A stretch of DNA of 61,583 bases, the filler included. It is 7 parts of 7 records of this genome, joined end to end, with 100 filler letters (N's around TTAATTAATTAA, not from the genome) between each part and the next. Parts side by side here need not be neighbours in the genome. Positions count along the whole stretch, not along the records: positions 10,557 to 17,347 come from SRR31156797_7037; 6 more parts are not named here. One strand, written 5' to 3'. The notes under the pieces were generated by a model, which saw only the letters and a program-made list of their open reading frames with translations, was not told where the DNA came from and ran no database searches. The translations under genes and the position numbers were made by a program. Positions 1 through 61,583 of the stretch are shown one piece after another; position 1 is the first letter of the stretch; each line of letters begins with the position of its first letter.

Positions 1-1341
1 TGGTGGGTTTTCGAAAGTTTGCCATTACCGATAACATCGTTATTACCTGTTTTCCTGTTTCCTTTGCTTGGCATAATGGACGGAAAGTTAACTGCTGTCC
101 AATACTTCAACGATATTATTTTTCTTTATATCGGTGGATTTATCATATCGCTTGCACTTGAAAGATGGAATCTTCATAAGCGAATTGCATTTCGGACATT
201 GTTGTTTTTTGGAACAAGTCATATTCGTATTTTGTTTGGTTTTATGATGGCTTCCTCTTTCTTATCTATGTGGATGTCGAATACGGCAACTGCCATGTTA
301 ATGCTACCTATTGCAATATCAGTAATTACGGAGCTGGAAAAGATTCAAGGCCAAAAACAAGTTGCAAAATATAAGATTGGTTTGCTGTTGGGAATTGCTT
401 ATTCATGCTCTATTGGAGGGATTACAACATTAATTGGCACTCCTCCAAACCTGGTATTTTCGGCGCTTTTTCGTGAGTTATATCCAGGGATGCCCGAAGT
501 TAGTTTTTCACAATGGTTGACGTTTTGTTTACCTATATATATCATAATGATTCTGCTGGGTACTACTGTCTTGTATTTGCTCCATAAACCTAATAAAAAT
601 ACCGAAAATATTCCTCGTGAATACATAAGTAACGCCTATAATAAATTGGGAAAATTGAATTATGAACAAAAAGTATTGTCGACTGTATTTTTGTTGTTTG
701 CACTTTCACTGATCTTTAAAAGCAATATTCAAATCGGGAGTTTTACAATTCCTGGGTGGAGTAGTTTGTTCCCCAATGGTGCATTTATTAAAGATGGAAA
801 TATTGCAGTAGCTGTGGCTTTTCTTCTGTATCTAATTCCTTCAAAAACAATTGAAAATGAAAGAATGATGGACTGGCAAACCACGGTTAAATTACCGTGG
901 GGGATAATACTGTTGTTTGGAGGCGGTTTTGCCCTGGCTAAAGGAGCTGTAAACTCAGGATTTTCTTCCTGGATAGGAGATATTATTGCAAGTAACTCGG
1001 GAAATAACTCAATTATGATTATGTCAGTGAGTTCAACTGTTATGGCATTTCTTACAGAGTTTACCTCAAACGTAAGTACTGCCCAAATTTTATTGCCGAT
1101 AGTTTCTTCTATTGCCGATAAAATGATGATTCAGCCCTTATTGTTGATGATTCCTGTTACAATTGCTTCTTCGCTGGCCTTTATGATGCCGGTTGCAACT
1201 CCGCCTAACGCGATTGTATTTGGCTCTGGTTTAATTCGTATCAAGAATATGATTCTACCGGGATTAATTATGAATCTACTTGGAATTATAATAGTATTAA
1301 TGGTTACCATCTTTTGGGGAACATATATATTTCAATTTTAG
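1..1341 (+). CDS. SLC13/DASS family Na+:dicarboxylate/sulfate symporter (5' truncated)
   Basis: Highly hydrophobic ORF with SMWMSNTAT, GTPPN, TEFTSN and MMPVATPPNAIVF motifs typical of DASS transporters; frame is open to the window edge. Confidence 0.9.
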   Translation, partial: WWVFESLPLPITSLLPVFLFPLLGIMDGKLTAVQYFNDIIFLYIGGFIISLALERWNLHKRIAFRTLLFFGTSHIRILFGFMMASSFLSMWMSNTATAMLMLPIAISVITELEKIQGQKQVAKYKIGLLLGIAYSCSIGGITTLIGTPPNLVFSALFRELYPGMPEVSFSQWLTFCLPIYIIMILLGTTVLYLLHKPNKNTENIPREYISNAYNKLGKLNYEQKVLSTVFLLFALSLIFKSNIQIGSFTIPGWSSLFPNGAFIKDGNIAVAVAFLLYLIPSKTIENERMMDWQTTVKLPWGIILLFGGGFALAKGAVNSGFSSWIGDIIASNSGNNSIMIMSVSSTVMAFLTEFTSNVSTAQILLPIVSSIADKMMIQPLLLMIPVTIASSLAFMMPVATPPNAIVFGSGLIRIKNMILPGLIMNLLGIIIVLMVTIFWGTYIFQF

Positions 1342-1367
1342 AATAGTAAGAAATTTTAATGTTTATA

Positions 1368-1491
1368 ATGAAAAATATATTGCAAGTATTTAGTTTGTTA
1401 TTATTCTTCTCAATTGTCGGCGCAGGAGCGTTATCGTAATCAAATTACTGACTCTATTGCTGTAGCTACCTATATCTGCATGCAACCTTAA
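1368..1491 (+). pseudogene. Frameshifted N-terminal remnant of a secreted protein
   Basis: ATG at 1368 gives MKNILQVFSLLLFFS, which stops after 23 codons. A shifted frame reads SQLSAQERYRNQITDSIAVATY, resembling a signal-peptide cleavage site plus mature N-terminus, then stops. Confidence 0.4.
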
Positions 1492-1673
1492 CTGAAAACT
1501 ATGCGCTCATTTTAGTTTCCAACTTTGGTGTCGCACATAAAAGAGTAGCCTGTTTTGTAATAAAATGAAATGCAAAGCTACTTTAGCAACTACTCCTTTG
1601 GTATTTCATGTTCAAAACCAAACGCGAATTAAATTAGAGCATTTATAGCTTTCTTAAAAAATAGAAGTACCGG

Positions 1674-1817
1674 ATGAAGATGATTAATCGCGATATCTGT
1701 AGTATACTTGAATACGTTTATCGTAATGATGTAACGGTAGAAAAAAAGATTGGTATTTGTACTATATTCGTTTTAACCATTGTTAGTATTTTGATAATTA
1801 TTGTAGGTCATTTTTGA
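1674..1817 (+). CDS. Putative 47-aa small membrane protein
   Basis: MKMINRDICSILEYVYRNDVTVEKKIGICTIFVLTIVSILIIIVGHF has one C-terminal hydrophobic helix and is followed by a terminator. It is below the ORF-track cutoff. Confidence 0.45.
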   Translation: MKMINRDICSILEYVYRNDVTVEKKIGICTIFVLTIVSILIIIVGHF

Positions 1818-1851
1818 AGAAGTTAAATAAAGACTGATAATTATATTTTAG

Positions 1852-1890
1852 AAATCCTTTCACCTTTGGGTGGAGGGATTTTTTATTTTT
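1852..1890 (+). terminator. Intrinsic terminator
   Basis: AAATCCTTTCACC-TTTG-GGTGGAGGGATTT hairpin followed by a T-tract. Confidence 0.7.
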
Positions 1891-1937
1891 TGGATGCTGG
1901 AATCGTATTTAGGTTAACCTATTACAGGAATAGAATT

Positions 1938-1975
1938 AAAAAGCTGCCTTGAATTATCAGGGCAGCCTTTTTATA
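1938..1975. terminator. Bidirectional intrinsic terminator ending the trehalose operon
   Basis: AAAAAGCTGCCTTGA-loop-TCAGGGCAGCCTTTTT, located just past the stop at 1996. Confidence 0.7.
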
Positions 1976-1995
1976 TTTTTACTTTGTAGCAGATA

Positions 1996-2643
1996 TTATT
2001 TAATTTCTACTTCGTATTTCTTATTCACAATTAAATCGGCCAGTGGCTTTAGAGCAAGCATATTTTGGTGTTCCATTTCCAAAATTTCAAAACGAAATTC
2101 ATCATTAGCTTCTTTACCTCTGCTGCCTTGGTTTTTCTTTGTTTCGTGGTACGTTAAATCGATATAAACCCTTAAGTCAATGTCTCTTATTTTAATGGCA
2201 TAAAGTCCGTCAACTACTAGTATATCTATGTCCGAAAAATTTGTAATTAATTTATCTATTTGTTTTGACACAATATCAACACAGGGCATTAATGCTTCAC
2301 GTCCTTCTTTAAACTCTTTAATATTTCGGTTTAAGAGTTTCCAGTCGTATTCTCTATAACCAACTTTTTTAACTCCTTTTTCTCTTCTCCATTCTGTTCT
2401 GATATTTGGAGGAATTTTATAATAATTATCGGTATGAAGAACTTTAACCCGTTGTCCTTGTGCTTTTAACAATAAAGCCAAAGAGTGAGATAATTCTGAT
2501 TTTCCTGCACCGGATTCTCCCGAAATGGCTACAATAAAACGATAGCCTTTCTTTTTTTTGCTTTCTTTTTCTACCAGAATCTTGTAGATATGATCTGCCG
2601 CAATTTTATGCTTTTCGTCAATTAATAATACATCGCCCAACAT
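1996..2643 (-). CDS. Uridine-kinase-like P-loop kinase
   Basis: Walker A GESGAGKS, LHTDNYY and VVDGLYA motifs of the PRK/UK family. Confidence 0.75.
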   Translation of the reverse strand: MLGDVLLIDEKHKIAADHIYKILVEKESKKKKGYRFIVAISGESGAGKSELSHSLALLLKAQGQRVKVLHTDNYYKIPPNIRTEWRREKGVKKVGYREYDWKLLNRNIKEFKEGREALMPCVDIVSKQIDKLITNFSDIDILVVDGLYAIKIRDIDLRVYIDLTYHETKKNQGSRGKEANDEFRFEILEMEHQNMLALKPLADLIVNKKYEVEIK

Positions 2644-2662
2644 CTATCAAACACTTTTTCAA

Positions 2663-5080
2663 TTAATAATGTAATATTTTTTCTCGATTGGTCGGTAAAA
2701 TTATTTTTTTATTTGAAAATTCTATCTCAACCTCTTTAGAAATTGTACTATTTATTTTAATTATTAATTGATTGTGTGATAAATCAATAGAATAATTATT
2801 CTTTTTGTACCAAAAATTAAATTTTAATGAATTCCAGTTTTTTGGCAGCGAGGGATTTATTTTAAGATGTTCTGTTTTTAGGTTAATTCCGGCAAATGTA
2901 GTAATTGCCATTAAAACAGTTCCGCCCATAACTCCCGTGTGTATTCCTTCGGCCGTTGTTCCGCCCTGAATATCAGTAAAGTCGCTTTGAAGCGCTTCGA
3001 AATACAAATTGTTCCCTTCTTCTTTATTTCCAAAAACATTGGCTAAATATGCATGTACAACACGACTCAATGTAGAACCATGCGATGTGCGGGCCAAATA
3101 ATACTCGTAATTCTTTTTAATATAATCAGTTGGAATTTTTTGTCCTGAATTTTCCAGTATTTTAGATATATCTTCTTTGTCGATATTGTAAAAAGTCATC
3201 AAAGTATCAGCCTGTTTGGCCAATTTGTAGTCATCCGGCGATTTACCTTCGGCTTTTAAAATTCTGTCGAGCCGGTAGATATTTTTATATTTTTTGCGAT
3301 AGGCATCCCAGTCCAGTTCTTTTAATTCAAAATAACCATCAAATTGTTCTATTATTCCTTCTTCTGAAACCGGGATATTTAACTTTTCAGCAATGGTTTG
3401 CCAGTTAACCACTTCTTCTTTTGTAAGGTTAATTTTTGAAGTTATTTTCTTTCGGTTATCTTCTGAAAGTTTATTAAGAATTTCAAAAGCTTTTGTAAAA
3501 AGCCATGCCACCATTATATTGGTGTATGCATTATCTTTTAAACCGCCACCCGGGCTTTTTTTGTGTTTTTCATGAAACTCATCGGGTCCCATAACTTTTG
3601 AAATATTATATTCTCCGGTAGTTTCATTCTTTTTCGATTTACTGGCCCAAAACCTGCAAATTTCCAGAAACATTTCTGCACCGCTTTCTTGCATAAAATC
3701 AATGTCGTTGGTAACCTGAAAATAATACCAGGTATTGTATGCAATTGCGATTGAAATATGACGTTGCAACGAACTGTAATCATCTCCCCATTTGCCCGAA
3801 ATTGGATTCAAATGAACAACCTGAGTTTCTTCGCGGCCATCGCTTCCGCTTTGCCATGGGAACATTGCTCCTTTGTAACCATATTCTTTTGCATATTCAC
3901 GGGCTTTTTCAATTCGCCGAAAACGGTAGTTTAATATCGTTTTGGCCACTTCCGGATAAAACAAAAAGTAAACCGGCATAATGTATAGCTCATCCCAGAA
4001 AATATGGCCCCGATACGCTTCTCCATGTAATCCGCGGGCAGCTATTCCTGCATCTATGTTTTTATTGTGTGGCGAAGCCGCAACCATTAAATGGTATAAA
4101 TGCAGTCGAATAAGCATTTGTGATTTTGGGTCGCCATTAATTTGTATATCAATGTTATCCCAAATTTTTTTCCATGCATTTTTACTTTCTTCCAAAATCG
4201 AATTGAATGTGCCAACATCAGATATTTCGATTTTACATTTCTCAAGAGGATTGTTTACGTCGTCTTCTTTTGAAGTAAAAACAGAAACTAATTTTTCTAC
4301 ATTTACTTCTTCATTTTTTAACAACCGGGTTTTAAAATGAAATGAAATTTTACCCGATTCTGCTTTATTATTGGCTGAAACATTTACAGGCTTTCCATCT
4401 TTTAATACCGAATGTTTGGTTGCCTGCGCTATTTCAATTTCCGACTGAACAGTTTTAACAGCTAACCATGCAACTTCATCTGCTGCTCCCTGTTCAATTG
4501 TTTTTAAATGCTTTTGATTGAGATCGCGGTAACGGGCAACACCATCGTTTATAATGTTACCATCAATTTCCGATTTAATTTCTACCTCACCTGAATAATT
4601 AAGTGGAGTAATTTTATATTGCAATGCTGCTAAATGATGATTTGTCATACTTGCAAACCTTGAACTGGAAATTTTGGTCTGTCTTCCTTTTTTATCTTCA
4701 ATAACCATTGTTTTGGAAAGACAACCGTTGGAAAAATTTAAACTGCGCTCTATTGAAACAATTTTTGTTTTATTAATATCAAACCAATCTTCGTCATCTG
4801 TTTTAAAATTGATATACAACCAATTTGGAATATTTACAAAATCTTCATTTTCAATATTCTTTTCTGCTACCTTAGAAACGAGTCGGTTGTACAGTCCGGC
4901 TATGTATGTTCCCGGATAATTGGTATCTGAAGCCAATGTTTCTTCCATTGCCCCACGAGTTCCAAAATAGCCATTTCCAACAGTAAGTAGTGATTCTCGT
5001 GATTTTTCTTTATTTGGGTCATAACCTGAATATTCCAATGACCATGGATTGTATTTTTCTTTTTTGGATTTTTCCAACAT
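2663..5080 (-). CDS. Glycoside hydrolase family 65 (trehalose/maltose/kojibiose-type phosphorylase or hydrolase)
   Basis: GNGYFGTRG N-terminus, ARGLHGEAYRGHIFWDE, GPDEFHE and KQAD motifs. Confidence 0.92.
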   Translation of the reverse strand: MLEKSKKEKYNPWSLEYSGYDPNKEKSRESLLTVGNGYFGTRGAMEETLASDTNYPGTYIAGLYNRLVSKVAEKNIENEDFVNIPNWLYINFKTDDEDWFDINKTKIVSIERSLNFSNGCLSKTMVIEDKKGRQTKISSSRFASMTNHHLAALQYKITPLNYSGEVEIKSEIDGNIINDGVARYRDLNQKHLKTIEQGAADEVAWLAVKTVQSEIEIAQATKHSVLKDGKPVNVSANNKAESGKISFHFKTRLLKNEEVNVEKLVSVFTSKEDDVNNPLEKCKIEISDVGTFNSILEESKNAWKKIWDNIDIQINGDPKSQMLIRLHLYHLMVAASPHNKNIDAGIAARGLHGEAYRGHIFWDELYIMPVYFLFYPEVAKTILNYRFRRIEKAREYAKEYGYKGAMFPWQSGSDGREETQVVHLNPISGKWGDDYSSLQRHISIAIAYNTWYYFQVTNDIDFMQESGAEMFLEICRFWASKSKKNETTGEYNISKVMGPDEFHEKHKKSPGGGLKDNAYTNIMVAWLFTKAFEILNKLSEDNRKKITSKINLTKEEVVNWQTIAEKLNIPVSEEGIIEQFDGYFELKELDWDAYRKKYKNIYRLDRILKAEGKSPDDYKLAKQADTLMTFYNIDKEDISKILENSGQKIPTDYIKKNYEYYLARTSHGSTLSRVVHAYLANVFGNKEEGNNLYFEALQSDFTDIQGGTTAEGIHTGVMGGTVLMAITTFAGINLKTEHLKINPSLPKNWNSLKFNFWYKKNNYSIDLSHNQLIIKINSTISKEVEIEFSNKKIILPTNREKILHY

Positions 5081-5097
5081 AATTTATTTGGGATTTA

Positions 5098-5868
5098 CTA
5101 ATTGAATTTTGCAAATATTTTATTTAATCCTTCAATTCCACCAATTTCTTCCAAATCTTCAACAACAATATGTGCCCCGGCTTCCTGTAATTCTTTTACA
5201 TTATTTTCGCGGGCAATTCCAATGGTTAGTCCAAATTTTCCTTTAATTCCTGCCTGAACACCTGAAACGGCATCTTCTATCACAATAGATTTTGAATAAT
5301 CTGCTTTTACAATATCGCAGGCAGTAGTGAAAATGTCTGGTTCTGGTTTTCCATGTAATCCCAATTCTGCCGAAACAACACCATCGACCCTGGCTTCGAA
5401 AATATTCAGTAAATCTACCCTTTCTAAAACCGGTTTGCAGTTTTTACTCGACGATGCGACACCTAACTTTATTCCGGCTTCTTTTAGTTCATTTAGTAAG
5501 GCAACTGTTGATGGATAAACTTCAACTCCTTCCTGGTTCAAAACTTCGTTAAATGCATCGTTTTTTCTATTTCCAAGTCCACAAACGGTTTCTTTAGTTG
5601 CTTCATCGGAAGGATCTCCAAATGGAATATTAATTCCTCTCGATTCTAAAAACGACTGAACACCTTTATAACGGGGTTTTCCGTCAACAAACGGAAGATA
5701 GTCTCCGGCATGTGTGAATTCTATGAATTTTTCACCATATTCAGCTTCGCGTTTTTTTAAGTACTTATCAAACATTTTTTTCCATGCTGCAGCATGCGTT
5801 AAAGCTGTTTTGGTAATAACACCGTCCATGTCGAAAATTACTGCATTAAAAGTAAGGTTATTGCTCAT
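5098..5868 (-). CDS. HAD-superfamily beta-phosphoglucomutase-like hydrolase
   Basis: FDMDGVIT motif I, SSS motif II, GKPEPDIF and IEDAVSG; adjacent to GH65. Confidence 0.88.
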   Translation of the reverse strand: MSNNLTFNAVIFDMDGVITKTALTHAAAWKKMFDKYLKKREAEYGEKFIEFTHAGDYLPFVDGKPRYKGVQSFLESRGINIPFGDPSDEATKETVCGLGNRKNDAFNEVLNQEGVEVYPSTVALLNELKEAGIKLGVASSSKNCKPVLERVDLLNIFEARVDGVVSAELGLHGKPEPDIFTTACDIVKADYSKSIVIEDAVSGVQAGIKGKFGLTIGIARENNVKELQEAGAHIVVEDLEEIGGIEGLNKIFAKFN

Positions 5869-6057
5869 TTCTATAAGTTTTTATTGTTACAACAAACATC
5901 TGCTGTAACTGTTTACCTTGCTATTTTATATAACAAAATATTTGGTGGTTTCCAAATAATGTTTATAATGTATGCGGAATATTGATAAAGATTATCTCTT
6001 TTGAAAAATTTATATTACGCTTATATAATTTTCAAATAAAACACATAATATTAAGGT

Positions 6058-8274
6058 ATGAAACGATTATTCATGATTTCTAACAGATTGCCATTACATG
6101 TTAATAATGATAAGGGCGAAAATGAATTGATCCCGTTTACCGATGGTTTTGATTCAGGATTAAAAAATTTTTATAAATCGTTTGATATTAAATGGATTGG
6201 CCGGGCAGGAATAAACATTGACGAAATAAGTGAAATTGAAAAACAAGAAATAGATAATAAATTCAGGCTGGAAAATTGTATCCCCATTTATATAGAACAG
6301 CAGTTAAGAAATGAATTTATTGAAGGATTTTGTGACAATACCATCTGGCCGGTATTTAATTATTTTACGCAAACATCGAAGTTTAATCCAAAACAATGGG
6401 TAGCCTATAAAAAAGTAAATCAACTGTATGCCGATACCATTTCGAAATACATTAATGAAGATGATATTATATGGGTGCACGATTATCATCTGATGTTGTT
6501 GCCTAAAATGATTCGCGAAAAATTTCCAAATATTTCAATCGGTTATTTTCAACACATTCCATTTCCTTCGTTCGAAATTTTCAGGCTTTTACCCTGGCGA
6601 ATGGAATTGCTTGAGGGAATTCTGGATGCCGACTTAATAGGATTTCATACCTATGATTACCAGCGACATTTTATGAGTTGTGTGAGACGATTGCTGGGGC
6701 ACGAAACTTTTTTTAATCGAATCAGGCTCGACGAGCGGATTGTAAAAGTCGATGCTTTTCCGAAAGGAATTGATTTCGATTTCTTTAATAATACTGCAAA
6801 AGAAATTGCTGAAAATAGTAAAAGTGAAGATTCTGAAATTCGAAAAGAATTAAAAGAATTTTTGAGAAAAGATAAAGACAGAAAAATAATATTGTCAATC
6901 GACCGCCTGGATTATACAAAGGGAATTCCTGACAGAATTAAGGCCTTTGAGCTATTCCTGAAAAAGTATCCGGAATATATTGAGAAAGTAAGCCTTTTCT
7001 TATTTGTTAAACCATCTCGTGAAAATGTAACCGATTATCAGGATTTGAAAAAACAAATGGATGAACTCGTTGGAAGAATTAACGGAATGTATGGTTCAAT
7101 TGGCTGGATGCCCATATGGTATTTTTATCGATCGATGGACAGAATGGAATCGGTGGAGTTATATAGTAGTGCCGATATTGCATTGATAACACCAACCAGA
7201 GATGGAATGAATTTGCCGTCAAAAGAGTATATAGCCAGTAGAGTCGATAAAACCGGGGTGCTAATTTTAAGCGAAATGGCTGGAGCAGCAAAAGAATTGG
7301 GTGAATCTATAATTGTAAATCCAAACAGCCGGACTGAGGTTGCAGATGCAATTTATCAGGCTTTAAATATGAGTAAAACAGAGCAAATTAAACGAAACTC
7401 AATACTTCAAAAAAGACTAAGTATTTACGATGAAGAACGTTGGGCTAACGATTTTATTCATGGTTTAGAGGGCGTTAAAAAAATGCAGGAATCGAGTTAC
7501 ACACGTAAAGTAACTGTAAAGGTTATTAACAAACTTGTGGAGAAATACAGAAACAGTAAAAAACGAATTGTTTTTCTCGATTATGACGGAACATTAACCG
7601 GTTTTCATAACGATCCGCAAAAGGCAATGCCCGACGAGGAATTATACACCATAATGGAAAAACTAACCACAAATAAAAAAAACACAGTGGTTGTAATTAG
7701 CGGTCGCGATAAGGAAACACTTTCGAAATGGTTTAAACAATATTATAATAACCTGGCTTTTATTGCTGAACACGGAGTTTGGAATAAAAACCCCGGAACG
7801 GAGTGGAGTATGACCAGTCAAATAGAAAAAGAATGGATGGAAATTATTGAACCGGTTTTGCAAAATTTTGTTGACCGCACACCCCGATCATTTATCGAAT
7901 ATAAAAATTATTCGTTGGTTTGGCATTACAGGCATGCAGACCCTGATATGGGACAGCAACGTGCCTGGGAGTTAAAAGATGATCTGAAAAATTATATTGC
8001 CAACCTTAATCTTGAAATAATGGATGGCGATATGGTTATAGAAATAAAAAATGCCGGAATAAATAAAGGAATGGCAGCCCTAAATAAAATAGGGAAAAAT
8101 GATTTTGATTTTATTTTGGCGATTGGTGACGACTGGACCGATGAATATACATTTAATTCTATTCCCGATTCGGCACATACAATAAAAGTGGGAACCAAGT
8201 CAACTGCTGCTAAATATTATATAAACGACGTAAAAAGTGTACGCGGGTTTTTAAAGCAACTGGAGGAAGATTAG
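6058..8274 (+). CDS. Bifunctional trehalose-6-phosphate synthase/phosphatase (GT20 + HAD)
   Basis: SNRLP, WVHDYHLML, HIPFP, DRLDYTKGI and RDGMNL in the GT20 half; FLDYDGTL and GDDWTDE in the phosphatase half. Confidence 0.95.
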   Translation: MKRLFMISNRLPLHVNNDKGENELIPFTDGFDSGLKNFYKSFDIKWIGRAGINIDEISEIEKQEIDNKFRLENCIPIYIEQQLRNEFIEGFCDNTIWPVFNYFTQTSKFNPKQWVAYKKVNQLYADTISKYINEDDIIWVHDYHLMLLPKMIREKFPNISIGYFQHIPFPSFEIFRLLPWRMELLEGILDADLIGFHTYDYQRHFMSCVRRLLGHETFFNRIRLDERIVKVDAFPKGIDFDFFNNTAKEIAENSKSEDSEIRKELKEFLRKDKDRKIILSIDRLDYTKGIPDRIKAFELFLKKYPEYIEKVSLFLFVKPSRENVTDYQDLKKQMDELVGRINGMYGSIGWMPIWYFYRSMDRMESVELYSSADIALITPTRDGMNLPSKEYIASRVDKTGVLILSEMAGAAKELGESIIVNPNSRTEVADAIYQALNMSKTEQIKRNSILQKRLSIYDEERWANDFIHGLEGVKKMQESSYTRKVTVKVINKLVEKYRNSKKRIVFLDYDGTLTGFHNDPQKAMPDEELYTIMEKLTTNKKNTVVVISGRDKETLSKWFKQYYNNLAFIAEHGVWNKNPGTEWSMTSQIEKEWMEIIEPVLQNFVDRTPRSFIEYKNYSLVWHYRHADPDMGQQRAWELKDDLKNYIANLNLEIMDGDMVIEIKNAGINKGMAALNKIGKNDFDFILAIGDDWTDEYTFNSIPDSAHTIKVGTKSTAAKYYINDVKSVRGFLKQLEED

Positions 8275-8411
8275 ATGCTGGTGCTCGTATTTTTTCAACA
8301 CCATTTATTTGAAAATTGTTGTAAAAGATTATTCGTGAAACTTTTGATAAATTGAATTCACGTCATAAAATAATTCCCTGTTTTTGCAGTTTTACATGAA
8401 AAAGATATTAT

Positions 8412-9206
8412 ATGCGAATTTTATTAATTGCTCTATTATTTGCCCCGTTTTGGTCAATTTCACAAACTAATCAAACCGATGTGAATGGGTTGCGGCAGGG
8501 ATTGTGGAAAAAGGAACAACCCAATGGAAAGTTATTGTACGAAGGTAATTTTCGGGATGGGAAACCCGTTGGTGAATGGAAAAGGTATCACGAAGGAGGG
8601 CAGGTAAAAGCGATTATTCAATACTCCGAAAATTCGGATTCTGCAATTACACAGCTTTTTGATGTTTGGCAAAAAAAAGTTGCTGAGGGAAATTTTGTAA
8701 ATGAAAAAAAAGAAGGTACATGGAGCTTGTTTTCAAAAAATCGGAAAATTGCAGAAGAAGAATATTCCGGCGGAGAAAAAAACGGAACTTCCAGAAAATT
8801 TTATGATACTGGTGAGTTGTTGGAAGAAACAGAATGGAAAAACGGTAAACAAGAGGGGAAATATCAGGTTTTTTATAAAAACGGAAAACCTTTTATGCAA
8901 TGTAAATTCAGCGATAATATGCGAAATGGCCTGTTTTTATCGTATTTCGAAAATGGTCATATGGAGCTGGAAGCGAATTATAAAAACAACCTGAGGCACG
9001 AAGAGTGGAAGTATTTTAATGAAAAAGGTGAATACATGTATTCACTGTATTTTAACGAAGGAGTTTTATTAAATCCCGAAGTTAGAGACAGCATAGATAA
9101 TGTACAAATGCAAATGCTTGAACAAGGGAAAAATTCCATTTTAGACCCTGAAAAATACATGCAGGACCCAACAGAATATATGATGAAAAAGAATATTTTC
9201 AGATAG
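8412..9206 (+). CDS. Secreted MORN-variant repeat protein (YwqK-like annotation)
   Basis: Signal peptide followed by repeated GxWxxYxxNG / EGxYxxGKxxG units. Confidence 0.8.
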   Translation: MRILLIALLFAPFWSISQTNQTDVNGLRQGLWKKEQPNGKLLYEGNFRDGKPVGEWKRYHEGGQVKAIIQYSENSDSAITQLFDVWQKKVAEGNFVNEKKEGTWSLFSKNRKIAEEEYSGGEKNGTSRKFYDTGELLEETEWKNGKQEGKYQVFYKNGKPFMQCKFSDNMRNGLFLSYFENGHMELEANYKNNLRHEEWKYFNEKGEYMYSLYFNEGVLLNPEVRDSIDNVQMQMLEQGKNSILDPEKYMQDPTEYMMKKNIFR

Positions 9207-9331
9207 ATTTATTTCAAAAACTTAATCTTTTTTCTTCCCTTAAACTGTTGAAAATAATTTAATGTTCTTTGTTAAACGAATTTTCAGTATTTTAGCATTG
9301 GTTTTTTGAAGCAAAGCATGCCCGTAATATC

Positions 9332-10456
9332 ATGAAATTGAATTCATTTTATATCATATTGATTATTTTAATTTTGCAGTCTTTTACAGTAAAATCGCAA
9401 GATTTTTACTGGATTGCTTTTACCGATAAAAACAATTCGGAGTTTTCACTTTCAAATCCTGAAGATTATCTTTCAGAAAGAGCAATTTTACGGCGGCAGT
9501 CACAATATATTGCCATCGATTCACTCGATTTGCCGGTAAATTCAGATTACATTGAACAGATTGTTGATTCCGGGATTTTTTTGGTTCATAAATCAAAATG
9601 GTTAAATGGAATTACAGTAAAAGTAGAAGTCGATAGTTTTGAAAGTATCATTGCTGAGTTTCCTTTTGTAAAAGAGTTTCAACGAACAAAACCAAAAGCA
9701 CAAACTAAAAGTGCCATTAATAAATTTGATGAGCCCGATGCCTGGCGCGATAATCTGCCAATTGATACTACTTTTTATGGCGAATCGGTTTATCAAACTG
9801 GTTTACTAAACGGGCAGTTTTTGCACAATCAGGATTATCGAGGGCAAAATATAATAATTGCAGTTCTTGATGCCGGTTTTTATAATGCCGATATTTATCC
9901 GGCTTTTGATAGTTTATGGAGCAACAATCAAATTTTAGGAACCCGCGATTTTATAGATCCTGATTCTGATTTTTTTACTACCTATTATCATGGAATGAGT
10001 GTTTTGTCCTGCATGGGAGCAAATATTCCAAATGAGTTAATTGGTACAGCACCAAAAGCTTCTTATTGGTTGCTTCGTTCTGAAAACGAAGATTCTGAAT
10101 ATATAATCGAAGAAGATACCTGGGTTGTTGCGGCAGAATTTGCCGACAGCGTTGGAGCCGATATTATCAATTCATCGTTGGGGTATTTTTTGTTCGACGA
10201 TACAACAACAAATCATTCGTATGAAGATATGAATGGAAATACAACCAGAGTTACGCGGGCTGCAAACATAGCAGCTTCACGCGGAATATTGGTGTTTTCA
10301 AGTGCAGGAAACGAAGGGAACGATCCCTGGAAATACATAATAGCTCCTTCTGATGGCGATGATGTAATTGGTGTTGGAGCAGTAAATAAATTTGGGTTTG
10401 CAGCAAACTTTACCTCTTATGGGCCGGCTTCCGATGGCGATATAAAACCAAATATG
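9332..10456 (+). CDS. S8 subtilisin-family serine peptidase (3' truncated)
   Basis: Signal peptide; catalytic Asp (VLDAGF), His (HGMSVLS) and oxyanion SAGNEG. The catalytic Ser region is lost in the gap. Confidence 0.9.
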
Positions 10457-10556
10457 NNNNNNNNNNNNNNNNNNNNNNNNNNNNNNNNNNNNNNNNNNNN
10501 TTAATTAATTAANNNNNNNNNNNNNNNNNNNNNNNNNNNNNNNNNNNNNNNNNNNN
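10457..10556. other. Artificial contig spacer
   Basis: N-run + TTAATTAATTAA + N-run, 100 nt. Confidence 0.97.
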
Positions 10557-11369
10557 GATTGCTTCTTCCGGGCAAGTTTCAATACATTCGCCGCAATTGG
10601 TACATGATGATCTTTCAATGTAGGAATCTTCAATACTTGAATCTCCCGATTTTTCAATGGCATCGTAAGAACAGGCATCATAACATTCACCGCATTGGGT
10701 GCAGTCGTCCTGATCAATTTCTACGTAAGCCTTAGTTATGGCATTGTGACCACAACGACTATAACATTTACCACATTTACTGCATTTTGAAGTGTCGATA
10801 TATGCTTTACCACTTACTTTTGAAATTGCATTATCGGAGCAAACGCTGGAGCATTTGCTAACACAACCATGGCAGTTGCTTTTAACGGAATAATTCTCAA
10901 CAACGTATTCTATCGCATTGCCTTCGTTCTTGCATTGTGTAATACAGTCGCCGCAACCCACGCAATCCGACTTAATGGAATAAGAGCCTGATGCAATTTT
11001 TAGGGCATCGTAATCACACGACGAAACACAATCGTTACAGCCGGTACAAGCGCTAGAGTTTATGTTGTAACTCTTTTCGGGCATAACAATAGCATCATCA
11101 TCGCATACGCTAACGCACCAGCTGCACATACTGCAATCGCTCACTGAAATGGAGTAGCTCGAAACACCATCTGTAATTATTGCGTTGTAATTACAAACAT
11201 CCTCGCAATCTCCACAGCCTATGCAACTGGCTTCATCAATTGTAAGTGTTTCGTATAAACTTTCGGTGCACGAACTGATAACCGGGCTAAGTAAAATGCT
11301 ACCGCCAAAGGCTTTTAGTCCGGTTTTTAGAAAAGCCCTGCGTTCATTCCTGGTTTTTTTTTCCTTCAT
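10557..11369 (-). CDS. Tat-signal lipoprotein polyferredoxin, at least 8 [4Fe-4S] motifs (3' truncated)
   Basis: ERRAFLK twin-arginine motif and ISSC lipobox-like sequence; seven CxxCxxCxxxC motifs and one CxxCxxxCxxxC motif. Confidence 0.85.
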
Positions 11370-11378
11370 CTGTTCTGT

Positions 11379-12716
11379 TTAAAAATAAAATCGTGCCTCC
11401 AGGCGACCCAGATATGCTTTTTCTTCCAGCTCGCCACCACTAATAATACCACCTTTAAATTTAAGGTGTAATTTGTCTCTTAATTGTTTTCCTATTTCAA
11501 TATCCCATTCATTTAAATTGCCATTGTTTAATTGTCCCGCATTTTGGAATTTAAAGCTCATTTTAGCCGAAGGGATACTGTATTTCAAGCCAAGGAGGTA
11601 TATCGGTAAATTCACTGCATCAAGGCGCAATACTTCTCCTGCCAAAATATTGCTGTAGGAGTTTAGCACCGTCGCATTCTTATCAATTTCGGTGAAAGCA
11701 TAATAGGCGGCATTTAATGCCAGACGGTTTCCGCTTTTTAAGCGAAATCTTTTTTCCATTTCTGCAAGATAAATAAGTCCTTTGTTGCTTTCTTCGTATT
11801 GATAAAGCACTTCAGGATTGAAGTAAATCTCTCCCGGTAATTTTAAGGAAACGAAAAGGCCTGTATGGAAAAAGGTATTGGAAATCCAGTCGCCAAATTC
11901 GGAATAAGCAACTATGCCTATATTTTCCAGGGCAAAGCCCATTGTTGAACTTTTTGTAGCTGATGATCCGGTTTTCAGGACCAAAAAATCGTCGGATTCG
12001 GGACTTTCAAATTTTTCATTGTTCGAAGCTTCAAATTCATCACTATCAAAAGACTCAAACTCATCATCTGCCGAAGGTGTGTCTGACTTTTTGGACTTTA
12101 AACTTTTCCCGGGGAAAAATGAAAGAGTAAAAGCTGCCAGATTTTTATCGCCAAGATTATTTCCTAAAACAGCCTGATCCTGACCAGTTTGTAAGTCATA
12201 AATAAAACCTGTGGTACAAAAAATGCCATTACGGGCAAAGTCTTTGGTAACCGAACCAGCATAAGCATTAAATTTCCATTTCCCGTAATCGATTTTCCAG
12301 TTTAATCCGGCAACTCTTTCATTCAAAAGGTAATGATCATCAAGTGCTGAACTTTGTAGCCCCAGGGTAATACTGTTTATCTCTCCCCGGTATTGGTAAA
12401 ACAATTCGCGCATACCAAAGCGGTATTGATCAAAAAGTAGTTCTTCCTCAAAATCGTATTTCCACCAGGCCTTTATGCCTCCTTCAAAATAGAGCGAATG
12501 TTTTTGAGTGCTGTAGTCGATTCCAATGAATCCCATGGCAGTATTTATCGAATTGCCATCAAGTATTCCGGTACTTATTTGTGTTTCTGCTCCTAAAAGC
12601 ACCGGGCTGTTGGCAATTGGATCAAGGTGAGCAGCCAAATGGCTGGGACATTCCCACTGCGCATGAACATTTAATATTAGGGCTAAGAAAGTTAAAGCAA
12701 GAAAGTATCGTTTCAT
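11379..12716 (-). CDS. Putative outer-membrane beta-barrel protein
   Basis: Sec signal peptide, alternating hydrophobic beta-strand pattern and terminal RLEARFYF (aromatic C-terminal beta-signal). Confidence 0.65.
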   Translation of the reverse strand: MKRYFLALTFLALILNVHAQWECPSHLAAHLDPIANSPVLLGAETQISTGILDGNSINTAMGFIGIDYSTQKHSLYFEGGIKAWWKYDFEEELLFDQYRFGMRELFYQYRGEINSITLGLQSSALDDHYLLNERVAGLNWKIDYGKWKFNAYAGSVTKDFARNGIFCTTGFIYDLQTGQDQAVLGNNLGDKNLAAFTLSFFPGKSLKSKKSDTPSADDEFESFDSDEFEASNNEKFESPESDDFLVLKTGSSATKSSTMGFALENIGIVAYSEFGDWISNTFFHTGLFVSLKLPGEIYFNPEVLYQYEESNKGLIYLAEMEKRFRLKSGNRLALNAAYYAFTEIDKNATVLNSYSNILAGEVLRLDAVNLPIYLLGLKYSIPSAKMSFKFQNAGQLNNGNLNEWDIEIGKQLRDKLHLKFKGGIISGGELEEKAYLGRLEARFYF

Positions 12717-14071
12717 TTTTTTGTTATTCCAGTTATTTCAATCGATTTAAATTTGCACTTGTCCATACAGTCTCCACAAAGAATACAGTCCTCATTGTTT
12801 AACCGGCAGTTTCTGTTTTCGTAGGTCATGGCATTGTATTTACATGATGAGCTACAACTTTTACAATCAACACATGTTTCATTTTTATTGAGTCTGGCTG
12901 CGCCCGGAATATGTGAAACCCATCCTAAAATTAATCCGACCGGGCAAAAAGCACGGCAAAATGGCCGGTAGATTAATAGGGAAGAAATCAGTAGTATGGC
13001 CAACAATACATAACCAAGTGTGTTGGCAGAGAACAGGTTATAAGCCACTTTAAATGGATCGTAATGAATAAAAATATTTGTACGCGTTACCACAATCTGC
13101 ACCAGTAAAATTGCAAGTGTAACTACTCTGAACCATTTTAAGATTAGCTGCGATTTTCTGTTTTGTAAAACCTTAATCATCCCAGGACGGAAAATAAATT
13201 CTTGTAAAGCTCCCAAATGACAAACCCAGCCACACCAAACTTTACCGAAGAAATAAGTAAGAGGTATTAATCCTAAAAACCAAAGCATTAAAACGGGTTC
13301 TACCTTTGTACCGATTAAATACATTACTGTATTTTGAAAACTGGAGATCATACATGGACAGGCACCGTTTATAAAACCCAAATAGATTATCGTTCCCAAC
13401 AACATAAAGGTTTTGAGTTTACGAGTTCTTTTAAACCGTACCAGTATGCCAGCCAGCAGCGTTAATAAAAGCACCAAAACTGATAAAGTGAAATTACGAT
13501 TGCTCCAGATTGATTGGTTTGTTTCTTCAGCTATTTCGGTTGTTTCATCTGAAAAACCAGAGAATTCATCATCTGGTAGTTCCTGGAATTCATCTGTTTC
13601 CGAAAACGTTTCAAACTCATTATTATCTGTTGTTTCTTCCAATGGTTCGAACACATCTTCTTCTGTTTCGGGAAAATTCGCTTGCGCTAAAAGTATTTTT
13701 TCTTTGGAATTAATTTGGTTGGTGCAGGTTTGTTTTTTAGGAATAAAACCTAAAGCCACTAAAGCTACCATTAATGCAGCAACTTTCCAGCTGAGTTTCC
13801 GGGTAACATAAACGGCACCTCCGGCCACAGCTAAAAGTATTAGACTAAATTTTAACCAGGGAGGGGCAGCAGTTCCTGCTCCGGTTTCACAACTTTGGGC
13901 GGTAGGGCAAGTGGCACATACCCGGTGTTTGTTAGGTTGGTAATCGTCGGTAAATTCCTCAAAAACATCCGTTTCCTGACCCTGTAAATTGTTAGTGGCT
14001 CCAAACGAAGTCAAAATAGTTACCAGTAAAATAAGGCCAAAACGGGCGATATCTAGTTTCTTCAAATTCAT
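12713..14071 (-). CDS. NapH/MauN/YccM-like membrane 4Fe-4S protein
   Basis: Multiple TM helices; ACPC, WCGWVCHLG and FCRAFCPVG motifs; two C-terminal CxxCxxCxxxC motifs. Confidence 0.85.
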   Translation of the reverse strand: MNLKKLDIARFGLILLVTILTSFGATNNLQGQETDVFEEFTDDYQPNKHRVCATCPTAQSCETGAGTAAPPWLKFSLILLAVAGGAVYVTRKLSWKVAALMVALVALGFIPKKQTCTNQINSKEKILLAQANFPETEEDVFEPLEETTDNNEFETFSETDEFQELPDDEFSGFSDETTEIAEETNQSIWSNRNFTLSVLVLLLTLLAGILVRFKRTRKLKTFMLLGTIIYLGFINGACPCMISSFQNTVMYLIGTKVEPVLMLWFLGLIPLTYFFGKVWCGWVCHLGALQEFIFRPGMIKVLQNRKSQLILKWFRVVTLAILLVQIVVTRTNIFIHYDPFKVAYNLFSANTLGYVLLAILLISSLLIYRPFCRAFCPVGLILGWVSHIPGAARLNKNETCVDCKSCSSSCKYNAMTYENRNCRLNNEDCILCGDCMDKCKFKSIEITGITKK

Positions 14072-14458
14072 TTAAACGGTGGTGGCTCTTGTGAGTTTTA
14101 TTTTACCATATCCTCCTTCTTTGTCGCATGTGCGAATAGCCTCAAGAATCATTTCTTTCGAATCTCCCTTTAATACTTTTAGTTTTAGTTTACGTTCAAA
14201 TTTTCCTTTGGCATATTCCTTCCACTTTGTGGCACCTAAAACTTTAATTCCTTCGTATTTAAACTTTGTATTTTCAATGCCTTCAGGACAAACACGGTGA
14301 GTGAAAACCACATTTACTTTTACAATGATCTCATCTCCTTCCTTAAAACTTTCTTTTTTCTCATCACCCATTACCGTAAAATCAATTTCGCAGGCTTTTA
14401 TTTGCTGTCCGGTAAAAAGGACAACCAGCAGAAATAAAGTTGTTATTACATGTTTCAT
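14072..14458 (-). CDS. Secreted small three-Cys protein (paralog A)
   Basis: Signal peptide ending at IKA-C; motifs CEIDF, HRVCPEG and RTCDKEGG; beta-rich. Confidence 0.75.
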   Translation of the reverse strand: MKHVITTLFLLVVLFTGQQIKACEIDFTVMGDEKKESFKEGDEIIVKVNVVFTHRVCPEGIENTKFKYEGIKVLGATKWKEYAKGKFERKLKLKVLKGDSKEMILEAIRTCDKEGGYGKIKLTRATTV

Positions 14459-14461
14459 ATT

Positions 14462-15460
14462 TTAGATTTTAATGATTTCTAATAGTTGGCTCATGATGAA
14501 TATTGCTACCATAATAAACAGCGAGAGATGTATGGTTAATTTCTTACCCAGGTATTTTAGCAACATCATAAACGACGAAACACAAATGGCTGTTGAGGTT
14601 AACGAGAATGCAATGGAAGTGCCAAGTGATAAACCACCATACTGTACCAATGGTTGTAGAAATAGTATATCGGCTCCATTACAAAAATAAATGGGCATTC
14701 CAACTAATATAAATGCTGTTGCACTTAATGGCCCTTCTTTTAATTGTAACTTTTCTAAAAGTTCGGTTGGTTGGAATATCTCGAAAGTGAGACTGATTAC
14801 TCCTGCAATCAGAAGATAGGGAATTAACTTTTTAAATATCAGAAAGGTTTCGGTGTAAACACTTTTGCCTTGAACAGTACACGTTGTTTGGCTTGAGCAG
14901 CTCAATAATTTCTCTGGGTCGGGAATGTTGATTTTTGGCGCCACCCATTCGGCAAAGTAACCAGCGCCAACTGCCAGAATTAATGATGAAATAATTCTGA
15001 TAAAAGCATATTCGTTTCCCAAAACTGTAAACGATAGTGCAACGATGTATGGATTTAACAAGGGGGCTGCTACAACAAAGGTTATTATGGTTCGTAAACG
15101 CAATTGCCCTTGCATTGCTCCCATCATTGGGATAGCAGAGCAGGAACATACCGGAATTACGGAAGCGTATAAAAAGGCTGAAAACTGGTTTCGTGGATAT
15201 AGACGTTTATATTTTATAAAGTGTTTCTGTAATAAAGTCCCAATAAAAATCCCAATTAAAACAGTCATAAAAAGATCGACTGTAAACTCGTACATTAAAA
15301 AAAGCCAACGAGGTAGGGTGGTAAATAGAATACATTTCTCGCGGGTATGGTATGTAATGCCATAATAAGTTTTATAAACAAAATCGACCAACAATATCGT
15401 CAGTACGAAATATATTATCAGCACATAAATAAAATCCTTATTTGTAACTCTGTTTTCCAA
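14462..15460 (-). CDS. DUF318/ArsP-like permease
   Basis: Polytopic membrane protein with PVCSCSAIP, AAPLLNP and PIYFCNG motifs and a central loop containing CSSQTTC. Confidence 0.82.
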   Translation of the reverse strand: MENRVTNKDFIYVLIIYFVLTILLVDFVYKTYYGITYHTREKCILFTTLPRWLFLMYEFTVDLFMTVLIGIFIGTLLQKHFIKYKRLYPRNQFSAFLYASVIPVCSCSAIPMMGAMQGQLRLRTIITFVVAAPLLNPYIVALSFTVLGNEYAFIRIISSLILAVGAGYFAEWVAPKINIPDPEKLLSCSSQTTCTVQGKSVYTETFLIFKKLIPYLLIAGVISLTFEIFQPTELLEKLQLKEGPLSATAFILVGMPIYFCNGADILFLQPLVQYGGLSLGTSIAFSLTSTAICVSSFMMLLKYLGKKLTIHLSLFIMVAIFIMSQLLEIIKI

Positions 15461-15470
15461 ATTATTCGTT

Positions 15471-15854
15471 CTATGGCCCGGTTTTAAAACTTTTTTGCTG
15501 AAAACAATTGTAATGAGCAGTTTTTCTGTAAGCCGTTAAAGTTTTATCTCCCTTTTTTTTGAGTACAGTTAATACCAGCCTTTGCCCTAAAGTATTTTTC
15601 GAAAATTTTTTCCATTCAGAGCGTTCTACAATTTTTAATCCTTTGCTAAATACTTTGGTAACATTACCGGCTTCATCGCAAAAATCATCATCGAGCCTAA
15701 CTTTTACCAAAACTGTAATTGTATCGTTTATACTATATGTTATTTTTTCATTTTGCACAACAATATCAATTTGGCAACCTTTGTCGGATGCCATGCTAAA
15801 TGTTGCAAACAGGCTTAAAATAAGACCAAATAAACTACGAAGTATTTGTTGCAT
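15471..15854 (-). CDS. Secreted small three-Cys protein (paralog B)
   Basis: Signal peptide; CQIDI, DFCDEAG and late Cys; TKxxxxGxKxxxxxxWK shared with 14072-14458. Confidence 0.72.
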   Translation of the reverse strand: MQQILRSLFGLILSLFATFSMASDKGCQIDIVVQNEKITYSINDTITVLVKVRLDDDFCDEAGNVTKVFSKGLKIVERSEWKKFSKNTLGQRLVLTVLKKKGDKTLTAYRKTAHYNCFQQKSFKTGP

Positions 15855-16030
15855 AACGAATATTCATTTTATATCCTTCCTGTTGCTCGTGCAAATCACC
15901 GGTGAGGTTAATTGCCTTCATCGCATTTTTATTACATAAGGATAAACTGAAAGTTGGACACGCAAAGTATTTAAAACTTGTGGAAAAAGCTGAAGACGGG
16001 TGAATTTAGAATTGGAATAAATAAAAAATG

Positions 16031-16810
16031 TTAGCCTGAAATGCTTTTTATAAACTGAATGCTGTGTTGGTTAAAGGCATCGGGTTGGTCGATATTGCAA
16101 ACATGTCCGCTGTTTTTAATCACCTCAAGTTTCGAGTTAAAATGCTTTTGAACCAGGTTCGAAACCATGGGTAAAAACATATGGTCGCGGTCGCCCATTA
16201 AATACAATACCGGGGCTGAAGCTTCTTTGATAAGAAACTCCTGGAGATTGTCTTTTATCTCGGTTGACATGCAGAGCCATTTTTTAAATTCGCGCTCGCC
16301 CAAACGAATAGCTTCTTTAATAAAGAGTTTTCTCGATTCTATATCTTTTTTGTATGGGATTAGTATCCAGGCATTTATCCTGTAAAGCCACATGTATGGG
16401 AAAATGGATTGTAGCAATTTTGCTACCGAAACCAGAGCCCTTATGCGCGAATTGAATTGTACAACCGCACCACCCAGAATAATTGATTCGGCTCTGCCTG
16501 GGGCAAGCTTGTCCATTGCGCGGATAATAATACATCCTAATGAAATGCCAACAAGGTGAGCCTTTTTTATTTGTAAATGGTCCATTGTGCGGATTACGTC
16601 CAGGGCAATTTCGTCAAACTGATAAATTTCTTCTTTGGTGTACTCTTTTTTCGATTTTCCGTGTCCACGGAGATCAACCAAAAGGACATTGAAATATTTT
16701 TTGAATTCTCGCAGTTGCCTAAACCATACGATATTACTTCCCCCGGCGCCGTGCACAAACACAACCCAGGTTTTTGATGTTTTATGTGAAAATACCTTGT
16801 GGTAAAGCAT
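16031..16810 (-). CDS. Alpha/beta hydrolase
   Basis: FVHGAGG, DLRGHG, GISLG nucleophile elbow and SGHVCN. Confidence 0.88.
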   Translation of the reverse strand: MLYHKVFSHKTSKTWVVFVHGAGGSNIVWFRQLREFKKYFNVLLVDLRGHGKSKKEYTKEEIYQFDEIALDVIRTMDHLQIKKAHLVGISLGCIIIRAMDKLAPGRAESIILGGAVVQFNSRIRALVSVAKLLQSIFPYMWLYRINAWILIPYKKDIESRKLFIKEAIRLGEREFKKWLCMSTEIKDNLQEFLIKEASAPVLYLMGDRDHMFLPMVSNLVQKHFNSKLEVIKNSGHVCNIDQPDAFNQHSIQFIKSISG

Positions 16811-16875
16811 GGCTCAAAAGTAAAATTATTTCAAGATAACAACAAACATCTTTTAATGTTGCGTGATTGAATTTT

Positions 16876-17347
16876 TTAATCTGTTTTTTTTGCCAGTTTG
16901 TATTCGGGCACTTCTTTTAATTCCTCATGTGTTTCGGTTAGTAATTCTTTTAAAGGAATGTGTTTTGGCACCTTGGTTAAGTCAACCTTGTTTATGTTTT
17001 CTTTGGTGGGTAGTTCGCCAGGAAACCAATGACTTTTTTGCGTAAAAACCTTATATCGATATTTGGCATAGTCTTTCATGTCGTAGCATTTCCAGAGCCG
17101 TCGCAATCGCAGTATCTCAGGGATATTAATTCCCGAAGGATCGTGTAGGATATCGAAACCTTCGTAATTACCATACAGATCATCATTTATAAAGCCATCC
17201 AGTTTTAGTTTTATATTATAATCTTCTGCACTCCAGGGGATTTGTGTTGGGAATATCCCTTTCATTTCTTTAAAATGCTTGGGTTCGGTAATCCCAAACG
17301 ACAAAGTATGTATTGCAGGATTGTTTAAACAAAAACGGGAATTCCAC
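16876..17347 (-). CDS. Aldo/keto reductase, C-terminal part (5' truncated)
   Basis: Frame is open from the gap (RFCLNNPAIHTLSFG); C-terminal GINIPEILRL...YAKYRY...HWFPG tail seen in AKRs carrying an Fe-S-type extension. Confidence 0.65.
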
Positions 17348-17447
17348 NNNNNNNNNNNNNNNNNNNNNNNNNNNNNNNNNNNNNNNNNNNNTTAATTAAT
17401 TAANNNNNNNNNNNNNNNNNNNNNNNNNNNNNNNNNNNNNNNNNNNN
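17348..17447. other. Artificial contig spacer
   Basis: Same linker; GC content jumps on the right side. Confidence 0.97.
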
Positions 17448-17586
17448 AATGGGAAATTGTGCCCCGTCGACAAGGGATCATGCAAGAACCGATAACAACT
17501 CAATGGAGACCAAATTCACCACTTGTTTCAGCGCCCCGGGTTCCGATACTTAATGAAAGCCGACAGCCAATGAATGAGGTAGAAAA

Positions 17587-18573
17587 ATGGCGGGTCCGAC
17601 CGGTAGCAGCAAAAATGACCCTCGCGGGATGATGGATCCGCAGATGGCCGCGGCCATGGACAGGATGGCCGAAATCGCCTCCGAACTCGGCGACATGCCG
17701 GAGGAACCATCCTACGAACAGATCCGCGCCCGCATGTTGAGCGAAAAAAGCTTCTGGAATGAAGACCCGCTGCCACTGGCGGCAATCGAGAATATTTCGA
17801 TCCCGGGACCGGGCCGCGATGTGCCGGTGCGGATTTATCGATCAAGCACCGATGCCAGCCTACCGGCAATCGTGCACTTTCACGGCGGCGGTTGGGTCAA
17901 GGGCAGCCCCGATTCGCATGATCGGGTCGGCCGGGCACTGGCCCGGGAAAGCGGCAGCGTCGTTTTTTCGGTGGATTACGTTCTGTCGCCGGAATACCCC
18001 TTCCCGGAACCGCTCAAGGATTGCATCGCGGCGGTCTTGGCCATCGCCGATAATGCCGACGACCTCGGCATCGATACCGGATGTTTGGCGCTTTCCGGCG
18101 ATTCGGCGGGCGCCAACCTGGCCATGGCGACGGCCCAGCATTTCAAAGAGGATCGCCCCGGCCTGATCAAGGCCCTGTTGCTTTTCTACGGCGTTTTCGG
18201 GCTGGATCTGAACACCGAGTCCTACCTGACATTCGGCGGCGGCGAATTCGGCTTGTCGCGGGACGAAATGGCGGACTACTGGGACGCCTACTTGAAAGAC
18301 CGGAACGATCGCGAAGATCCGAAAGCGGTCCCGATGAGGGCGGACCTGACCGATCTGCCGCCGGCACATCTATGTGCGGCCGGGCTTGACGTTCTGCGCG
18401 ACGATACGCTCAATCTTGCACGTCGCCTCGAGGACGCTGGGATTCCCATCGAGTTGAAGGTTTACGACGGCGTCTGCCACGGGTTCATCGGGCTCGGACG
18501 CATGGTCGATGCCAGCAACGCTGCCATCGCCAATGCCGCCGCTTTTGCCGAGCGGATTTATCGGAATTCCTGA
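17587..18573 (+). CDS. HSL-family (family IV) esterase/lipase
   Basis: HFHGGGW, GDSAG, DVLRDD and HGF motifs. Confidence 0.92.
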   Translation: MAGPTGSSKNDPRGMMDPQMAAAMDRMAEIASELGDMPEEPSYEQIRARMLSEKSFWNEDPLPLAAIENISIPGPGRDVPVRIYRSSTDASLPAIVHFHGGGWVKGSPDSHDRVGRALARESGSVVFSVDYVLSPEYPFPEPLKDCIAAVLAIADNADDLGIDTGCLALSGDSAGANLAMATAQHFKEDRPGLIKALLLFYGVFGLDLNTESYLTFGGGEFGLSRDEMADYWDAYLKDRNDREDPKAVPMRADLTDLPPAHLCAAGLDVLRDDTLNLARRLEDAGIPIELKVYDGVCHGFIGLGRMVDASNAAIANAAAFAERIYRNS

Positions 18574-18617
18574 GGAACTTCAAACATTCGACCGTCTCGT
18601 CTGGCCCGCTTGCACAA

Positions 18618-19214
18618 TCAGGACTTGATCGCCCCGCATCCGCGAAGCTTGGAACCGGGCAGTCTGGCGGAAACGCCTTCTTGAACGGGTCTTGTTCCCG
18701 GGAACAACAAAACGCGTTTGACCGACGAATTGCGAAGCACCTCGTTGACCGGGTCCAGAAGATTTTTCTCGGCCGATTCGATATCCAAGTGGCGGTCGCG
18801 ATCCAACCGGATAGGATGTTGATACAGTTCGGTAACAACCGCATCCTGGATTCGCGGTGACATACTGCAAACGGCACTCGCCGACTTGGTCGCCACTTCC
18901 AAAACCAGGGTCATCGGACGCGACTTGCGGTGGCGGCTTCCCGGTCGGACCGTCGGCGCCATGAAGGATTGCATCTGAACATGGGTCCAGGCGGGCAGCG
19001 GCGACGGTGGCGGAGTTTCTGACGGTTCTTCGGCAACCGCGGAATAGCTGGTCGGAAGAACCGAAATGGCTACGGTGAAAAGGAATAAAGCCGACAGACG
19101 TGGAAATGCTCTTAACAAAGGAGGCGTCCTCAGACTGGCGTTATCTCCTCCTTCCTCTTTCCCATTACCGAAGATAGTACCGCTTGGCCAGCCGCGCAAT
19201 GGCGGATTTTTCAT
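18618..19214 (-). CDS. FliL-like exported protein (start uncertain)
   Basis: Hydrophobic N-terminal segment, Pro-rich linker, then MTLVLEV...PRIQDAV...VNEVL...VKRVLL, resembling the FliL periplasmic domain. The ORF-track start at 19349 overlaps the upstream gene. Confidence 0.5.
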   Translation of the reverse strand: MKNPPLRGWPSGTIFGNGKEEGGDNASLRTPPLLRAFPRLSALFLFTVAISVLPTSYSAVAEEPSETPPPSPLPAWTHVQMQSFMAPTVRPGSRHRKSRPMTLVLEVATKSASAVCSMSPRIQDAVVTELYQHPIRLDRDRHLDIESAEKNLLDPVNEVLRNSSVKRVLLFPGTRPVQEGVSARLPGSKLRGCGAIKS

Positions 19215-19275
19215 CGCATGTCCGTGCCGGCATATCCGGCACGGACGGCAAAAAAATCTCAGCGCAGATACGAAC

Positions 19276-19983
19276 TCAGTGAATATCGTCCTGCTTTTCG
19301 AAGGCCTGACGCAGATCCGCCACCGAAAAACCGGGTTGACGGGCGGCATTGATGACGACCGCTTCCTTGCGGGCGATCATCGCCGCGCAATCCGGAATGT
19401 CCCGAGCGATTTCCGGCGGAATAACAACGGCACCGTGCCGATCGGCATGGATTAAATCCCAGGAAGACACATTCATGCCGGAAACCGTCACATCGGCGCC
19501 GAAAGCGACAACATGCACGAAAGCATGGGACGGCTTGATGGTGGCCGAAATGAACTGGAAGCCCTCGGCACAATCGGGAATGTCGCGCACGCAGCCGTCG
19601 GTAATGGTGCCAAGCGATCCAAGACCTTTATGCACATTGGACTGCACCTCGCCCCAGAACGACCCGTATCCCTTGATGGGATCCAGATCCTGAATGACGA
19701 TAATCGATGGTCTCGGCCCGTCTTCAACATATTCATAGTAACCGATGCGCGTTGCCTGCACGTCTTCGGCCGGTCCCTGCGGCGGATCCATGGCGCGGAT
19801 GGTGGCGGTTCGAGCATAGCCAACCATGGGCGGCAGATCCGGGTATGAACAGATCAAAGGCTCAACCGTATACCCGAAACCGCGCCGGGCCGGCATCAGT
19901 ACCTCGATGGCATTACAGACGGTCGGCGTGTCGAGCGCACGCAGGGCGGCAAGGTCCGCTTCGCTTAAGGGCTGGGTCGTCAT
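19276..19983 (-). CDS. RraA/HMG-CHA aldolase family protein
   Basis: DTPTVCNA, GYARTATI, FWGEV, TDGCVRD and HADRHGAVVIP motifs. Confidence 0.88.
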   Translation of the reverse strand: MTTQPLSEADLAALRALDTPTVCNAIEVLMPARRGFGYTVEPLICSYPDLPPMVGYARTATIRAMDPPQGPAEDVQATRIGYYEYVEDGPRPSIIVIQDLDPIKGYGSFWGEVQSNVHKGLGSLGTITDGCVRDIPDCAEGFQFISATIKPSHAFVHVVAFGADVTVSGMNVSSWDLIHADRHGAVVIPPEIARDIPDCAAMIARKEAVVINAARQPGFSVADLRQAFEKQDDIH

Positions 19984-20164
19984 CTTTGGAGCCTCCTCTG
20001 TTTCGGTTCACCGTTTTGTTTCTTCCGGGGGATCACACTGTCATAGGGCTCATCTTTCCGGCGTGCAACCGGATGCGTCAAGCCCCTGTTTTTTCCGGCA
20101 TTGATGGCAGCCTGCGGTCGAAGAACACCGCTGGCGAGATCGTCGACGTCGGCAATCGGACCGG

Positions 20165-20755
20165 TTATTCGCTGTCGAGTGATTTACCGGCAGCGCACCG
20201 CCAACAGTGGTCGAACAGGAACTCCCATTCAGCCACCTGGATACGGCACCAAAGCGGGTCGTCCGGCTTGCCGTTATGGACCGCGATTTCACAGAGATCG
20301 ACGAAACTGGATGGATTCCATGTCTTTTGTGCGGCAATCGCCCGAGCCGCCGGACCGTCGCCGCTACCGGCGATTTCCGAGACCGCCTTTTGAAGTGGGC
20401 CATATACCGGATGGCTGCCGACCCGCCGGAACCAGTATTTCGAGTTCCAGAAGTCTCCTTCCCGACGATGCATGAGACCGTGCCAGTAGCTTCCCTCGGC
20501 ACTTTCGACGCGCTGGCTTATGCGATGAGATTCATCCAGAAACCCGAATCGCAGCCAAAGCGCCGACAGGCACGCCACCGCCATATCGAGGTCGTCCACA
20601 TCGCCGTCCGGGAACAGTTCGGTAGCGGACAGGCGACCCAGGGCCTCTCCGGCAATGACATCCCGGTGCCCCGCATCCAACGGCATGACGCCCCTGCCGC
20701 CTTTCAACAGTTCGGCGACAACGGGTCCATAAGTTGTCGAATCGAATTCGTGCAT
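20165..20755 (-). CDS. Conserved hypothetical protein
   Basis: Protein-like ORF with LDESHRISQ...YWHGLMHRREGDFWNSKYWFRRVG...EWEFLFDHC; consistent codon bias. Confidence 0.75.
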   Translation of the reverse strand: MHEFDSTTYGPVVAELLKGGRGVMPLDAGHRDVIAGEALGRLSATELFPDGDVDDLDMAVACLSALWLRFGFLDESHRISQRVESAEGSYWHGLMHRREGDFWNSKYWFRRVGSHPVYGPLQKAVSEIAGSGDGPAARAIAAQKTWNPSSFVDLCEIAVHNGKPDDPLWCRIQVAEWEFLFDHCWRCAAGKSLDSE

Positions 20756-21069
20756 GGCGGTTCCAAATATAAAAAGAAAACCGTTCTACACGATAGGACT
20801 TCGATATTTCATCCGGAAAAAACAAGGCCGACAACAATCGCTTTCGCAGCCCAATTTGGCAATTAAGTTTATCTATAGTTGTTCGATGTATGGCTTTATC
20901 TAATATAAATATAAAAAAACAAAAAAAATCGGTGTGAATTAACGGAATTTAACGGAAACACTGCATTTCTGATAGTATCAGCCGGCACAGGGTGGGGAAT
21001 CCCAGCAGTTTCTGCCGGGGATATCCTCGGGGTTTTTGAGTTTATAATTCCGGTGGGAGTGTCCTTGGC

Positions 21070-23043
21070 GTGGCCGCAGCGACACTGGATCAGATCGACG
21101 TCATGATGGTCGACCCGGACCGCAATTCGCAGTCCGTGGTCAAAACCATATTGTCGAGCCATGGTTTTCAGAACCTGCACTTTGGCAGGTCGCTGGATGA
21201 TGCGCGCAAACACGTAACCGACGCCCTTCCGGATCTTTTGATCTGCGAGTCCGACCTTCCCGACGGCGATTTTTGCGATTTCGTCTATCGCGTCCGGCAC
21301 CACGAAGTCGGCACCAATCCATTCGTCGCCATCATAGCTCTTACCCAGACGCCAAGCCCCGACACCGTCAGACGGGTCAGCGAATGCGGCGTCGACCATC
21401 TGGTTGTGAAACCGTTCTCGACCGGCCAGATGATCGACCGGATCAGATTGTTGATCGATTCGCGCAAGCTTTACATCGTGACCAGCGACTATATCGGTCC
21501 CGACCGGCGCAGTCGCCACGAAAGGGGGAATTCGGCAACCCCGATGGCCGTTCCCAACACCTTGAAAGCCAAGGCGATGGGTCAGGCGGATTCGGATGCC
21601 ATCCAGCGCGCTATCGATCTGACCGTCTCCGAGATCAACATTAAAAAACTCGAGCGTTACGACGACGAGATCGGTTTCCTGGTGGCACGTGTCTTGCCTC
21701 ACCTGAAAAGCGGAAATATCGATGAAACCGCTTCGCGATATCTCGATCGTCTGCTTTACGTGGCAGGAGATACCGCCCGGCGACTGGTCGGCACGAAGTA
21801 CGCCCATGTTTCGGAGCTGTGCGAAGCCTTGCTGACCGTCACCAATGCAGTGTCGTCAACCCGCAGCAATTTGGACAAAAGGGATATCCAACTGTTGGAG
21901 CCTCTTTCAAAGGCCATTCAGGTTGGTTTCGGCACAAGCGAGGCAACCATCGCTGCCGCCAGAGAGATTTCGACGCAGGCGTTGGCGCATTTCCGCGACA
22001 TCCAAGCCAAGATGGGACGTCCCACGGAACCTGCACAGTTCATACCCCGCCCCCCCGAGAGGCACCAAACCACAGCGCCGAGCGAACCGGCCAAGAAGGA
22101 ACAGAAGGCCACGGACGCTCCCGCCGAACCCGCGACGCCGGTCAAGAAACCGGATGTTGGCGCCGTACCGGCGGATCGGCCGGTTGCCAACGCCCGCGCC
22201 ATCCCTGCGAGGGAAGCGCCCGCATCAACCGTGCCGGCCACCGAACTGGGCTTAGGATTTAACGAATTGTTCGTCGAATGCCTGTGCAAGTTCATCCGCA
22301 GACGGCTGACGCCCTGGCATATTGAACCTGTTGGCCGCGATCCCTTGCCGTTTATCCTGTCGCCTGCATTTGGCGACTGCTTCGTCGCAGCCATCCGTAA
22401 ATATGTCGTCAATGCCATCCCTTTGAACCGCCGGCTTGTGGTTTTGTCGCAAAGCGTCAACAAAGGCGAGATCAGCGAAGCGTATTTCGCCAAGATGTTG
22501 GACGCGCCGAACCGCAACGAAAACGTCGGCCGGTTTTTATGGATGAACTGGTGGGATGATGTTGAGAAGGCATTGGCACCCGATACGCCGGCCTCCGTAA
22601 ACAAGCAGATTGCCATCGACGCGCCCCTTCTTTGGAAATCCCTCGAACACGGTGCCGCCAAGGGGAACTATGATCCGCCACGGGTCAAGGATATCGTCCT
22701 GTTCAAGGCGCTGTTCGATTTCGATTTGGAATCCATTCGAGCGGTAACGACGGGAGTCCAGCAGGTTCTACAACACGAAGCAACGGGCGAGGCGGGTGAC
22801 GGGGCATCACGGAATTATCTATTGAATCAGATCGAAAGCCAGGTCATTCATCTGGGTGAAGTCGCCGCCATCTGGGCCTATTTCACAAACGCCCAATTCA
22901 CGCCGGAAATTCAGAAATCCTTTGTTGCCAGCACCGGACGGACAGCGCGTGAGCGCCGCCAGGAATTGCCATTCTATCTTCGCTGGGCACCGGACCTGAC
23001 GCGCCGGCAGATGGGAAACGGAAGCACACAAAAACCGGGGTAG
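21070..23043 (+). CDS. Atypical response regulator: Cle-like receiver plus long C-terminal domains
   Basis: N-terminal receiver (VDPD, PDLLICE, ALT, VKPF), YIGPDRR motif, Pro/Ala linker and an unrecognised helical C-terminal domain. Confidence 0.8.
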   Translation: MAAATLDQIDVMMVDPDRNSQSVVKTILSSHGFQNLHFGRSLDDARKHVTDALPDLLICESDLPDGDFCDFVYRVRHHEVGTNPFVAIIALTQTPSPDTVRRVSECGVDHLVVKPFSTGQMIDRIRLLIDSRKLYIVTSDYIGPDRRSRHERGNSATPMAVPNTLKAKAMGQADSDAIQRAIDLTVSEINIKKLERYDDEIGFLVARVLPHLKSGNIDETASRYLDRLLYVAGDTARRLVGTKYAHVSELCEALLTVTNAVSSTRSNLDKRDIQLLEPLSKAIQVGFGTSEATIAAAREISTQALAHFRDIQAKMGRPTEPAQFIPRPPERHQTTAPSEPAKKEQKATDAPAEPATPVKKPDVGAVPADRPVANARAIPAREAPASTVPATELGLGFNELFVECLCKFIRRRLTPWHIEPVGRDPLPFILSPAFGDCFVAAIRKYVVNAIPLNRRLVVLSQSVNKGEISEAYFAKMLDAPNRNENVGRFLWMNWWDDVEKALAPDTPASVNKQIAIDAPLLWKSLEHGAAKGNYDPPRVKDIVLFKALFDFDLESIRAVTTGVQQVLQHEATGEAGDGASRNYLLNQIESQVIHLGEVAAIWAYFTNAQFTPEIQKSFVASTGRTARERRQELPFYLRWAPDLTRRQMGNGSTQKPG

Positions 23044-23074
23044 CTTTAGGATTTTCCCCAAAGCCGGCCAGGAA

Positions 23075-24382
23075 TCAGTCCCCCGCCAGTTCGCTCAGCA
23101 TGTCATCAACCGAAGAAAACTTGCGGCGCGGAGCACCTTCGCGTGCAGCGGCGACCTCGGCGGCGTCGATCTGTTGCCATTCCTCATGCGTAACCCAGCG
23201 CACGCAACGGGCCGACAGGTGGTTTTTCAAACCTGCGCGCCCCGGTTTATCGCCGCTGATCTTTGTTTTGCATACCTGTCTGGCAGCGTGTTCGCCATCG
23301 GCCTTGTTGCTGCCGACAAGGCCGGTCGGACCGCGTTTGGCCCATCCGGAAACGTAATACCCGTCGGCGATAACGCCGTCCTCGTTGAGAACATAGCCGC
23401 GATCGGCACAGACCGGCACGCCTTCCAGGGGAAGAACCCGGTACCCGACAGCGAGGACGACCATGCCGCAGCGAATATCGCGATAAGTACCCAATCCGCG
23501 CGCCCGGCCGCGGTCGACTATTCCCTGCTGGATACGAACCCCCTCGACGCGTTCGTTGCCGAGAACTTCCATGGGGATCGCATTGAAGCAGAAATGAATG
23601 TGCCGCTTGTGCTTTTCCATCGGCGGATCGGTGTAGGACGAGAAAATCTCGAGATTACGCTTGGCCGTCCGCAATGCCTGCGGCGACAGATCGTCCGGCA
23701 GTTCGTCGGGCAGGACTTCCGGATCGACGACCGGATCGCAGCCTTCGAGGCTCTGAAGTTCCCGAAGCGCGACACCCGAGAATTTGGCATCAAGCGGTCC
23801 CCGACGGCCGAGCAGGAAAATATTGGAAAGCCGGGAATTCGATATGGTGTCGATGGCGTATTGCGGCATGTCGGTGCGCGACAGTTCCTCTCGCGTTCGA
23901 CCCAGAATACGTGCGATATCCAGCGCCACATTGCCGTTGCCAACGACCGCAACCGCCTTTGTACCGATGGTCGAGATCAGATACCGAAAATCGGGATGGC
24001 CCGTATACCAGCCGACGAATTCGGCGGCACCGAAGACACCGGGCACCCGGTCATTGATCAGGGACGGTTTGTTGTCGGCTGGCGCTCCGACGGCAAGAAC
24101 GACCGCATCATACAGCGATCTAAGTTCGAGAATGCTGATGTCGCGGCCGACGGCTATGTTGCCGAAAAATTCGACCCGAGGGTCTTCCAACACCTTTTCA
24201 AACGCCTTGATGACACCTTTGGCGTCTTCGTGATCTGGCGCGATTCCGTATCTGATAAGCCCGAACGGCGAAGGGAACCGTTCAACAATGTCGATCCTGC
24301 AATCGATATCCTGGTCGACCAACGCCTTCGCGGTATAAAACCCGCTGGCGCCAGCGCCGACAATGGCAACGCTGATGGACAT
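23075..24382 (-). CDS. Ferredoxin--NADP+ reductase (adrenodoxin reductase/FprA type)
   Basis: GAGASG, PFGLIRYGIAPDH, GNGNVALDIAR, GRRGP and GWAKRGPTG motifs. Confidence 0.92.
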   Translation of the reverse strand: MSISVAIVGAGASGFYTAKALVDQDIDCRIDIVERFPSPFGLIRYGIAPDHEDAKGVIKAFEKVLEDPRVEFFGNIAVGRDISILELRSLYDAVVLAVGAPADNKPSLINDRVPGVFGAAEFVGWYTGHPDFRYLISTIGTKAVAVVGNGNVALDIARILGRTREELSRTDMPQYAIDTISNSRLSNIFLLGRRGPLDAKFSGVALRELQSLEGCDPVVDPEVLPDELPDDLSPQALRTAKRNLEIFSSYTDPPMEKHKRHIHFCFNAIPMEVLGNERVEGVRIQQGIVDRGRARGLGTYRDIRCGMVVLAVGYRVLPLEGVPVCADRGYVLNEDGVIADGYYVSGWAKRGPTGLVGSNKADGEHAARQVCKTKISGDKPGRAGLKNHLSARCVRWVTHEEWQQIDAAEVAAAREGAPRRKFSSVDDMLSELAGD

Positions 24383-24554
24383 ATCCCAATTTCCCAGGCC
24401 GTTTCGCCGTGTATTATTTCAAACGAATGTAAAACACCCGGCGGTCGATGGCAAAGGTTGGCCGATTCCAGACCTTTAGGCATCGACCCGAATCAAAGGG
24501 ATGGCAACCGATCGCCCGGACGGGACGATTGCTCGCCCGGGTCGATTCCAAGAC

Positions 24555-25589
24555 CTATTTCAGGATCCCGTTCGGATAGACAACGGACTTGATGCAGCCG
24601 TCCTTGTGCTCGGCCTGAATCTTATAGGCATCGATGGCCTGATCCAGTTCGACATGGTGGGTGAACAGCGCGTCGATATCGACCAAACCGCGTTTGACCG
24701 CGTCGATCGCTTCGGGGAACACATCGCCCATCATCTTGCACGAACACACGGTTACTTCCTTGGTGCGCATGGTCAGGGCATCGATGGGATTGTAGGTGAT
24801 GCCTGTGGGGATGCCGACCAGAACGATACGTCCGGCCCATTTGACAATGCGCACGGCCTGATCGAATGCCGACGGGTCGGTAGTCGCCTCAAGAACCAGT
24901 TCGACGCCTTCATCGCCGTTCAAGGCGACGACGTCCTCGAAACTTGCAACCGCATGATCGGCACCGAGTTTGAGCGCCGCTTCGCGCCGGTAGCCGACCG
25001 GTTCGACGACGATCAGGTTTCCGCATCCCTGGGCGCGCGCCAATTGCATCAGGATCAGGCCGATCGGGCCGGCACCCAGAACCGCCACCGACTGACCCAC
25101 CTGAAGGTTGGCCTTGCGAAGGGCATGAACGCAGATGCCGACCTGTTCCAATCCGGCCGCCTGAACCGGAGTGAATTCCTCGGGCACCTCGACAATCATG
25201 TGCCGGTTGGCCTTGAAGTATTCGGCCAATGCGCCCTGGTGCGGCGGGCCGCCATGGAAACGCTGATTCAGGCACATATTGGGCCATCCGGAGTGACACG
25301 GCTCGCAGTTGCCGCAGGCTTCGGCCGGTTCGATCGCCACAAGCTGTCCTTTTTTAAGGCCGAATTCAGGCGCCCTGTCATCCCACACCCAGGCCGCGGC
25401 TTCGTGTCCGGGCACCTGCGGATTGACGATGCGCTTCGTATTGACACCACCTTCCATATAATAATGCAGGTCGCTGCCGCAGACGCAGACGCTGGCGACC
25501 TTCATCAGAAGTTCGTCTTCTTTTGGTTCCGGCATCGGGATGTCTTCCAGCCGGATGTCCTTCTCACCATGAATTACGACGGCACGCAT
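24555..25589 (-). CDS. Zn-dependent alcohol/polyol dehydrogenase (MDR family)
   Basis: Likely start MRAVVIHG; CGSDLH, GHE, structural Zn motif CGNCEPC...C and GAGPIG. Confidence 0.92.
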   Translation of the reverse strand: MRAVVIHGEKDIRLEDIPMPEPKEDELLMKVASVCVCGSDLHYYMEGGVNTKRIVNPQVPGHEAAAWVWDDRAPEFGLKKGQLVAIEPAEACGNCEPCHSGWPNMCLNQRFHGGPPHQGALAEYFKANRHMIVEVPEEFTPVQAAGLEQVGICVHALRKANLQVGQSVAVLGAGPIGLILMQLARAQGCGNLIVVEPVGYRREAALKLGADHAVASFEDVVALNGDEGVELVLEATTDPSAFDQAVRIVKWAGRIVLVGIPTGITYNPIDALTMRTKEVTVCSCKMMGDVFPEAIDAVKRGLVDIDALFTHHVELDQAIDAYKIQAEHKDGCIKSVVYPNGILK

Positions 25590-25829
25590 TTGTTTCTTCT
25601 CCAGGCTTTTTTGGCTTTGTTGCGAAAGACCGAAATCTTCTCCTTGGCACCGGCCCTTATGGCCTAGCACAGCGGAACGGTACCCGGCGGCACCGACAAA
25701 ATAAAGGTCCCGCGTTCGGTCGGTATTCTATTTTGAACCGAAGCAATGCAAAAACGGAACATCCGCCGACAACACTTTCCGTTTCCGGAACTATTTCGAT
25801 CGAAATCCGCTGTTCTCGCGGTTTCCTTA

Positions 25830-26913
25830 TCAAACGCCGGGGTATTTGTAGTCCTCGACGACCTTGACTTCGACCATGGCGGCGCGCCCGGATCGGATCG
25901 AGGCGAGACCGCGCTCCAGTGCCGGCATCAGTTCGGATACCTTTTCGACGCGTTCCGCATGGCCGCCGAGGGCATCGACGACACCTGAATAGTCGCCGGT
26001 CAGTTTGTGGACGCCGTATTTTTCCGTCGCGATCGGCTGTTTTTTCGTATAGCCGCCCATAACGCCGTTGTTGATGAGAACGGTCATAATCGGGATGTTT
26101 TCGCGCACCGCCGTTTCGAAATCCATGCCGACCATGCCGAACGCGGCTTCGCCCATCAGGTTGACGGCATCCCATTCCGGTTTGGCCAGCTTGGCGCCCA
26201 TGATCAGGCCCAGGCCCGATCCCAAGGGCGTCGATTTACCCCAGGAAAGATAGCTGTGCGGGGCCACCGCCTCGTAAAAAGGCACCAACTGATCGCGCGG
26301 CGAACCGGCATCGTGGGTGATTACGCTAGCGGTCGGATCGAGCAAGGACTTGAGCGCCGAAACCACGACATAGGGACTGATCGGTTCTTCGGTCGAGGTC
26401 AGTTTCGAATTCCATTTCTTCAGGTAAGCCGCCTTTTGCACCTGCACTTCATCGGCCGCCACGCCATCGAGCGTGTGGCCGGCTTCGATGCGCCGGCGGG
26501 CTTCGTCGATCAGCAGGGCAAGCGCCGCCTTGGCATCGCCGACGACACCCTGGGAGCAGGGATAGTCCTTGCCGAAATCGCTCTCGTCGATGCAGATCTG
26601 GGTAAACGACTTGCCCTTCGGGAAGGGGGCAATGAACTTGGATTTGGTGAAACTGGTGCCAATGCCGAAAAACAGATCGCAGGCCTGCAGGTAATGATTG
26701 ACCGGGTCGGACCGGGACAATCCGTTGGCGGCACCGACCGACAGGGGATGGTTTTCCGGGAAGGCTCCCTTGCCGTTCAAAGACGTCAGAACCGGAATCT
26801 GCAGGAGTTCGGCAAAGCTCTTCAGTTCGGTCCAGGCCTCGGCATAGATCACACCCTGGCCGGCATAGATGGCCGGTCTTTCCGCCGCCAACAAGCGATC
26901 AAGCAATACAGAA
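25830..26913 (-). CDS. Thiamine-diphosphate-dependent enzyme, acetolactate-synthase-like (5' truncated)
   Basis: RPAIYAGQG, FPENHPL, DAGS and the GEAAFGM...NNG ThDP-binding motif. Confidence 0.88.
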
Positions 26914-27013
26914 NNNNNNNNNNNNNNNNNNNNNNNNNNNNNNNNNNNNNNNNNNNNTTAATTAATTAANNNNNNNNNNNNNNNNNNNNNNNNNNNNNNN
27001 NNNNNNNNNNNNN
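26914..27013. other. Artificial contig spacer
   Basis: Same N/TTAATTAATTAA linker. Confidence 0.97.
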
Positions 27014-27091
27014 AAGTATAAAGTATAAAGTATAAAGTATTTAGCCTAAACAACTGTTTCCTTTAACCCTTCTCCTTTCTCCTTTCTCCCT
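27014..27091. repeat. Heptamer tandem repeats
   Basis: (AAGTATA) x about 4 at 27014-27040 and (TTCTCCT) x about 3 at about 27070-27091. Confidence 0.75.
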
Positions 27092-27096
27092 TTTTT

Positions 27097-27861
27097 CTAT
27101 CTAACCCGTTTAATGCTTTGTTGTGTAAAGAAGCTATCCTCAATGGGTATATTAAATTCGATATGTTCAATGTTGACAATGGTGCGTTGATCAGGTTTGT
27201 CAGCCGGAATAATTTCGAACTGAGAAGGTAAAACACGGCCACTCATGGTGGTAATATTATGCCCCAGTTCTGTTTTTACCAGGTAATCGTCTTCGTCAAA
27301 ATATTCCAGTTTAATTTGAAGATATTCATCTTTGGTAATCCACATCAATACTTTACCCCAGGCCACCGTAGCGTCTTCTTTAGGAATCAATTCAATATGG
27401 TAGCAATCATGACCATCAATCTTTTCTTCACCCAGCAGTTTATGCGTGTAATCTTCCACAATGGAAGATTGATTTAAGGCATCGTCATTGGTATAATCAG
27501 AACCCATCCATCCTTGCGACATCATGGAAGGAGGTAGTTTGATCATGCGCGAGATCTTAGGATTCCAGTTCCACATTTCACGATCTCGTTTTAAAAAAGC
27601 TTGACCTTTTTCGCGGGCAGGAGCTGTCACTAAAGTCACGGCATATTTAGTTCCTTTCGACCAGTTTTTAAAGGATAGGCTACGTTCATATGAAGGCCTT
27701 TTAATCACCATGTTCATTACTGAGTGACTTGATTTTTCCCCTTGAACTTTATCGTGTGCTTTTTGCACAATCTCTTTAGCATCCTGAGCAGTAGAAGTCA
27801 GGAAAGCAATGCTTAGTAGTGGTGTTAAAATCATCTTTAGTATTAGTGTTTGCGTTTTCAT
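27097..27861 (-). CDS. Outer-membrane lipoprotein-sorting (LolA-like) protein
   Basis: Signal peptide; APAREKGQAFLK and MSQGWMGSDYTNDD motifs of this family. Confidence 0.85.
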   Translation of the reverse strand: MKTQTLILKMILTPLLSIAFLTSTAQDAKEIVQKAHDKVQGEKSSHSVMNMVIKRPSYERSLSFKNWSKGTKYAVTLVTAPAREKGQAFLKRDREMWNWNPKISRMIKLPPSMMSQGWMGSDYTNDDALNQSSIVEDYTHKLLGEEKIDGHDCYHIELIPKEDATVAWGKVLMWITKDEYLQIKLEYFDEDDYLVKTELGHNITTMSGRVLPSQFEIIPADKPDQRTIVNIEHIEFNIPIEDSFFTQQSIKRVR

Positions 27862-27885
27862 GTGTAAATATTTTGTTTTTCAGAG

Positions 27886-28467
27886 TTACTTACATTGAAA
27901 TAATCGATGTATTTTCTTTTTAACGCCTTCCATGGGGAAGTTATCCGGATCCATAATAAAATGAAGCCCAACACCGTCCATCATGGCCGCAAAAAAGCGA
28001 ACTTCAGCTTCCGGATCTTCATAGCCTTTGCTAATAAAATAGTTCATGGCTACTTCCATAAATGGTTGCAGCGTTTGCTCCAGATGAGGTGTGATAATGG
28101 CATATACTTCAGGTTGAAGTAAAACCATAAAGTACATTCTCCAAAATGAAAGCTTGTTTTTTAAAGTATCAAAGGAGTGGTCGATAAAAGCATGCAGTTC
28201 CTCTTCGGTAATAACACCATCATGGTCAGCATCAAAAGTGGTAGTCAGTTGATTAAAACCATCTATCATAATGCTGATGACCAACTCTTCCTTGCTTTTA
28301 AAATAATTATACATCAAGCCCTTTGATATAGCTGCTTTTTGTGCAATTCGGGCGATGGAGGCATTGGAGAATCCTTTCTCTGCAATTACCTCAAGCGCTA
28401 CATTCATAATCTGTTGCTTGCGTTCTTCTCTAATCTTTTCGTTCTGTAAATCGCTTCGTGGTGACAT
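27886..28467 (-). CDS. TetR/AcrR family transcriptional regulator
   Basis: N-terminal HTH: IAQKAAISKGLMYNYFKSKEEL. Confidence 0.93.
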   Translation of the reverse strand: MSPRSDLQNEKIREERKQQIMNVALEVIAEKGFSNASIARIAQKAAISKGLMYNYFKSKEELVISIMIDGFNQLTTTFDADHDGVITEEELHAFIDHSFDTLKNKLSFWRMYFMVLLQPEVYAIITPHLEQTLQPFMEVAMNYFISKGYEDPEAEVRFFAAMMDGVGLHFIMDPDNFPMEGVKKKIHRLFQCK

Positions 28468-28479
28468 ATTGTTTTTTAA

Positions 28480-28497
28480 TGACTAAACGTTCAGTCA
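28480..28497. promoter_or_regulatory. Putative TetR operator
   Basis: TGACTAAAC-GTTCAGTCA, an 18-bp palindrome with one mismatch, 12 nt upstream of the TetR start codon. Confidence 0.65.
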
Positions 28498-28766
28498 AAA
28501 ATACGAATGCAATTTTTATAATCAAATTTATTAGGGTTATAATTTGTTAATCAAATCAGAATATAGAGGTATAATTTCGCCCAATTGGGCGTTAATAGTG
28601 CTATCCGAGAGGATTGAAAAAATATCAAAAAAATAATTGGGTTTAGGCGTAAACGTGGTTAGTTGAGGTAATTAAGAGGTGAGTGTAGGCGTATTGAGAG
28701 TCTAATATTTACTTTGGCATATGCTTAGTTTATTCATGTGGCAATAGAAACTATAAACTAAAACAC

Positions 28767-31091
28767 ATGAAAGCACTTCTTATTAAAACTATTTTATGTG
28801 TGTATACTCTTTTGGCTAGTGCTGGAATATATGCACAAGAAGAAAGTACGGATGATAAAAATAAGTCTCCTTATTTTATTGTACTCTCCAATGATGAAAA
28901 CGCTGCACTTCCCTTAAAATCAACGCAGGTTGATGTTAATATATCCGGCGTTATAGCCGATGTGAATGTAAAACAGGTATACACCAATACAGGAAATAGC
29001 ACTATTGAGGCGATTTATGTTTTTCCATCTTCAACCCGGGCTGCTGTTTATGATATGGTAATGACGGTGAATGACAGAAAGATTAAAGCGGTAATTGAAG
29101 AAAAGGGAAAGGCACGACAAAAATACCAAGATGCTAAAAAGAAAGGGAAAACAGCTTCACTTCTAGAAGAAGAACGTCCCAATGTATTTAAAATGAAGGT
29201 GGCGAATATTATTCCGGGGGCGACTGTTGAGGTGGATATGCGATATACCGAATTATTAGTTCCTACTAACAAAGTATATGAATTCGTGTATCCTACCGTT
29301 GTTGGTCCTCGCTACGTTAGTGGCGCTGAGATGGCAAATGGTTCGGATGAAGATTGGATTGCTAATCCATACATTAAGGGAGAGAATGTTTCCAGTACCA
29401 AGCTGAATATAAAGGTTGATTTGAATGCCGGATTACCGCTGCAGGATTTGGTTTGTTCAAGCCATCAAAACAAAGTGGAATTTAAAGATAAAACCAAAGC
29501 TCAGTTGACCTTGCAAGAACCTGATGGCGGTAATCGCGACTTCATCATGCGTTATCGTTTGGCAGGTAAGCAAATTGAAACAGGTGTGTTGTTATATGAA
29601 GATCCTAATGGCGAGAACTATTTTTTAGCTATGATGCAGCCGCCTGAACAAGTTGAACCTACCTCCATTCCACCACGCGAATATGTTTTTATTGTGGATG
29701 TATCAGGTTCTATGCATGGTTTTCCTTTAGAGGTTTCTAAAACAGTGATGAAAGATGTCCTGAATCAATTGAAAGATTCCGATTTATTTAATATCGTGTT
29801 TTTTGCGGGAGGTTCAGAGGTGTATGCCGAACAATCCGTGCCTGCCACTTCTGAAAATATCGCCAAGGCTATTACATATATGAACGGTCTAAATGGAGGT
29901 GGAGGAACAGAACTTCTTTCGGCTTTACAAAATGCCATGGCACTAAATGGCAATGATGATTATGCTCGTTCTTTTGTGATTCTTACAGATGGATATGTGA
30001 GCGTTGAAAAAGCCACTTTTGATTATATCAGAAACAACTTAGGAAAAGCTAATTTTTTCTCATTTGGGATTGGAAGTAGTGTGAATCGTTACATCATTGA
30101 AGGAATGGCTCATGTGGGATATGGGGAAGCTTTTGTGGCCGAGAATCAACAAACAGCACAACGAGTAGCCAAAGAATTTGTAGAGTATATTTCTAAGCCA
30201 TCCTTAACCAATATTAGTTACCAGTTTAAAGGAATTGAGGTGTATGATGTGTTACCGGAAAAAGTACCTGATTTATTTTCAAACCGACCTGTCATTATAA
30301 GTGGTAAATATAAAGGAGAAGCAAATGGATCCTTGTTGGTAACCGGAAATGCAGGCAATGAAAAAAACGGTTCTGTTATCAAATTTGGAGAAGAAGATGC
30401 TTCATCAAACCAGGCTTTAAAGTATTTGTGGGCCAGGGAAAAAATACGATTACTGGCGGATTATAACGATTTAAGCCGTGATGGAGAGACAAGAAATCAG
30501 ATTGTTTCACTGAGTAAAAAATACAATCTACTTACTGAATTCACTTCGTTTTTGGCTATCGATGATCAGGTGGTGAATCCCGGAGGTCAGCAAAAATCTG
30601 TAAAACAAGTATTGCCTTTACCAAAGGGAGTAAGTCCAAAGGCCGTTACTGGAACTTTGAATATTGTGGAAGATGAAATTGAAATCTCAGAAGAGTTAGA
30701 TTTTGATAGCGAATCATTTGAAGATACAGAGATTGTGATTGAAGTAGAACTTGTTGAGGAGGAAGAAGCCGAAGCTCCGGTATTTTTTACAGTTGAAGAA
30801 ATGGCGGAATATCCCGGAGGACAAGATGCGCTGATCAAATTTATTAGTGCTAACCTGCAATATCCAGCGATAGCTGCTGAAAGCGGAATTCAGGGAATCG
30901 TATATATTTCTTTTACTGTGGATGTAGATGGAAGTATTAAGGATGTTAAAGTGATGCGAGGAGTGGATGAGGAAATAGATAAAGAAGCAGTTAGAATTAT
31001 TAAAGCTATGCCTAAATGGAAACCTGCAAGACAAAGAGGAAAGGCAGTTCCTGTGACTTATATGGTTCCCGTGAAATTTGCCTTGTCATAA
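28767..31091 (+). CDS. Secreted VIT + vWA + TonB C-terminal domain fusion
   Basis: Signal peptide; VIT (LPLKST...IEAIYVFP); vWA with MIDAS DVSGS and LTDG; acidic linker; TonB_C (EYPGG...YPAIA...IQGIVYISFTVDVDG...MPKWKPA...VPVKF). Confidence 0.88.
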   Translation: MKALLIKTILCVYTLLASAGIYAQEESTDDKNKSPYFIVLSNDENAALPLKSTQVDVNISGVIADVNVKQVYTNTGNSTIEAIYVFPSSTRAAVYDMVMTVNDRKIKAVIEEKGKARQKYQDAKKKGKTASLLEEERPNVFKMKVANIIPGATVEVDMRYTELLVPTNKVYEFVYPTVVGPRYVSGAEMANGSDEDWIANPYIKGENVSSTKLNIKVDLNAGLPLQDLVCSSHQNKVEFKDKTKAQLTLQEPDGGNRDFIMRYRLAGKQIETGVLLYEDPNGENYFLAMMQPPEQVEPTSIPPREYVFIVDVSGSMHGFPLEVSKTVMKDVLNQLKDSDLFNIVFFAGGSEVYAEQSVPATSENIAKAITYMNGLNGGGGTELLSALQNAMALNGNDDYARSFVILTDGYVSVEKATFDYIRNNLGKANFFSFGIGSSVNRYIIEGMAHVGYGEAFVAENQQTAQRVAKEFVEYISKPSLTNISYQFKGIEVYDVLPEKVPDLFSNRPVIISGKYKGEANGSLLVTGNAGNEKNGSVIKFGEEDASSNQALKYLWAREKIRLLADYNDLSRDGETRNQIVSLSKKYNLLTEFTSFLAIDDQVVNPGGQQKSVKQVLPLPKGVSPKAVTGTLNIVEDEIEISEELDFDSESFEDTEIVIEVELVEEEEAEAPVFFTVEEMAEYPGGQDALIKFISANLQYPAIAAESGIQGIVYISFTVDVDGSIKDVKVMRGVDEEIDKEAVRIIKAMPKWKPARQRGKAVPVTYMVPVKFALS

Positions 31092-31124
31092 AATCAAATA
31101 TTCAAATCAATAAATCAGATAATT

Positions 31125-31943
31125 ATGAGAAAAATACTAGATGAGTGGAGTGTGTTAGTTTATAGATCATTAGTGCTTATTTTATTCCTTAGTATTACAA
31201 CTTTACTAACAGCTCAAATGAGTAATGGAGATTATCCTTATTGCATAATTGACAGTGTTAAATTTGAATTGAACAAGTTGAATGTAGATGCTTATAATAA
31301 GCCAAACAACTTTGTTTCATCAAAGGAAAGTGGTTATAAATCTAGTATACTTAGGTCTATATTCGATAATGTAAATCAAATAAATATATCAGATTCATTA
31401 ATGTTGAATTTAACTTTAAATAGAAGAAATAAAAAAACGGAATGGCTGATTTCGAGAATGAACGAAATCCATAAAGAGACCAATGAAAGAGCTTATTTAG
31501 CAGGTTATTCTAATAGTTCAGAAGATACCATTTATTTTCCTGTTCAAGACAAAAGCTTGGTTGCTATAATAGAAGCAATTGATGCTGACAATAATTGGAA
31601 TCCCATACAGTTTTGGCCTATAAGTGGTTGTGGAAATAGTTATTTAACTGAATATTTATTGCCAGGGGAAACAATTCTATTTACGGTCAATAATAATTAT
31701 GGAGATGTAAAAACCAAAATGAGGGTTAGGTTACATGGAAATGATACAGTATATGTTTCTAATGAATTTGTCGGTTCAGTAAGTCAACAATGCTTTGATC
31801 GATCTCAAAACTCACCTCAGAATTTTAGGTATATCTTATGTGATACTATCTTTTATTTAGAACAACCACTTTTTAGAAATTTGGATAAAATAATTGAAGA
31901 GGAAATTGAATTAGAATTTGATACTTTAGAAAGTGATGAATAA
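31125..31943 (+). CDS. Hypothetical exported protein
   Basis: N-terminal hydrophobic segment; WNPIQFWPISGCGNSY motif; follows the VIT gene after 33 nt. Confidence 0.65.
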   Translation: MRKILDEWSVLVYRSLVLILFLSITTLLTAQMSNGDYPYCIIDSVKFELNKLNVDAYNKPNNFVSSKESGYKSSILRSIFDNVNQINISDSLMLNLTLNRRNKKTEWLISRMNEIHKETNERAYLAGYSNSSEDTIYFPVQDKSLVAIIEAIDADNNWNPIQFWPISGCGNSYLTEYLLPGETILFTVNNNYGDVKTKMRVRLHGNDTVYVSNEFVGSVSQQCFDRSQNSPQNFRYILCDTIFYLEQPLFRNLDKIIEEEIELEFDTLESDE

Positions 31944-32080
31944 GCAAAAGAAAGCCCAGTGGTAATCCGCTTATCTTTAAGCTTATCTTGAAAAAGTAGA
32001 ATAATATAAAGGATGGCTTTGGGGATTCATTGTTGTCCGGTAAATATTTTTCTATTCTGATATATGCCTTTGTTAATGTT

Positions 32081-32097
32081 CAACTCCGCAGGAGTTG
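32081..32097. repeat. REP-like palindrome at contig end
   Basis: CAACTCC-GCA-GGAGTTG perfect hairpin 13 nt from the assembly break. Confidence 0.4.
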
Positions 32098-32110
32098 TTG
32101 GGTAGGGGCT

Positions 32111-32210
32111 NNNNNNNNNNNNNNNNNNNNNNNNNNNNNNNNNNNNNNNNNNNNTTAATTAATTAANNNNNNNNNNNNNNNNNNNNNNNNNNNNNNNNNN
32201 NNNNNNNNNN
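32111..32210. other. Artificial contig spacer
   Basis: Same linker. Confidence 0.97.
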
Positions 32211-32212
32211 AA

Positions 32213-32953
32213 AGACTCTATCCATATGTTTTTTCCCAGAATAACTCAAGGGCCATAAAATTCCTTGAGCAATTTTTCAAGAAAGGCATGGAAGATATAG
32301 AATCGCCTCTATACTCCCATATGCTGAGGTGGGGAAACACGTCCCATTTACAAACTTTTTTTTCTGAAGATCTCCAACGGGAATCAGCAGGGCTTGATAA
32401 TTTTATAGAGAGGTACCGCGCCTCCCTGCCTGACGATTACATGAAATGGGATCCTTTATCAAGGGCACAATATTGTGAGAGCAAAATTTTTCTATCCAAT
32501 TACCTGCTTAGCTCCCAAGGAGACCGCATGGCCATGGCCAACTCCATTGAAGGGCGCTATCCTTTCCTGGATCACCGCATTATCGAGTTTGCGGCAAGGG
32601 TGCCGCCCAGGTTCAGGATGAACGGAATCACTGAAAAATACTTGCTCAAACGGGCAGCCCAAGGAAAAATTCCGTCGGAATTGATACAAAGACCGAAACA
32701 ACCCTACCGCGCGCCTATTTGCCAAGCGTTTCTGGGAGAGACCGCTCATGACTATGTCCATGAATTGCTGTCTGAAAGGGCAATCAAAAGCACCGGCTAT
32801 TTTGATCACAAAAAGACAGCACGACTGTTAAAAAAATGCCAGAAGCAAAAGGGAAACCTGTTAAGTGAACGAGAAAACATGGCCTTGGTCGGCATCCTGT
32901 CAACTCAGCTTTTGGATTTCCAATTCATCAAGAATTTTCCCCATGGAGAATAA
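32213..32953 (+). CDS. asnB: Asparagine synthase (glutamine-hydrolysing)-like amidotransferase, C-terminal part
   Basis: LLSSQGDRMAMANSIEGRYPFLDH, EKYLLK and RPKQPY; frame is open to the gap. Confidence 0.88.
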   Translation, partial: RLYPYVFSQNNSRAIKFLEQFFKKGMEDIESPLYSHMLRWGNTSHLQTFFSEDLQRESAGLDNFIERYRASLPDDYMKWDPLSRAQYCESKIFLSNYLLSSQGDRMAMANSIEGRYPFLDHRIIEFAARVPPRFRMNGITEKYLLKRAAQGKIPSELIQRPKQPYRAPICQAFLGETAHDYVHELLSERAIKSTGYFDHKKTARLLKKCQKQKGNLLSERENMALVGILSTQLLDFQFIKNFPHGE

Positions 32954-32969
32954 CCCCAGGCATTAAAAC

Positions 32970-34028
32970 GTGATAATATCAAATGGAGGCATTTTGACCA
33001 CAACTCAACTAAACATTCCGGAACGAATCTGCCAGAGATGCATCTTACCCGGAAGCTTTCCTGGCCTCAATTTTGATGACACCGGTGTATGCAACCACTG
33101 CCAGAAACAGGTGCTCTTGGCAAAAAGAATCGATTCTTCAAAAAAAATATCCGAGTACCGCCATCGCCTTGACTCCCTGATACAGAATGTAAAAACAACA
33201 GCGCCGGTCTATGACATCATTGTGGCCTACAGCGGAGGCAAGGACTCATCATATACATTAAAACTATTAAAAGAGCACTATGATCTACGTATCATTGCAT
33301 TAACCTTTGACAACCATTTTGTATCGCCGGCTGCATTTGACAACATCAAAACCATAACAGATAGACTGCAAATAGACTCAATGACGATCAGGCCTCCATG
33401 GTCTACAATAAAAGCCATGTTTCAATTAACGGCTGAAAAAGATATTTTTTCAAAAACAACCCTCCTGCGGGCATCCAGCATCTGTACGGCCTGCATCGGC
33501 CTGGTAAAAAGCATCGTCCTAAAGACCGCCCTTGAAATGGCCATCCCTCTTGTTGGGTTTGGCTGGTCTCCCGGCCAGGCCCCCATTCAATCTGCCATAT
33601 TAAAAACAAACCCGCAATTAATCAAACCCAACCAGAAAGTATTAAAAAAAGCCTTTCCGACAGAGCTAAAAAAAATTTTGAATCAATACTTGATCCCGGA
33701 TATCTACTTCGAAACGTTCAAACAGAATTTTCCCCACAACATCCATCCCCTTGCCATTTTTGATTATGATGAAAATCAAATTAAAAACGATCTGAAAAAG
33801 ATGGGTTGGAAATCTCCCGAAGACACCGACACGAATTCGTCGAACTGCCTTATCAATGCTTATGCGAATCAATGCCATATAAAACGTCATGGATTTCATC
33901 CATATGTATGGGAAATAGCGAACATGGTAAGACAGGGTATCATGACCAGGGAAGAGGGATTATTAAAAATATACACGGACCAGAACAGAGAAATGATAGA
34001 CTACGCAAAGGAGAAACTTGAACGATGA
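32970..34028 (+). CDS. PP-loop ATPase, N-acetyl-sugar amidotransferase-like
   Basis: N-terminal CxxC...CNHC, PP-loop AYSGGKDS, CTAC, SSNC and VRQGIMTREEGL. Confidence 0.78.
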   Translation: MIISNGGILTTTQLNIPERICQRCILPGSFPGLNFDDTGVCNHCQKQVLLAKRIDSSKKISEYRHRLDSLIQNVKTTAPVYDIIVAYSGGKDSSYTLKLLKEHYDLRIIALTFDNHFVSPAAFDNIKTITDRLQIDSMTIRPPWSTIKAMFQLTAEKDIFSKTTLLRASSICTACIGLVKSIVLKTALEMAIPLVGFGWSPGQAPIQSAILKTNPQLIKPNQKVLKKAFPTELKKILNQYLIPDIYFETFKQNFPHNIHPLAIFDYDENQIKNDLKKMGWKSPEDTDTNSSNCLINAYANQCHIKRHGFHPYVWEIANMVRQGIMTREEGLLKIYTDQNREMIDYAKEKLER

Positions 34029-34276
34029 ATGAACTAAAAGAAAAAATCCGGGGTTTTATTGTTGAAAACTTTCTGTTCGGAGAAGATAACGAGTTAGAAG
34101 ACGACAGCTCATTCCTGGAGGAGGGAATCATTGACAGCACAGGAGTGTTAGAACTGATCAAATTTCTTGAAGAGGAGTTCAATATTGAAATTAAGGATGA
34201 GGAAATGATTCCGGAAAATCTGGATTCATTAGATAACATTGAAAACCTTATGACAAAAATAAAAGCCAAGGGATGA
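34025..34276 (+). CDS. Acyl carrier protein
   Basis: 83 aa, acidic, with GIIDSTG phosphopantetheine site. Confidence 0.92.
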   Translation: MNELKEKIRGFIVENFLFGEDNELEDDSSFLEEGIIDSTGVLELIKFLEEEFNIEIKDEEMIPENLDSLDNIENLMTKIKAKG

Positions 34277-34285
34277 GGTATCTCT

Positions 34286-35845
34286 ATGGAAACAAAGCAC
34301 CCTCCCCTGGTTCATCACTTCCTTGAAAGAAGTGCAAAGGAGCATCCGGATAAAACTGCCTTGATCCATGAAAACGTTCGGGCATCCTATGAAAGCATCA
34401 ATTCCCAGGCAAACAGGCTTGCCAGGCTACTATTAAATATCGGGATAAAAAATGGGGACAGGGTTGTGCTGATGATGGACAACAGCCTTGAATATGTAGT
34501 CAGTTATTACGGAATTCTCAAGGCAGGCGCCATAGCAGTTCCCTTCAGCAACGCTCTAAAGCCTGACAGCATAAACCACTTGGTAAAAGAGCTGGAGGCA
34601 GCGGTAATTATTTCCTCATCAAAATTTGAGAAAGTGCTGAATGCAAGCGACCTGATCAAATTCCATCTTCAGGCATTAATTATCAGCAATCCTAAACTTA
34701 ACGGGAACGCATTCACCGTTCCCATACTCTCCTGGCAGGAAGCGCCAAAGGAACTCGAATCAACCAACCTGAATAGATCAATAGCAAATAGCGCCCTGTC
34801 CTGCATCATCTATACCTCGGGCTCCACGGGAAAACCAAAGGGGGTAATGCTCTCCCACAAAAACATCACAGCCAACACGGCGTCCATATGCCAATACCTG
34901 AACCTAACCAATGAAGATATACAAATGGTAGTTCTTCCATTTTTTTATGTCATGGGACAATCGCTCCTCAACACCTTGTTTGCAGTGGGCGGAACCGTTG
35001 TTATTAACAACAAATTCACATTCCCGGCGACGGTCATCAATCAAATGGTAAAAGAAAAAGTGACAATGTTTTCCGGAGTCCCCTCAACATATGCCTACCT
35101 CCTTCACCGCTCCCCCCTGAAGGCCCAAAGAGACAAATTAGTTTCCCTGCGCTGCTGCACCCAGGCAGGAGGACATATGCCAGCCAGTGTCAAAAAACAA
35201 CTGCTTCAGGTGCTGCCTGACCATACGCAAATCTGTATCATGTACGGTGCCACAGAAGCTTCCGCCCGCCTTACATATCTTGAATCAGAGCGACTGGAAA
35301 ACAAAATTGACTCCATTGGCAAGCCCATCCCTGGCGTTAAAATGAAAATTCTTGATAAGACCGGGCTTCCCCTTCCTGCCGGCCAGACAGGAGAGCTTGT
35401 CGCCTCTGGAGACAATATCATGCAAGGCTACTGGAAAGCTCCTGAAGCAACAGCAAAAGCTCTTGATAATCACGGCTATCATACGGGAGATCAGGGATAC
35501 ATGGATGAAGAGGGATATTATTTTGTGCTGGGAAGAAAAGACAATCTTTTAAAAGTTGGCGGTCACCGCATTAATCCCCAGGAGATTGAAGATGCGATCA
35601 TCGCAACAGACCTTGCAATCGAAGCGTTGGTTATAGGGGTAGACAATGATCTTTTAGGCAAAAAACTCGTTGCCCTGGTAACGCCGAAAGACAAAGAAAC
35701 AAATACCTATGGAATTATGGCCCGCTGTGCGGAACTCCTGCCCAAATATAAACTACCCAGCAAGATACAATGTGTAAAAATGTTACCCAAAAATGCAAAC
35801 GACAAAATCGACAAATACGAATGTGTCAAATTAATAGAGACTTAA
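34286..35845 (+). CDS. AMP-dependent acyl-CoA/acyl-ACP ligase
   Basis: YTSGSTGKPKG, MYGATEA, TGD, GRKD and terminal KID. Confidence 0.92.
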   Translation: METKHPPLVHHFLERSAKEHPDKTALIHENVRASYESINSQANRLARLLLNIGIKNGDRVVLMMDNSLEYVVSYYGILKAGAIAVPFSNALKPDSINHLVKELEAAVIISSSKFEKVLNASDLIKFHLQALIISNPKLNGNAFTVPILSWQEAPKELESTNLNRSIANSALSCIIYTSGSTGKPKGVMLSHKNITANTASICQYLNLTNEDIQMVVLPFFYVMGQSLLNTLFAVGGTVVINNKFTFPATVINQMVKEKVTMFSGVPSTYAYLLHRSPLKAQRDKLVSLRCCTQAGGHMPASVKKQLLQVLPDHTQICIMYGATEASARLTYLESERLENKIDSIGKPIPGVKMKILDKTGLPLPAGQTGELVASGDNIMQGYWKAPEATAKALDNHGYHTGDQGYMDEEGYYFVLGRKDNLLKVGGHRINPQEIEDAIIATDLAIEALVIGVDNDLLGKKLVALVTPKDKETNTYGIMARCAELLPKYKLPSKIQCVKMLPKNANDKIDKYECVKLIET

Positions 35846-35875
35846 ACCGAAATAAAATTGTAATTACAATAAATC

Positions 35876-36213
35876 ATTTACTCAGGTCCATATCAACCAC
35901 CACCTCAACCGGTATTTCCGCATGAATGCCCTTGCCTTGGCAATGGCATTCATGCGCCCCCCTGCCTGGACTTTTATCCTCAGTTCATGTAGAAGTTTTA
36001 AGATGTTATGATATAGATCCGCAGCAAAAACTTTGCAGGACTGCCCGTCTACCTCGGGAGCTCCATTCGCCGCCTTCACTTTCCGAAAGGCTTCTGTCAA
36101 ATTCTGCTGATCTATTTGAATGGTGTTCCAAGACTTTCGGATTGATTACCCCTCAGACGGGGCATCTCCGCTTTCTTTCAAACAAACGGGTTTGCCGGCT
36201 TTGCCGGGCAAAC
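35876..36213 (-). mobile_element. Degenerate group II intron (class C-like) with reverse-transcriptase pseudogene fragments
   Basis: RT0-like NLTEAFRKVKAANGAPEVDGQS. After an apparent deletion, AIAKA...RYRLRW continues by frameshift into VVDMDLSK*F. The 5' end GTTTGCCCGGCA directly follows a terminator. Confidence 0.75.
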
Positions 36214-36250
36214 AAAAAGCCGGAGCCTTTTGACAAGGCTACGGCTTTCT
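36214..36250 (-). terminator. Intrinsic terminator of the FN3/Ig gene
   Basis: Minus strand AAAGCCGTAGCCTT-GTCAA-AAGGCTCCGGCTTTTT hairpin plus U-tract. Confidence 0.75.
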
Positions 36251-36305
36251 GTTTTTCTATACTCATAGTCTTATTACGCTTGACTCAAAATTCCGCCACA
36301 GTCTA

Positions 36306-38534
36306 TCAGTAAAAAACGACCGTCAACTCGATAGATTTCTCATTTCCTGCGCTATCAAAGGCGGTTATGGTAATGGTGTTCCACCAACGAACCAAGCCCA
36401 CATCGGATATGCTCCAATTGGTTGTACCCTGAGCAACGCCGCTGCCACCTTTGGAATTACTCCATGTTATCTGCTTTACATCAATATTATCGGATGCTGT
36501 TCCAGCAAAGGTTACACTCCCACTACGCGTAAAATAGTAATTTCCTGTTGTAGGCCGATTCAGCGTTAAAGAAGGAGCCTCCGTATCGACAGGGGTATAG
36601 ACCACGGTGAGGACATCCGTGGACTCATTGCCGGCTGCATCGCGGGCTGTTATGGTTATTACATTGCTGCCTTCAGCAAGACTTATATCCGCGATACTCC
36701 AGGAGTCGGTTCCTGTTGCGGACCCATTACCGCCGGCTGAATTCGACCATAAGACCTGGGCTACCCCCGTGTCATCAGAAGCACCACCACTTATATCAAT
36801 GCTTGAACTGGATGTATCATAAGATGTTCCCGAAGTAGGAGACGCAATGACAACCGAAGGTACTGTTGTGTCCGGTACCGTATAATTCACGGTAAGGACA
36901 TCCGTGGACTCATTGCCGGCTGCGTCACGGACTGTTATGGTTATTACATTGCCGCCTTCAGCAAGACTGATTTCCGATGTGCTCCAGCTGTCTGTTCCCG
37001 TTGCGGACCCACTGCCGCCAGTTGAATTGGACCAGACGACCAGGGTTACCCCCGTATTATCAGAAGCGCCGCCACCGATAACAATAGTTGAACTCAAAGA
37101 ATCAAAAGTCGTATCCGTCGTAGGGGAACTTATGGATACTGAAGGGGCGGTTGTATCAGCGGGTTCTTCCAATGAAACGGCTATTACATTTGAATTGATG
37201 CTGTCTCCTGATGCATTGTATGCTATAACTACAAAATAATACATTGTCCCATAAGATAAAGACAGATCTGTTAGTGGATATTCTGTAACGTTCCCAACAT
37301 TAATTGTTTCAGTATAGTTTTCCTCTGAAGTGCCGTACCGAATCTTATATCCCGACACTTCTCCTGGCACGGCATCCCATTGGATTTTTGTGCCCACCCG
37401 GTAAACAGGTAGTGTAGAAGTTATCGTAATTGAATCGGTTGCTTCATTACCGGCTGCATCCTTAACCGTCACTGTTATTTCATTAACCCCAGAGGTAAGT
37501 TCGATACCAGTTGCACTCCATGCTTCCGTTCCTGTTGCAGTGCCACTCCCACCCATTGAATTGGTCCAGACAATCTCTGCCACACCCGTATTGTCAGATG
37601 CAGATCCACTAAGATCAACGCTTTGAGAGCTTGTTTCATAGAAGGATCCGGATGTTGGTAATTCAATAGAAACCGAAGGAGCTTCCGTATCAAGAAGTTC
37701 ACTGATTGTATGTTGTACAACATTTGAATTCCCACTTTCTCCGGAAGCATTATATGCTGTAACAGCAAAATAATACTTTACCCCCGCAGTCAACGATAAG
37801 TTGCTTAATGAATACTGGGTGACATTGCCTACATCGATTTTTTTTATGCAGTCCCCTTCGGAAGTACCGTAACAAATTCTATACCCTTTGATGTCACCGG
37901 CTACTGCATCCCACTTTAAGATCGGTCCTTCTTCAGCCGGAGGTATCGATTTTGTAACTTCAGGGGAAGAGAAACCGCTCTCATTTGCCGATGTATCGAC
38001 CGCAGTTACCGCGAAGTAGTATAAAACGCCAGTCTCCAGTCCGGAAATCATACATTCAGTTCCGCTCACAGATATCGGAGATCTGTAATCTCTGCTTGCT
38101 ATGCCATAATATACGTTGTAACCCGAAATATCATTTTCACTGTTTGGCATCCATGTCAACTTGATATCCCCATTATATATTTCAGCAAAGACCTCCTGGG
38201 GATATAGGGGAGGTGTTGTATCACCAGCCACGGTTTTAGTATAGGTTATTTCATTTGAATCACCACTTTCTCCAGAGTTATTATACGCCTTAACAACGAA
38301 ATAATATGTTGTTCCCTCATTTAACGGGAAATTGTTTAATGGATACTGAGTTACATTGCCCACATCAAGTTTTTCTGTATAGAACCCTTTTGAAGAACCG
38401 TAACAAATCTTATACCCTGTCACTTCTCCTGTTGGGGGATCCCACTTTATCATGGTTTCAGACGCATATAGTGACGAAGTCATTATCGTCACGACAAACA
38501 AAGCAATAAAAGCAATACTGTTTTTTTGATTCAT
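36306..38534 (-). CDS. Secreted fibronectin type III + Ig-like repeat protein
   Basis: Signal peptide after a GGAGG RBS (start MNQKNS); about 4 FN3 units (WD...GYKI.YG...YYF.V.AYN) and about 4 Ig-like units (DTxAPSVxI...GxASDNxGV...NxITITxxDAAGN); near-identical DNA repeats. Confidence 0.88.
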   Translation of the reverse strand: MNQKNSIAFIALFVVTIMTSSLYASETMIKWDPPTGEVTGYKICYGSSKGFYTEKLDVGNVTQYPLNNFPLNEGTTYYFVVKAYNNSGESGDSNEITYTKTVAGDTTPPLYPQEVFAEIYNGDIKLTWMPNSENDISGYNVYYGIASRDYRSPISVSGTECMISGLETGVLYYFAVTAVDTSANESGFSSPEVTKSIPPAEEGPILKWDAVAGDIKGYRICYGTSEGDCIKKIDVGNVTQYSLSNLSLTAGVKYYFAVTAYNASGESGNSNVVQHTISELLDTEAPSVSIELPTSGSFYETSSQSVDLSGSASDNTGVAEIVWTNSMGGSGTATGTEAWSATGIELTSGVNEITVTVKDAAGNEATDSITITSTLPVYRVGTKIQWDAVPGEVSGYKIRYGTSEENYTETINVGNVTEYPLTDLSLSYGTMYYFVVIAYNASGDSINSNVIAVSLEEPADTTAPSVSISSPTTDTTFDSLSSTIVIGGGASDNTGVTLVVWSNSTGGSGSATGTDSWSTSEISLAEGGNVITITVRDAAGNESTDVLTVNYTVPDTTVPSVVIASPTSGTSYDTSSSSIDISGGASDDTGVAQVLWSNSAGGNGSATGTDSWSIADISLAEGSNVITITARDAAGNESTDVLTVVYTPVDTEAPSLTLNRPTTGNYYFTRSGSVTFAGTASDNIDVKQITWSNSKGGSGVAQGTTNWSISDVGLVRWWNTITITAFDSAGNEKSIELTVVFY

Positions 38535-38749
38535 ACTGCACCTCCGCATCATCGTTTAGCCTTTCATTGTGCTTCCTCAGATAATAAGTATAATATCATG
38601 AGGAAGCACTTCAGCGACTGCCCCACTTTTCTTTTCAATCTTCTGCTGATACGGTTTTTCCCTACGAAAAAAAACTGCATTTCAATCAAACGTACAACGA
38701 AAAAGGCTTTACAATATTTATTTTCAATTAAAGTGATTAATAATTTTAT

Positions 38750-38907
38750 CTATTCTATTCTTAAGTTAGTTGGCGGAGGTGGAACCGGGACAATGATTGC
38801 CCCTGTATCACCATATTCAAAAGCGCCAATATCTACAGCGTTTGATAATCTTGCGACACCCAAAAAATCAGATTTAACAACTGGAGTAGTATCAGCGCCC
38901 GCATCTA
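38750..38907 (-). CDS. C-terminal fragment of a secreted protein (DIGAFE, choice-of-anchor-Q-like tail)
   Basis: Minus frame DAGADTTPVVKSDFLGVARLSNAVDIGAFEYGDTGAIIVPVPPPPTNLRIE*; not listed in the ORF track. Confidence 0.65.
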
Positions 38908-39007
38908 NNNNNNNNNNNNNNNNNNNNNNNNNNNNNNNNNNNNNNNNNNNNTTAATTAATTAANNNNNNNNNNNNNNNNNNNNNNNNNNNNNNNNNNNNN
39001 NNNNNNN
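38908..39007. other. Artificial contig spacer
   Basis: Same linker. Confidence 0.97.
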
Positions 39008-39425
39008 GCCAAAAGGGTATGGAAAGGATAGCTTGTATTGAGACCCTCTCAATACAAAACATACAAGTAGTGATATAAATATACTATATAAGTAATATAA
39101 TTGCAAGTGTTTTCATCAAATAAACGGAAAATATTTGTATTTTTGTGAATATTTTATGTATAAACTATGAATGAACAATTAGTAAAGAGGTGTTATATTA
39201 AGATTAGACCCTCTCTACACCAATCTATGGGGCATTTGAATTCATTGTTCTTAAATATTCACACTTTTCCATTAATATATAACACTTATTACAAATACAT
39301 ACTTACAATAATATATAATAGTAGTGACTTTTAATGTATTTAGTATAATTATGCAACAATATACATATTTTGCTTAGCAATTTTCTATAATTATACAAGT
39401 TAATTTTTTAGGAAATTGTATTGCA

Positions 39426-40469
39426 GTGGATTATTTAAAGCCCAAAACAATTGTAAGTATATTTATAGGTACTATCTTAGGTGCTGGATTTGCGTCGGGT
39501 CAGGAATTGATGCAATTTTTCCTGAAATATTCATCTTTTGGATATCTTGGCCTTGCCGGCGCAGGAGTAGTACTTTTTATAGCAACTTTTTCTATCATGC
39601 TTTACAGCAAGAGAAATAATTTTAGAAATTATAGTGATTTGTTCAATAATAGACCTCTGGCAAAAAAATTGACTGATTACTATATCAGCATATTCACATT
39701 TTTTTTAATAGGAGTTATGACAGCAGGTGCTGGTTCATTATTTAATACATTGACATCAAAACCTAATTTCATAGGCATAGGTATAATGATACTATTGTCA
39801 TTCTTTTGTATAGCTGCAGGATTGAAAACTGCATATTCAATACTTCAGAAAGTTCTGTCAGCAGCCATAATACTAATAATAATCACATCTGTTTTTATAA
39901 TATTAAATGGCAATAATACTGCCCAAAATTATCTGGTGGAGAGCAAAATCCCTTGGTATATATCTGCAGTTATATTTGTTTCTAATAATATTGTAGCACT
40001 AATCGTAGTTCTTGTACCTATTTCAAGCAGAACAAAAAGCAGAAAAACCATTCTTATTTCCACTGGAACAGCATCACTCATAGTAGTTATTATTGCTTTC
40101 TTTTGTCTTCTAGCAATGCAGTATAATCTTAGCAATATCATTAGCTCAGAAATACCAATGATACCATTAGCCTTCATGGTTCACCCTTTGCTGGGCATTA
40201 TATATTCTATAGTCATGTTTATAGCAATATTCACAACAATAATCTGCTGTACCATATCTCTGTGTGAAAGGTTGGCAAAATCAAAACTCAAAATGAAATA
40301 TAATTACTGGGTTATGCTTATACTTCTATTTGCGTCTTTTCTCAGCAGATACAGCTTCTCTGCATTAATCAGAGTTATATACTCATTAGCAGGGATAATT
40401 GGATTTATTATAATCATTTCTATTTTCATAAATTTAATTTTCAATAGGAAAAATAATTCTAATCTTTAA
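39426..40469 (+). CDS. YkvI-family membrane protein
   Basis: IGTILGAGFASGQELMQFF signature; about 10 TM helices. Confidence 0.85.
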   Translation: MDYLKPKTIVSIFIGTILGAGFASGQELMQFFLKYSSFGYLGLAGAGVVLFIATFSIMLYSKRNNFRNYSDLFNNRPLAKKLTDYYISIFTFFLIGVMTAGAGSLFNTLTSKPNFIGIGIMILLSFFCIAAGLKTAYSILQKVLSAAIILIIITSVFIILNGNNTAQNYLVESKIPWYISAVIFVSNNIVALIVVLVPISSRTKSRKTILISTGTASLIVVIIAFFCLLAMQYNLSNIISSEIPMIPLAFMVHPLLGIIYSIVMFIAIFTTIICCTISLCERLAKSKLKMKYNYWVMLILLFASFLSRYSFSALIRVIYSLAGIIGFIIIISIFINLIFNRKNNSNL

Positions 40470-41943
40470 GTTTTGTAGCAAATGCCTTATCCTCAGACAA
40501 AAAGGATAAAAGCAAAACATAAATCATCATCATATATCCAAATACAAATATAAAATCCATTAATGAATGCAGCAAAATCCCTAATGTAACAAAGCTTAAA
40601 GTATAGTTTGTAATACTAAAATTTTGGATTTTGATAAGCAGCACATTCCTGATAAATACTTTACTTTGTACTAAAACAATGGTTATCATTCCAAGTAATC
40701 CAAACACACCTGTTTCAATAGTAGTTTTCATCAAATAGCTATGGGGAAATCTAGAATAAGTATAGTTTTCAAAGCTATAGCCTATGCTTAACTGCTGCCA
40801 TGCATTTCCGCCGTACCCGAATACAGGTGAATCTTTCATCAAATCAATCCATATTCTAAAGTAGCATATACGAGATGATAAAGACTCTAATGTTACATAT
40901 TCACCAAAATATATATGTATTGCAATACGCAGTGAAATAAACAGTATCATTCCAAAGAACAATATATACATAATCAGCCACAATATTTTATAAGATATTT
41001 TTTGGTTATACTGTTTAATCTCTAGGTCAGTACACTCATAAAAAATAGATATAATAAAGCTTACCAAAAATATTATTATTGTCTTAATCCACATGCTGGA
41101 TATAGGAATGCTCATAACAGCAAATTCTTCATAAGTAAAATACAGCAGAATAAAGGCTGGAACTGCTGTTATTATTAAGATCTTAACAATTTGCTTTCTC
41201 ATATCTCTTGCATAGATTATATAGCAAACCAATACAAGTCCCCAAACCAAATATCCTCCTCGGCTCAGTGTCATAACAAAAAAGTAAATCTGCAGAAACA
41301 TTGTTGCTGATACAAAGCACCTGAATACTACATTACCATTACGCAGAACGATTACCAAACCAATAAAATACATCACCATTGTAAAAGTAGCGTAGAGATT
41401 AGTATACTGAAATACTCCTGTAGCACGAGTAACAGGAAAATCTGCCAAAATGCTTGTACCGTATACATTTAAATAGTTTAGAGTATCATTAAGCAGAACA
41501 ATAATTTTTCGCTCACCATAATAATCAACTGAAATAAGTGCAATAAATATTCCAATAATATATAATGCACTAAGCATCATATGCTTCCTTTTTTCATTTG
41601 TAAAGAATTGATATGAACATATGCAAATGCAGTAGAGCATAATATATTTTTTAATTTCAAATATGCTTTCATCAGGAAATATTGATACATTATCTGCAAC
41701 CAGATATCCCATTATCATTAGCATAATACCTAGCTGAAAATATGTAAAAACAAACGGAGACTTCTTTTCAATAATTCCATTTATTATAAAAATGGCAGTA
41801 GTAATTCCCGTAATTATAAAAATTCCATTGTACTCAACGGCAAAAAATAAGCCTTTATAAAAAATCGGTAAAATGTAGATTACCAATAATCCTATAAAGG
41901 CAGAAAATGTTAATATCTTTTTTCTGGTATTAATCCTTTTCAT
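40459..41943 (-). CDS. O-antigen ligase/O-oligosaccharyltransferase-like (Wzy_C) membrane protein
   Basis: RATGVFQYTN, TLSRGG, FGYGGNAW, PHSYLMKTTIETGVFG and LLHSLMDF. Confidence 0.85.
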   Translation of the reverse strand: MKRINTRKKILTFSAFIGLLVIYILPIFYKGLFFAVEYNGIFIITGITTAIFIINGIIEKKSPFVFTYFQLGIMLMIMGYLVADNVSIFPDESIFEIKKYIMLYCICICSYQFFTNEKRKHMMLSALYIIGIFIALISVDYYGERKIIVLLNDTLNYLNVYGTSILADFPVTRATGVFQYTNLYATFTMVMYFIGLVIVLRNGNVVFRCFVSATMFLQIYFFVMTLSRGGYLVWGLVLVCYIIYARDMRKQIVKILIITAVPAFILLYFTYEEFAVMSIPISSMWIKTIIIFLVSFIISIFYECTDLEIKQYNQKISYKILWLIMYILFFGMILFISLRIAIHIYFGEYVTLESLSSRICYFRIWIDLMKDSPVFGYGGNAWQQLSIGYSFENYTYSRFPHSYLMKTTIETGVFGLLGMITIVLVQSKVFIRNVLLIKIQNFSITNYTLSFVTLGILLHSLMDFIFVFGYMMMIYVLLLSFLSEDKAFATKLKD

Positions 41944-41950
41944 CAGTTAA

Positions 41951-43150
41951 TCAATAATATTTGTTCTTTCTTACCTGCATAAATACCAGTACAACTATGG
42001 CTATCAGTATTACTATAATTGGAATAATGATCCATATATTATCTATAAAGAAGCCTTTTGTCTCCTCAACAGGAGTTACATTGCTGGTACTTTGCTGCTG
42101 GTTGGTTTGCTCTTTTACTACAAATATATTATAAATACTTATTTCATTATTTTCTGCTGTAACTTCGATTAATATCTGTGTTCCTTCATCACCGATTGGG
42201 AAGAATAATAATCCGTTTTCATCCACAGAGACACCCTCTGCACTGCATACTGCACTTGCCATTACATGATTAACATATGGATAAACATAGAATTTTGTCG
42301 CTTCGTCAGGTATTATTGCAGTATATCTATAAACATCTTCATTTATTACAATTGTGGCTGGTTCAAAGTAATCTGTAGCAGAATAACCTTCAAATTCAAC
42401 TAAAGTTAATGTACTATCGCCTGATTCTTCCGCTGCCTTTGTAAATGTAAGGCTGTAAGAAGTAAAAGCATCATCTATCTGTCCCTGAATGTAAATTGTT
42501 GTGCTTTTTTTTGATGTGTCAACCATAATAGGTTCATTATTGCCTGTAACTATATTGCCGTTCTCCAGCACCACACTCACCTGCGTAAATTCATTACCTG
42601 TAACAAAATAGTCCAGAGAAATCTTGTCAACTGATTTAGGCAAGTTATATTCTACTCCATCATCCAGCAACAATATATCATCAGTAGGCAGTGAATCACC
42701 ATTTCCATCATATATGGTCCAGCTTACAGTTGTGATAGTATTATCTCTGGATACTGCACTCCTGTCTAGCTGAATGTCAAATTCTGATTCTTTATCTGTA
42801 GTATTGTCAGTCACAGTTATTGTAATGTAGCACTGCTGCTGAGTACTGATATCCTTGTGAGGATATTTCTTATAAGTGCTGCCGTTGATTGTAATTTCTA
42901 TATCATCAGCAGTATCATCTGTATTTGCTGTAACTTTTATATAATTTGTACCAGTTGGATACGTATGCTTAGAATAACTGCTGGTTAATTCATCCTCGTT
43001 AATTTCCTCAATCAAAATCATATCCTCATCAAAAAATTCCAGCTTAAGGGTAAGGTCAACTGACTTAGTGTCTGCCAGAGCTGACTTAGTCAGTATACTT
43101 ACTGCAAGTACAATACCTAAAACCCATATGCCAATTTTCAGTGTTTTCAT
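41951..43150 (-). CDS. Membrane-anchored cadherin-like beta-sandwich protein
   Basis: Signal peptide, acidic beta-rich repeats with IEVTAENN..SIYNIFV, C-terminal TM helix and basic tail. Confidence 0.7.
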   Translation of the reverse strand: MKTLKIGIWVLGIVLAVSILTKSALADTKSVDLTLKLEFFDEDMILIEEINEDELTSSYSKHTYPTGTNYIKVTANTDDTADDIEITINGSTYKKYPHKDISTQQQCYITITVTDNTTDKESEFDIQLDRSAVSRDNTITTVSWTIYDGNGDSLPTDDILLLDDGVEYNLPKSVDKISLDYFVTGNEFTQVSVVLENGNIVTGNNEPIMVDTSKKSTTIYIQGQIDDAFTSYSLTFTKAAEESGDSTLTLVEFEGYSATDYFEPATIVINEDVYRYTAIIPDEATKFYVYPYVNHVMASAVCSAEGVSVDENGLLFFPIGDEGTQILIEVTAENNEISIYNIFVVKEQTNQQQSTSNVTPVEETKGFFIDNIWIIIPIIVILIAIVVLVFMQVRKNKYY

Positions 43151-43198
43151 CTCAATCTCCAATTGTTAGCCCTAATATATTCCTATTTCTTTTCAAGC

Positions 43199-46100
43199 TT
43201 ATTTTAGTGTTGACATACTGTACGAACTAATCGTCCGCATGTATACCACAGTCTCTTCAAACGGTACACTCTCTGTATTGCTGCAGGCAGGATCATAGAA
43301 GTAGATAGTAGCACTGTCATATCCTGCTACCAGCATTGCATGAGAAGTACCATCCGTTCTGATGAAGTTTACAATTACTCCTACTGGATACTTATCGTAT
43401 GCACTGATTATCTTATCTTTCAAATCATCAGGTAATGATTGTCCTGCTTCTTTAACAGTCAAAGCATTCTCTGCCAGAGAAACATATGTCAATCCATTCC
43501 GTCTTGCAATAGTTTCGTGATGTACATCTACGGTATATCCTGACTGCTTGTAAACATCCATACTTGATACATTAATGGTCATATTATTTAATAGCATTGC
43601 ATAAGAAGCAATATAACTGCCACCTGACTGAGGAAGCTCAACCTGACTGATATTTGTCAATCCTAAACCTGATAAATTAGCTTGAATGTTTGACAGAAGT
43701 GAGTACAACACCCAGCCCTCTCCTGCACTGCTCTCAACATATGCCCAGTATTGAGCGTTATCATCTGAAATTATAATCTCTTTTATCATAACCTGTTGTC
43801 CTAGTGTGATTGCTGCTGTTGATTTTGCTCCTGCTTCTGCTTTTTCTAAGAGCTTAACAGATTCTTTGTCAATATACTTCTCCAAATCCAGTTCAGTATC
43901 TACAACCGTTACTTTATACTCATTTGAAGTAACCCCATCAGGTGATTTGGCAGTAATTGTAGCTGTTCCCTCTCTGTTAGCTGTCAAGTAACCCTGCTGA
44001 TTAATTGAAGCTATTTCTGAATTAGATGACTTCCATAATACTGTCTGCAAACTAGCATCACTTGGTGCGATAGTATAGCTAAGTTTTATTTCGTCACATA
44101 TGCTTATTGTCTGGCTATCAGAAGTAATAGTCACTGATTCTACAGCTATGTAGGTACCATTATCACTTACTTCAAAATAAACATAATTACCTTTTTTCGT
44201 ACCCTGTTCATTTTTTGCCATAATGTAAACATTATATTTACCCGTTTCAGTAAAGTTATCTATATATGAAGTACCTTTTACCGTTTCTGTAGTCAAGTAC
44301 TTACCGTTAAGTGTAAATACCAAATCATAACTATCCGCATTTTCACACTCATCCCAAGTAAGCTTAATATCCTCAGATTTACTGAATAATGATTTATTTA
44401 TTGTTAGTGTATCTATATCACCAATATCTGTCTTCTCCGCTACAGTAAATGATTTCTTGTACACTGTCTTTGAACCTTTGTCAAACTCTGCTGATATGAC
44501 CAAATTATATTTACCAGGATCAAGGGATGAGAAAGGTACCTTTCTGGAGAGATTGCCTCTGCTATCACTTAATTCATAGGTCTTTGCATCTACAGATACC
44601 GTACTCTCCTTTACTGTAGTACCGCTGCTGTTTATTATCTTTGCTGAGAGTTTCTCCATTTCCTGACTTGCAGAAATCACTCCCCACATATAGTAGCTGC
44701 TTCCCTCCAAAATAGTATCTGCCATACTCCAGCCAGAGAACGAGACTGATGCCGTCGTAGTTGTAGTACTTGAGCTTGATGAGGAGCTGGATGAACTGGA
44801 TGAACTAGATGAGCTAGATGAACTAGATGATGAAGATGTATCGGATTTGACTACTTCAAAACTAGCACTATAAATCTTATGTTCTCCATAAGCATTTGTT
44901 ATCATAATATATATGGTTTTCGTTCCCAAAGTTAATTCTTCCATTTTCACTTGAGAATTCATACCAGTCATTTCATACGAAAGTGTATTCACGACTTTGC
45001 TCTCATCTATCTCAGCTGTACCGCTGCTATTTACTATCTTTACTCTTACCAGAACAAATGGCACTGTGCTTTCTACTTTACCACCTAGGTAGAACGGGCT
45101 TTTATACACAATCTTGCTGTACATTGCCCAACCGCTGAAATTAATTGAATATACATTCGTGGGTGTAGGTGTAGGTGTAGGCGTTGGCGTTGGTGTTGGC
45201 GAAATAGTTACTGAAGGATATGGATCAATTGTTGGGGCAGGTGTTGGTGTTGGCGTTGGCGTTGAATCTAAATATACAAATGTATAGTTTTTCATCGCTG
45301 CAAAGCTCTCTGCTACAGAACCGCTGTAGCCATGTATAGTAATAGGATTAGTACTATAATCCTGATATATAAATGTAGAAGAATGAATACTGGTAACATC
45401 CTTTGGCACAACGAAATTCGTAATACTTGTATCTTTCATATAGAAAGCATTCTCCTCAATAGTTGTTACACCATTAGGTACAGTATATAAAGAATATGTC
45501 GCTCCATCAGGATATTTAATTAAAATTGATCCGTCTATTGTGAATATTACACCACTAACAGAACTGTATGTAGCATTTGATGCGTCAACGTTATATGCTG
45601 TGATTTTTGGCAGCAGCAGAAATGAGTCGCTATGAATTGTATCCACACTAGCTCCGATATCAATTGACTCAATGTTTGCAACTTCAAAAAATGCCAGCCG
45701 ATATATTTCATTTACTGAGGATGGTACAGAATACGTTGTCTCTGGTTTTGCTGACGGATATAAAATTAGTTTTGTATTCGCACCGCTGACTTCATTAAAC
45801 AGTACACCGTCAATAGCTTCGTAATCACTGTTGCCTGCATCTACTGTTACTTGTGCCAAGCTGGACATACCTGTAGCAAAGCCCGATTCTATGCTATTTA
45901 CATTCTGAGGAATATTTATAGAAGTAATATCATCTTGTCCATATAAAGCTTGTGTACAGATAACCTGCAAAGAATCAGGAAATGTGATGCTTGTAAGCGA
46001 ACCTGTATATCCGCTTCCCTCTTCGTAGCAGTAAAATGCCCTCTCACCGATTTCTTCAATGCCATCGGAAATCGTTACGCTTGTCAATGTACTGCAGTTC

Positions 46101-47716
46101 TTAAAAGCGTCATATCCAATTTTTGTAATACTCTTACCTGATACAGTATTGGCTATTGTCAGACTTGTCGGTGTTCCTGTATATCCTGTTGCTGTACCGC
46201 TGAATAAATTATAAACCACATTGTTTTCTTCAACTATTGATGCTATGAAATTAAGCCCTGCAGTTGCATCAGCATAGGTTTTTGCTGTAGATGGATCTTC
46301 ACCATAGATATTTACTCCCTTTGAAATAAATGTACCAAATATCCCTGCTTCTGTAACATTGGTCTCTGCATATATTGATATTTCATTAAGAGCGCATGAA
46401 GCCGACACAAATGCACCGGAAGCGATATTATCCACATCACTGGATATTTCAAATACTGTATCAGCCTTACCTCCAGGATATTTTACCAAAGTCAGAGTTG
46501 AAGTACTTGAATTATAATTATACAATAAACCATTTGTAACAAGGAAACTAGACGTGTTTGAATCGCTTAGTGCAAATTCTGTAATGCCGTCACAGTTATC
46601 AAATGCATTAGCACCGATATTTACTATGCTGACAGGTAAAGTAAAGGTACCCGAAATACTGCTGCAGTTAGCAAAGGCACTTGTTCCAATATCTGTCACA
46701 CTGTCTGGAATCGCCATACTTGTCAGAGATGTGCATCCAGAGAATGTACTGTTACCTATATGCGTCAAAGTGGAAGGCATTGAAATACTGCTTAGGATAG
46801 TATTACCACTGAACAAACTATCTCCCAGCGTTGTAACATTTGCTCCGCCAATCTGACTGGGAATTTCTTCTGAATTATAAATACCATTATATCCTGTTAT
46901 AGTATTAGTACCAGAATCAAATATAAATACAGGAGTAAATGCAATGCTGTTCGCAGCAGCATAAGTCTCTGCATATGAGTCATTGTATCCTTTAATATTA
47001 AATGAAGCATTTACGCCATTGAATGTATTTACACCCATGCTGTTTATGTTCTTTGGTACGAAAATATCTGATAAGCTTGCGCATCCGCTATATGCATAAT
47101 CACCAACAGTAGTTAAATTATCAGGAAATACAAAAGGCATCAAGCCTGTACAATTAGCAAATCCATAATCGCCAATTGCTGTCAGATTATTCGGCAGTGA
47201 AACCGATGTTATGTTTGCACAATCATAGAATGCATAGTTTGAAATGCTTGTGACAGAACTTGGTATGGTATACGTTGTCGATGTATAATTTTCAGGACAT
47301 CTTATCAGCTGTGTTTTGTTATAATTATATAGTATCCCATCCTGACTAGAGAATGTAGTATTTGCAGCATCAACTGTAAAGGATTCAATATTATCGCAAT
47401 CATTAAATGCTGTGACTGCAATTGAAGATAAATTATTACCTGTAATACTTACACTGGTTATTGTACTACTTCCAGTAAATGCTCCGTCTGCTATTGCAGT
47501 AATTGTATAAGTAGTACCATCATCTATTGTCTCTGGAATAACCAGAGCTGTATCAGAACCAGTATAGCCTTTTATAGTTGCTGAAGTGACATCATCATAC
47601 TCCAGAACATAATCACCAATAGTGACCTCTGCTGCATAGGCAAAATTTCCTATCCCTACTATTACTGCTGTTCCAATCAGCAATGTAAATATTAAACAAA
47701 TGCCAAGCTTTTTCAT
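43199..47716 (-). CDS. BspA-type leucine-rich-repeat surface protein with Ig-like (Big_2) and C39-like C-terminal domains
   Basis: Signal peptide after GGAGG; many LRR_5 units (IPxSVTxIGxxAFxxC); PT-repeat and poly-Ser linkers; Big_2 (WKSSNSEIASINQQG); C-terminal H...YDP papain-like fold. Confidence 0.88.
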   Translation of the reverse strand: MKKLGICLIFTLLIGTAVIVGIGNFAYAAEVTIGDYVLEYDDVTSATIKGYTGSDTALVIPETIDDGTTYTITAIADGAFTGSSTITSVSITGNNLSSIAVTAFNDCDNIESFTVDAANTTFSSQDGILYNYNKTQLIRCPENYTSTTYTIPSSVTSISNYAFYDCANITSVSLPNNLTAIGDYGFANCTGLMPFVFPDNLTTVGDYAYSGCASLSDIFVPKNINSMGVNTFNGVNASFNIKGYNDSYAETYAAANSIAFTPVFIFDSGTNTITGYNGIYNSEEIPSQIGGANVTTLGDSLFSGNTILSSISMPSTLTHIGNSTFSGCTSLTSMAIPDSVTDIGTSAFANCSSISGTFTLPVSIVNIGANAFDNCDGITEFALSDSNTSSFLVTNGLLYNYNSSTSTLTLVKYPGGKADTVFEISSDVDNIASGAFVSASCALNEISIYAETNVTEAGIFGTFISKGVNIYGEDPSTAKTYADATAGLNFIASIVEENNVVYNLFSGTATGYTGTPTSLTIANTVSGKSITKIGYDAFKNCSTLTSVTISDGIEEIGERAFYCYEEGSGYTGSLTSITFPDSLQVICTQALYGQDDITSINIPQNVNSIESGFATGMSSLAQVTVDAGNSDYEAIDGVLFNEVSGANTKLILYPSAKPETTYSVPSSVNEIYRLAFFEVANIESIDIGASVDTIHSDSFLLLPKITAYNVDASNATYSSVSGVIFTIDGSILIKYPDGATYSLYTVPNGVTTIEENAFYMKDTSITNFVVPKDVTSIHSSTFIYQDYSTNPITIHGYSGSVAESFAAMKNYTFVYLDSTPTPTPTPAPTIDPYPSVTISPTPTPTPTPTPTPTNVYSINFSGWAMYSKIVYKSPFYLGGKVESTVPFVLVRVKIVNSSGTAEIDESKVVNTLSYEMTGMNSQVKMEELTLGTKTIYIMITNAYGEHKIYSASFEVVKSDTSSSSSSSSSSSSSSSSSSSSSSSTTTTTASVSFSGWSMADTILEGSSYYMWGVISASQEMEKLSAKIINSSGTTVKESTVSVDAKTYELSDSRGNLSRKVPFSSLDPGKYNLVISAEFDKGSKTVYKKSFTVAEKTDIGDIDTLTINKSLFSKSEDIKLTWDECENADSYDLVFTLNGKYLTTETVKGTSYIDNFTETGKYNVYIMAKNEQGTKKGNYVYFEVSDNGTYIAVESVTITSDSQTISICDEIKLSYTIAPSDASLQTVLWKSSNSEIASINQQGYLTANREGTATITAKSPDGVTSNEYKVTVVDTELDLEKYIDKESVKLLEKAEAGAKSTAAITLGQQVMIKEIIISDDNAQYWAYVESSAGEGWVLYSLLSNIQANLSGLGLTNISQVELPQSGGSYIASYAMLLNNMTINVSSMDVYKQSGYTVDVHHETIARRNGLTYVSLAENALTVKEAGQSLPDDLKDKIISAYDKYPVGVIVNFIRTDGTSHAMLVAGYDSATIYFYDPACSNTESVPFEETVVYMRTISSYSMSTLK

Positions 47717-47914
47717 CCTAGACCTCCAAATGTACAATCATAATAATATATCACTACATGAATATACACACTAAATTATACACCAAAATTAACATATTTA
47801 CAGTATTTTTAAAAAATTAGATGAAAATGTGTAAAATTTTGCTATATTTCAGTGTTTATTAGTATTTCTACATATTGATTAATAGTATTAATTTATCTAC
47901 ATAAAGACATATGT

Positions 47915-47946
47915 AAAAGAACCCTGATATAATATGGGTTCTTTTT
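47915..47946 (-). terminator. Intrinsic terminator
   Basis: AAAAGAACCC-loop-GGGTTCTTTT immediately after the stop of the tandem-repeat adhesin. Confidence 0.7.
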
Positions 47947-47950
47947 AATG

Positions 47951-50657
47951 TTATATTTTACTTATAATATCCTTACCTTTGATGTACCTAATAGATGTCC
48001 AGCTTCCGATAATCAATGCCATTGCCATTATCAGATAGATGTACCACGAACTATCACTTTTTGTTCTGTCTCCGGTATCAGGGTTATCCATCAGTAACAT
48101 ACAAGGTTCAGGCATATTTGTAATATTGAGTTTTACTGTTGCTATAGATACCACGTTATTTGCATCTCTCAATGCATACTCAAAAGTATCAATTCCATAG
48201 TAGTCAGCATTAGGTGTATATCGTATCATTTGCCTGCCACTGACATTAACTACAACTGCACTGCCGTGGCTCGGTTCTCTGTATACCGCTATTGATAGAT
48301 TTTCAGCAGCATAGTTTGCATTCAGTAAAACATCCCTATCCACATCATCATCATTAACAAGTACATCCACATCAATAACGTCATCTTCGTCCATATCCAC
48401 TTCATCATCTACTGCCTGCGGTGGATCATTTACCTGTGCTACTTCTATTTTGATAGTTACTGTATTACTATTTCCATTAGAGTCCGTACCTGTTAAGTCA
48501 AATGTAACTGAACCATTAAAGTTAGCAACAGGTGTAAATGTAATATTAAAAGAATTATCCATTGACAGTATACCCCACATTGGATATGATGCTATCTGGT
48601 AATCTATAATAGCATCGCCGTCAGGTTCTATCATAAATATACTGGCATGGAACACTCCCGTAGAATCCTCATCGAGACTGAATATTTCAGATGATACCTT
48701 TGGTGCATCTTCCACAGGAGTTATTACAATGTTCACAGTACCTATATCTGAACCTCCAAAGCTGTCAATAACCGTATAGGTAAATGATACATTGCCATTA
48801 AAGTCTTCATCTGGTGTAAATACTATTTCAGATGAATTTGTTGATGATATTTCCACTGCGCCGTTTGTAACACCTGCAAAGCCATTGGGGTCAATACTAA
48901 TGCTGTCTGGTGTCTGGCTTGGGTCTTCGTTCAGTCCTATTAGCAGGTCTACATCTGTATCATTGGTCAATATATCTATCGTTACTGATGTATCTTCTGG
49001 TCCTGAACCGTTATCATTAACAGCTACTGGTGCATCATTTACCTGATTAACCATAATATCGATAGTACCATTTACCGTGTTCCCTTGTGTATCAGTTACA
49101 GAATATCCAATGCTGTCTGGTCCATTGTAGTCAGCATCTGGGCTGTACGTCAGAATTTTTGTTGCAGGATTATAGCTGGTTGTACCATTGTCTGCATCAT
49201 TAGTAATTGTAACTGTTAGTACATCGCCTGTATCAGCGTCATAGATATAATTATTCATATCTATATCTATATCTGTATCCTCATCTGTTGAAAGGCTTGG
49301 ACTGTCAGCAGTTGGGATATCAGCTTCTGGTGATACATTTATGGTGACAGTTGATGTTGCTGTCAATCCATCAGCATCAACTATTGTATACTCGAAGCTT
49401 TCCGTTCCGTCAAAGTCAACATCTGGTGTATACTCAATAGTGTTTCCGACTATCACAGCAGTACCATTTATTATCTGTAAATGATTAATGCTCTGAAGCG
49501 ATATTGGTCCTGCTGGATTTGAGTTAATACTTGGATCTGTATCAACATCATAATCGTTGTCAATTACAATAATTACATTATCCGTACTGCCTTCTGCCAC
49601 AGTTGTATTGTCAGGCACTGCAACAGGTGCATCCTTCTCCTCTTTTATAGTCAGTGTCAGTATAGCAGAGTCCCTTCCTCCAAAATTATCCTCAACTACA
49701 TAGTCTATTATTACTTCACCGCTTACATCAGATGTTATAGCTCTTGCTCTGGAAGCCGTTGGTGTGAATTTAATTTCATCAGTGCCAACTATAGTTGCAC
49801 TTCCCATAGAAGGTACTCTGACAGATGCACTTAATACGTGTAAATCATCGGCAGTTGGGTCAAGGTTGAGATTTACATCATTATCAACATCTGTATCATT
49901 TGCAATAACGTCATGTGTATATGTCTGTCCCTCGTTTATTGTTGCTGCATCGTCATTACCTACTGGGTTATCATTGACCTGTGCCAGAGATATAGTTGAT
50001 GCAGTCAATGGACTTGTCAATCCGTATGCATCTGTCACCTGATATTGGAAATCAATAATGCCGTTGAAGTCATTAGTAGCTGTAACAATAATATATTTCT
50101 CATCTGGTGATATCTGCAGATTATAGTAGCTAGGATTTGGGCTGGTTATTATCAGTTCTGTAATTCTTAAATTCTCAAAACCTGGATTAGTACTCAAGTC
50201 CACATCACTTACAGCAGAGCTGCTTAATATCATCAGATTTGCTCCTGCTAAAGCCTGATCCTCAACAATAGATGTAAACGTCTCAACTGTAGTCACTGGA
50301 TTATCACCAATTGACTCAACAACAACAATGATATTACCTGTATTGCTGCCGCCATGTGCATCTTCTAATGTATATGTAAATATCTCAGTACCGTTCCACT
50401 CAGCATCTGGTGTGAAAATTACTGTGGTATTGTCTGAATCCAAAACAGCTGAGCCATTGTCCAGACTGCCAAACCCAGTAATGCTAATATTCTCTAGTGA
50501 TGAATCCGTATTCAATCCATCCTTTTGGTCAATATCACTAATTACTGTTGCAAGAGGAATACTAACCGGTGTATCTTCTTTGGTTGTTGCTGATGCATCA
50601 CCTGCTTCTGGATTATCATTCTCTTGAGTAACTGTCAATACACCTGTTGCTGTAGCT
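47951..50657 (-). CDS. Tandem-95/Big_9 cadherin-like repeat adhesin with sortase-type anchor (5' truncated)
   Basis: Repeated VNDxPxAxxD...EDT...NDTDVD...YTPxxDFNG...FxYTxxD units; C-terminal NPDTGD + TM helix + basic tail. Confidence 0.88.
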
Positions 50658-50757
50658 NNNNNNNNNNNNNNNNNNNNNNNNNNNNNNNNNNNNNNNNNNN
50701 NTTAATTAATTAANNNNNNNNNNNNNNNNNNNNNNNNNNNNNNNNNNNNNNNNNNNN
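50658..50757. other. Artificial contig spacer
   Basis: Same linker. Confidence 0.97.
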
Positions 50758-50758
50758 T

Positions 50759-52057
50759 AAAGGCAATATCAAAGGTGCACTGGAATACATACTTGACCAA
50801 ACCGAAGAGGCGAAACAGAAGCAGGCTGCTGATGAAAAAATTGAGAATCTCAATACCATACCTACTCCCATACTCTCTATAGATACCGATTTTAACATCA
50901 CCTTCATTAATCCGACAGGAGCCCAGGTAGTCGGCCTGACACCGGACCAGGCCATCGGAAAGAAATGTTATGACCTTTTCCAGACCAAACATTGCCAGAC
51001 TGACCAGTGTGCCTGTACTCGGGCAATGAAAACCGACTCTGTTGTCAATGCCCAGACCATTGCCACCCCCAAAGGGGTGGCAATGCCAATCAAATATACT
51101 GGTTCTCCGATTAAAGACGCTAAAGGCAACATCAAAGGTGCACTGGAATACATTACCGATGTAACGGCAGAAAAGGAAGTAGAACGACTGATTGCCAGTG
51201 CGGTGAGTGAGGTAGACAGTTTAGTCAATGCCTCCAAGCTGCAAATGGATGAAGCAAATTCCCAGGTTGACGACATGAGCGGTACCATTGATCAAGCAGT
51301 TCAAGAACTTGATGATTCAATGGTCACAGTCCGTGACATGCAAGAGAGTTCCAAGAAGATGCTTGCCATCTCTGCACAGTCAAATCAACTGGCGATGGAA
51401 CTTGCAAAAGAGGCTGAAAGCGGAAAGATGGCAGGGAGGGACGCCGGTCAGAAATTGGCTGATATCAACGACACCATGCAAAAAAACAATGAGATGGTCA
51501 ATGGTCTGGTAAACCAGCTGGAGAAAATTTCCAGCTTCGTTGATATCATCAAAGAAATTGCCTCCCAAACCAACCTTCTCGCTTTTAACGCTGCCATCGA
51601 AGCTGCACGTGCAGGAGATGCGGGCCGCGGCTTTGCAGTTGTTGCCGACGAAGTCCGCAAACTCGCTGAGAACAGTTCCAAATCAGCAATTGATATCTCC
51701 AATATCGTAAAGAATGTTGAAAAAGATTCAAATCATACCATCAGTGCCATGCAGGAAGGGATGAACATGCTCGGAGAGGGTGGTCGGGTTATAAACACTG
51801 CCCTTGAGTCCATGGAAACCATCTCCAAGGGTATTGTCACTATTTCCGACTCGGTTGACAAGGTCAGTGGTACAGCTGAAGCATTGAGCGACAGCGGTGG
51901 CGAAGTTATGAAAAAGATCGAAACCGTTGCCAACTCCTCCAAAAAAAACCAGGAGTCAAACACAGTGGTCAATCAATCACTTTCCGATACAGTGGCGGCA
52001 TTAACCCAACTGACATCCTCCAGCAAAGAGCTGCAGAAAGCTGTCAACAACTTATAA
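50759..52057 (+). CDS. PAS-domain methyl-accepting chemotaxis protein (5' truncated)
   Basis: Frame is open from the gap through repeated PAS/PAC units ([11 protein letters not shown] twice); MCP core [38 protein letters not shown]. Confidence 0.93.
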
Positions 52058-52108
52058 ACGCCCCTTTTTCCTGACCGGTCTGCAAAGACCATTCAGTTAT
52101 GAGAGACC

Positions 52109-52672
52109 ATGACACTTTTTGGCGAAATCATATTTACACCGCGTCTGAAAATTCGCAAAATTCAGAGTAGTGACCTGCCGCTTGTTGTTTCCTGGAGTAA
52201 CAACAGGGAAGCGCATGGCAATTACCTCTCCCCGGAACATATGACTGAACAAACATGCAAAGAAAGGCTGGAATCTGGTTTTTTTTGGACGGAAAAGAAT
52301 AAGTGTTTCATGATTGAATCCCGTGATGGGGATCCCATCGGCACAATGCATTACTGGCTTCGCCCGGAGCGCGAAGAGTGTGCTGTTGCCCAGCTTAAAA
52401 TTGCCGAACCAGGCCAACGCTGCAAAGGCTTTGGCACTGAAGCACAAAAATACCTGATCATTAATCTCTTTGAACGGCTAAAAATCAAAGAAGTGGAAAT
52501 GTATACCGACGTCAACAATATGGCGCAACAACGGTGCTTGACAAAATTAGGATTCGAGCTCATTGAATCTCTTTCCTACGAGGACCACCAAGTTACACGC
52601 CTTGGCCACTTATATCGACTGGAGCAAAGCCGTTTCCAACAATATCCCGTTTACCACTACCACTATGAATAA
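52109..52672 (+). CDS. GNAT N-acetyltransferase (RimJ/RimL/SpeG-like)
   Basis: TPRLKIR N-terminus, QRCKGFGTEA acetyl-CoA motif and NNMAQQRCLTKLGF. Confidence 0.85.
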   Translation: MTLFGEIIFTPRLKIRKIQSSDLPLVVSWSNNREAHGNYLSPEHMTEQTCKERLESGFFWTEKNKCFMIESRDGDPIGTMHYWLRPEREECAVAQLKIAEPGQRCKGFGTEAQKYLIINLFERLKIKEVEMYTDVNNMAQQRCLTKLGFELIESLSYEDHQVTRLGHLYRLEQSRFQQYPVYHYHYE

Positions 52673-53690
52673 ACCTGGCATTGTATTTGATAACCGGTAT
52701 TTGGATCATCGGATCACCCAATCCACAAGGGAAAACCCAGAGAGGTTGCGCAGCCTATTTGCAACAGTCAAGCAGCAGTATAACGGTAAACTAGAGACGA
52801 TGAAGCCGCGTGAGGCAGGTATGGAAGACATTGAGCAGATTCACTCTGATTTTTACCTAAATCAGATTCGTGAACATGCCATCAAACGCGATCCATTCTC
52901 TTACGACAAAGATACCTACCTCATGGATCTTTCTCTGGCAACGGCCCAACTTGCTACAGGCGGTTGCCTGGAACTTGCTGATCGAATTATGGAGGGCAGC
53001 CTTGAGCAGGGATTTGCCCTTATCCGTCCCCCGGGGCATCATGCCGAGCCAGGCCGGGGTATGGGATTTTGTATTCTTAACAATATTGCTATTACCGCAC
53101 AATATCTCCTGGATCACTTCCAGCTCAATAGAATCCTGGTCATCGATTTCGACATTCACCACGGTAACGGTACCCAGGAAGCCTTCTACGACTCAAATAA
53201 GGTCTTGTTCATATCCATCCACCAGAATAATATATTCCCATTCTCAGGTAACTGTGAAGAGATAGGCAATGCAGAGGGTCGCGGCTACAATATCAACATA
53301 CCTGTACACAGCCATTTCGGTGACCAAGAATATACCTTTCTCTTAGGCAAGCTCTTGCAGAGCGTTGCAGAGCAGTACATGCCGGAGATCATTCTGGTTT
53401 CTGCCGGATATGACGGCCACAGGGAAGACTCCATTAGTTCGACCCTCCTTTCCACCCAAGGCTTCCATACCATAACCACTCTGCTCAAACAGTGTGCACA
53501 CGATATCTGTGGAAACCGACTGCTGTATATTCTTGAAGGGGGGTACAACCCTGTTTCGCTGGAAAAGTCTGTTCTTGCAACCATCAATAGTCTATTACAG
53601 CCCAATGGATCGCGAGTTGGCATCCTTCATTCTGAACGGGCTGATGTACTTTTCAAAAACCATCCTCTCAATACGTTTTGGACCTTATAA
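52665..53690 (+). CDS. Histone-deacetylase-family (class II-like) amidohydrolase
   Basis: Start MNKPG; ENPERL, RPPGHHA, GFCILNN, DFDIHHGNGTQ, SAGYD and LEGGY. Confidence 0.93.
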   Translation: MNKPGIVFDNRYLDHRITQSTRENPERLRSLFATVKQQYNGKLETMKPREAGMEDIEQIHSDFYLNQIREHAIKRDPFSYDKDTYLMDLSLATAQLATGGCLELADRIMEGSLEQGFALIRPPGHHAEPGRGMGFCILNNIAITAQYLLDHFQLNRILVIDFDIHHGNGTQEAFYDSNKVLFISIHQNNIFPFSGNCEEIGNAEGRGYNINIPVHSHFGDQEYTFLLGKLLQSVAEQYMPEIILVSAGYDGHREDSISSTLLSTQGFHTITTLLKQCAHDICGNRLLYILEGGYNPVSLEKSVLATINSLLQPNGSRVGILHSERADVLFKNHPLNTFWTL

Positions 53691-53700
53691 AGGCAGACAA

Positions 53701-54132
53701 ATGACAAAACATGTCCCGCTCGACTCCCACCACCTCAATACGATTTTCCATGAGTGCAACCAGTGTGGCACCTGCTGTAAGCAGTACCGAAAAATCACCC
53801 TCCACCAAGATGAAGTTGAACAAATCAAAAAACTGGGAGGTTATGTCGGCTACGACATCACCATTGCCGAAATTCGGGACAAAGGCCTGGAACAGGCCCA
53901 GGAAGAGGCAATAAAGCGAGGTAAGGTGTTTATGATTCACCCGGATGATAAAGGCTGCAAATTCCTGCAAAAGAGAAACAATAAATACTATTGCACAATC
54001 TATCACTATCGACCACGAGTTTGCCGAGGTTTTAAATGCAATATGGCAGATGACAGTTTCCTTGCATTATTTGGCAAAGACTCCATGCATCTTCTAGGGC
54101 AAACAACATATGGCTTGCCGCTTGATGTTTAA
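53701..54132 (+). CDS. YkgJ-family cysteine-cluster (CxxCxxCC) protein
   Basis: CNQCGTCC...CKFL...CTIYHYRPRVCRGFKC. Confidence 0.85.
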   Translation: MTKHVPLDSHHLNTIFHECNQCGTCCKQYRKITLHQDEVEQIKKLGGYVGYDITIAEIRDKGLEQAQEEAIKRGKVFMIHPDDKGCKFLQKRNNKYYCTIYHYRPRVCRGFKCNMADDSFLALFGKDSMHLLGQTTYGLPLDV

Positions 54133-54332
54133 GCTCTTTTGAAAAACGAGAAGATTATATTAATACATGTCATTTAAATAGAGACACCTGCCCCAAAATG
54201 CGGCAGAAATCAGGGCACACCTGCTGTTGTATTTGCTATATACTTAATGCTGTGAAAAAGGTATATTAGCGTTTACGCTTGTTCTTTCAACATACAGTTT
54301 TCACTATCCATTTCAAAACTCCGACAAAAACT

Positions 54333-54575
54333 ATGCAGATCTATCTCTGGCGCCATAGTAATCAGTTTTCCAGCTGGTCCATGATTGATGAACCACAGAT
54401 TTATACCGACAGGTATACGACGGCGGAAGTGGCAGTCCTCGCAACTTCCAAAGAAGAGGCCGTTAAGCTCCTTGCCCAAGACGGCCACTGGAATATGGAT
54501 GACCTGCAGCGTATAGAGCCAGAAATCATTCCCCTTAATACATCCCGTATTCTAACCAGCCATATCGTCTTTTAA
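54333..54575 (+). CDS. Small hypothetical protein
   Basis: MQIYLWRHSNQFSSWSM...AEVAVLATSKEEAVKLL; protein-like, 80 aa. Confidence 0.6.
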   Translation: MQIYLWRHSNQFSSWSMIDEPQIYTDRYTTAEVAVLATSKEEAVKLLAQDGHWNMDDLQRIEPEIIPLNTSRILTSHIVF

Positions 54576-54768
54576 AGCATTTTTTACAGCGTCCCCCCAA
54601 AAAGGGGGTAGTCCTGTAATTTATTTATTTTTATGAGACGCTGGGTAGAGTATATTTTTTTTTATTACCGACCTGTAAACACCTCTGTACATATCCTGGG
54701 CATAGAAACAGAGGACATACTCGCTGACTTTACCAATCAATACCGGCCTCCAGCCTGAGGGAAATCAG

Positions 54769-55998
54769 ATGAAACAGACATTGCAATTTCTTGTGTTGCT
54801 GCTCCTTATTTCCTTCACCTGCCAGGTGAATAATATTCAGGCAATTGACCTGCAAAAGGCATCTTGGGAGGAAATTGTTCAGGCAGCGGATGGACAAACC
54901 GTTGACTGGTATATGTGGGGTGGTTTTCCAGCAGTAAACACCTATGTCAATAACTATGTTGCCACCCAGTTAAAGAAAAAATATAACATCACCCTTCGCC
55001 AGGTACCGGTTAAGGACATTGCCGAGGTGGTCAGTAAACTGGTGGTTGAAAAACAGGCTGGAAAAACAGCAGGTGGCAATGTTGATCTGATGTGGATCAA
55101 TGGAGAGAATTTTCGCACCTGCAAACGTCATGATCTACTCTTTGGACCGTTTGCAGACAAACTGCCCAATCAACGTTTTGTCGACTGGAATAAGCCTTCT
55201 GTTTACAATGACTTTGGCACTCCAGTAGAAGGGATGGAGTCTCCTTGGGGCAGCGCTCAGGTAGTAATGATTTACGACACAGCAAGGGTGCCTGAACCAC
55301 CAAAATCCATGGCACAACTTCTCGACTGGATACGGCAGCATCCGGGTAAATTTGCCTACCCAGCACCGCCTGATTTTACCGGCTCCGTTTTTGTACGCCA
55401 TGCCTTTTATCACTCTTCCGAAAACGTAAATCTATGGCAGGGAAACTACACCCAAAAACAATTTCAAAAAGCTGCCAGTGACACCTACACCCTGCTCACC
55501 GAACTGAAACCATCTTTATGGCGACAAGGAACAACCTACCCGGAATCACCTGTCAGAATGAACACCTTGTTTGCAGATGGAGAAATTGATTTTTCTTTCT
55601 CCTATCATCAGGCGGAAGCATCACGCAATATCCAAGACGGTCTTTTTCCATCAACAGTCAAAACATTTGTCTTTACTGAAGGAACCATTGCCAACACCCA
55701 TTTTGTGGCCATTCCTAGCAATGCATCTGATAAAGCGGCAGCCATGGTTGCAGCAAATTTCCTGCTCTCTGCAGAAGCCCAAATGGAAAAAGCAAAACCC
55801 GATGTATGGGGCGATTTCCCGGTTCTTGACATATCACGTTTACCCATGAAGCAGCAGCAACAGTTTATTAACCTACCGCGTGGTTCGGCAACGCTTTCCA
55901 ACAAGGAACTGCAAAAGCATCAACTGCCAGAACCGCCAAGCGACATCCTTATCCAACTTGAAAAAGGATGGGAGCAGCATGTCCTTAAAGGACGCTGA
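54769..55998 (+). CDS. ABC transporter substrate-binding protein (YnjB-like)
   Basis: Signal peptide; WYMWGG, DLMWINGENF, YPAPPDFTG and NTHFVAIP. Confidence 0.85.
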   Translation: MKQTLQFLVLLLLISFTCQVNNIQAIDLQKASWEEIVQAADGQTVDWYMWGGFPAVNTYVNNYVATQLKKKYNITLRQVPVKDIAEVVSKLVVEKQAGKTAGGNVDLMWINGENFRTCKRHDLLFGPFADKLPNQRFVDWNKPSVYNDFGTPVEGMESPWGSAQVVMIYDTARVPEPPKSMAQLLDWIRQHPGKFAYPAPPDFTGSVFVRHAFYHSSENVNLWQGNYTQKQFQKAASDTYTLLTELKPSLWRQGTTYPESPVRMNTLFADGEIDFSFSYHQAEASRNIQDGLFPSTVKTFVFTEGTIANTHFVAIPSNASDKAAAMVAANFLLSAEAQMEKAKPDVWGDFPVLDISRLPMKQQQQFINLPRGSATLSNKELQKHQLPEPPSDILIQLEKGWEQHVLKGR

Positions 55999-56912
55999 TG
56001 TTTATCCCGGTTGCTGAAAATGAAGCACGTGCCCACACCGTTGAGACAGGACGTTTACTGCTCCTGCTCGCCCCGGCACTGCTCATCATTCTTCTGCTTT
56101 TTGGAGGCGGATTATTACTTGGTACCCTGCAGGCTCTTGGCAGTCAGCCGTTCACAGGAAAAAGTTCCTTAACCTTTACCCATTTCGCAACAGTATTAAC
56201 TGATCCTGACTTTGCCACAAGTTTTGCATTGACCATGTACATTGCAACCGTCTCCACTTTGATTGCAATGATTGCCAGTGTTGCGGTTGCCATGTCACTG
56301 GTTCGTTGTGCCGCTGCCAACCGAGTGCTCAACTTTTTTCTTCAAGTTCCGCTCACAGTTCCCCATTTAGTCATTGCCATTTCTCTTCTCTTTCTTCTCG
56401 CTCCGACGGGCATACTTTCCCGCCTGTGTTCTTTTTTTGGCATCAGTGAAGGAGCCGCCTCCTTTCCCTTGCTGGTAAACGATCCGTACGCGGTGGGCAT
56501 TTTGTTAACCTATATCTGGAAAGAGATACCCTTTATTACCTTTATGATTTTAGCGGTCTTAAAAAACAGCGGCAATGAACTGGACGATGTGGGCAGGACT
56601 CTCAGAGCAAATTCTTGGCAGCGATTTCGCCATATAACTCTGCCGTTGATCGCTCCTAGCCTCGGTGCTGCTGGATTCATAGTTTTTGCCTTTACCTTTG
56701 GTGCTTTTGAGGTACCTTACCTGTTGGGCAGGACCTATCCAATGGTTCTACCGGTATGGGCCTATAAGAACTACACTGACATCGATCTGGTGGCCCGTCC
56801 GGAAGGGATTGCCATAGGCCTGATCATCGCCGCTATTGTTACCTGTTCACTCCTGCTTTCCCAGGGACTGATGCAAATCGCCCGTAGACAGAGAGCGTAC
56901 CCTGTTGAATAA
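55998..56912 (+). CDS. ABC transporter permease 1
   Basis: TM helices, EAA-like loop (DDVGRTLRAN) and FGAFEVP. Confidence 0.88.
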   Translation: MFIPVAENEARAHTVETGRLLLLLAPALLIILLLFGGGLLLGTLQALGSQPFTGKSSLTFTHFATVLTDPDFATSFALTMYIATVSTLIAMIASVAVAMSLVRCAAANRVLNFFLQVPLTVPHLVIAISLLFLLAPTGILSRLCSFFGISEGAASFPLLVNDPYAVGILLTYIWKEIPFITFMILAVLKNSGNELDDVGRTLRANSWQRFRHITLPLIAPSLGAAGFIVFAFTFGAFEVPYLLGRTYPMVLPVWAYKNYTDIDLVARPEGIAIGLIIAAIVTCSLLLSQGLMQIARRQRAYPVE

Positions 56913-57696
56913 ACGCTCCTTTCTCCTCGGATTCGGCATTACAGGAACAGTCATCATTCCCTTCTTGCCGCTCTTGTTTTGGTCAATAAGCAACCAATGG
57001 TTTTACCCAGCATTACTGCCGCAAAAATTCGGCTTGCGTGGGTGGCAGTATATCATGACCACCGCTGGTCAACAAATAACTGAAGGGTTGATACAAAGCA
57101 CATCTCTGGCTCTTGTCACCACCTGCTGTTCTCTGTTGGTCGCTCTCCCTGCAGCTAGGGCACTGGGCCTTTACTCCTTTCCAGGCAAAAAACTGATTGG
57201 CGTGCTCCTGCTCCTGCCGATCATTGTTCCGCCTCTTTGTGTCTCCATGGGCTTTCACCTCTGGTTCATCCGAATCGGCCTGGCCGAGACCTTTGTCGGA
57301 GTTATTATGGCCCACCTGACGTTTTGCCTGCCCTATACAATTTTTGTGCTCTGGGGAGTATTTTCCGATTACAACCCTGACTTTGAGTACCAAGCCCGCT
57401 CATTGGGAGCCTCACCTCTAAAAGTCCTTATCAATGTTACCCTGCCCATGATTTTACCAGGAATATGTATTGCGGCCTTGTTCTCCTTTCTCCTTTCCTG
57501 GTCACAGTACCTTTCTACCCTGATCATTGGTGGCGGCCGTCTACTAACGCTACCGATCCTGCTCTTTGCCCTCATGGACAGCGGGGACCGTCCAGTTGCG
57601 GCAGCGGTGAGTCTGGTCTTTGTCACTCCTGCCCTGTTCGCCCTCTTGGCAAATGCCCACTTCTTAGGCAGACAAGGGATGACGGGAGTTCGATAA
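56905..57696 (+). CDS. ABC transporter permease 2 (PotC-like)
   Basis: EYQARSLGAS EAA loop, FLLSWSQY and TLPI. Confidence 0.88.
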   Translation: MNKRSFLLGFGITGTVIIPFLPLLFWSISNQWFYPALLPQKFGLRGWQYIMTTAGQQITEGLIQSTSLALVTTCCSLLVALPAARALGLYSFPGKKLIGVLLLLPIIVPPLCVSMGFHLWFIRIGLAETFVGVIMAHLTFCLPYTIFVLWGVFSDYNPDFEYQARSLGASPLKVLINVTLPMILPGICIAALFSFLLSWSQYLSTLIIGGGRLLTLPILLFALMDSGDRPVAAAVSLVFVTPALFALLANAHFLGRQGMTGVR

Positions 57697-58715
57697 TGGC
57701 ACAACTTATCCTTGATAATATTTCTGCAGGATACAGGAGCCAGCCGATTATAAGAGAGCTCTCTCTAGCCGTAAAAAAGGGCGAAATGGTTGCCCTTCTT
57801 GGCCCCAGCGGCGAAGGAAAGACCACCATACTGAAAACAATTGCCGGCCTGCTCCCCCCCCTTGAAGGTCACATTCACATCAATGGCCTGCTGGTAAACA
57901 CTATTGCCGCTGAAAAAAGGGATGTGGTGCTGGTTTTTCAAAAGCCACTTCTGTTCCCTTTTCTCAATGTACGGGACAATATAGGATTTGGCCTACGCAT
58001 GCAGGGCATACGCGGCAAAAAGGCTGCAATACAAATTGCAGAAATGGCAGAGCTAACAGGGTTGAAAGGATTAGAGCGGCGAAAAGTACACCAACTTTCC
58101 GGGGGGCAGCAGCAGCGTGTAGCTCTTGCCAGGGGATTGGTTTTGCGGCCTTCGATCCTGCTCCTGGACGAGCCACTTTCAAACTTGGATGCGGACCTTC
58201 GCCACCAGATGCGTGAGTTAATCCAACACATCCGTCAACAAACCGGAATTACCACCTTGTTTGTGACCCATGACCAGGGTGAAGCACTTATGCTTAGTGA
58301 CAGGATAGCGCTCCTGCTTCATGGCAGGCTTCGTCAGCTTGGCCCTCCCCACGAACTGTTTTATCAGCCACAGGACACCGAGGTCGCCGCCTTTTTTGGC
58401 TGCCCCAACATGCTGAAAGGGAAAATACACAACAATACATTTTCCTCCGGCCAGATCCTCATTCCGGTTGTGTCTGCAAACCGCAGCCTTTGCACGGCAG
58501 TTATCCGCCCAGAACAAATCAATATGACAAAGCACCCCCAACCGAAAGCCATTGAGGGGACTGTCAAGTCTGTCAGTTTTGAGGGGGTTTACACACGGCT
58601 TGCAATCATGACTGCATCCTGTGAACTCACTATTCTCTCCAACAGCAACCAGTACAAAATCGGTGAGCTGGTATACCTTTCCATTCCAGCATCAGCGGTG
58701 CATATTATTCCATAA
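57696..58715 (+). CDS. ABC transporter ATP-binding protein (PotA/CysA-like)
   Basis: Start MAQLIL; GPSGEGKT, LSGGQQQRVALAR, LLLDEP and VTHD; TOBE-like tail. Confidence 0.92.
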   Translation: MAQLILDNISAGYRSQPIIRELSLAVKKGEMVALLGPSGEGKTTILKTIAGLLPPLEGHIHINGLLVNTIAAEKRDVVLVFQKPLLFPFLNVRDNIGFGLRMQGIRGKKAAIQIAEMAELTGLKGLERRKVHQLSGGQQQRVALARGLVLRPSILLLDEPLSNLDADLRHQMRELIQHIRQQTGITTLFVTHDQGEALMLSDRIALLLHGRLRQLGPPHELFYQPQDTEVAAFFGCPNMLKGKIHNNTFSSGQILIPVVSANRSLCTAVIRPEQINMTKHPQPKAIEGTVKSVSFEGVYTRLAIMTASCELTILSNSNQYKIGELVYLSIPASAVHIIP

Positions 58716-58818
58716 CTACATCTCTAAAACAGGGTTACTTTCGGCAGATATGAAAAGAGGGCATTGCAGCATATTTAGCAAAAGGTAAGCGCTGGCTCCA
58801 TGGCGTGCTGCTGAATAC

Positions 58819-60273
58819 TTACAAAACCGGACCGAACATGGCAACAGTGTTGTTAAACAGCCTGTGATGCCAATTCCAGGAAGTAACCATTTCGCTGGTA
58901 ACCTGCTGTGCATTTGCAATATAACTTTCTTGTCTGTTATGAACATCAGCCGTCAACGCACGGTCATGAAACAAAATATTGTTTTCATAATTTAAGTCAA
59001 AACTGCGTCGGTCCATGTTTGCAGAGCCTATTAAAGTGATTTCCCCATCACAGGTCAATGACTTGGTATGCAGCAGCCCACCCTTATATTCAAAGATCTG
59101 CACTCCTGCTGCGAGAAGATCGTTGTAAAAAGATCGACTTGCAGCACCTACAATCCAAGAATCATTGACCTTAGGAAAAATAATTATTGTATCGACTCCC
59201 CGTCTGGCACTTGCACACAATGCTCCTTGCATGGCTTCATTGGGCACATAGTATGGAGTTGAGATGACGAGCTTCTTCCTGGCTGAATAGATAAGTGTCT
59301 CAAACATTTCCGGCATAGCTGAAGTACGGCTGGTTGGCCCAGTCCCTATAACTTGTGCCGGAAACCCGTCTTGAAACCAGGCAGGTGTTGCTTCAAGGAG
59401 ACTGCTGATATCTTCGCCGGTTTCAGCCTGCCAGTCGCAAGCAAATAAGTATTGATTCTGGAGCGCTATCGGCCCCTCAAAACGGACCAATAAATCCACC
59501 CATGGAGCATATTTTTCTTTTACGCGAAATTCCGGATCAGCACAATTTTGACTCCCGCAATAGGTTATCCGGTTATCAATTACAACAATTTTGCGGTGAT
59601 TACGCAGATCTATTCGCCCTTTTAGGGGCCGCAGCAATGGGTTACCTATGGGGAGGGCATTACAGACATTGACTCCTGCTCGCTGCAAAGCCTCCCAGTG
59701 TGGAGAGCGGATAAATCCTCTGGAGCCTAAGTCATCAACAAGTGCCCGGCATTTTACTCCGCGGCCAGAGGCTCGTTGCAGTGCCTCGACAACCTTCAGT
59801 CCATTATTATCCGTTAGCCAGATGTAGAAAAGAAGGTGAACATGTTCCCGGGCCTGATCAATGTCTGCAACAATAGCATCAACAGCTGCATTGGAATCTG
59901 CTGTCAACATTGCACAGTTACCGCCGGCAGGAATGAAGCCGTTGATGGTTGTTCCCATTTCGAAAAGATGTTCATGGCTTGCCGACACCTGCTTTTCTAC
60001 TCCCTCCTCATGCCTCCTTGGTATACTGGCTGAAGGCGGCATTTGACTGATGATATTCTTCATCCCCTCGATGCGTTTTCTCCCTATACTGGTTTCACCC
60101 AACAACAGGTAAGCGAACATGCCAAACAGTGGTAGAGCGAGAATCACGACTGTCCATGCAACACGTGAAGCTGGTTCTCTTGCAGGGCGCAACAGCACTC
60201 GGATAATAAGCAAAATCTGAGCGATAAAATGTAAGCTTGTTATGAAGATGGCTGTTAAGGCTCCTTCGTGCAT
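58819..60273 (-). CDS. cls: Cardiolipin synthase
   Basis: Two N-terminal TM helices and two HKD motifs (HRKIVVID, HTKSLTCD). Confidence 0.92.
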   Translation of the reverse strand: MHEGALTAIFITSLHFIAQILLIIRVLLRPAREPASRVAWTVVILALPLFGMFAYLLLGETSIGRKRIEGMKNIISQMPPSASIPRRHEEGVEKQVSASHEHLFEMGTTINGFIPAGGNCAMLTADSNAAVDAIVADIDQAREHVHLLFYIWLTDNNGLKVVEALQRASGRGVKCRALVDDLGSRGFIRSPHWEALQRAGVNVCNALPIGNPLLRPLKGRIDLRNHRKIVVIDNRITYCGSQNCADPEFRVKEKYAPWVDLLVRFEGPIALQNQYLFACDWQAETGEDISSLLEATPAWFQDGFPAQVIGTGPTSRTSAMPEMFETLIYSARKKLVISTPYYVPNEAMQGALCASARRGVDTIIIFPKVNDSWIVGAASRSFYNDLLAAGVQIFEYKGGLLHTKSLTCDGEITLIGSANMDRRSFDLNYENNILFHDRALTADVHNRQESYIANAQQVTSEMVTSWNWHHRLFNNTVAMFGPVL

Positions 60274-60408
60274 CTATGAATCTCCCTTACTGTTATTAAA
60301 TGAGTCTTGGAGATGCCAAGAATTTCGCGGTACTCTGCAAAACGTTAGCATGTCATGGTTGACAAGGTAATAGGCACTCTTCAGCAGTATCGTCGAGACC
60401 CAATATCC

Positions 60409-61583
60409 TCAAAGAGTTGCCACATACTTTTCAACAGCCTTGACAGCATCAGAGGCTGAACTCGTAATACCACCGGTGTAGCCGGCACCTTCACCAATCG
60501 GGTAGAGATTTTTCACATTTTCTGATTCATATTTTTCGTTGCGCTTAATGCGGACAGGGGATGAAGTACGTGTTTCAACACCGATTAATATCGCCTTATC
60601 AGATACAAACAAGGGTACCTCTTCTTTCCATTTCGTGAATGCTGCGACCAGTTCATCGGCTACAAACCCCGGAACAATATCTCTCATCTCAGCAGCAACA
60701 ACTCCCATCTTAAAGGAGGTGTCTTGTAAACTTACAGAGCTGGTCTCACCTAAAAATGCCATCAAATTCTGCGCAGGTGATTTCCACATTCCCCCGCCTG
60801 CTCTAAAAGCGTTTTGCTCAATTTGCTGCTGGAACTCCAAACCTGCCAAAGGATTGGTTGAGGGGTAATCGTCGGTATGGCAGCTGACCACCAACGCTGC
60901 ATTGGAAAAGGGCGATAATCGCTGCGAATAACTCATCCCGTTGACGACCATCTTCCCATGGCTAGATGAGGCATTGACGACCTCACCTCCAGGGCACATG
61001 CAGAATGTATAGACCCCTCTACGTATTTTTCGATTGGTATAGTTCAAAGAATAGGTGGCCGCCCCTATTTTTCTATAGTCCTTATATTTATCCCCGTATC
61101 GCATGAGATTGATGGTTTCAACAGGGTGCTCTATCCGCACCCCAACGGAAATGGGCTTCTGCTCAAGGGCAACCTTATGTGAATGCAGCATCTCATATGT
61201 ATCGCGCGCTGAATGCCCCAAAGCAATATAGATAGTTGACGAAAGATAGTCTTTCTCATCGTTTATGCGTATCCCAGTTGCCGCCCCCTCCGAAATAAGG
61301 ATGTCAGTCATTTTTGCGCTATAATGTATTTCCCCGCCTCTATCGATGATATAGCGCCTGATATTCCGCACTATCTTACACAGAACATCAGTACCCAAAT
61401 GGGGTTTACTAATATACTCAATCTCCTCAGGTGCGCCAAACTTGACAAAGGTTCGCAACACCCTATTTACATAGCTCGTATTATTATTTCTCCGGGAAAA
61501 GAGTTTGCCGTCGGAATATGAACCAGCACCGCCCTCACCAAACTGAATATTTGACTCTGTGTTTATCTCCCTTTCTTTAATAA
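60409..61583 (-). CDS. FAD-dependent oxidoreductase (uncharacterised dehydrogenase family, 5' truncated)
   Basis: Frame is open to the window end: QFGEGGAGSYSDGKL, PHLGTD, TFCMCPGG, ETRTSSP and GEGAGYTGGI. Confidence 0.88.
   Translation of the reverse strand, partial: IKEREINTESNIQFGEGGAGSYSDGKLFSRRNNNTSYVNRVLRTFVKFGAPEEIEYISKPHLGTDVLCKIVRNIRRYIIDRGGEIHYSAKMTDILISEGAATGIRINDEKDYLSSTIYIALGHSARDTYEMLHSHKVALEQKPISVGVRIEHPVETINLMRYGDKYKDYRKIGAATYSLNYTNRKIRRGVYTFCMCPGGEVVNASSSHGKMVVNGMSYSQRLSPFSNAALVVSCHTDDYPSTNPLAGLEFQQQIEQNAFRAGGGMWKSPAQNLMAFLGETSSVSLQDTSFKMGVVAAEMRDIVPGFVADELVAAFTKWKEEVPLFVSDKAILIGVETRTSSPVRIKRNEKYESENVKNLYPIGEGAGYTGGITSSASDAVKAVEKYVATL

Follow-up and report, generated by a model that had tools for sequence, protein, structure and literature searches.

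A six-gene iron-sulfur operon of sediment Bacteroidota looks like an undescribed envelope redox system for small solutes rather than an outer-membrane-spanning electron wire

Porin-cytochrome complexes of the MtrAB/Pcc type have a barrel of about 26 strands and share with the operon described here a multi-centre exported wire that is encoded beside an outer-membrane barrel, whereas the operon differs from them in having no heme, a barrel of 18 strands, a lumen that is too small by calculation and no outer-surface cytochrome. FtrD, a component of the FtrABCD system, is a membrane polyferredoxin. In the accessible part of its description, FtrABCD resembles our operon in that a permease and a membrane Fe-S protein are encoded together with small beta-proteins of the periplasm, but it appears there without a barrel or an exported polyferredoxin, while our permease belongs to DUF318 and not to FTR1 and our small proteins match no P19 or cupredoxin family in Pfam (PMC11966278). 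The Geobacter cluster ExtHIJKL, which we compared by description, likewise groups a porin-like protein, a small protein and redox proteins, but uses cytochromes, a Rieske protein and a rhodanese; the accessible text ties it to selenite and tellurite reduction and not to Fe(III) reduction (PMC5877670). The NapGH, NosR and PceC systems, as far as the accessible parts of two papers describe them, have in common with the operon a PF12801 membrane Fe-S protein with clusters on the cytoplasmic side and a Tat-exported ferredoxin partner (PMC8238504; PMC5449189). In contrast to these systems, the operon has no match to an FMN-binding domain and encodes no catalytic subunit, its exported partner carries 8-12 clusters and a lipid anchor, and its core adds a barrel and a Cys/His sandwich protein. 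The operon does encode a polytopic PF12801 protein that, like NapH, has CxxxCP motifs and, near its C-terminus, two 4Fe-4S motifs, but the polyferredoxin has 8-12 motifs instead of the four clusters of NapG, and the FMN-binding domain and ApbE of flavinylated NapH-like systems are missing from the operon. In our literature search, with subscription papers mostly outside its range, neither a description of this gene set nor any case of an exported polyferredoxin with 8-12 clusters that goes with its own outer-membrane channel was found, and the Fe-S terms that we looked for are absent from PMC12133095. Taken together, the operon looks like an undescribed envelope redox system for small solutes, not like an electron wire spanning the outer membrane.

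The window analyzed is a stretch of 61,583 nucleotides in which seven contigs are joined by N spacers, and the operon contig occupies positions 10557-17347. ORF calls place six genes between 10557 and 15854, all on the minus strand and with intergenic gaps of 10, 3, 0, -4 and 9 nt, in agreement with an earlier note that had described six co-oriented, tightly spaced genes. As the contig starts at 10557, the last gene is truncated there, and the sequence to the left of this position is no genomic neighbor of the operon. Among sequencing runs, one contig covers the whole operon stretch and extends 736 nt beyond 10557; it may be the source of this DNA. No CxxCH motif occurs in the six translations, as the note had also claimed in excluding a cytochrome, nor in the full-length polyferredoxin relatives. 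A search of the contig against Rfam gave no matches at E 1, and a scan for sigma-70 promoters and terminators yielded hits at chance level only.

The six-gene set is a genuine operon, and its genes are co-conserved among relatives. A four-gene core of protein B, the NapH-like protein, the barrel and the polyferredoxin was found in 27 of 32 loci, and all six genes together in 19, these and the following counts being of mutually related loci and genomes with kinship ignored. Protein A and the permease form an accessory pair (19/32 loci; the permease is absent from the other 13), and the NapH-like gene is absent from loci L022, L029 and L032. Among 201 genomes of the family, the barrel is encoded in 13 and protein B in 13, with 12 genomes common to both, while the polyferredoxin is encoded in 11, every one of which also has the barrel. 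Where a barrel locus lacks protein B and the polyferredoxin, both are encoded elsewhere in the genome (2/2), and the barrel of L065, the sole one without the two cysteines discussed below, stands alone. A metagenome scan with eight distant barrels yielded one short locus, so that the contexts surveyed lie almost entirely within the Bacteroidota.

The NapH-like inner-membrane Fe-S protein (12713-14071, minus strand, 452 aa) matches PF12801 (Fer4_5; E 1.4e-14) as well as Fer4, in line with its earlier assignment to the NapH/MauN type. Hydropathy and alignment predict eight transmembrane segments and an acidic periplasmic segment, and the protein contains CPC, CxxxCH and CxxxCP motifs, the first of the CxxxC type reading CxxxCH in most members, in addition to two C-terminal 4Fe-4S motifs. 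It scores well under the NapH models, with 67 bits against a cut-off of 213 for TIGR02163 and 51 against 234 for NF007013, and is far under the NosR cut-offs as well. The gene at 10557-11369 (minus strand, open at the contig end) encodes a Tat-type lipoprotein polyferredoxin, as the earlier note had proposed, with many Fer4 repeats and with a twin-arginine motif and a lipobox that are read from the sequence. Eight motifs lie within the 271 aa seen; the closest full-length polyferredoxins have 337-340 aa, 41 cysteines and ten motifs, and the relatives overall have 8-12 and a lipobox. The number of motifs rises or falls symmetrically among the relatives, which suggests that the polyferredoxin is a linear, nested Fe-S wire, in which motif 1 is predicted to pair with motif 10, motif 2 with motif 9, and so on.

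The gene at 11379-12716 (minus strand, 445 aa) had been predicted from the letters to encode a beta-barrel, and its product indeed folds with 18 strands in AlphaFold2 (pLDDT 86). The model resembles AlgE (E 4e-10; Z 25.0; rmsd 3.3 A over 312 residues) and OpdQ (Z 24.3), and at 8-13% identity to AlgE/OprD structures its likeness to the monomeric 18-strand barrels of the AlgE/OprD (Occ) superfamily is one of fold alone. No Pfam or NCBIfam family matches the barrel, and its profile found no matches among PDB sequences. C23 and C167 are both conserved in 183 of 202 relatives, and a C-terminal phenylalanine in 152 of 202. When computed empty, the lumen measures ~21-22 A, compared to ~25 A for one ferredoxin domain and to 35-36 A for the computed lumen of a 26-strand barrel. 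The lumen is therefore too narrow for a ferredoxin, and the earlier proposal that the operon rebuilds the MtrAB layout from Fe-S clusters is not supported; as modeled, the barrel is a narrow 18-strand solute channel of the AlgE/OprD type.

Proteins A (15471-15854, minus strand, 127 aa) and B (14072-14458, minus strand, 128 aa) are small exported paralogues (30% identity, E 6e-12) without a Pfam or NCBIfam family above cut-off. Both contain the three cysteines noted before, but the triple is conserved only in protein B, where an alignment of 69 sequences shows invariant C23, H54 and C57 and a near-invariant C111; outside its closest relatives, protein A keeps only the middle cysteine. Since the first and third cysteines are lost together in protein A, C23 and C111 of protein B, and likewise the barrel pair, could be structural disulfides. 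Protein B is modeled as an Ig-like beta-sandwich (pLDDT 85), for which fold searches returned middling Ig-like matches (Z 9.4 and below) and none that points to a function, and its gene is also located upstream of one very distant barrel. Protein A is encoded directly upstream of the permease in all 19 full-flank loci that have it. The permease (14462-15460, minus strand, 332 aa) was correctly called as DUF318: it matches PF03773 (ArsP_1/DUF318) with 86 bits against a cut-off of 32 (E 2.8e-24), and the motifs CSC and YxCNGAD are invariant in 12 sequences. It is below the NCBIfam cut-offs for SaoE (49 vs. 325 bits) and SO_0444 (55 vs. 300 bits), two proteins that have the CSC motif in common (bioRxiv 2022.07.06.499078). 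SaoE is further characterized by the SAO locus and by selenoproteins; among 46 loci, however, not one stop codon of the 12 that fall within tblastn matches aligned with a cysteine, giving no sign of selenocysteine.

Upstream of protein A, the sequence ACAAG-N17-GTCCAA at 15954-15981 (minus strand; consensus GCAAG-N17-GTC) is a probable ECF-sigma promoter; it is conserved in eight aligned upstream regions and is the only match in the window to a search pattern that was partly derived from it. A second motif (GTAGG...) is visible by eye in the same regions. In ten genomes 23 sites were found, of which 21 precede the operon or genes for the sigma factor, the anti-sigma factor, DUF4405, DUF2202 or LTXXQ proteins, so that the motif marks an ECF sigma factor, a zinc-finger anti-sigma factor, and Spy/CpxP-like, DUF2202 and DUF4405 proteins. 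In L037, L063, L025 and L109, module genes follow immediately on the sigma set, in L109 with the motif before protein B, and the sigma gene is divergent in L037, L063 and L092. According to Pfam, the sigma gene is followed by the zinc-finger anti-sigma gene at +1 and a predicted heavy-metal resistance gene (Metal_resist) at +2 in L089, L092, L025 and L063. By gene layout this resembles ECF281 and CnrYXH, and the authors tie ECF281 to heavy-metal stress, in a text whose accessible part mentions no Fe-S or barrel targets (PMC7826278). DUF4405 and DUF2202 have been found in ferrosome iron-storage clusters (bioRxiv 2020.01.10.902569). Judging by these sequences, a sigma factor that responds to metals or to envelope stress apparently turns the operon on.

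The neighborhood offers no obvious terminal enzyme. In 7 of the 7 closest loci, what comes after the polyferredoxin is a gene on the opposite strand, and the catalytic reductase just downstream that would have counted against the note's reading is not seen. Among the 122 + 60 neighbor proteins scanned, no catalytic gene recurs and no nap, nos or mau catalytic gene is present. The note had also reported no hydrogenase; this holds for the operon contig, but in relatives the operon is followed by a convergent cluster for an [FeFe]-hydrogenase, which Pfam identifies in L001 and which L004, L005, L006 and L069 also have, to judge from the clusters they share or the sizes of their ORFs. We rejected this hydrogenase as an operon partner, as it is encoded on the opposite strand and in the closest relatives only; it is presumably of the cytoplasmic type, which also speaks against a partnership. 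A Hyf/Ehr-like complex adjoins L024 and L027 and an NQR operon adjoins L066-L068, each confined to one small group of related loci. FMN_bind has no match in the six operon proteins, and the flavin-linked neighbors scanned are limited to NqrC, which belongs to the NQR operon just mentioned, and two cargo proteins with DUF2271.

Tentatively, and at a little under an even chance, we read the operon from sequence and models as a stress-induced envelope redox unit that acts on metal(loid) ions passing the channel. An ECF sigma factor with its zinc-finger anti-sigma factor and a CpxP/ZraP-like sensor would turn the operon on, and through the NapH-like protein the cytoplasmic or the quinone side would exchange electrons with the periplasm. 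There the polyferredoxin, anchored by its lipid and folded into 4-6 domains of two clusters each that nest as a hairpin, would conduct them across to a thiol site made by the Cys3His set of protein B and the two barrel cysteines, where a solute in the narrow channel would change its redox state. In loci that have them, protein A and the permease may carry the product through the inner membrane. The solute is more likely to be reduced than to be oxidized together with its uptake, the alternative modeled on FtrABCD. The solute-channel fold, the co-inheritance of the core, the ECF regulon, the CusA/CzcA pump encoded after the operon in L037 and the CSC motif of the permease support this reading, while the loci without the permease or the NapH-like gene and the possible structural disulfides count against it, as do the absence of the strict motif upstream of 22 of 33 operons and of any site for a related pattern in four of five more distant genomes. 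Two further points against it are that Spy/CpxP proteins have a role in general envelope stress as well and that DUF2202, being encoded in 78 of the 201 family genomes, mostly works without the module. The metal(loid) redox or detoxification module suggested earlier thus gains support from the regulon and the neighbors, with its substrate still putative.

The same regulon is open to a different, though unlikely, explanation, in which the wire would feed an envelope repair or detoxification chain of co-regulated exported proteins, for instance ferritin-like DUF2202 lipoproteins acting as peroxide or oxygen reductases, or oxidized thiols, and the channel would admit the oxidant. Spy/CpxP-like and DUF2202 proteins belong to the regulon, and the genes on either side of L012 and L013 include those for SufS, rubrerythrin and SufE. 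A lipobox-like cysteine is present in 9 of 10 aligned DUF2202 proteins, and E, ExxH, E/D and SxxH positions, which we take to be a ligand pattern typical of di-iron bundles, are kept in all of them. DUF2202 is present in every one of the 12 genomes whose barrel bears the cysteines, but it is found in 78 of the 201 family genomes overall, against 12 with the module; moreover, peroxide needs neither a dedicated channel nor a metal-type permease. It seems improbable to us that the operon is an ordinary accessory of the NapGH kind, feeding a periplasmic terminal reductase whose gene lies elsewhere, with the barrel merely admitting the reductase substrate. NapGH likewise combines a NapH protein with a Tat-exported ferredoxin (PMC5449189, accessible part), and NapH-like proteins are modules paired with varied oxidoreductases (PMC8238504, accessible part), but no catalytic gene recurs among the neighbors scanned, none of the first ORFs behind the 23 motif sites encodes a reductase, and the NapH-like protein scores well under the NapH and NosR cut-offs.

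An extracellular electron conduit without heme is very doubtful. Here, the polyferredoxin would dock at the barrel or sit on the surface, and electrons would reach minerals, electrodes or partner cells by hopping via a Cys-bound center in the channel. An exported wire of 8-12 clusters that always adjoins the barrel or is co-inherited with it, one barrel cysteine kept at each of two distant positions, three ORFs in which NapH and barrel are fused, and the energy-converting complexes beside some loci are in its favor. It is opposed by a lumen under the size of one ferredoxin domain, by the solute-channel fold of the barrel, by the lack of a recurring outer-surface partner and by a small ECF regulon that suits stress better than respiration. 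An acidic stretch after the lipid cysteine is a surface-export signal, and acidic residues at this position are inconsistent among the polyferredoxins. We see a slim chance of a cytochrome-free path through both membranes, in which a NapH-like protein, a wire tuned in two-cluster steps and a Cys/His metal center at or in an 18-strand channel would exchange electrons outside the cell under an ECF sigma factor.

Two of the core proteins belong to unnamed families, and the operon gives DUF2202 and DUF4405 a context. Cultured carriers exist in Draconibacterium aestuarii Z1-6, Draconibacterium sp. IB214405, Saccharicrinis sp. 156 and Carboxylicivirga caseinilyticus A049, in which the promoter and the sigma factor are a direct handle on the inducer. 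If our preferred reading of a metal(loid) redox unit is true, fermentative Bacteroidota of sediments would change the redox state of metal(loid)s in their envelope without heme.

The module is real and conserved. Reading of the open reading frames confirmed the six minus-strand genes proposed in an earlier note, namely protein A (127 aa, 15471-15854), a DUF318/ArsP_1 permease (14462-15460), protein B (128 aa, 14072-14458), a NapH-like protein (12713-14071), an outer-membrane barrel (11379-12716) and a Tat-lipoprotein polyferredoxin (10557-11369), with intergenic gaps of 10, 3, 0, -4 and 9 nt. The window consists of seven contigs with N44-12nt-N44 spacers between them, and since the operon contig (10557-17347) begins at 10557, the polyferredoxin is truncated after 271 aa. 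A public contig extends 736 nt beyond this end but may itself be the origin of the window's DNA. Upstream of the operon (16031-17304, minus strand) lie an alpha/beta hydrolase gene and the C-terminal part of a truncated aldo/keto reductase-like gene, the same neighbours as in the related loci L001-L006. Judging from the nearest barrels by sequence, which come from Draconibacterium records (61-68% identity), the host is probably a close Prolixibacteraceae relative. The window mixes organisms, since GC is 58% in the piece 17448-26913 versus 34-47% in the other pieces. On a different contig from the operon, 2663-8274 holds a putative trehalose/maltose cluster, judged by its translations (GH65-like, phosphoglucomutase-like and trehalose-phosphate synthase/phosphatase-like genes).

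A genome scan yielded 33 loci, to which ten were added; of these 43, 11 were left out for short flanks and 32 counted. Protein B, the NapH-like protein, the barrel and the polyferredoxin are adjacent in 27/32 loci, and the complete six-gene set is found in 19/32. Protein A and the permease travel as a pair, which precedes the core in the closest relatives and follows it in the remaining ones. Among the five exceptions, NapH and barrel stand alone at two loci (L024 and L027), with protein B and polyferredoxin elsewhere in both genomes; the NapH-like gene is absent at two others (L029 and L032), and one barrel (L065) is partnerless and lacks its two Cys. Among 201 family genomes, 13 encode the barrel, 13 protein B and 12 both, while the polyferredoxin (threshold E 1e-50) occurs in 11, all of which carry the barrel; naive p values for co-occurrence with the barrel, which ignore kinship, are 3e-17 and 2e-16. 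Protein B lies directly upstream even of a very distant barrel, and the family range extends to a KSB1 record. A sample of the phylum had the barrel in 2 of 401 genomes, a rare and patchy distribution. Three single ORFs (P0119, P0129, P0130; one assembly each) join NapH and barrel and retain the signal-like segment of the barrel mid-protein; they may be real fusions or read-through artefacts. Signs of decay are seen where protein B is split (L037, 12067-12315) or carries an in-frame stop (L062, 10693-11060), and where protein B and NapH persist and barrel and polyferredoxin are absent (L109, 10366-11891).

The barrel has no relatives by sequence in Pfam, NCBIfam or PDB. Its AlphaFold model (pLDDT 86) bears out the predicted beta-barrel, with 18 strands and a disordered acidic stretch at residues 214-256, and its closest folds are AlgE, OprD/Occ channels and Campylobacter MOMP (E 4e-10; best match Z 25.0, rmsd 3.3 A over 312 residues). 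Its two Cys, at the mature N-terminus and in the loop following strand 7, are both kept in 183/202 relatives, several of the misses being proteins called without a start; the pair may form a disulfide or a metal site. In the NapH-like protein as in the barrel, acidic segments hold [DE][DE]F repeats, three per protein in the window and up to 10 and 4, respectively, in relatives, against a background of 0.36 per 450 aa; protein B, which is basic, might dock there. Protein B is modelled as an Ig-like sandwich (pLDDT 85; best fold match Z 9.4), and across 69 sequences C23, H54 and C57 are invariant and C111 near-invariant; from the strand order, these four should converge at one end of the sandwich. 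Distant members of protein A keep the middle Cys alone. Eight TM segments are predicted for the NapH-like protein. Its CPC motif should face the periplasm, and its CxxxCH, CxxxCP and two 4Fe-4S motifs the cytoplasm, an arrangement also described for NapH (PMC5449189). It scores far under the NapH and NosR cut-offs. The permease is a PF03773 member that scores under the SO_0444 and SaoE cut-offs and carries the CSC motif common to both.

Full-length polyferredoxins (n=27) have 8 (one protein), 10 (19) or 12 (seven) cluster motifs, with a single irregular motif mid-protein. They carry a twin-Arg lipoprotein signal, which diverges in three of them. In all 27, as many motifs precede the irregular motif as follow its partner, a symmetry also seen in 23/29 further homologues, and pairwise alignments show one indel per half. 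Symmetry and paired indels are expected from a nested hairpin, in which the two termini would sit by the lipid anchor and the irregular motif would form the tip; the protein would then be a linear wire whose length steps by one two-cluster domain. At L007 (5761-6018) and L019 (11273-11539), an additional two-cluster Tat-lipoprotein ferredoxin (85-88 aa) lies between barrel and polyferredoxin.

Eight upstream regions have GCAAG-N17-GTC(C/T)AA in common, which in the window matches at 15954-15981 (minus strand), upstream of the operon. The strict motif precedes 11/33 operons versus 0.03 expected, a circular comparison as the motif was derived from the same operons, and is absent upstream of 22/33. 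As an independent test, exact patterns were searched genome-wide. They matched 23 distinct sites, spread over ten genomes with 1-4 apiece, and nothing in four genomes of more distant relatives; the reversed pattern gave 0-2 matches per search. The first gene behind these sites belongs to this operon in four cases (one with a TTG start), and otherwise encodes a zinc-finger anti-sigma factor (8), an ECF sigma factor (2), DUF4405 (5), DUF2202 (1), an LTXXQ protein (1) or a lipoprotein cluster (1), with no ORF behind one. ECF promoters under autoregulation are usually recognised by a motif that precedes both the sigma gene and that of its anti-sigma factor. The same sigma gene set directly heads the module genes in L037, L063 and L025, and L109 has the order sigma, anti-sigma, sensor, Spy-like, DUF2202, protein B, NapH-like, with motif sites before sigma, anti-sigma and protein B. 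The regulon sigmas are 35-77% identical to each other's reference, versus 22% for a FecI-like sigma. This sigma/anti-sigma layout matches ECF281, a group that its authors tied to heavy-metal stress from gene context alone (PMC7826278). Behind a motif site in L105 (3265-11889, plus strand) lies a gene cluster (PqqD-like, ATP-grasp, PLP decarboxylase that is FslC-like but under cut-off, urea transporter-M23 fusion, TPR, T9SS cargo), and a similar one directly follows the polyferredoxin in L015 (12325-20950, plus strand); a metallophore or peptide pathway of the same regulon is possible.

Our best reading, held tentatively and a little short of an even chance, is that stress induces an envelope redox unit whose substrate is a small solute, probably an ion of a metal or metalloid. 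The NapH-like protein would hand electrons to the polyferredoxin, which would pass them on to a Cys/His site at the channel, where the solute would be acted on, and the permease would be an optional arm. In keeping with this, DUF4405 and DUF2202 are among the members listed for ferrosome clusters (bioRxiv 2020.01.10.902569), and a CusA/CzcA pump lies downstream of the operon in L037. A rather unlikely alternative is an oxidant or repair chain supplying electrons to DUF2202 or thiols. DUF2202 is present in 12/12 genomes with a Cys-bearing barrel and in 78/201 overall; the regulon members (L089 7374-8180 and nine relatives) are mostly predicted lipoproteins and, with conserved E, ExxH, E/D and SxxH positions, candidate exported di-iron proteins.

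That the module feeds a reductase encoded at an unlinked locus is quite improbable. No recurring terminal reductase was found among the 122 + 60 neighbour proteins scanned, and the terminal reductase just downstream that would have spoken against the earlier note's reading was not seen, the next gene being on the opposite strand in 7/7 closest loci; a convergent [FeFe]-hydrogenase cluster follows in five of these (Pfam, on L001). A Hyf/Ehr-like membrane complex adjoins NapH and barrel in L024 (623-8546, divergent) and L027 (1501-8736, co-oriented). A true trans-membrane electron conduit is very unlikely. From the standard barrel formula, with its usual parameters, the empty lumen computes to 21-22 A for 18 strands versus 35-36 A for 26, and one ferredoxin domain measures ~25 A; on this model the wire cannot be threaded through the barrel in the MtrAB fashion that had been proposed.

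By the tests applied, the module is not NapGH, NosR or a flavinylated system. It resembles FtrABCD in its small periplasmic proteins, permease and membrane Fe-S protein (PMC11966278), and Geobacter ExtHIJKL in combining porin, small protein and redox proteins, there for oxyanion reduction (PMC5877670). Its mode of action would resemble that of extracytosolic electron transfer of the NapH type (PMC8238504). No description of the gene set was found in the literature searched. We regard the module as an undescribed form of NapH-type envelope electron transfer; two of its core proteins belong to no named family, and its regulon is testable.
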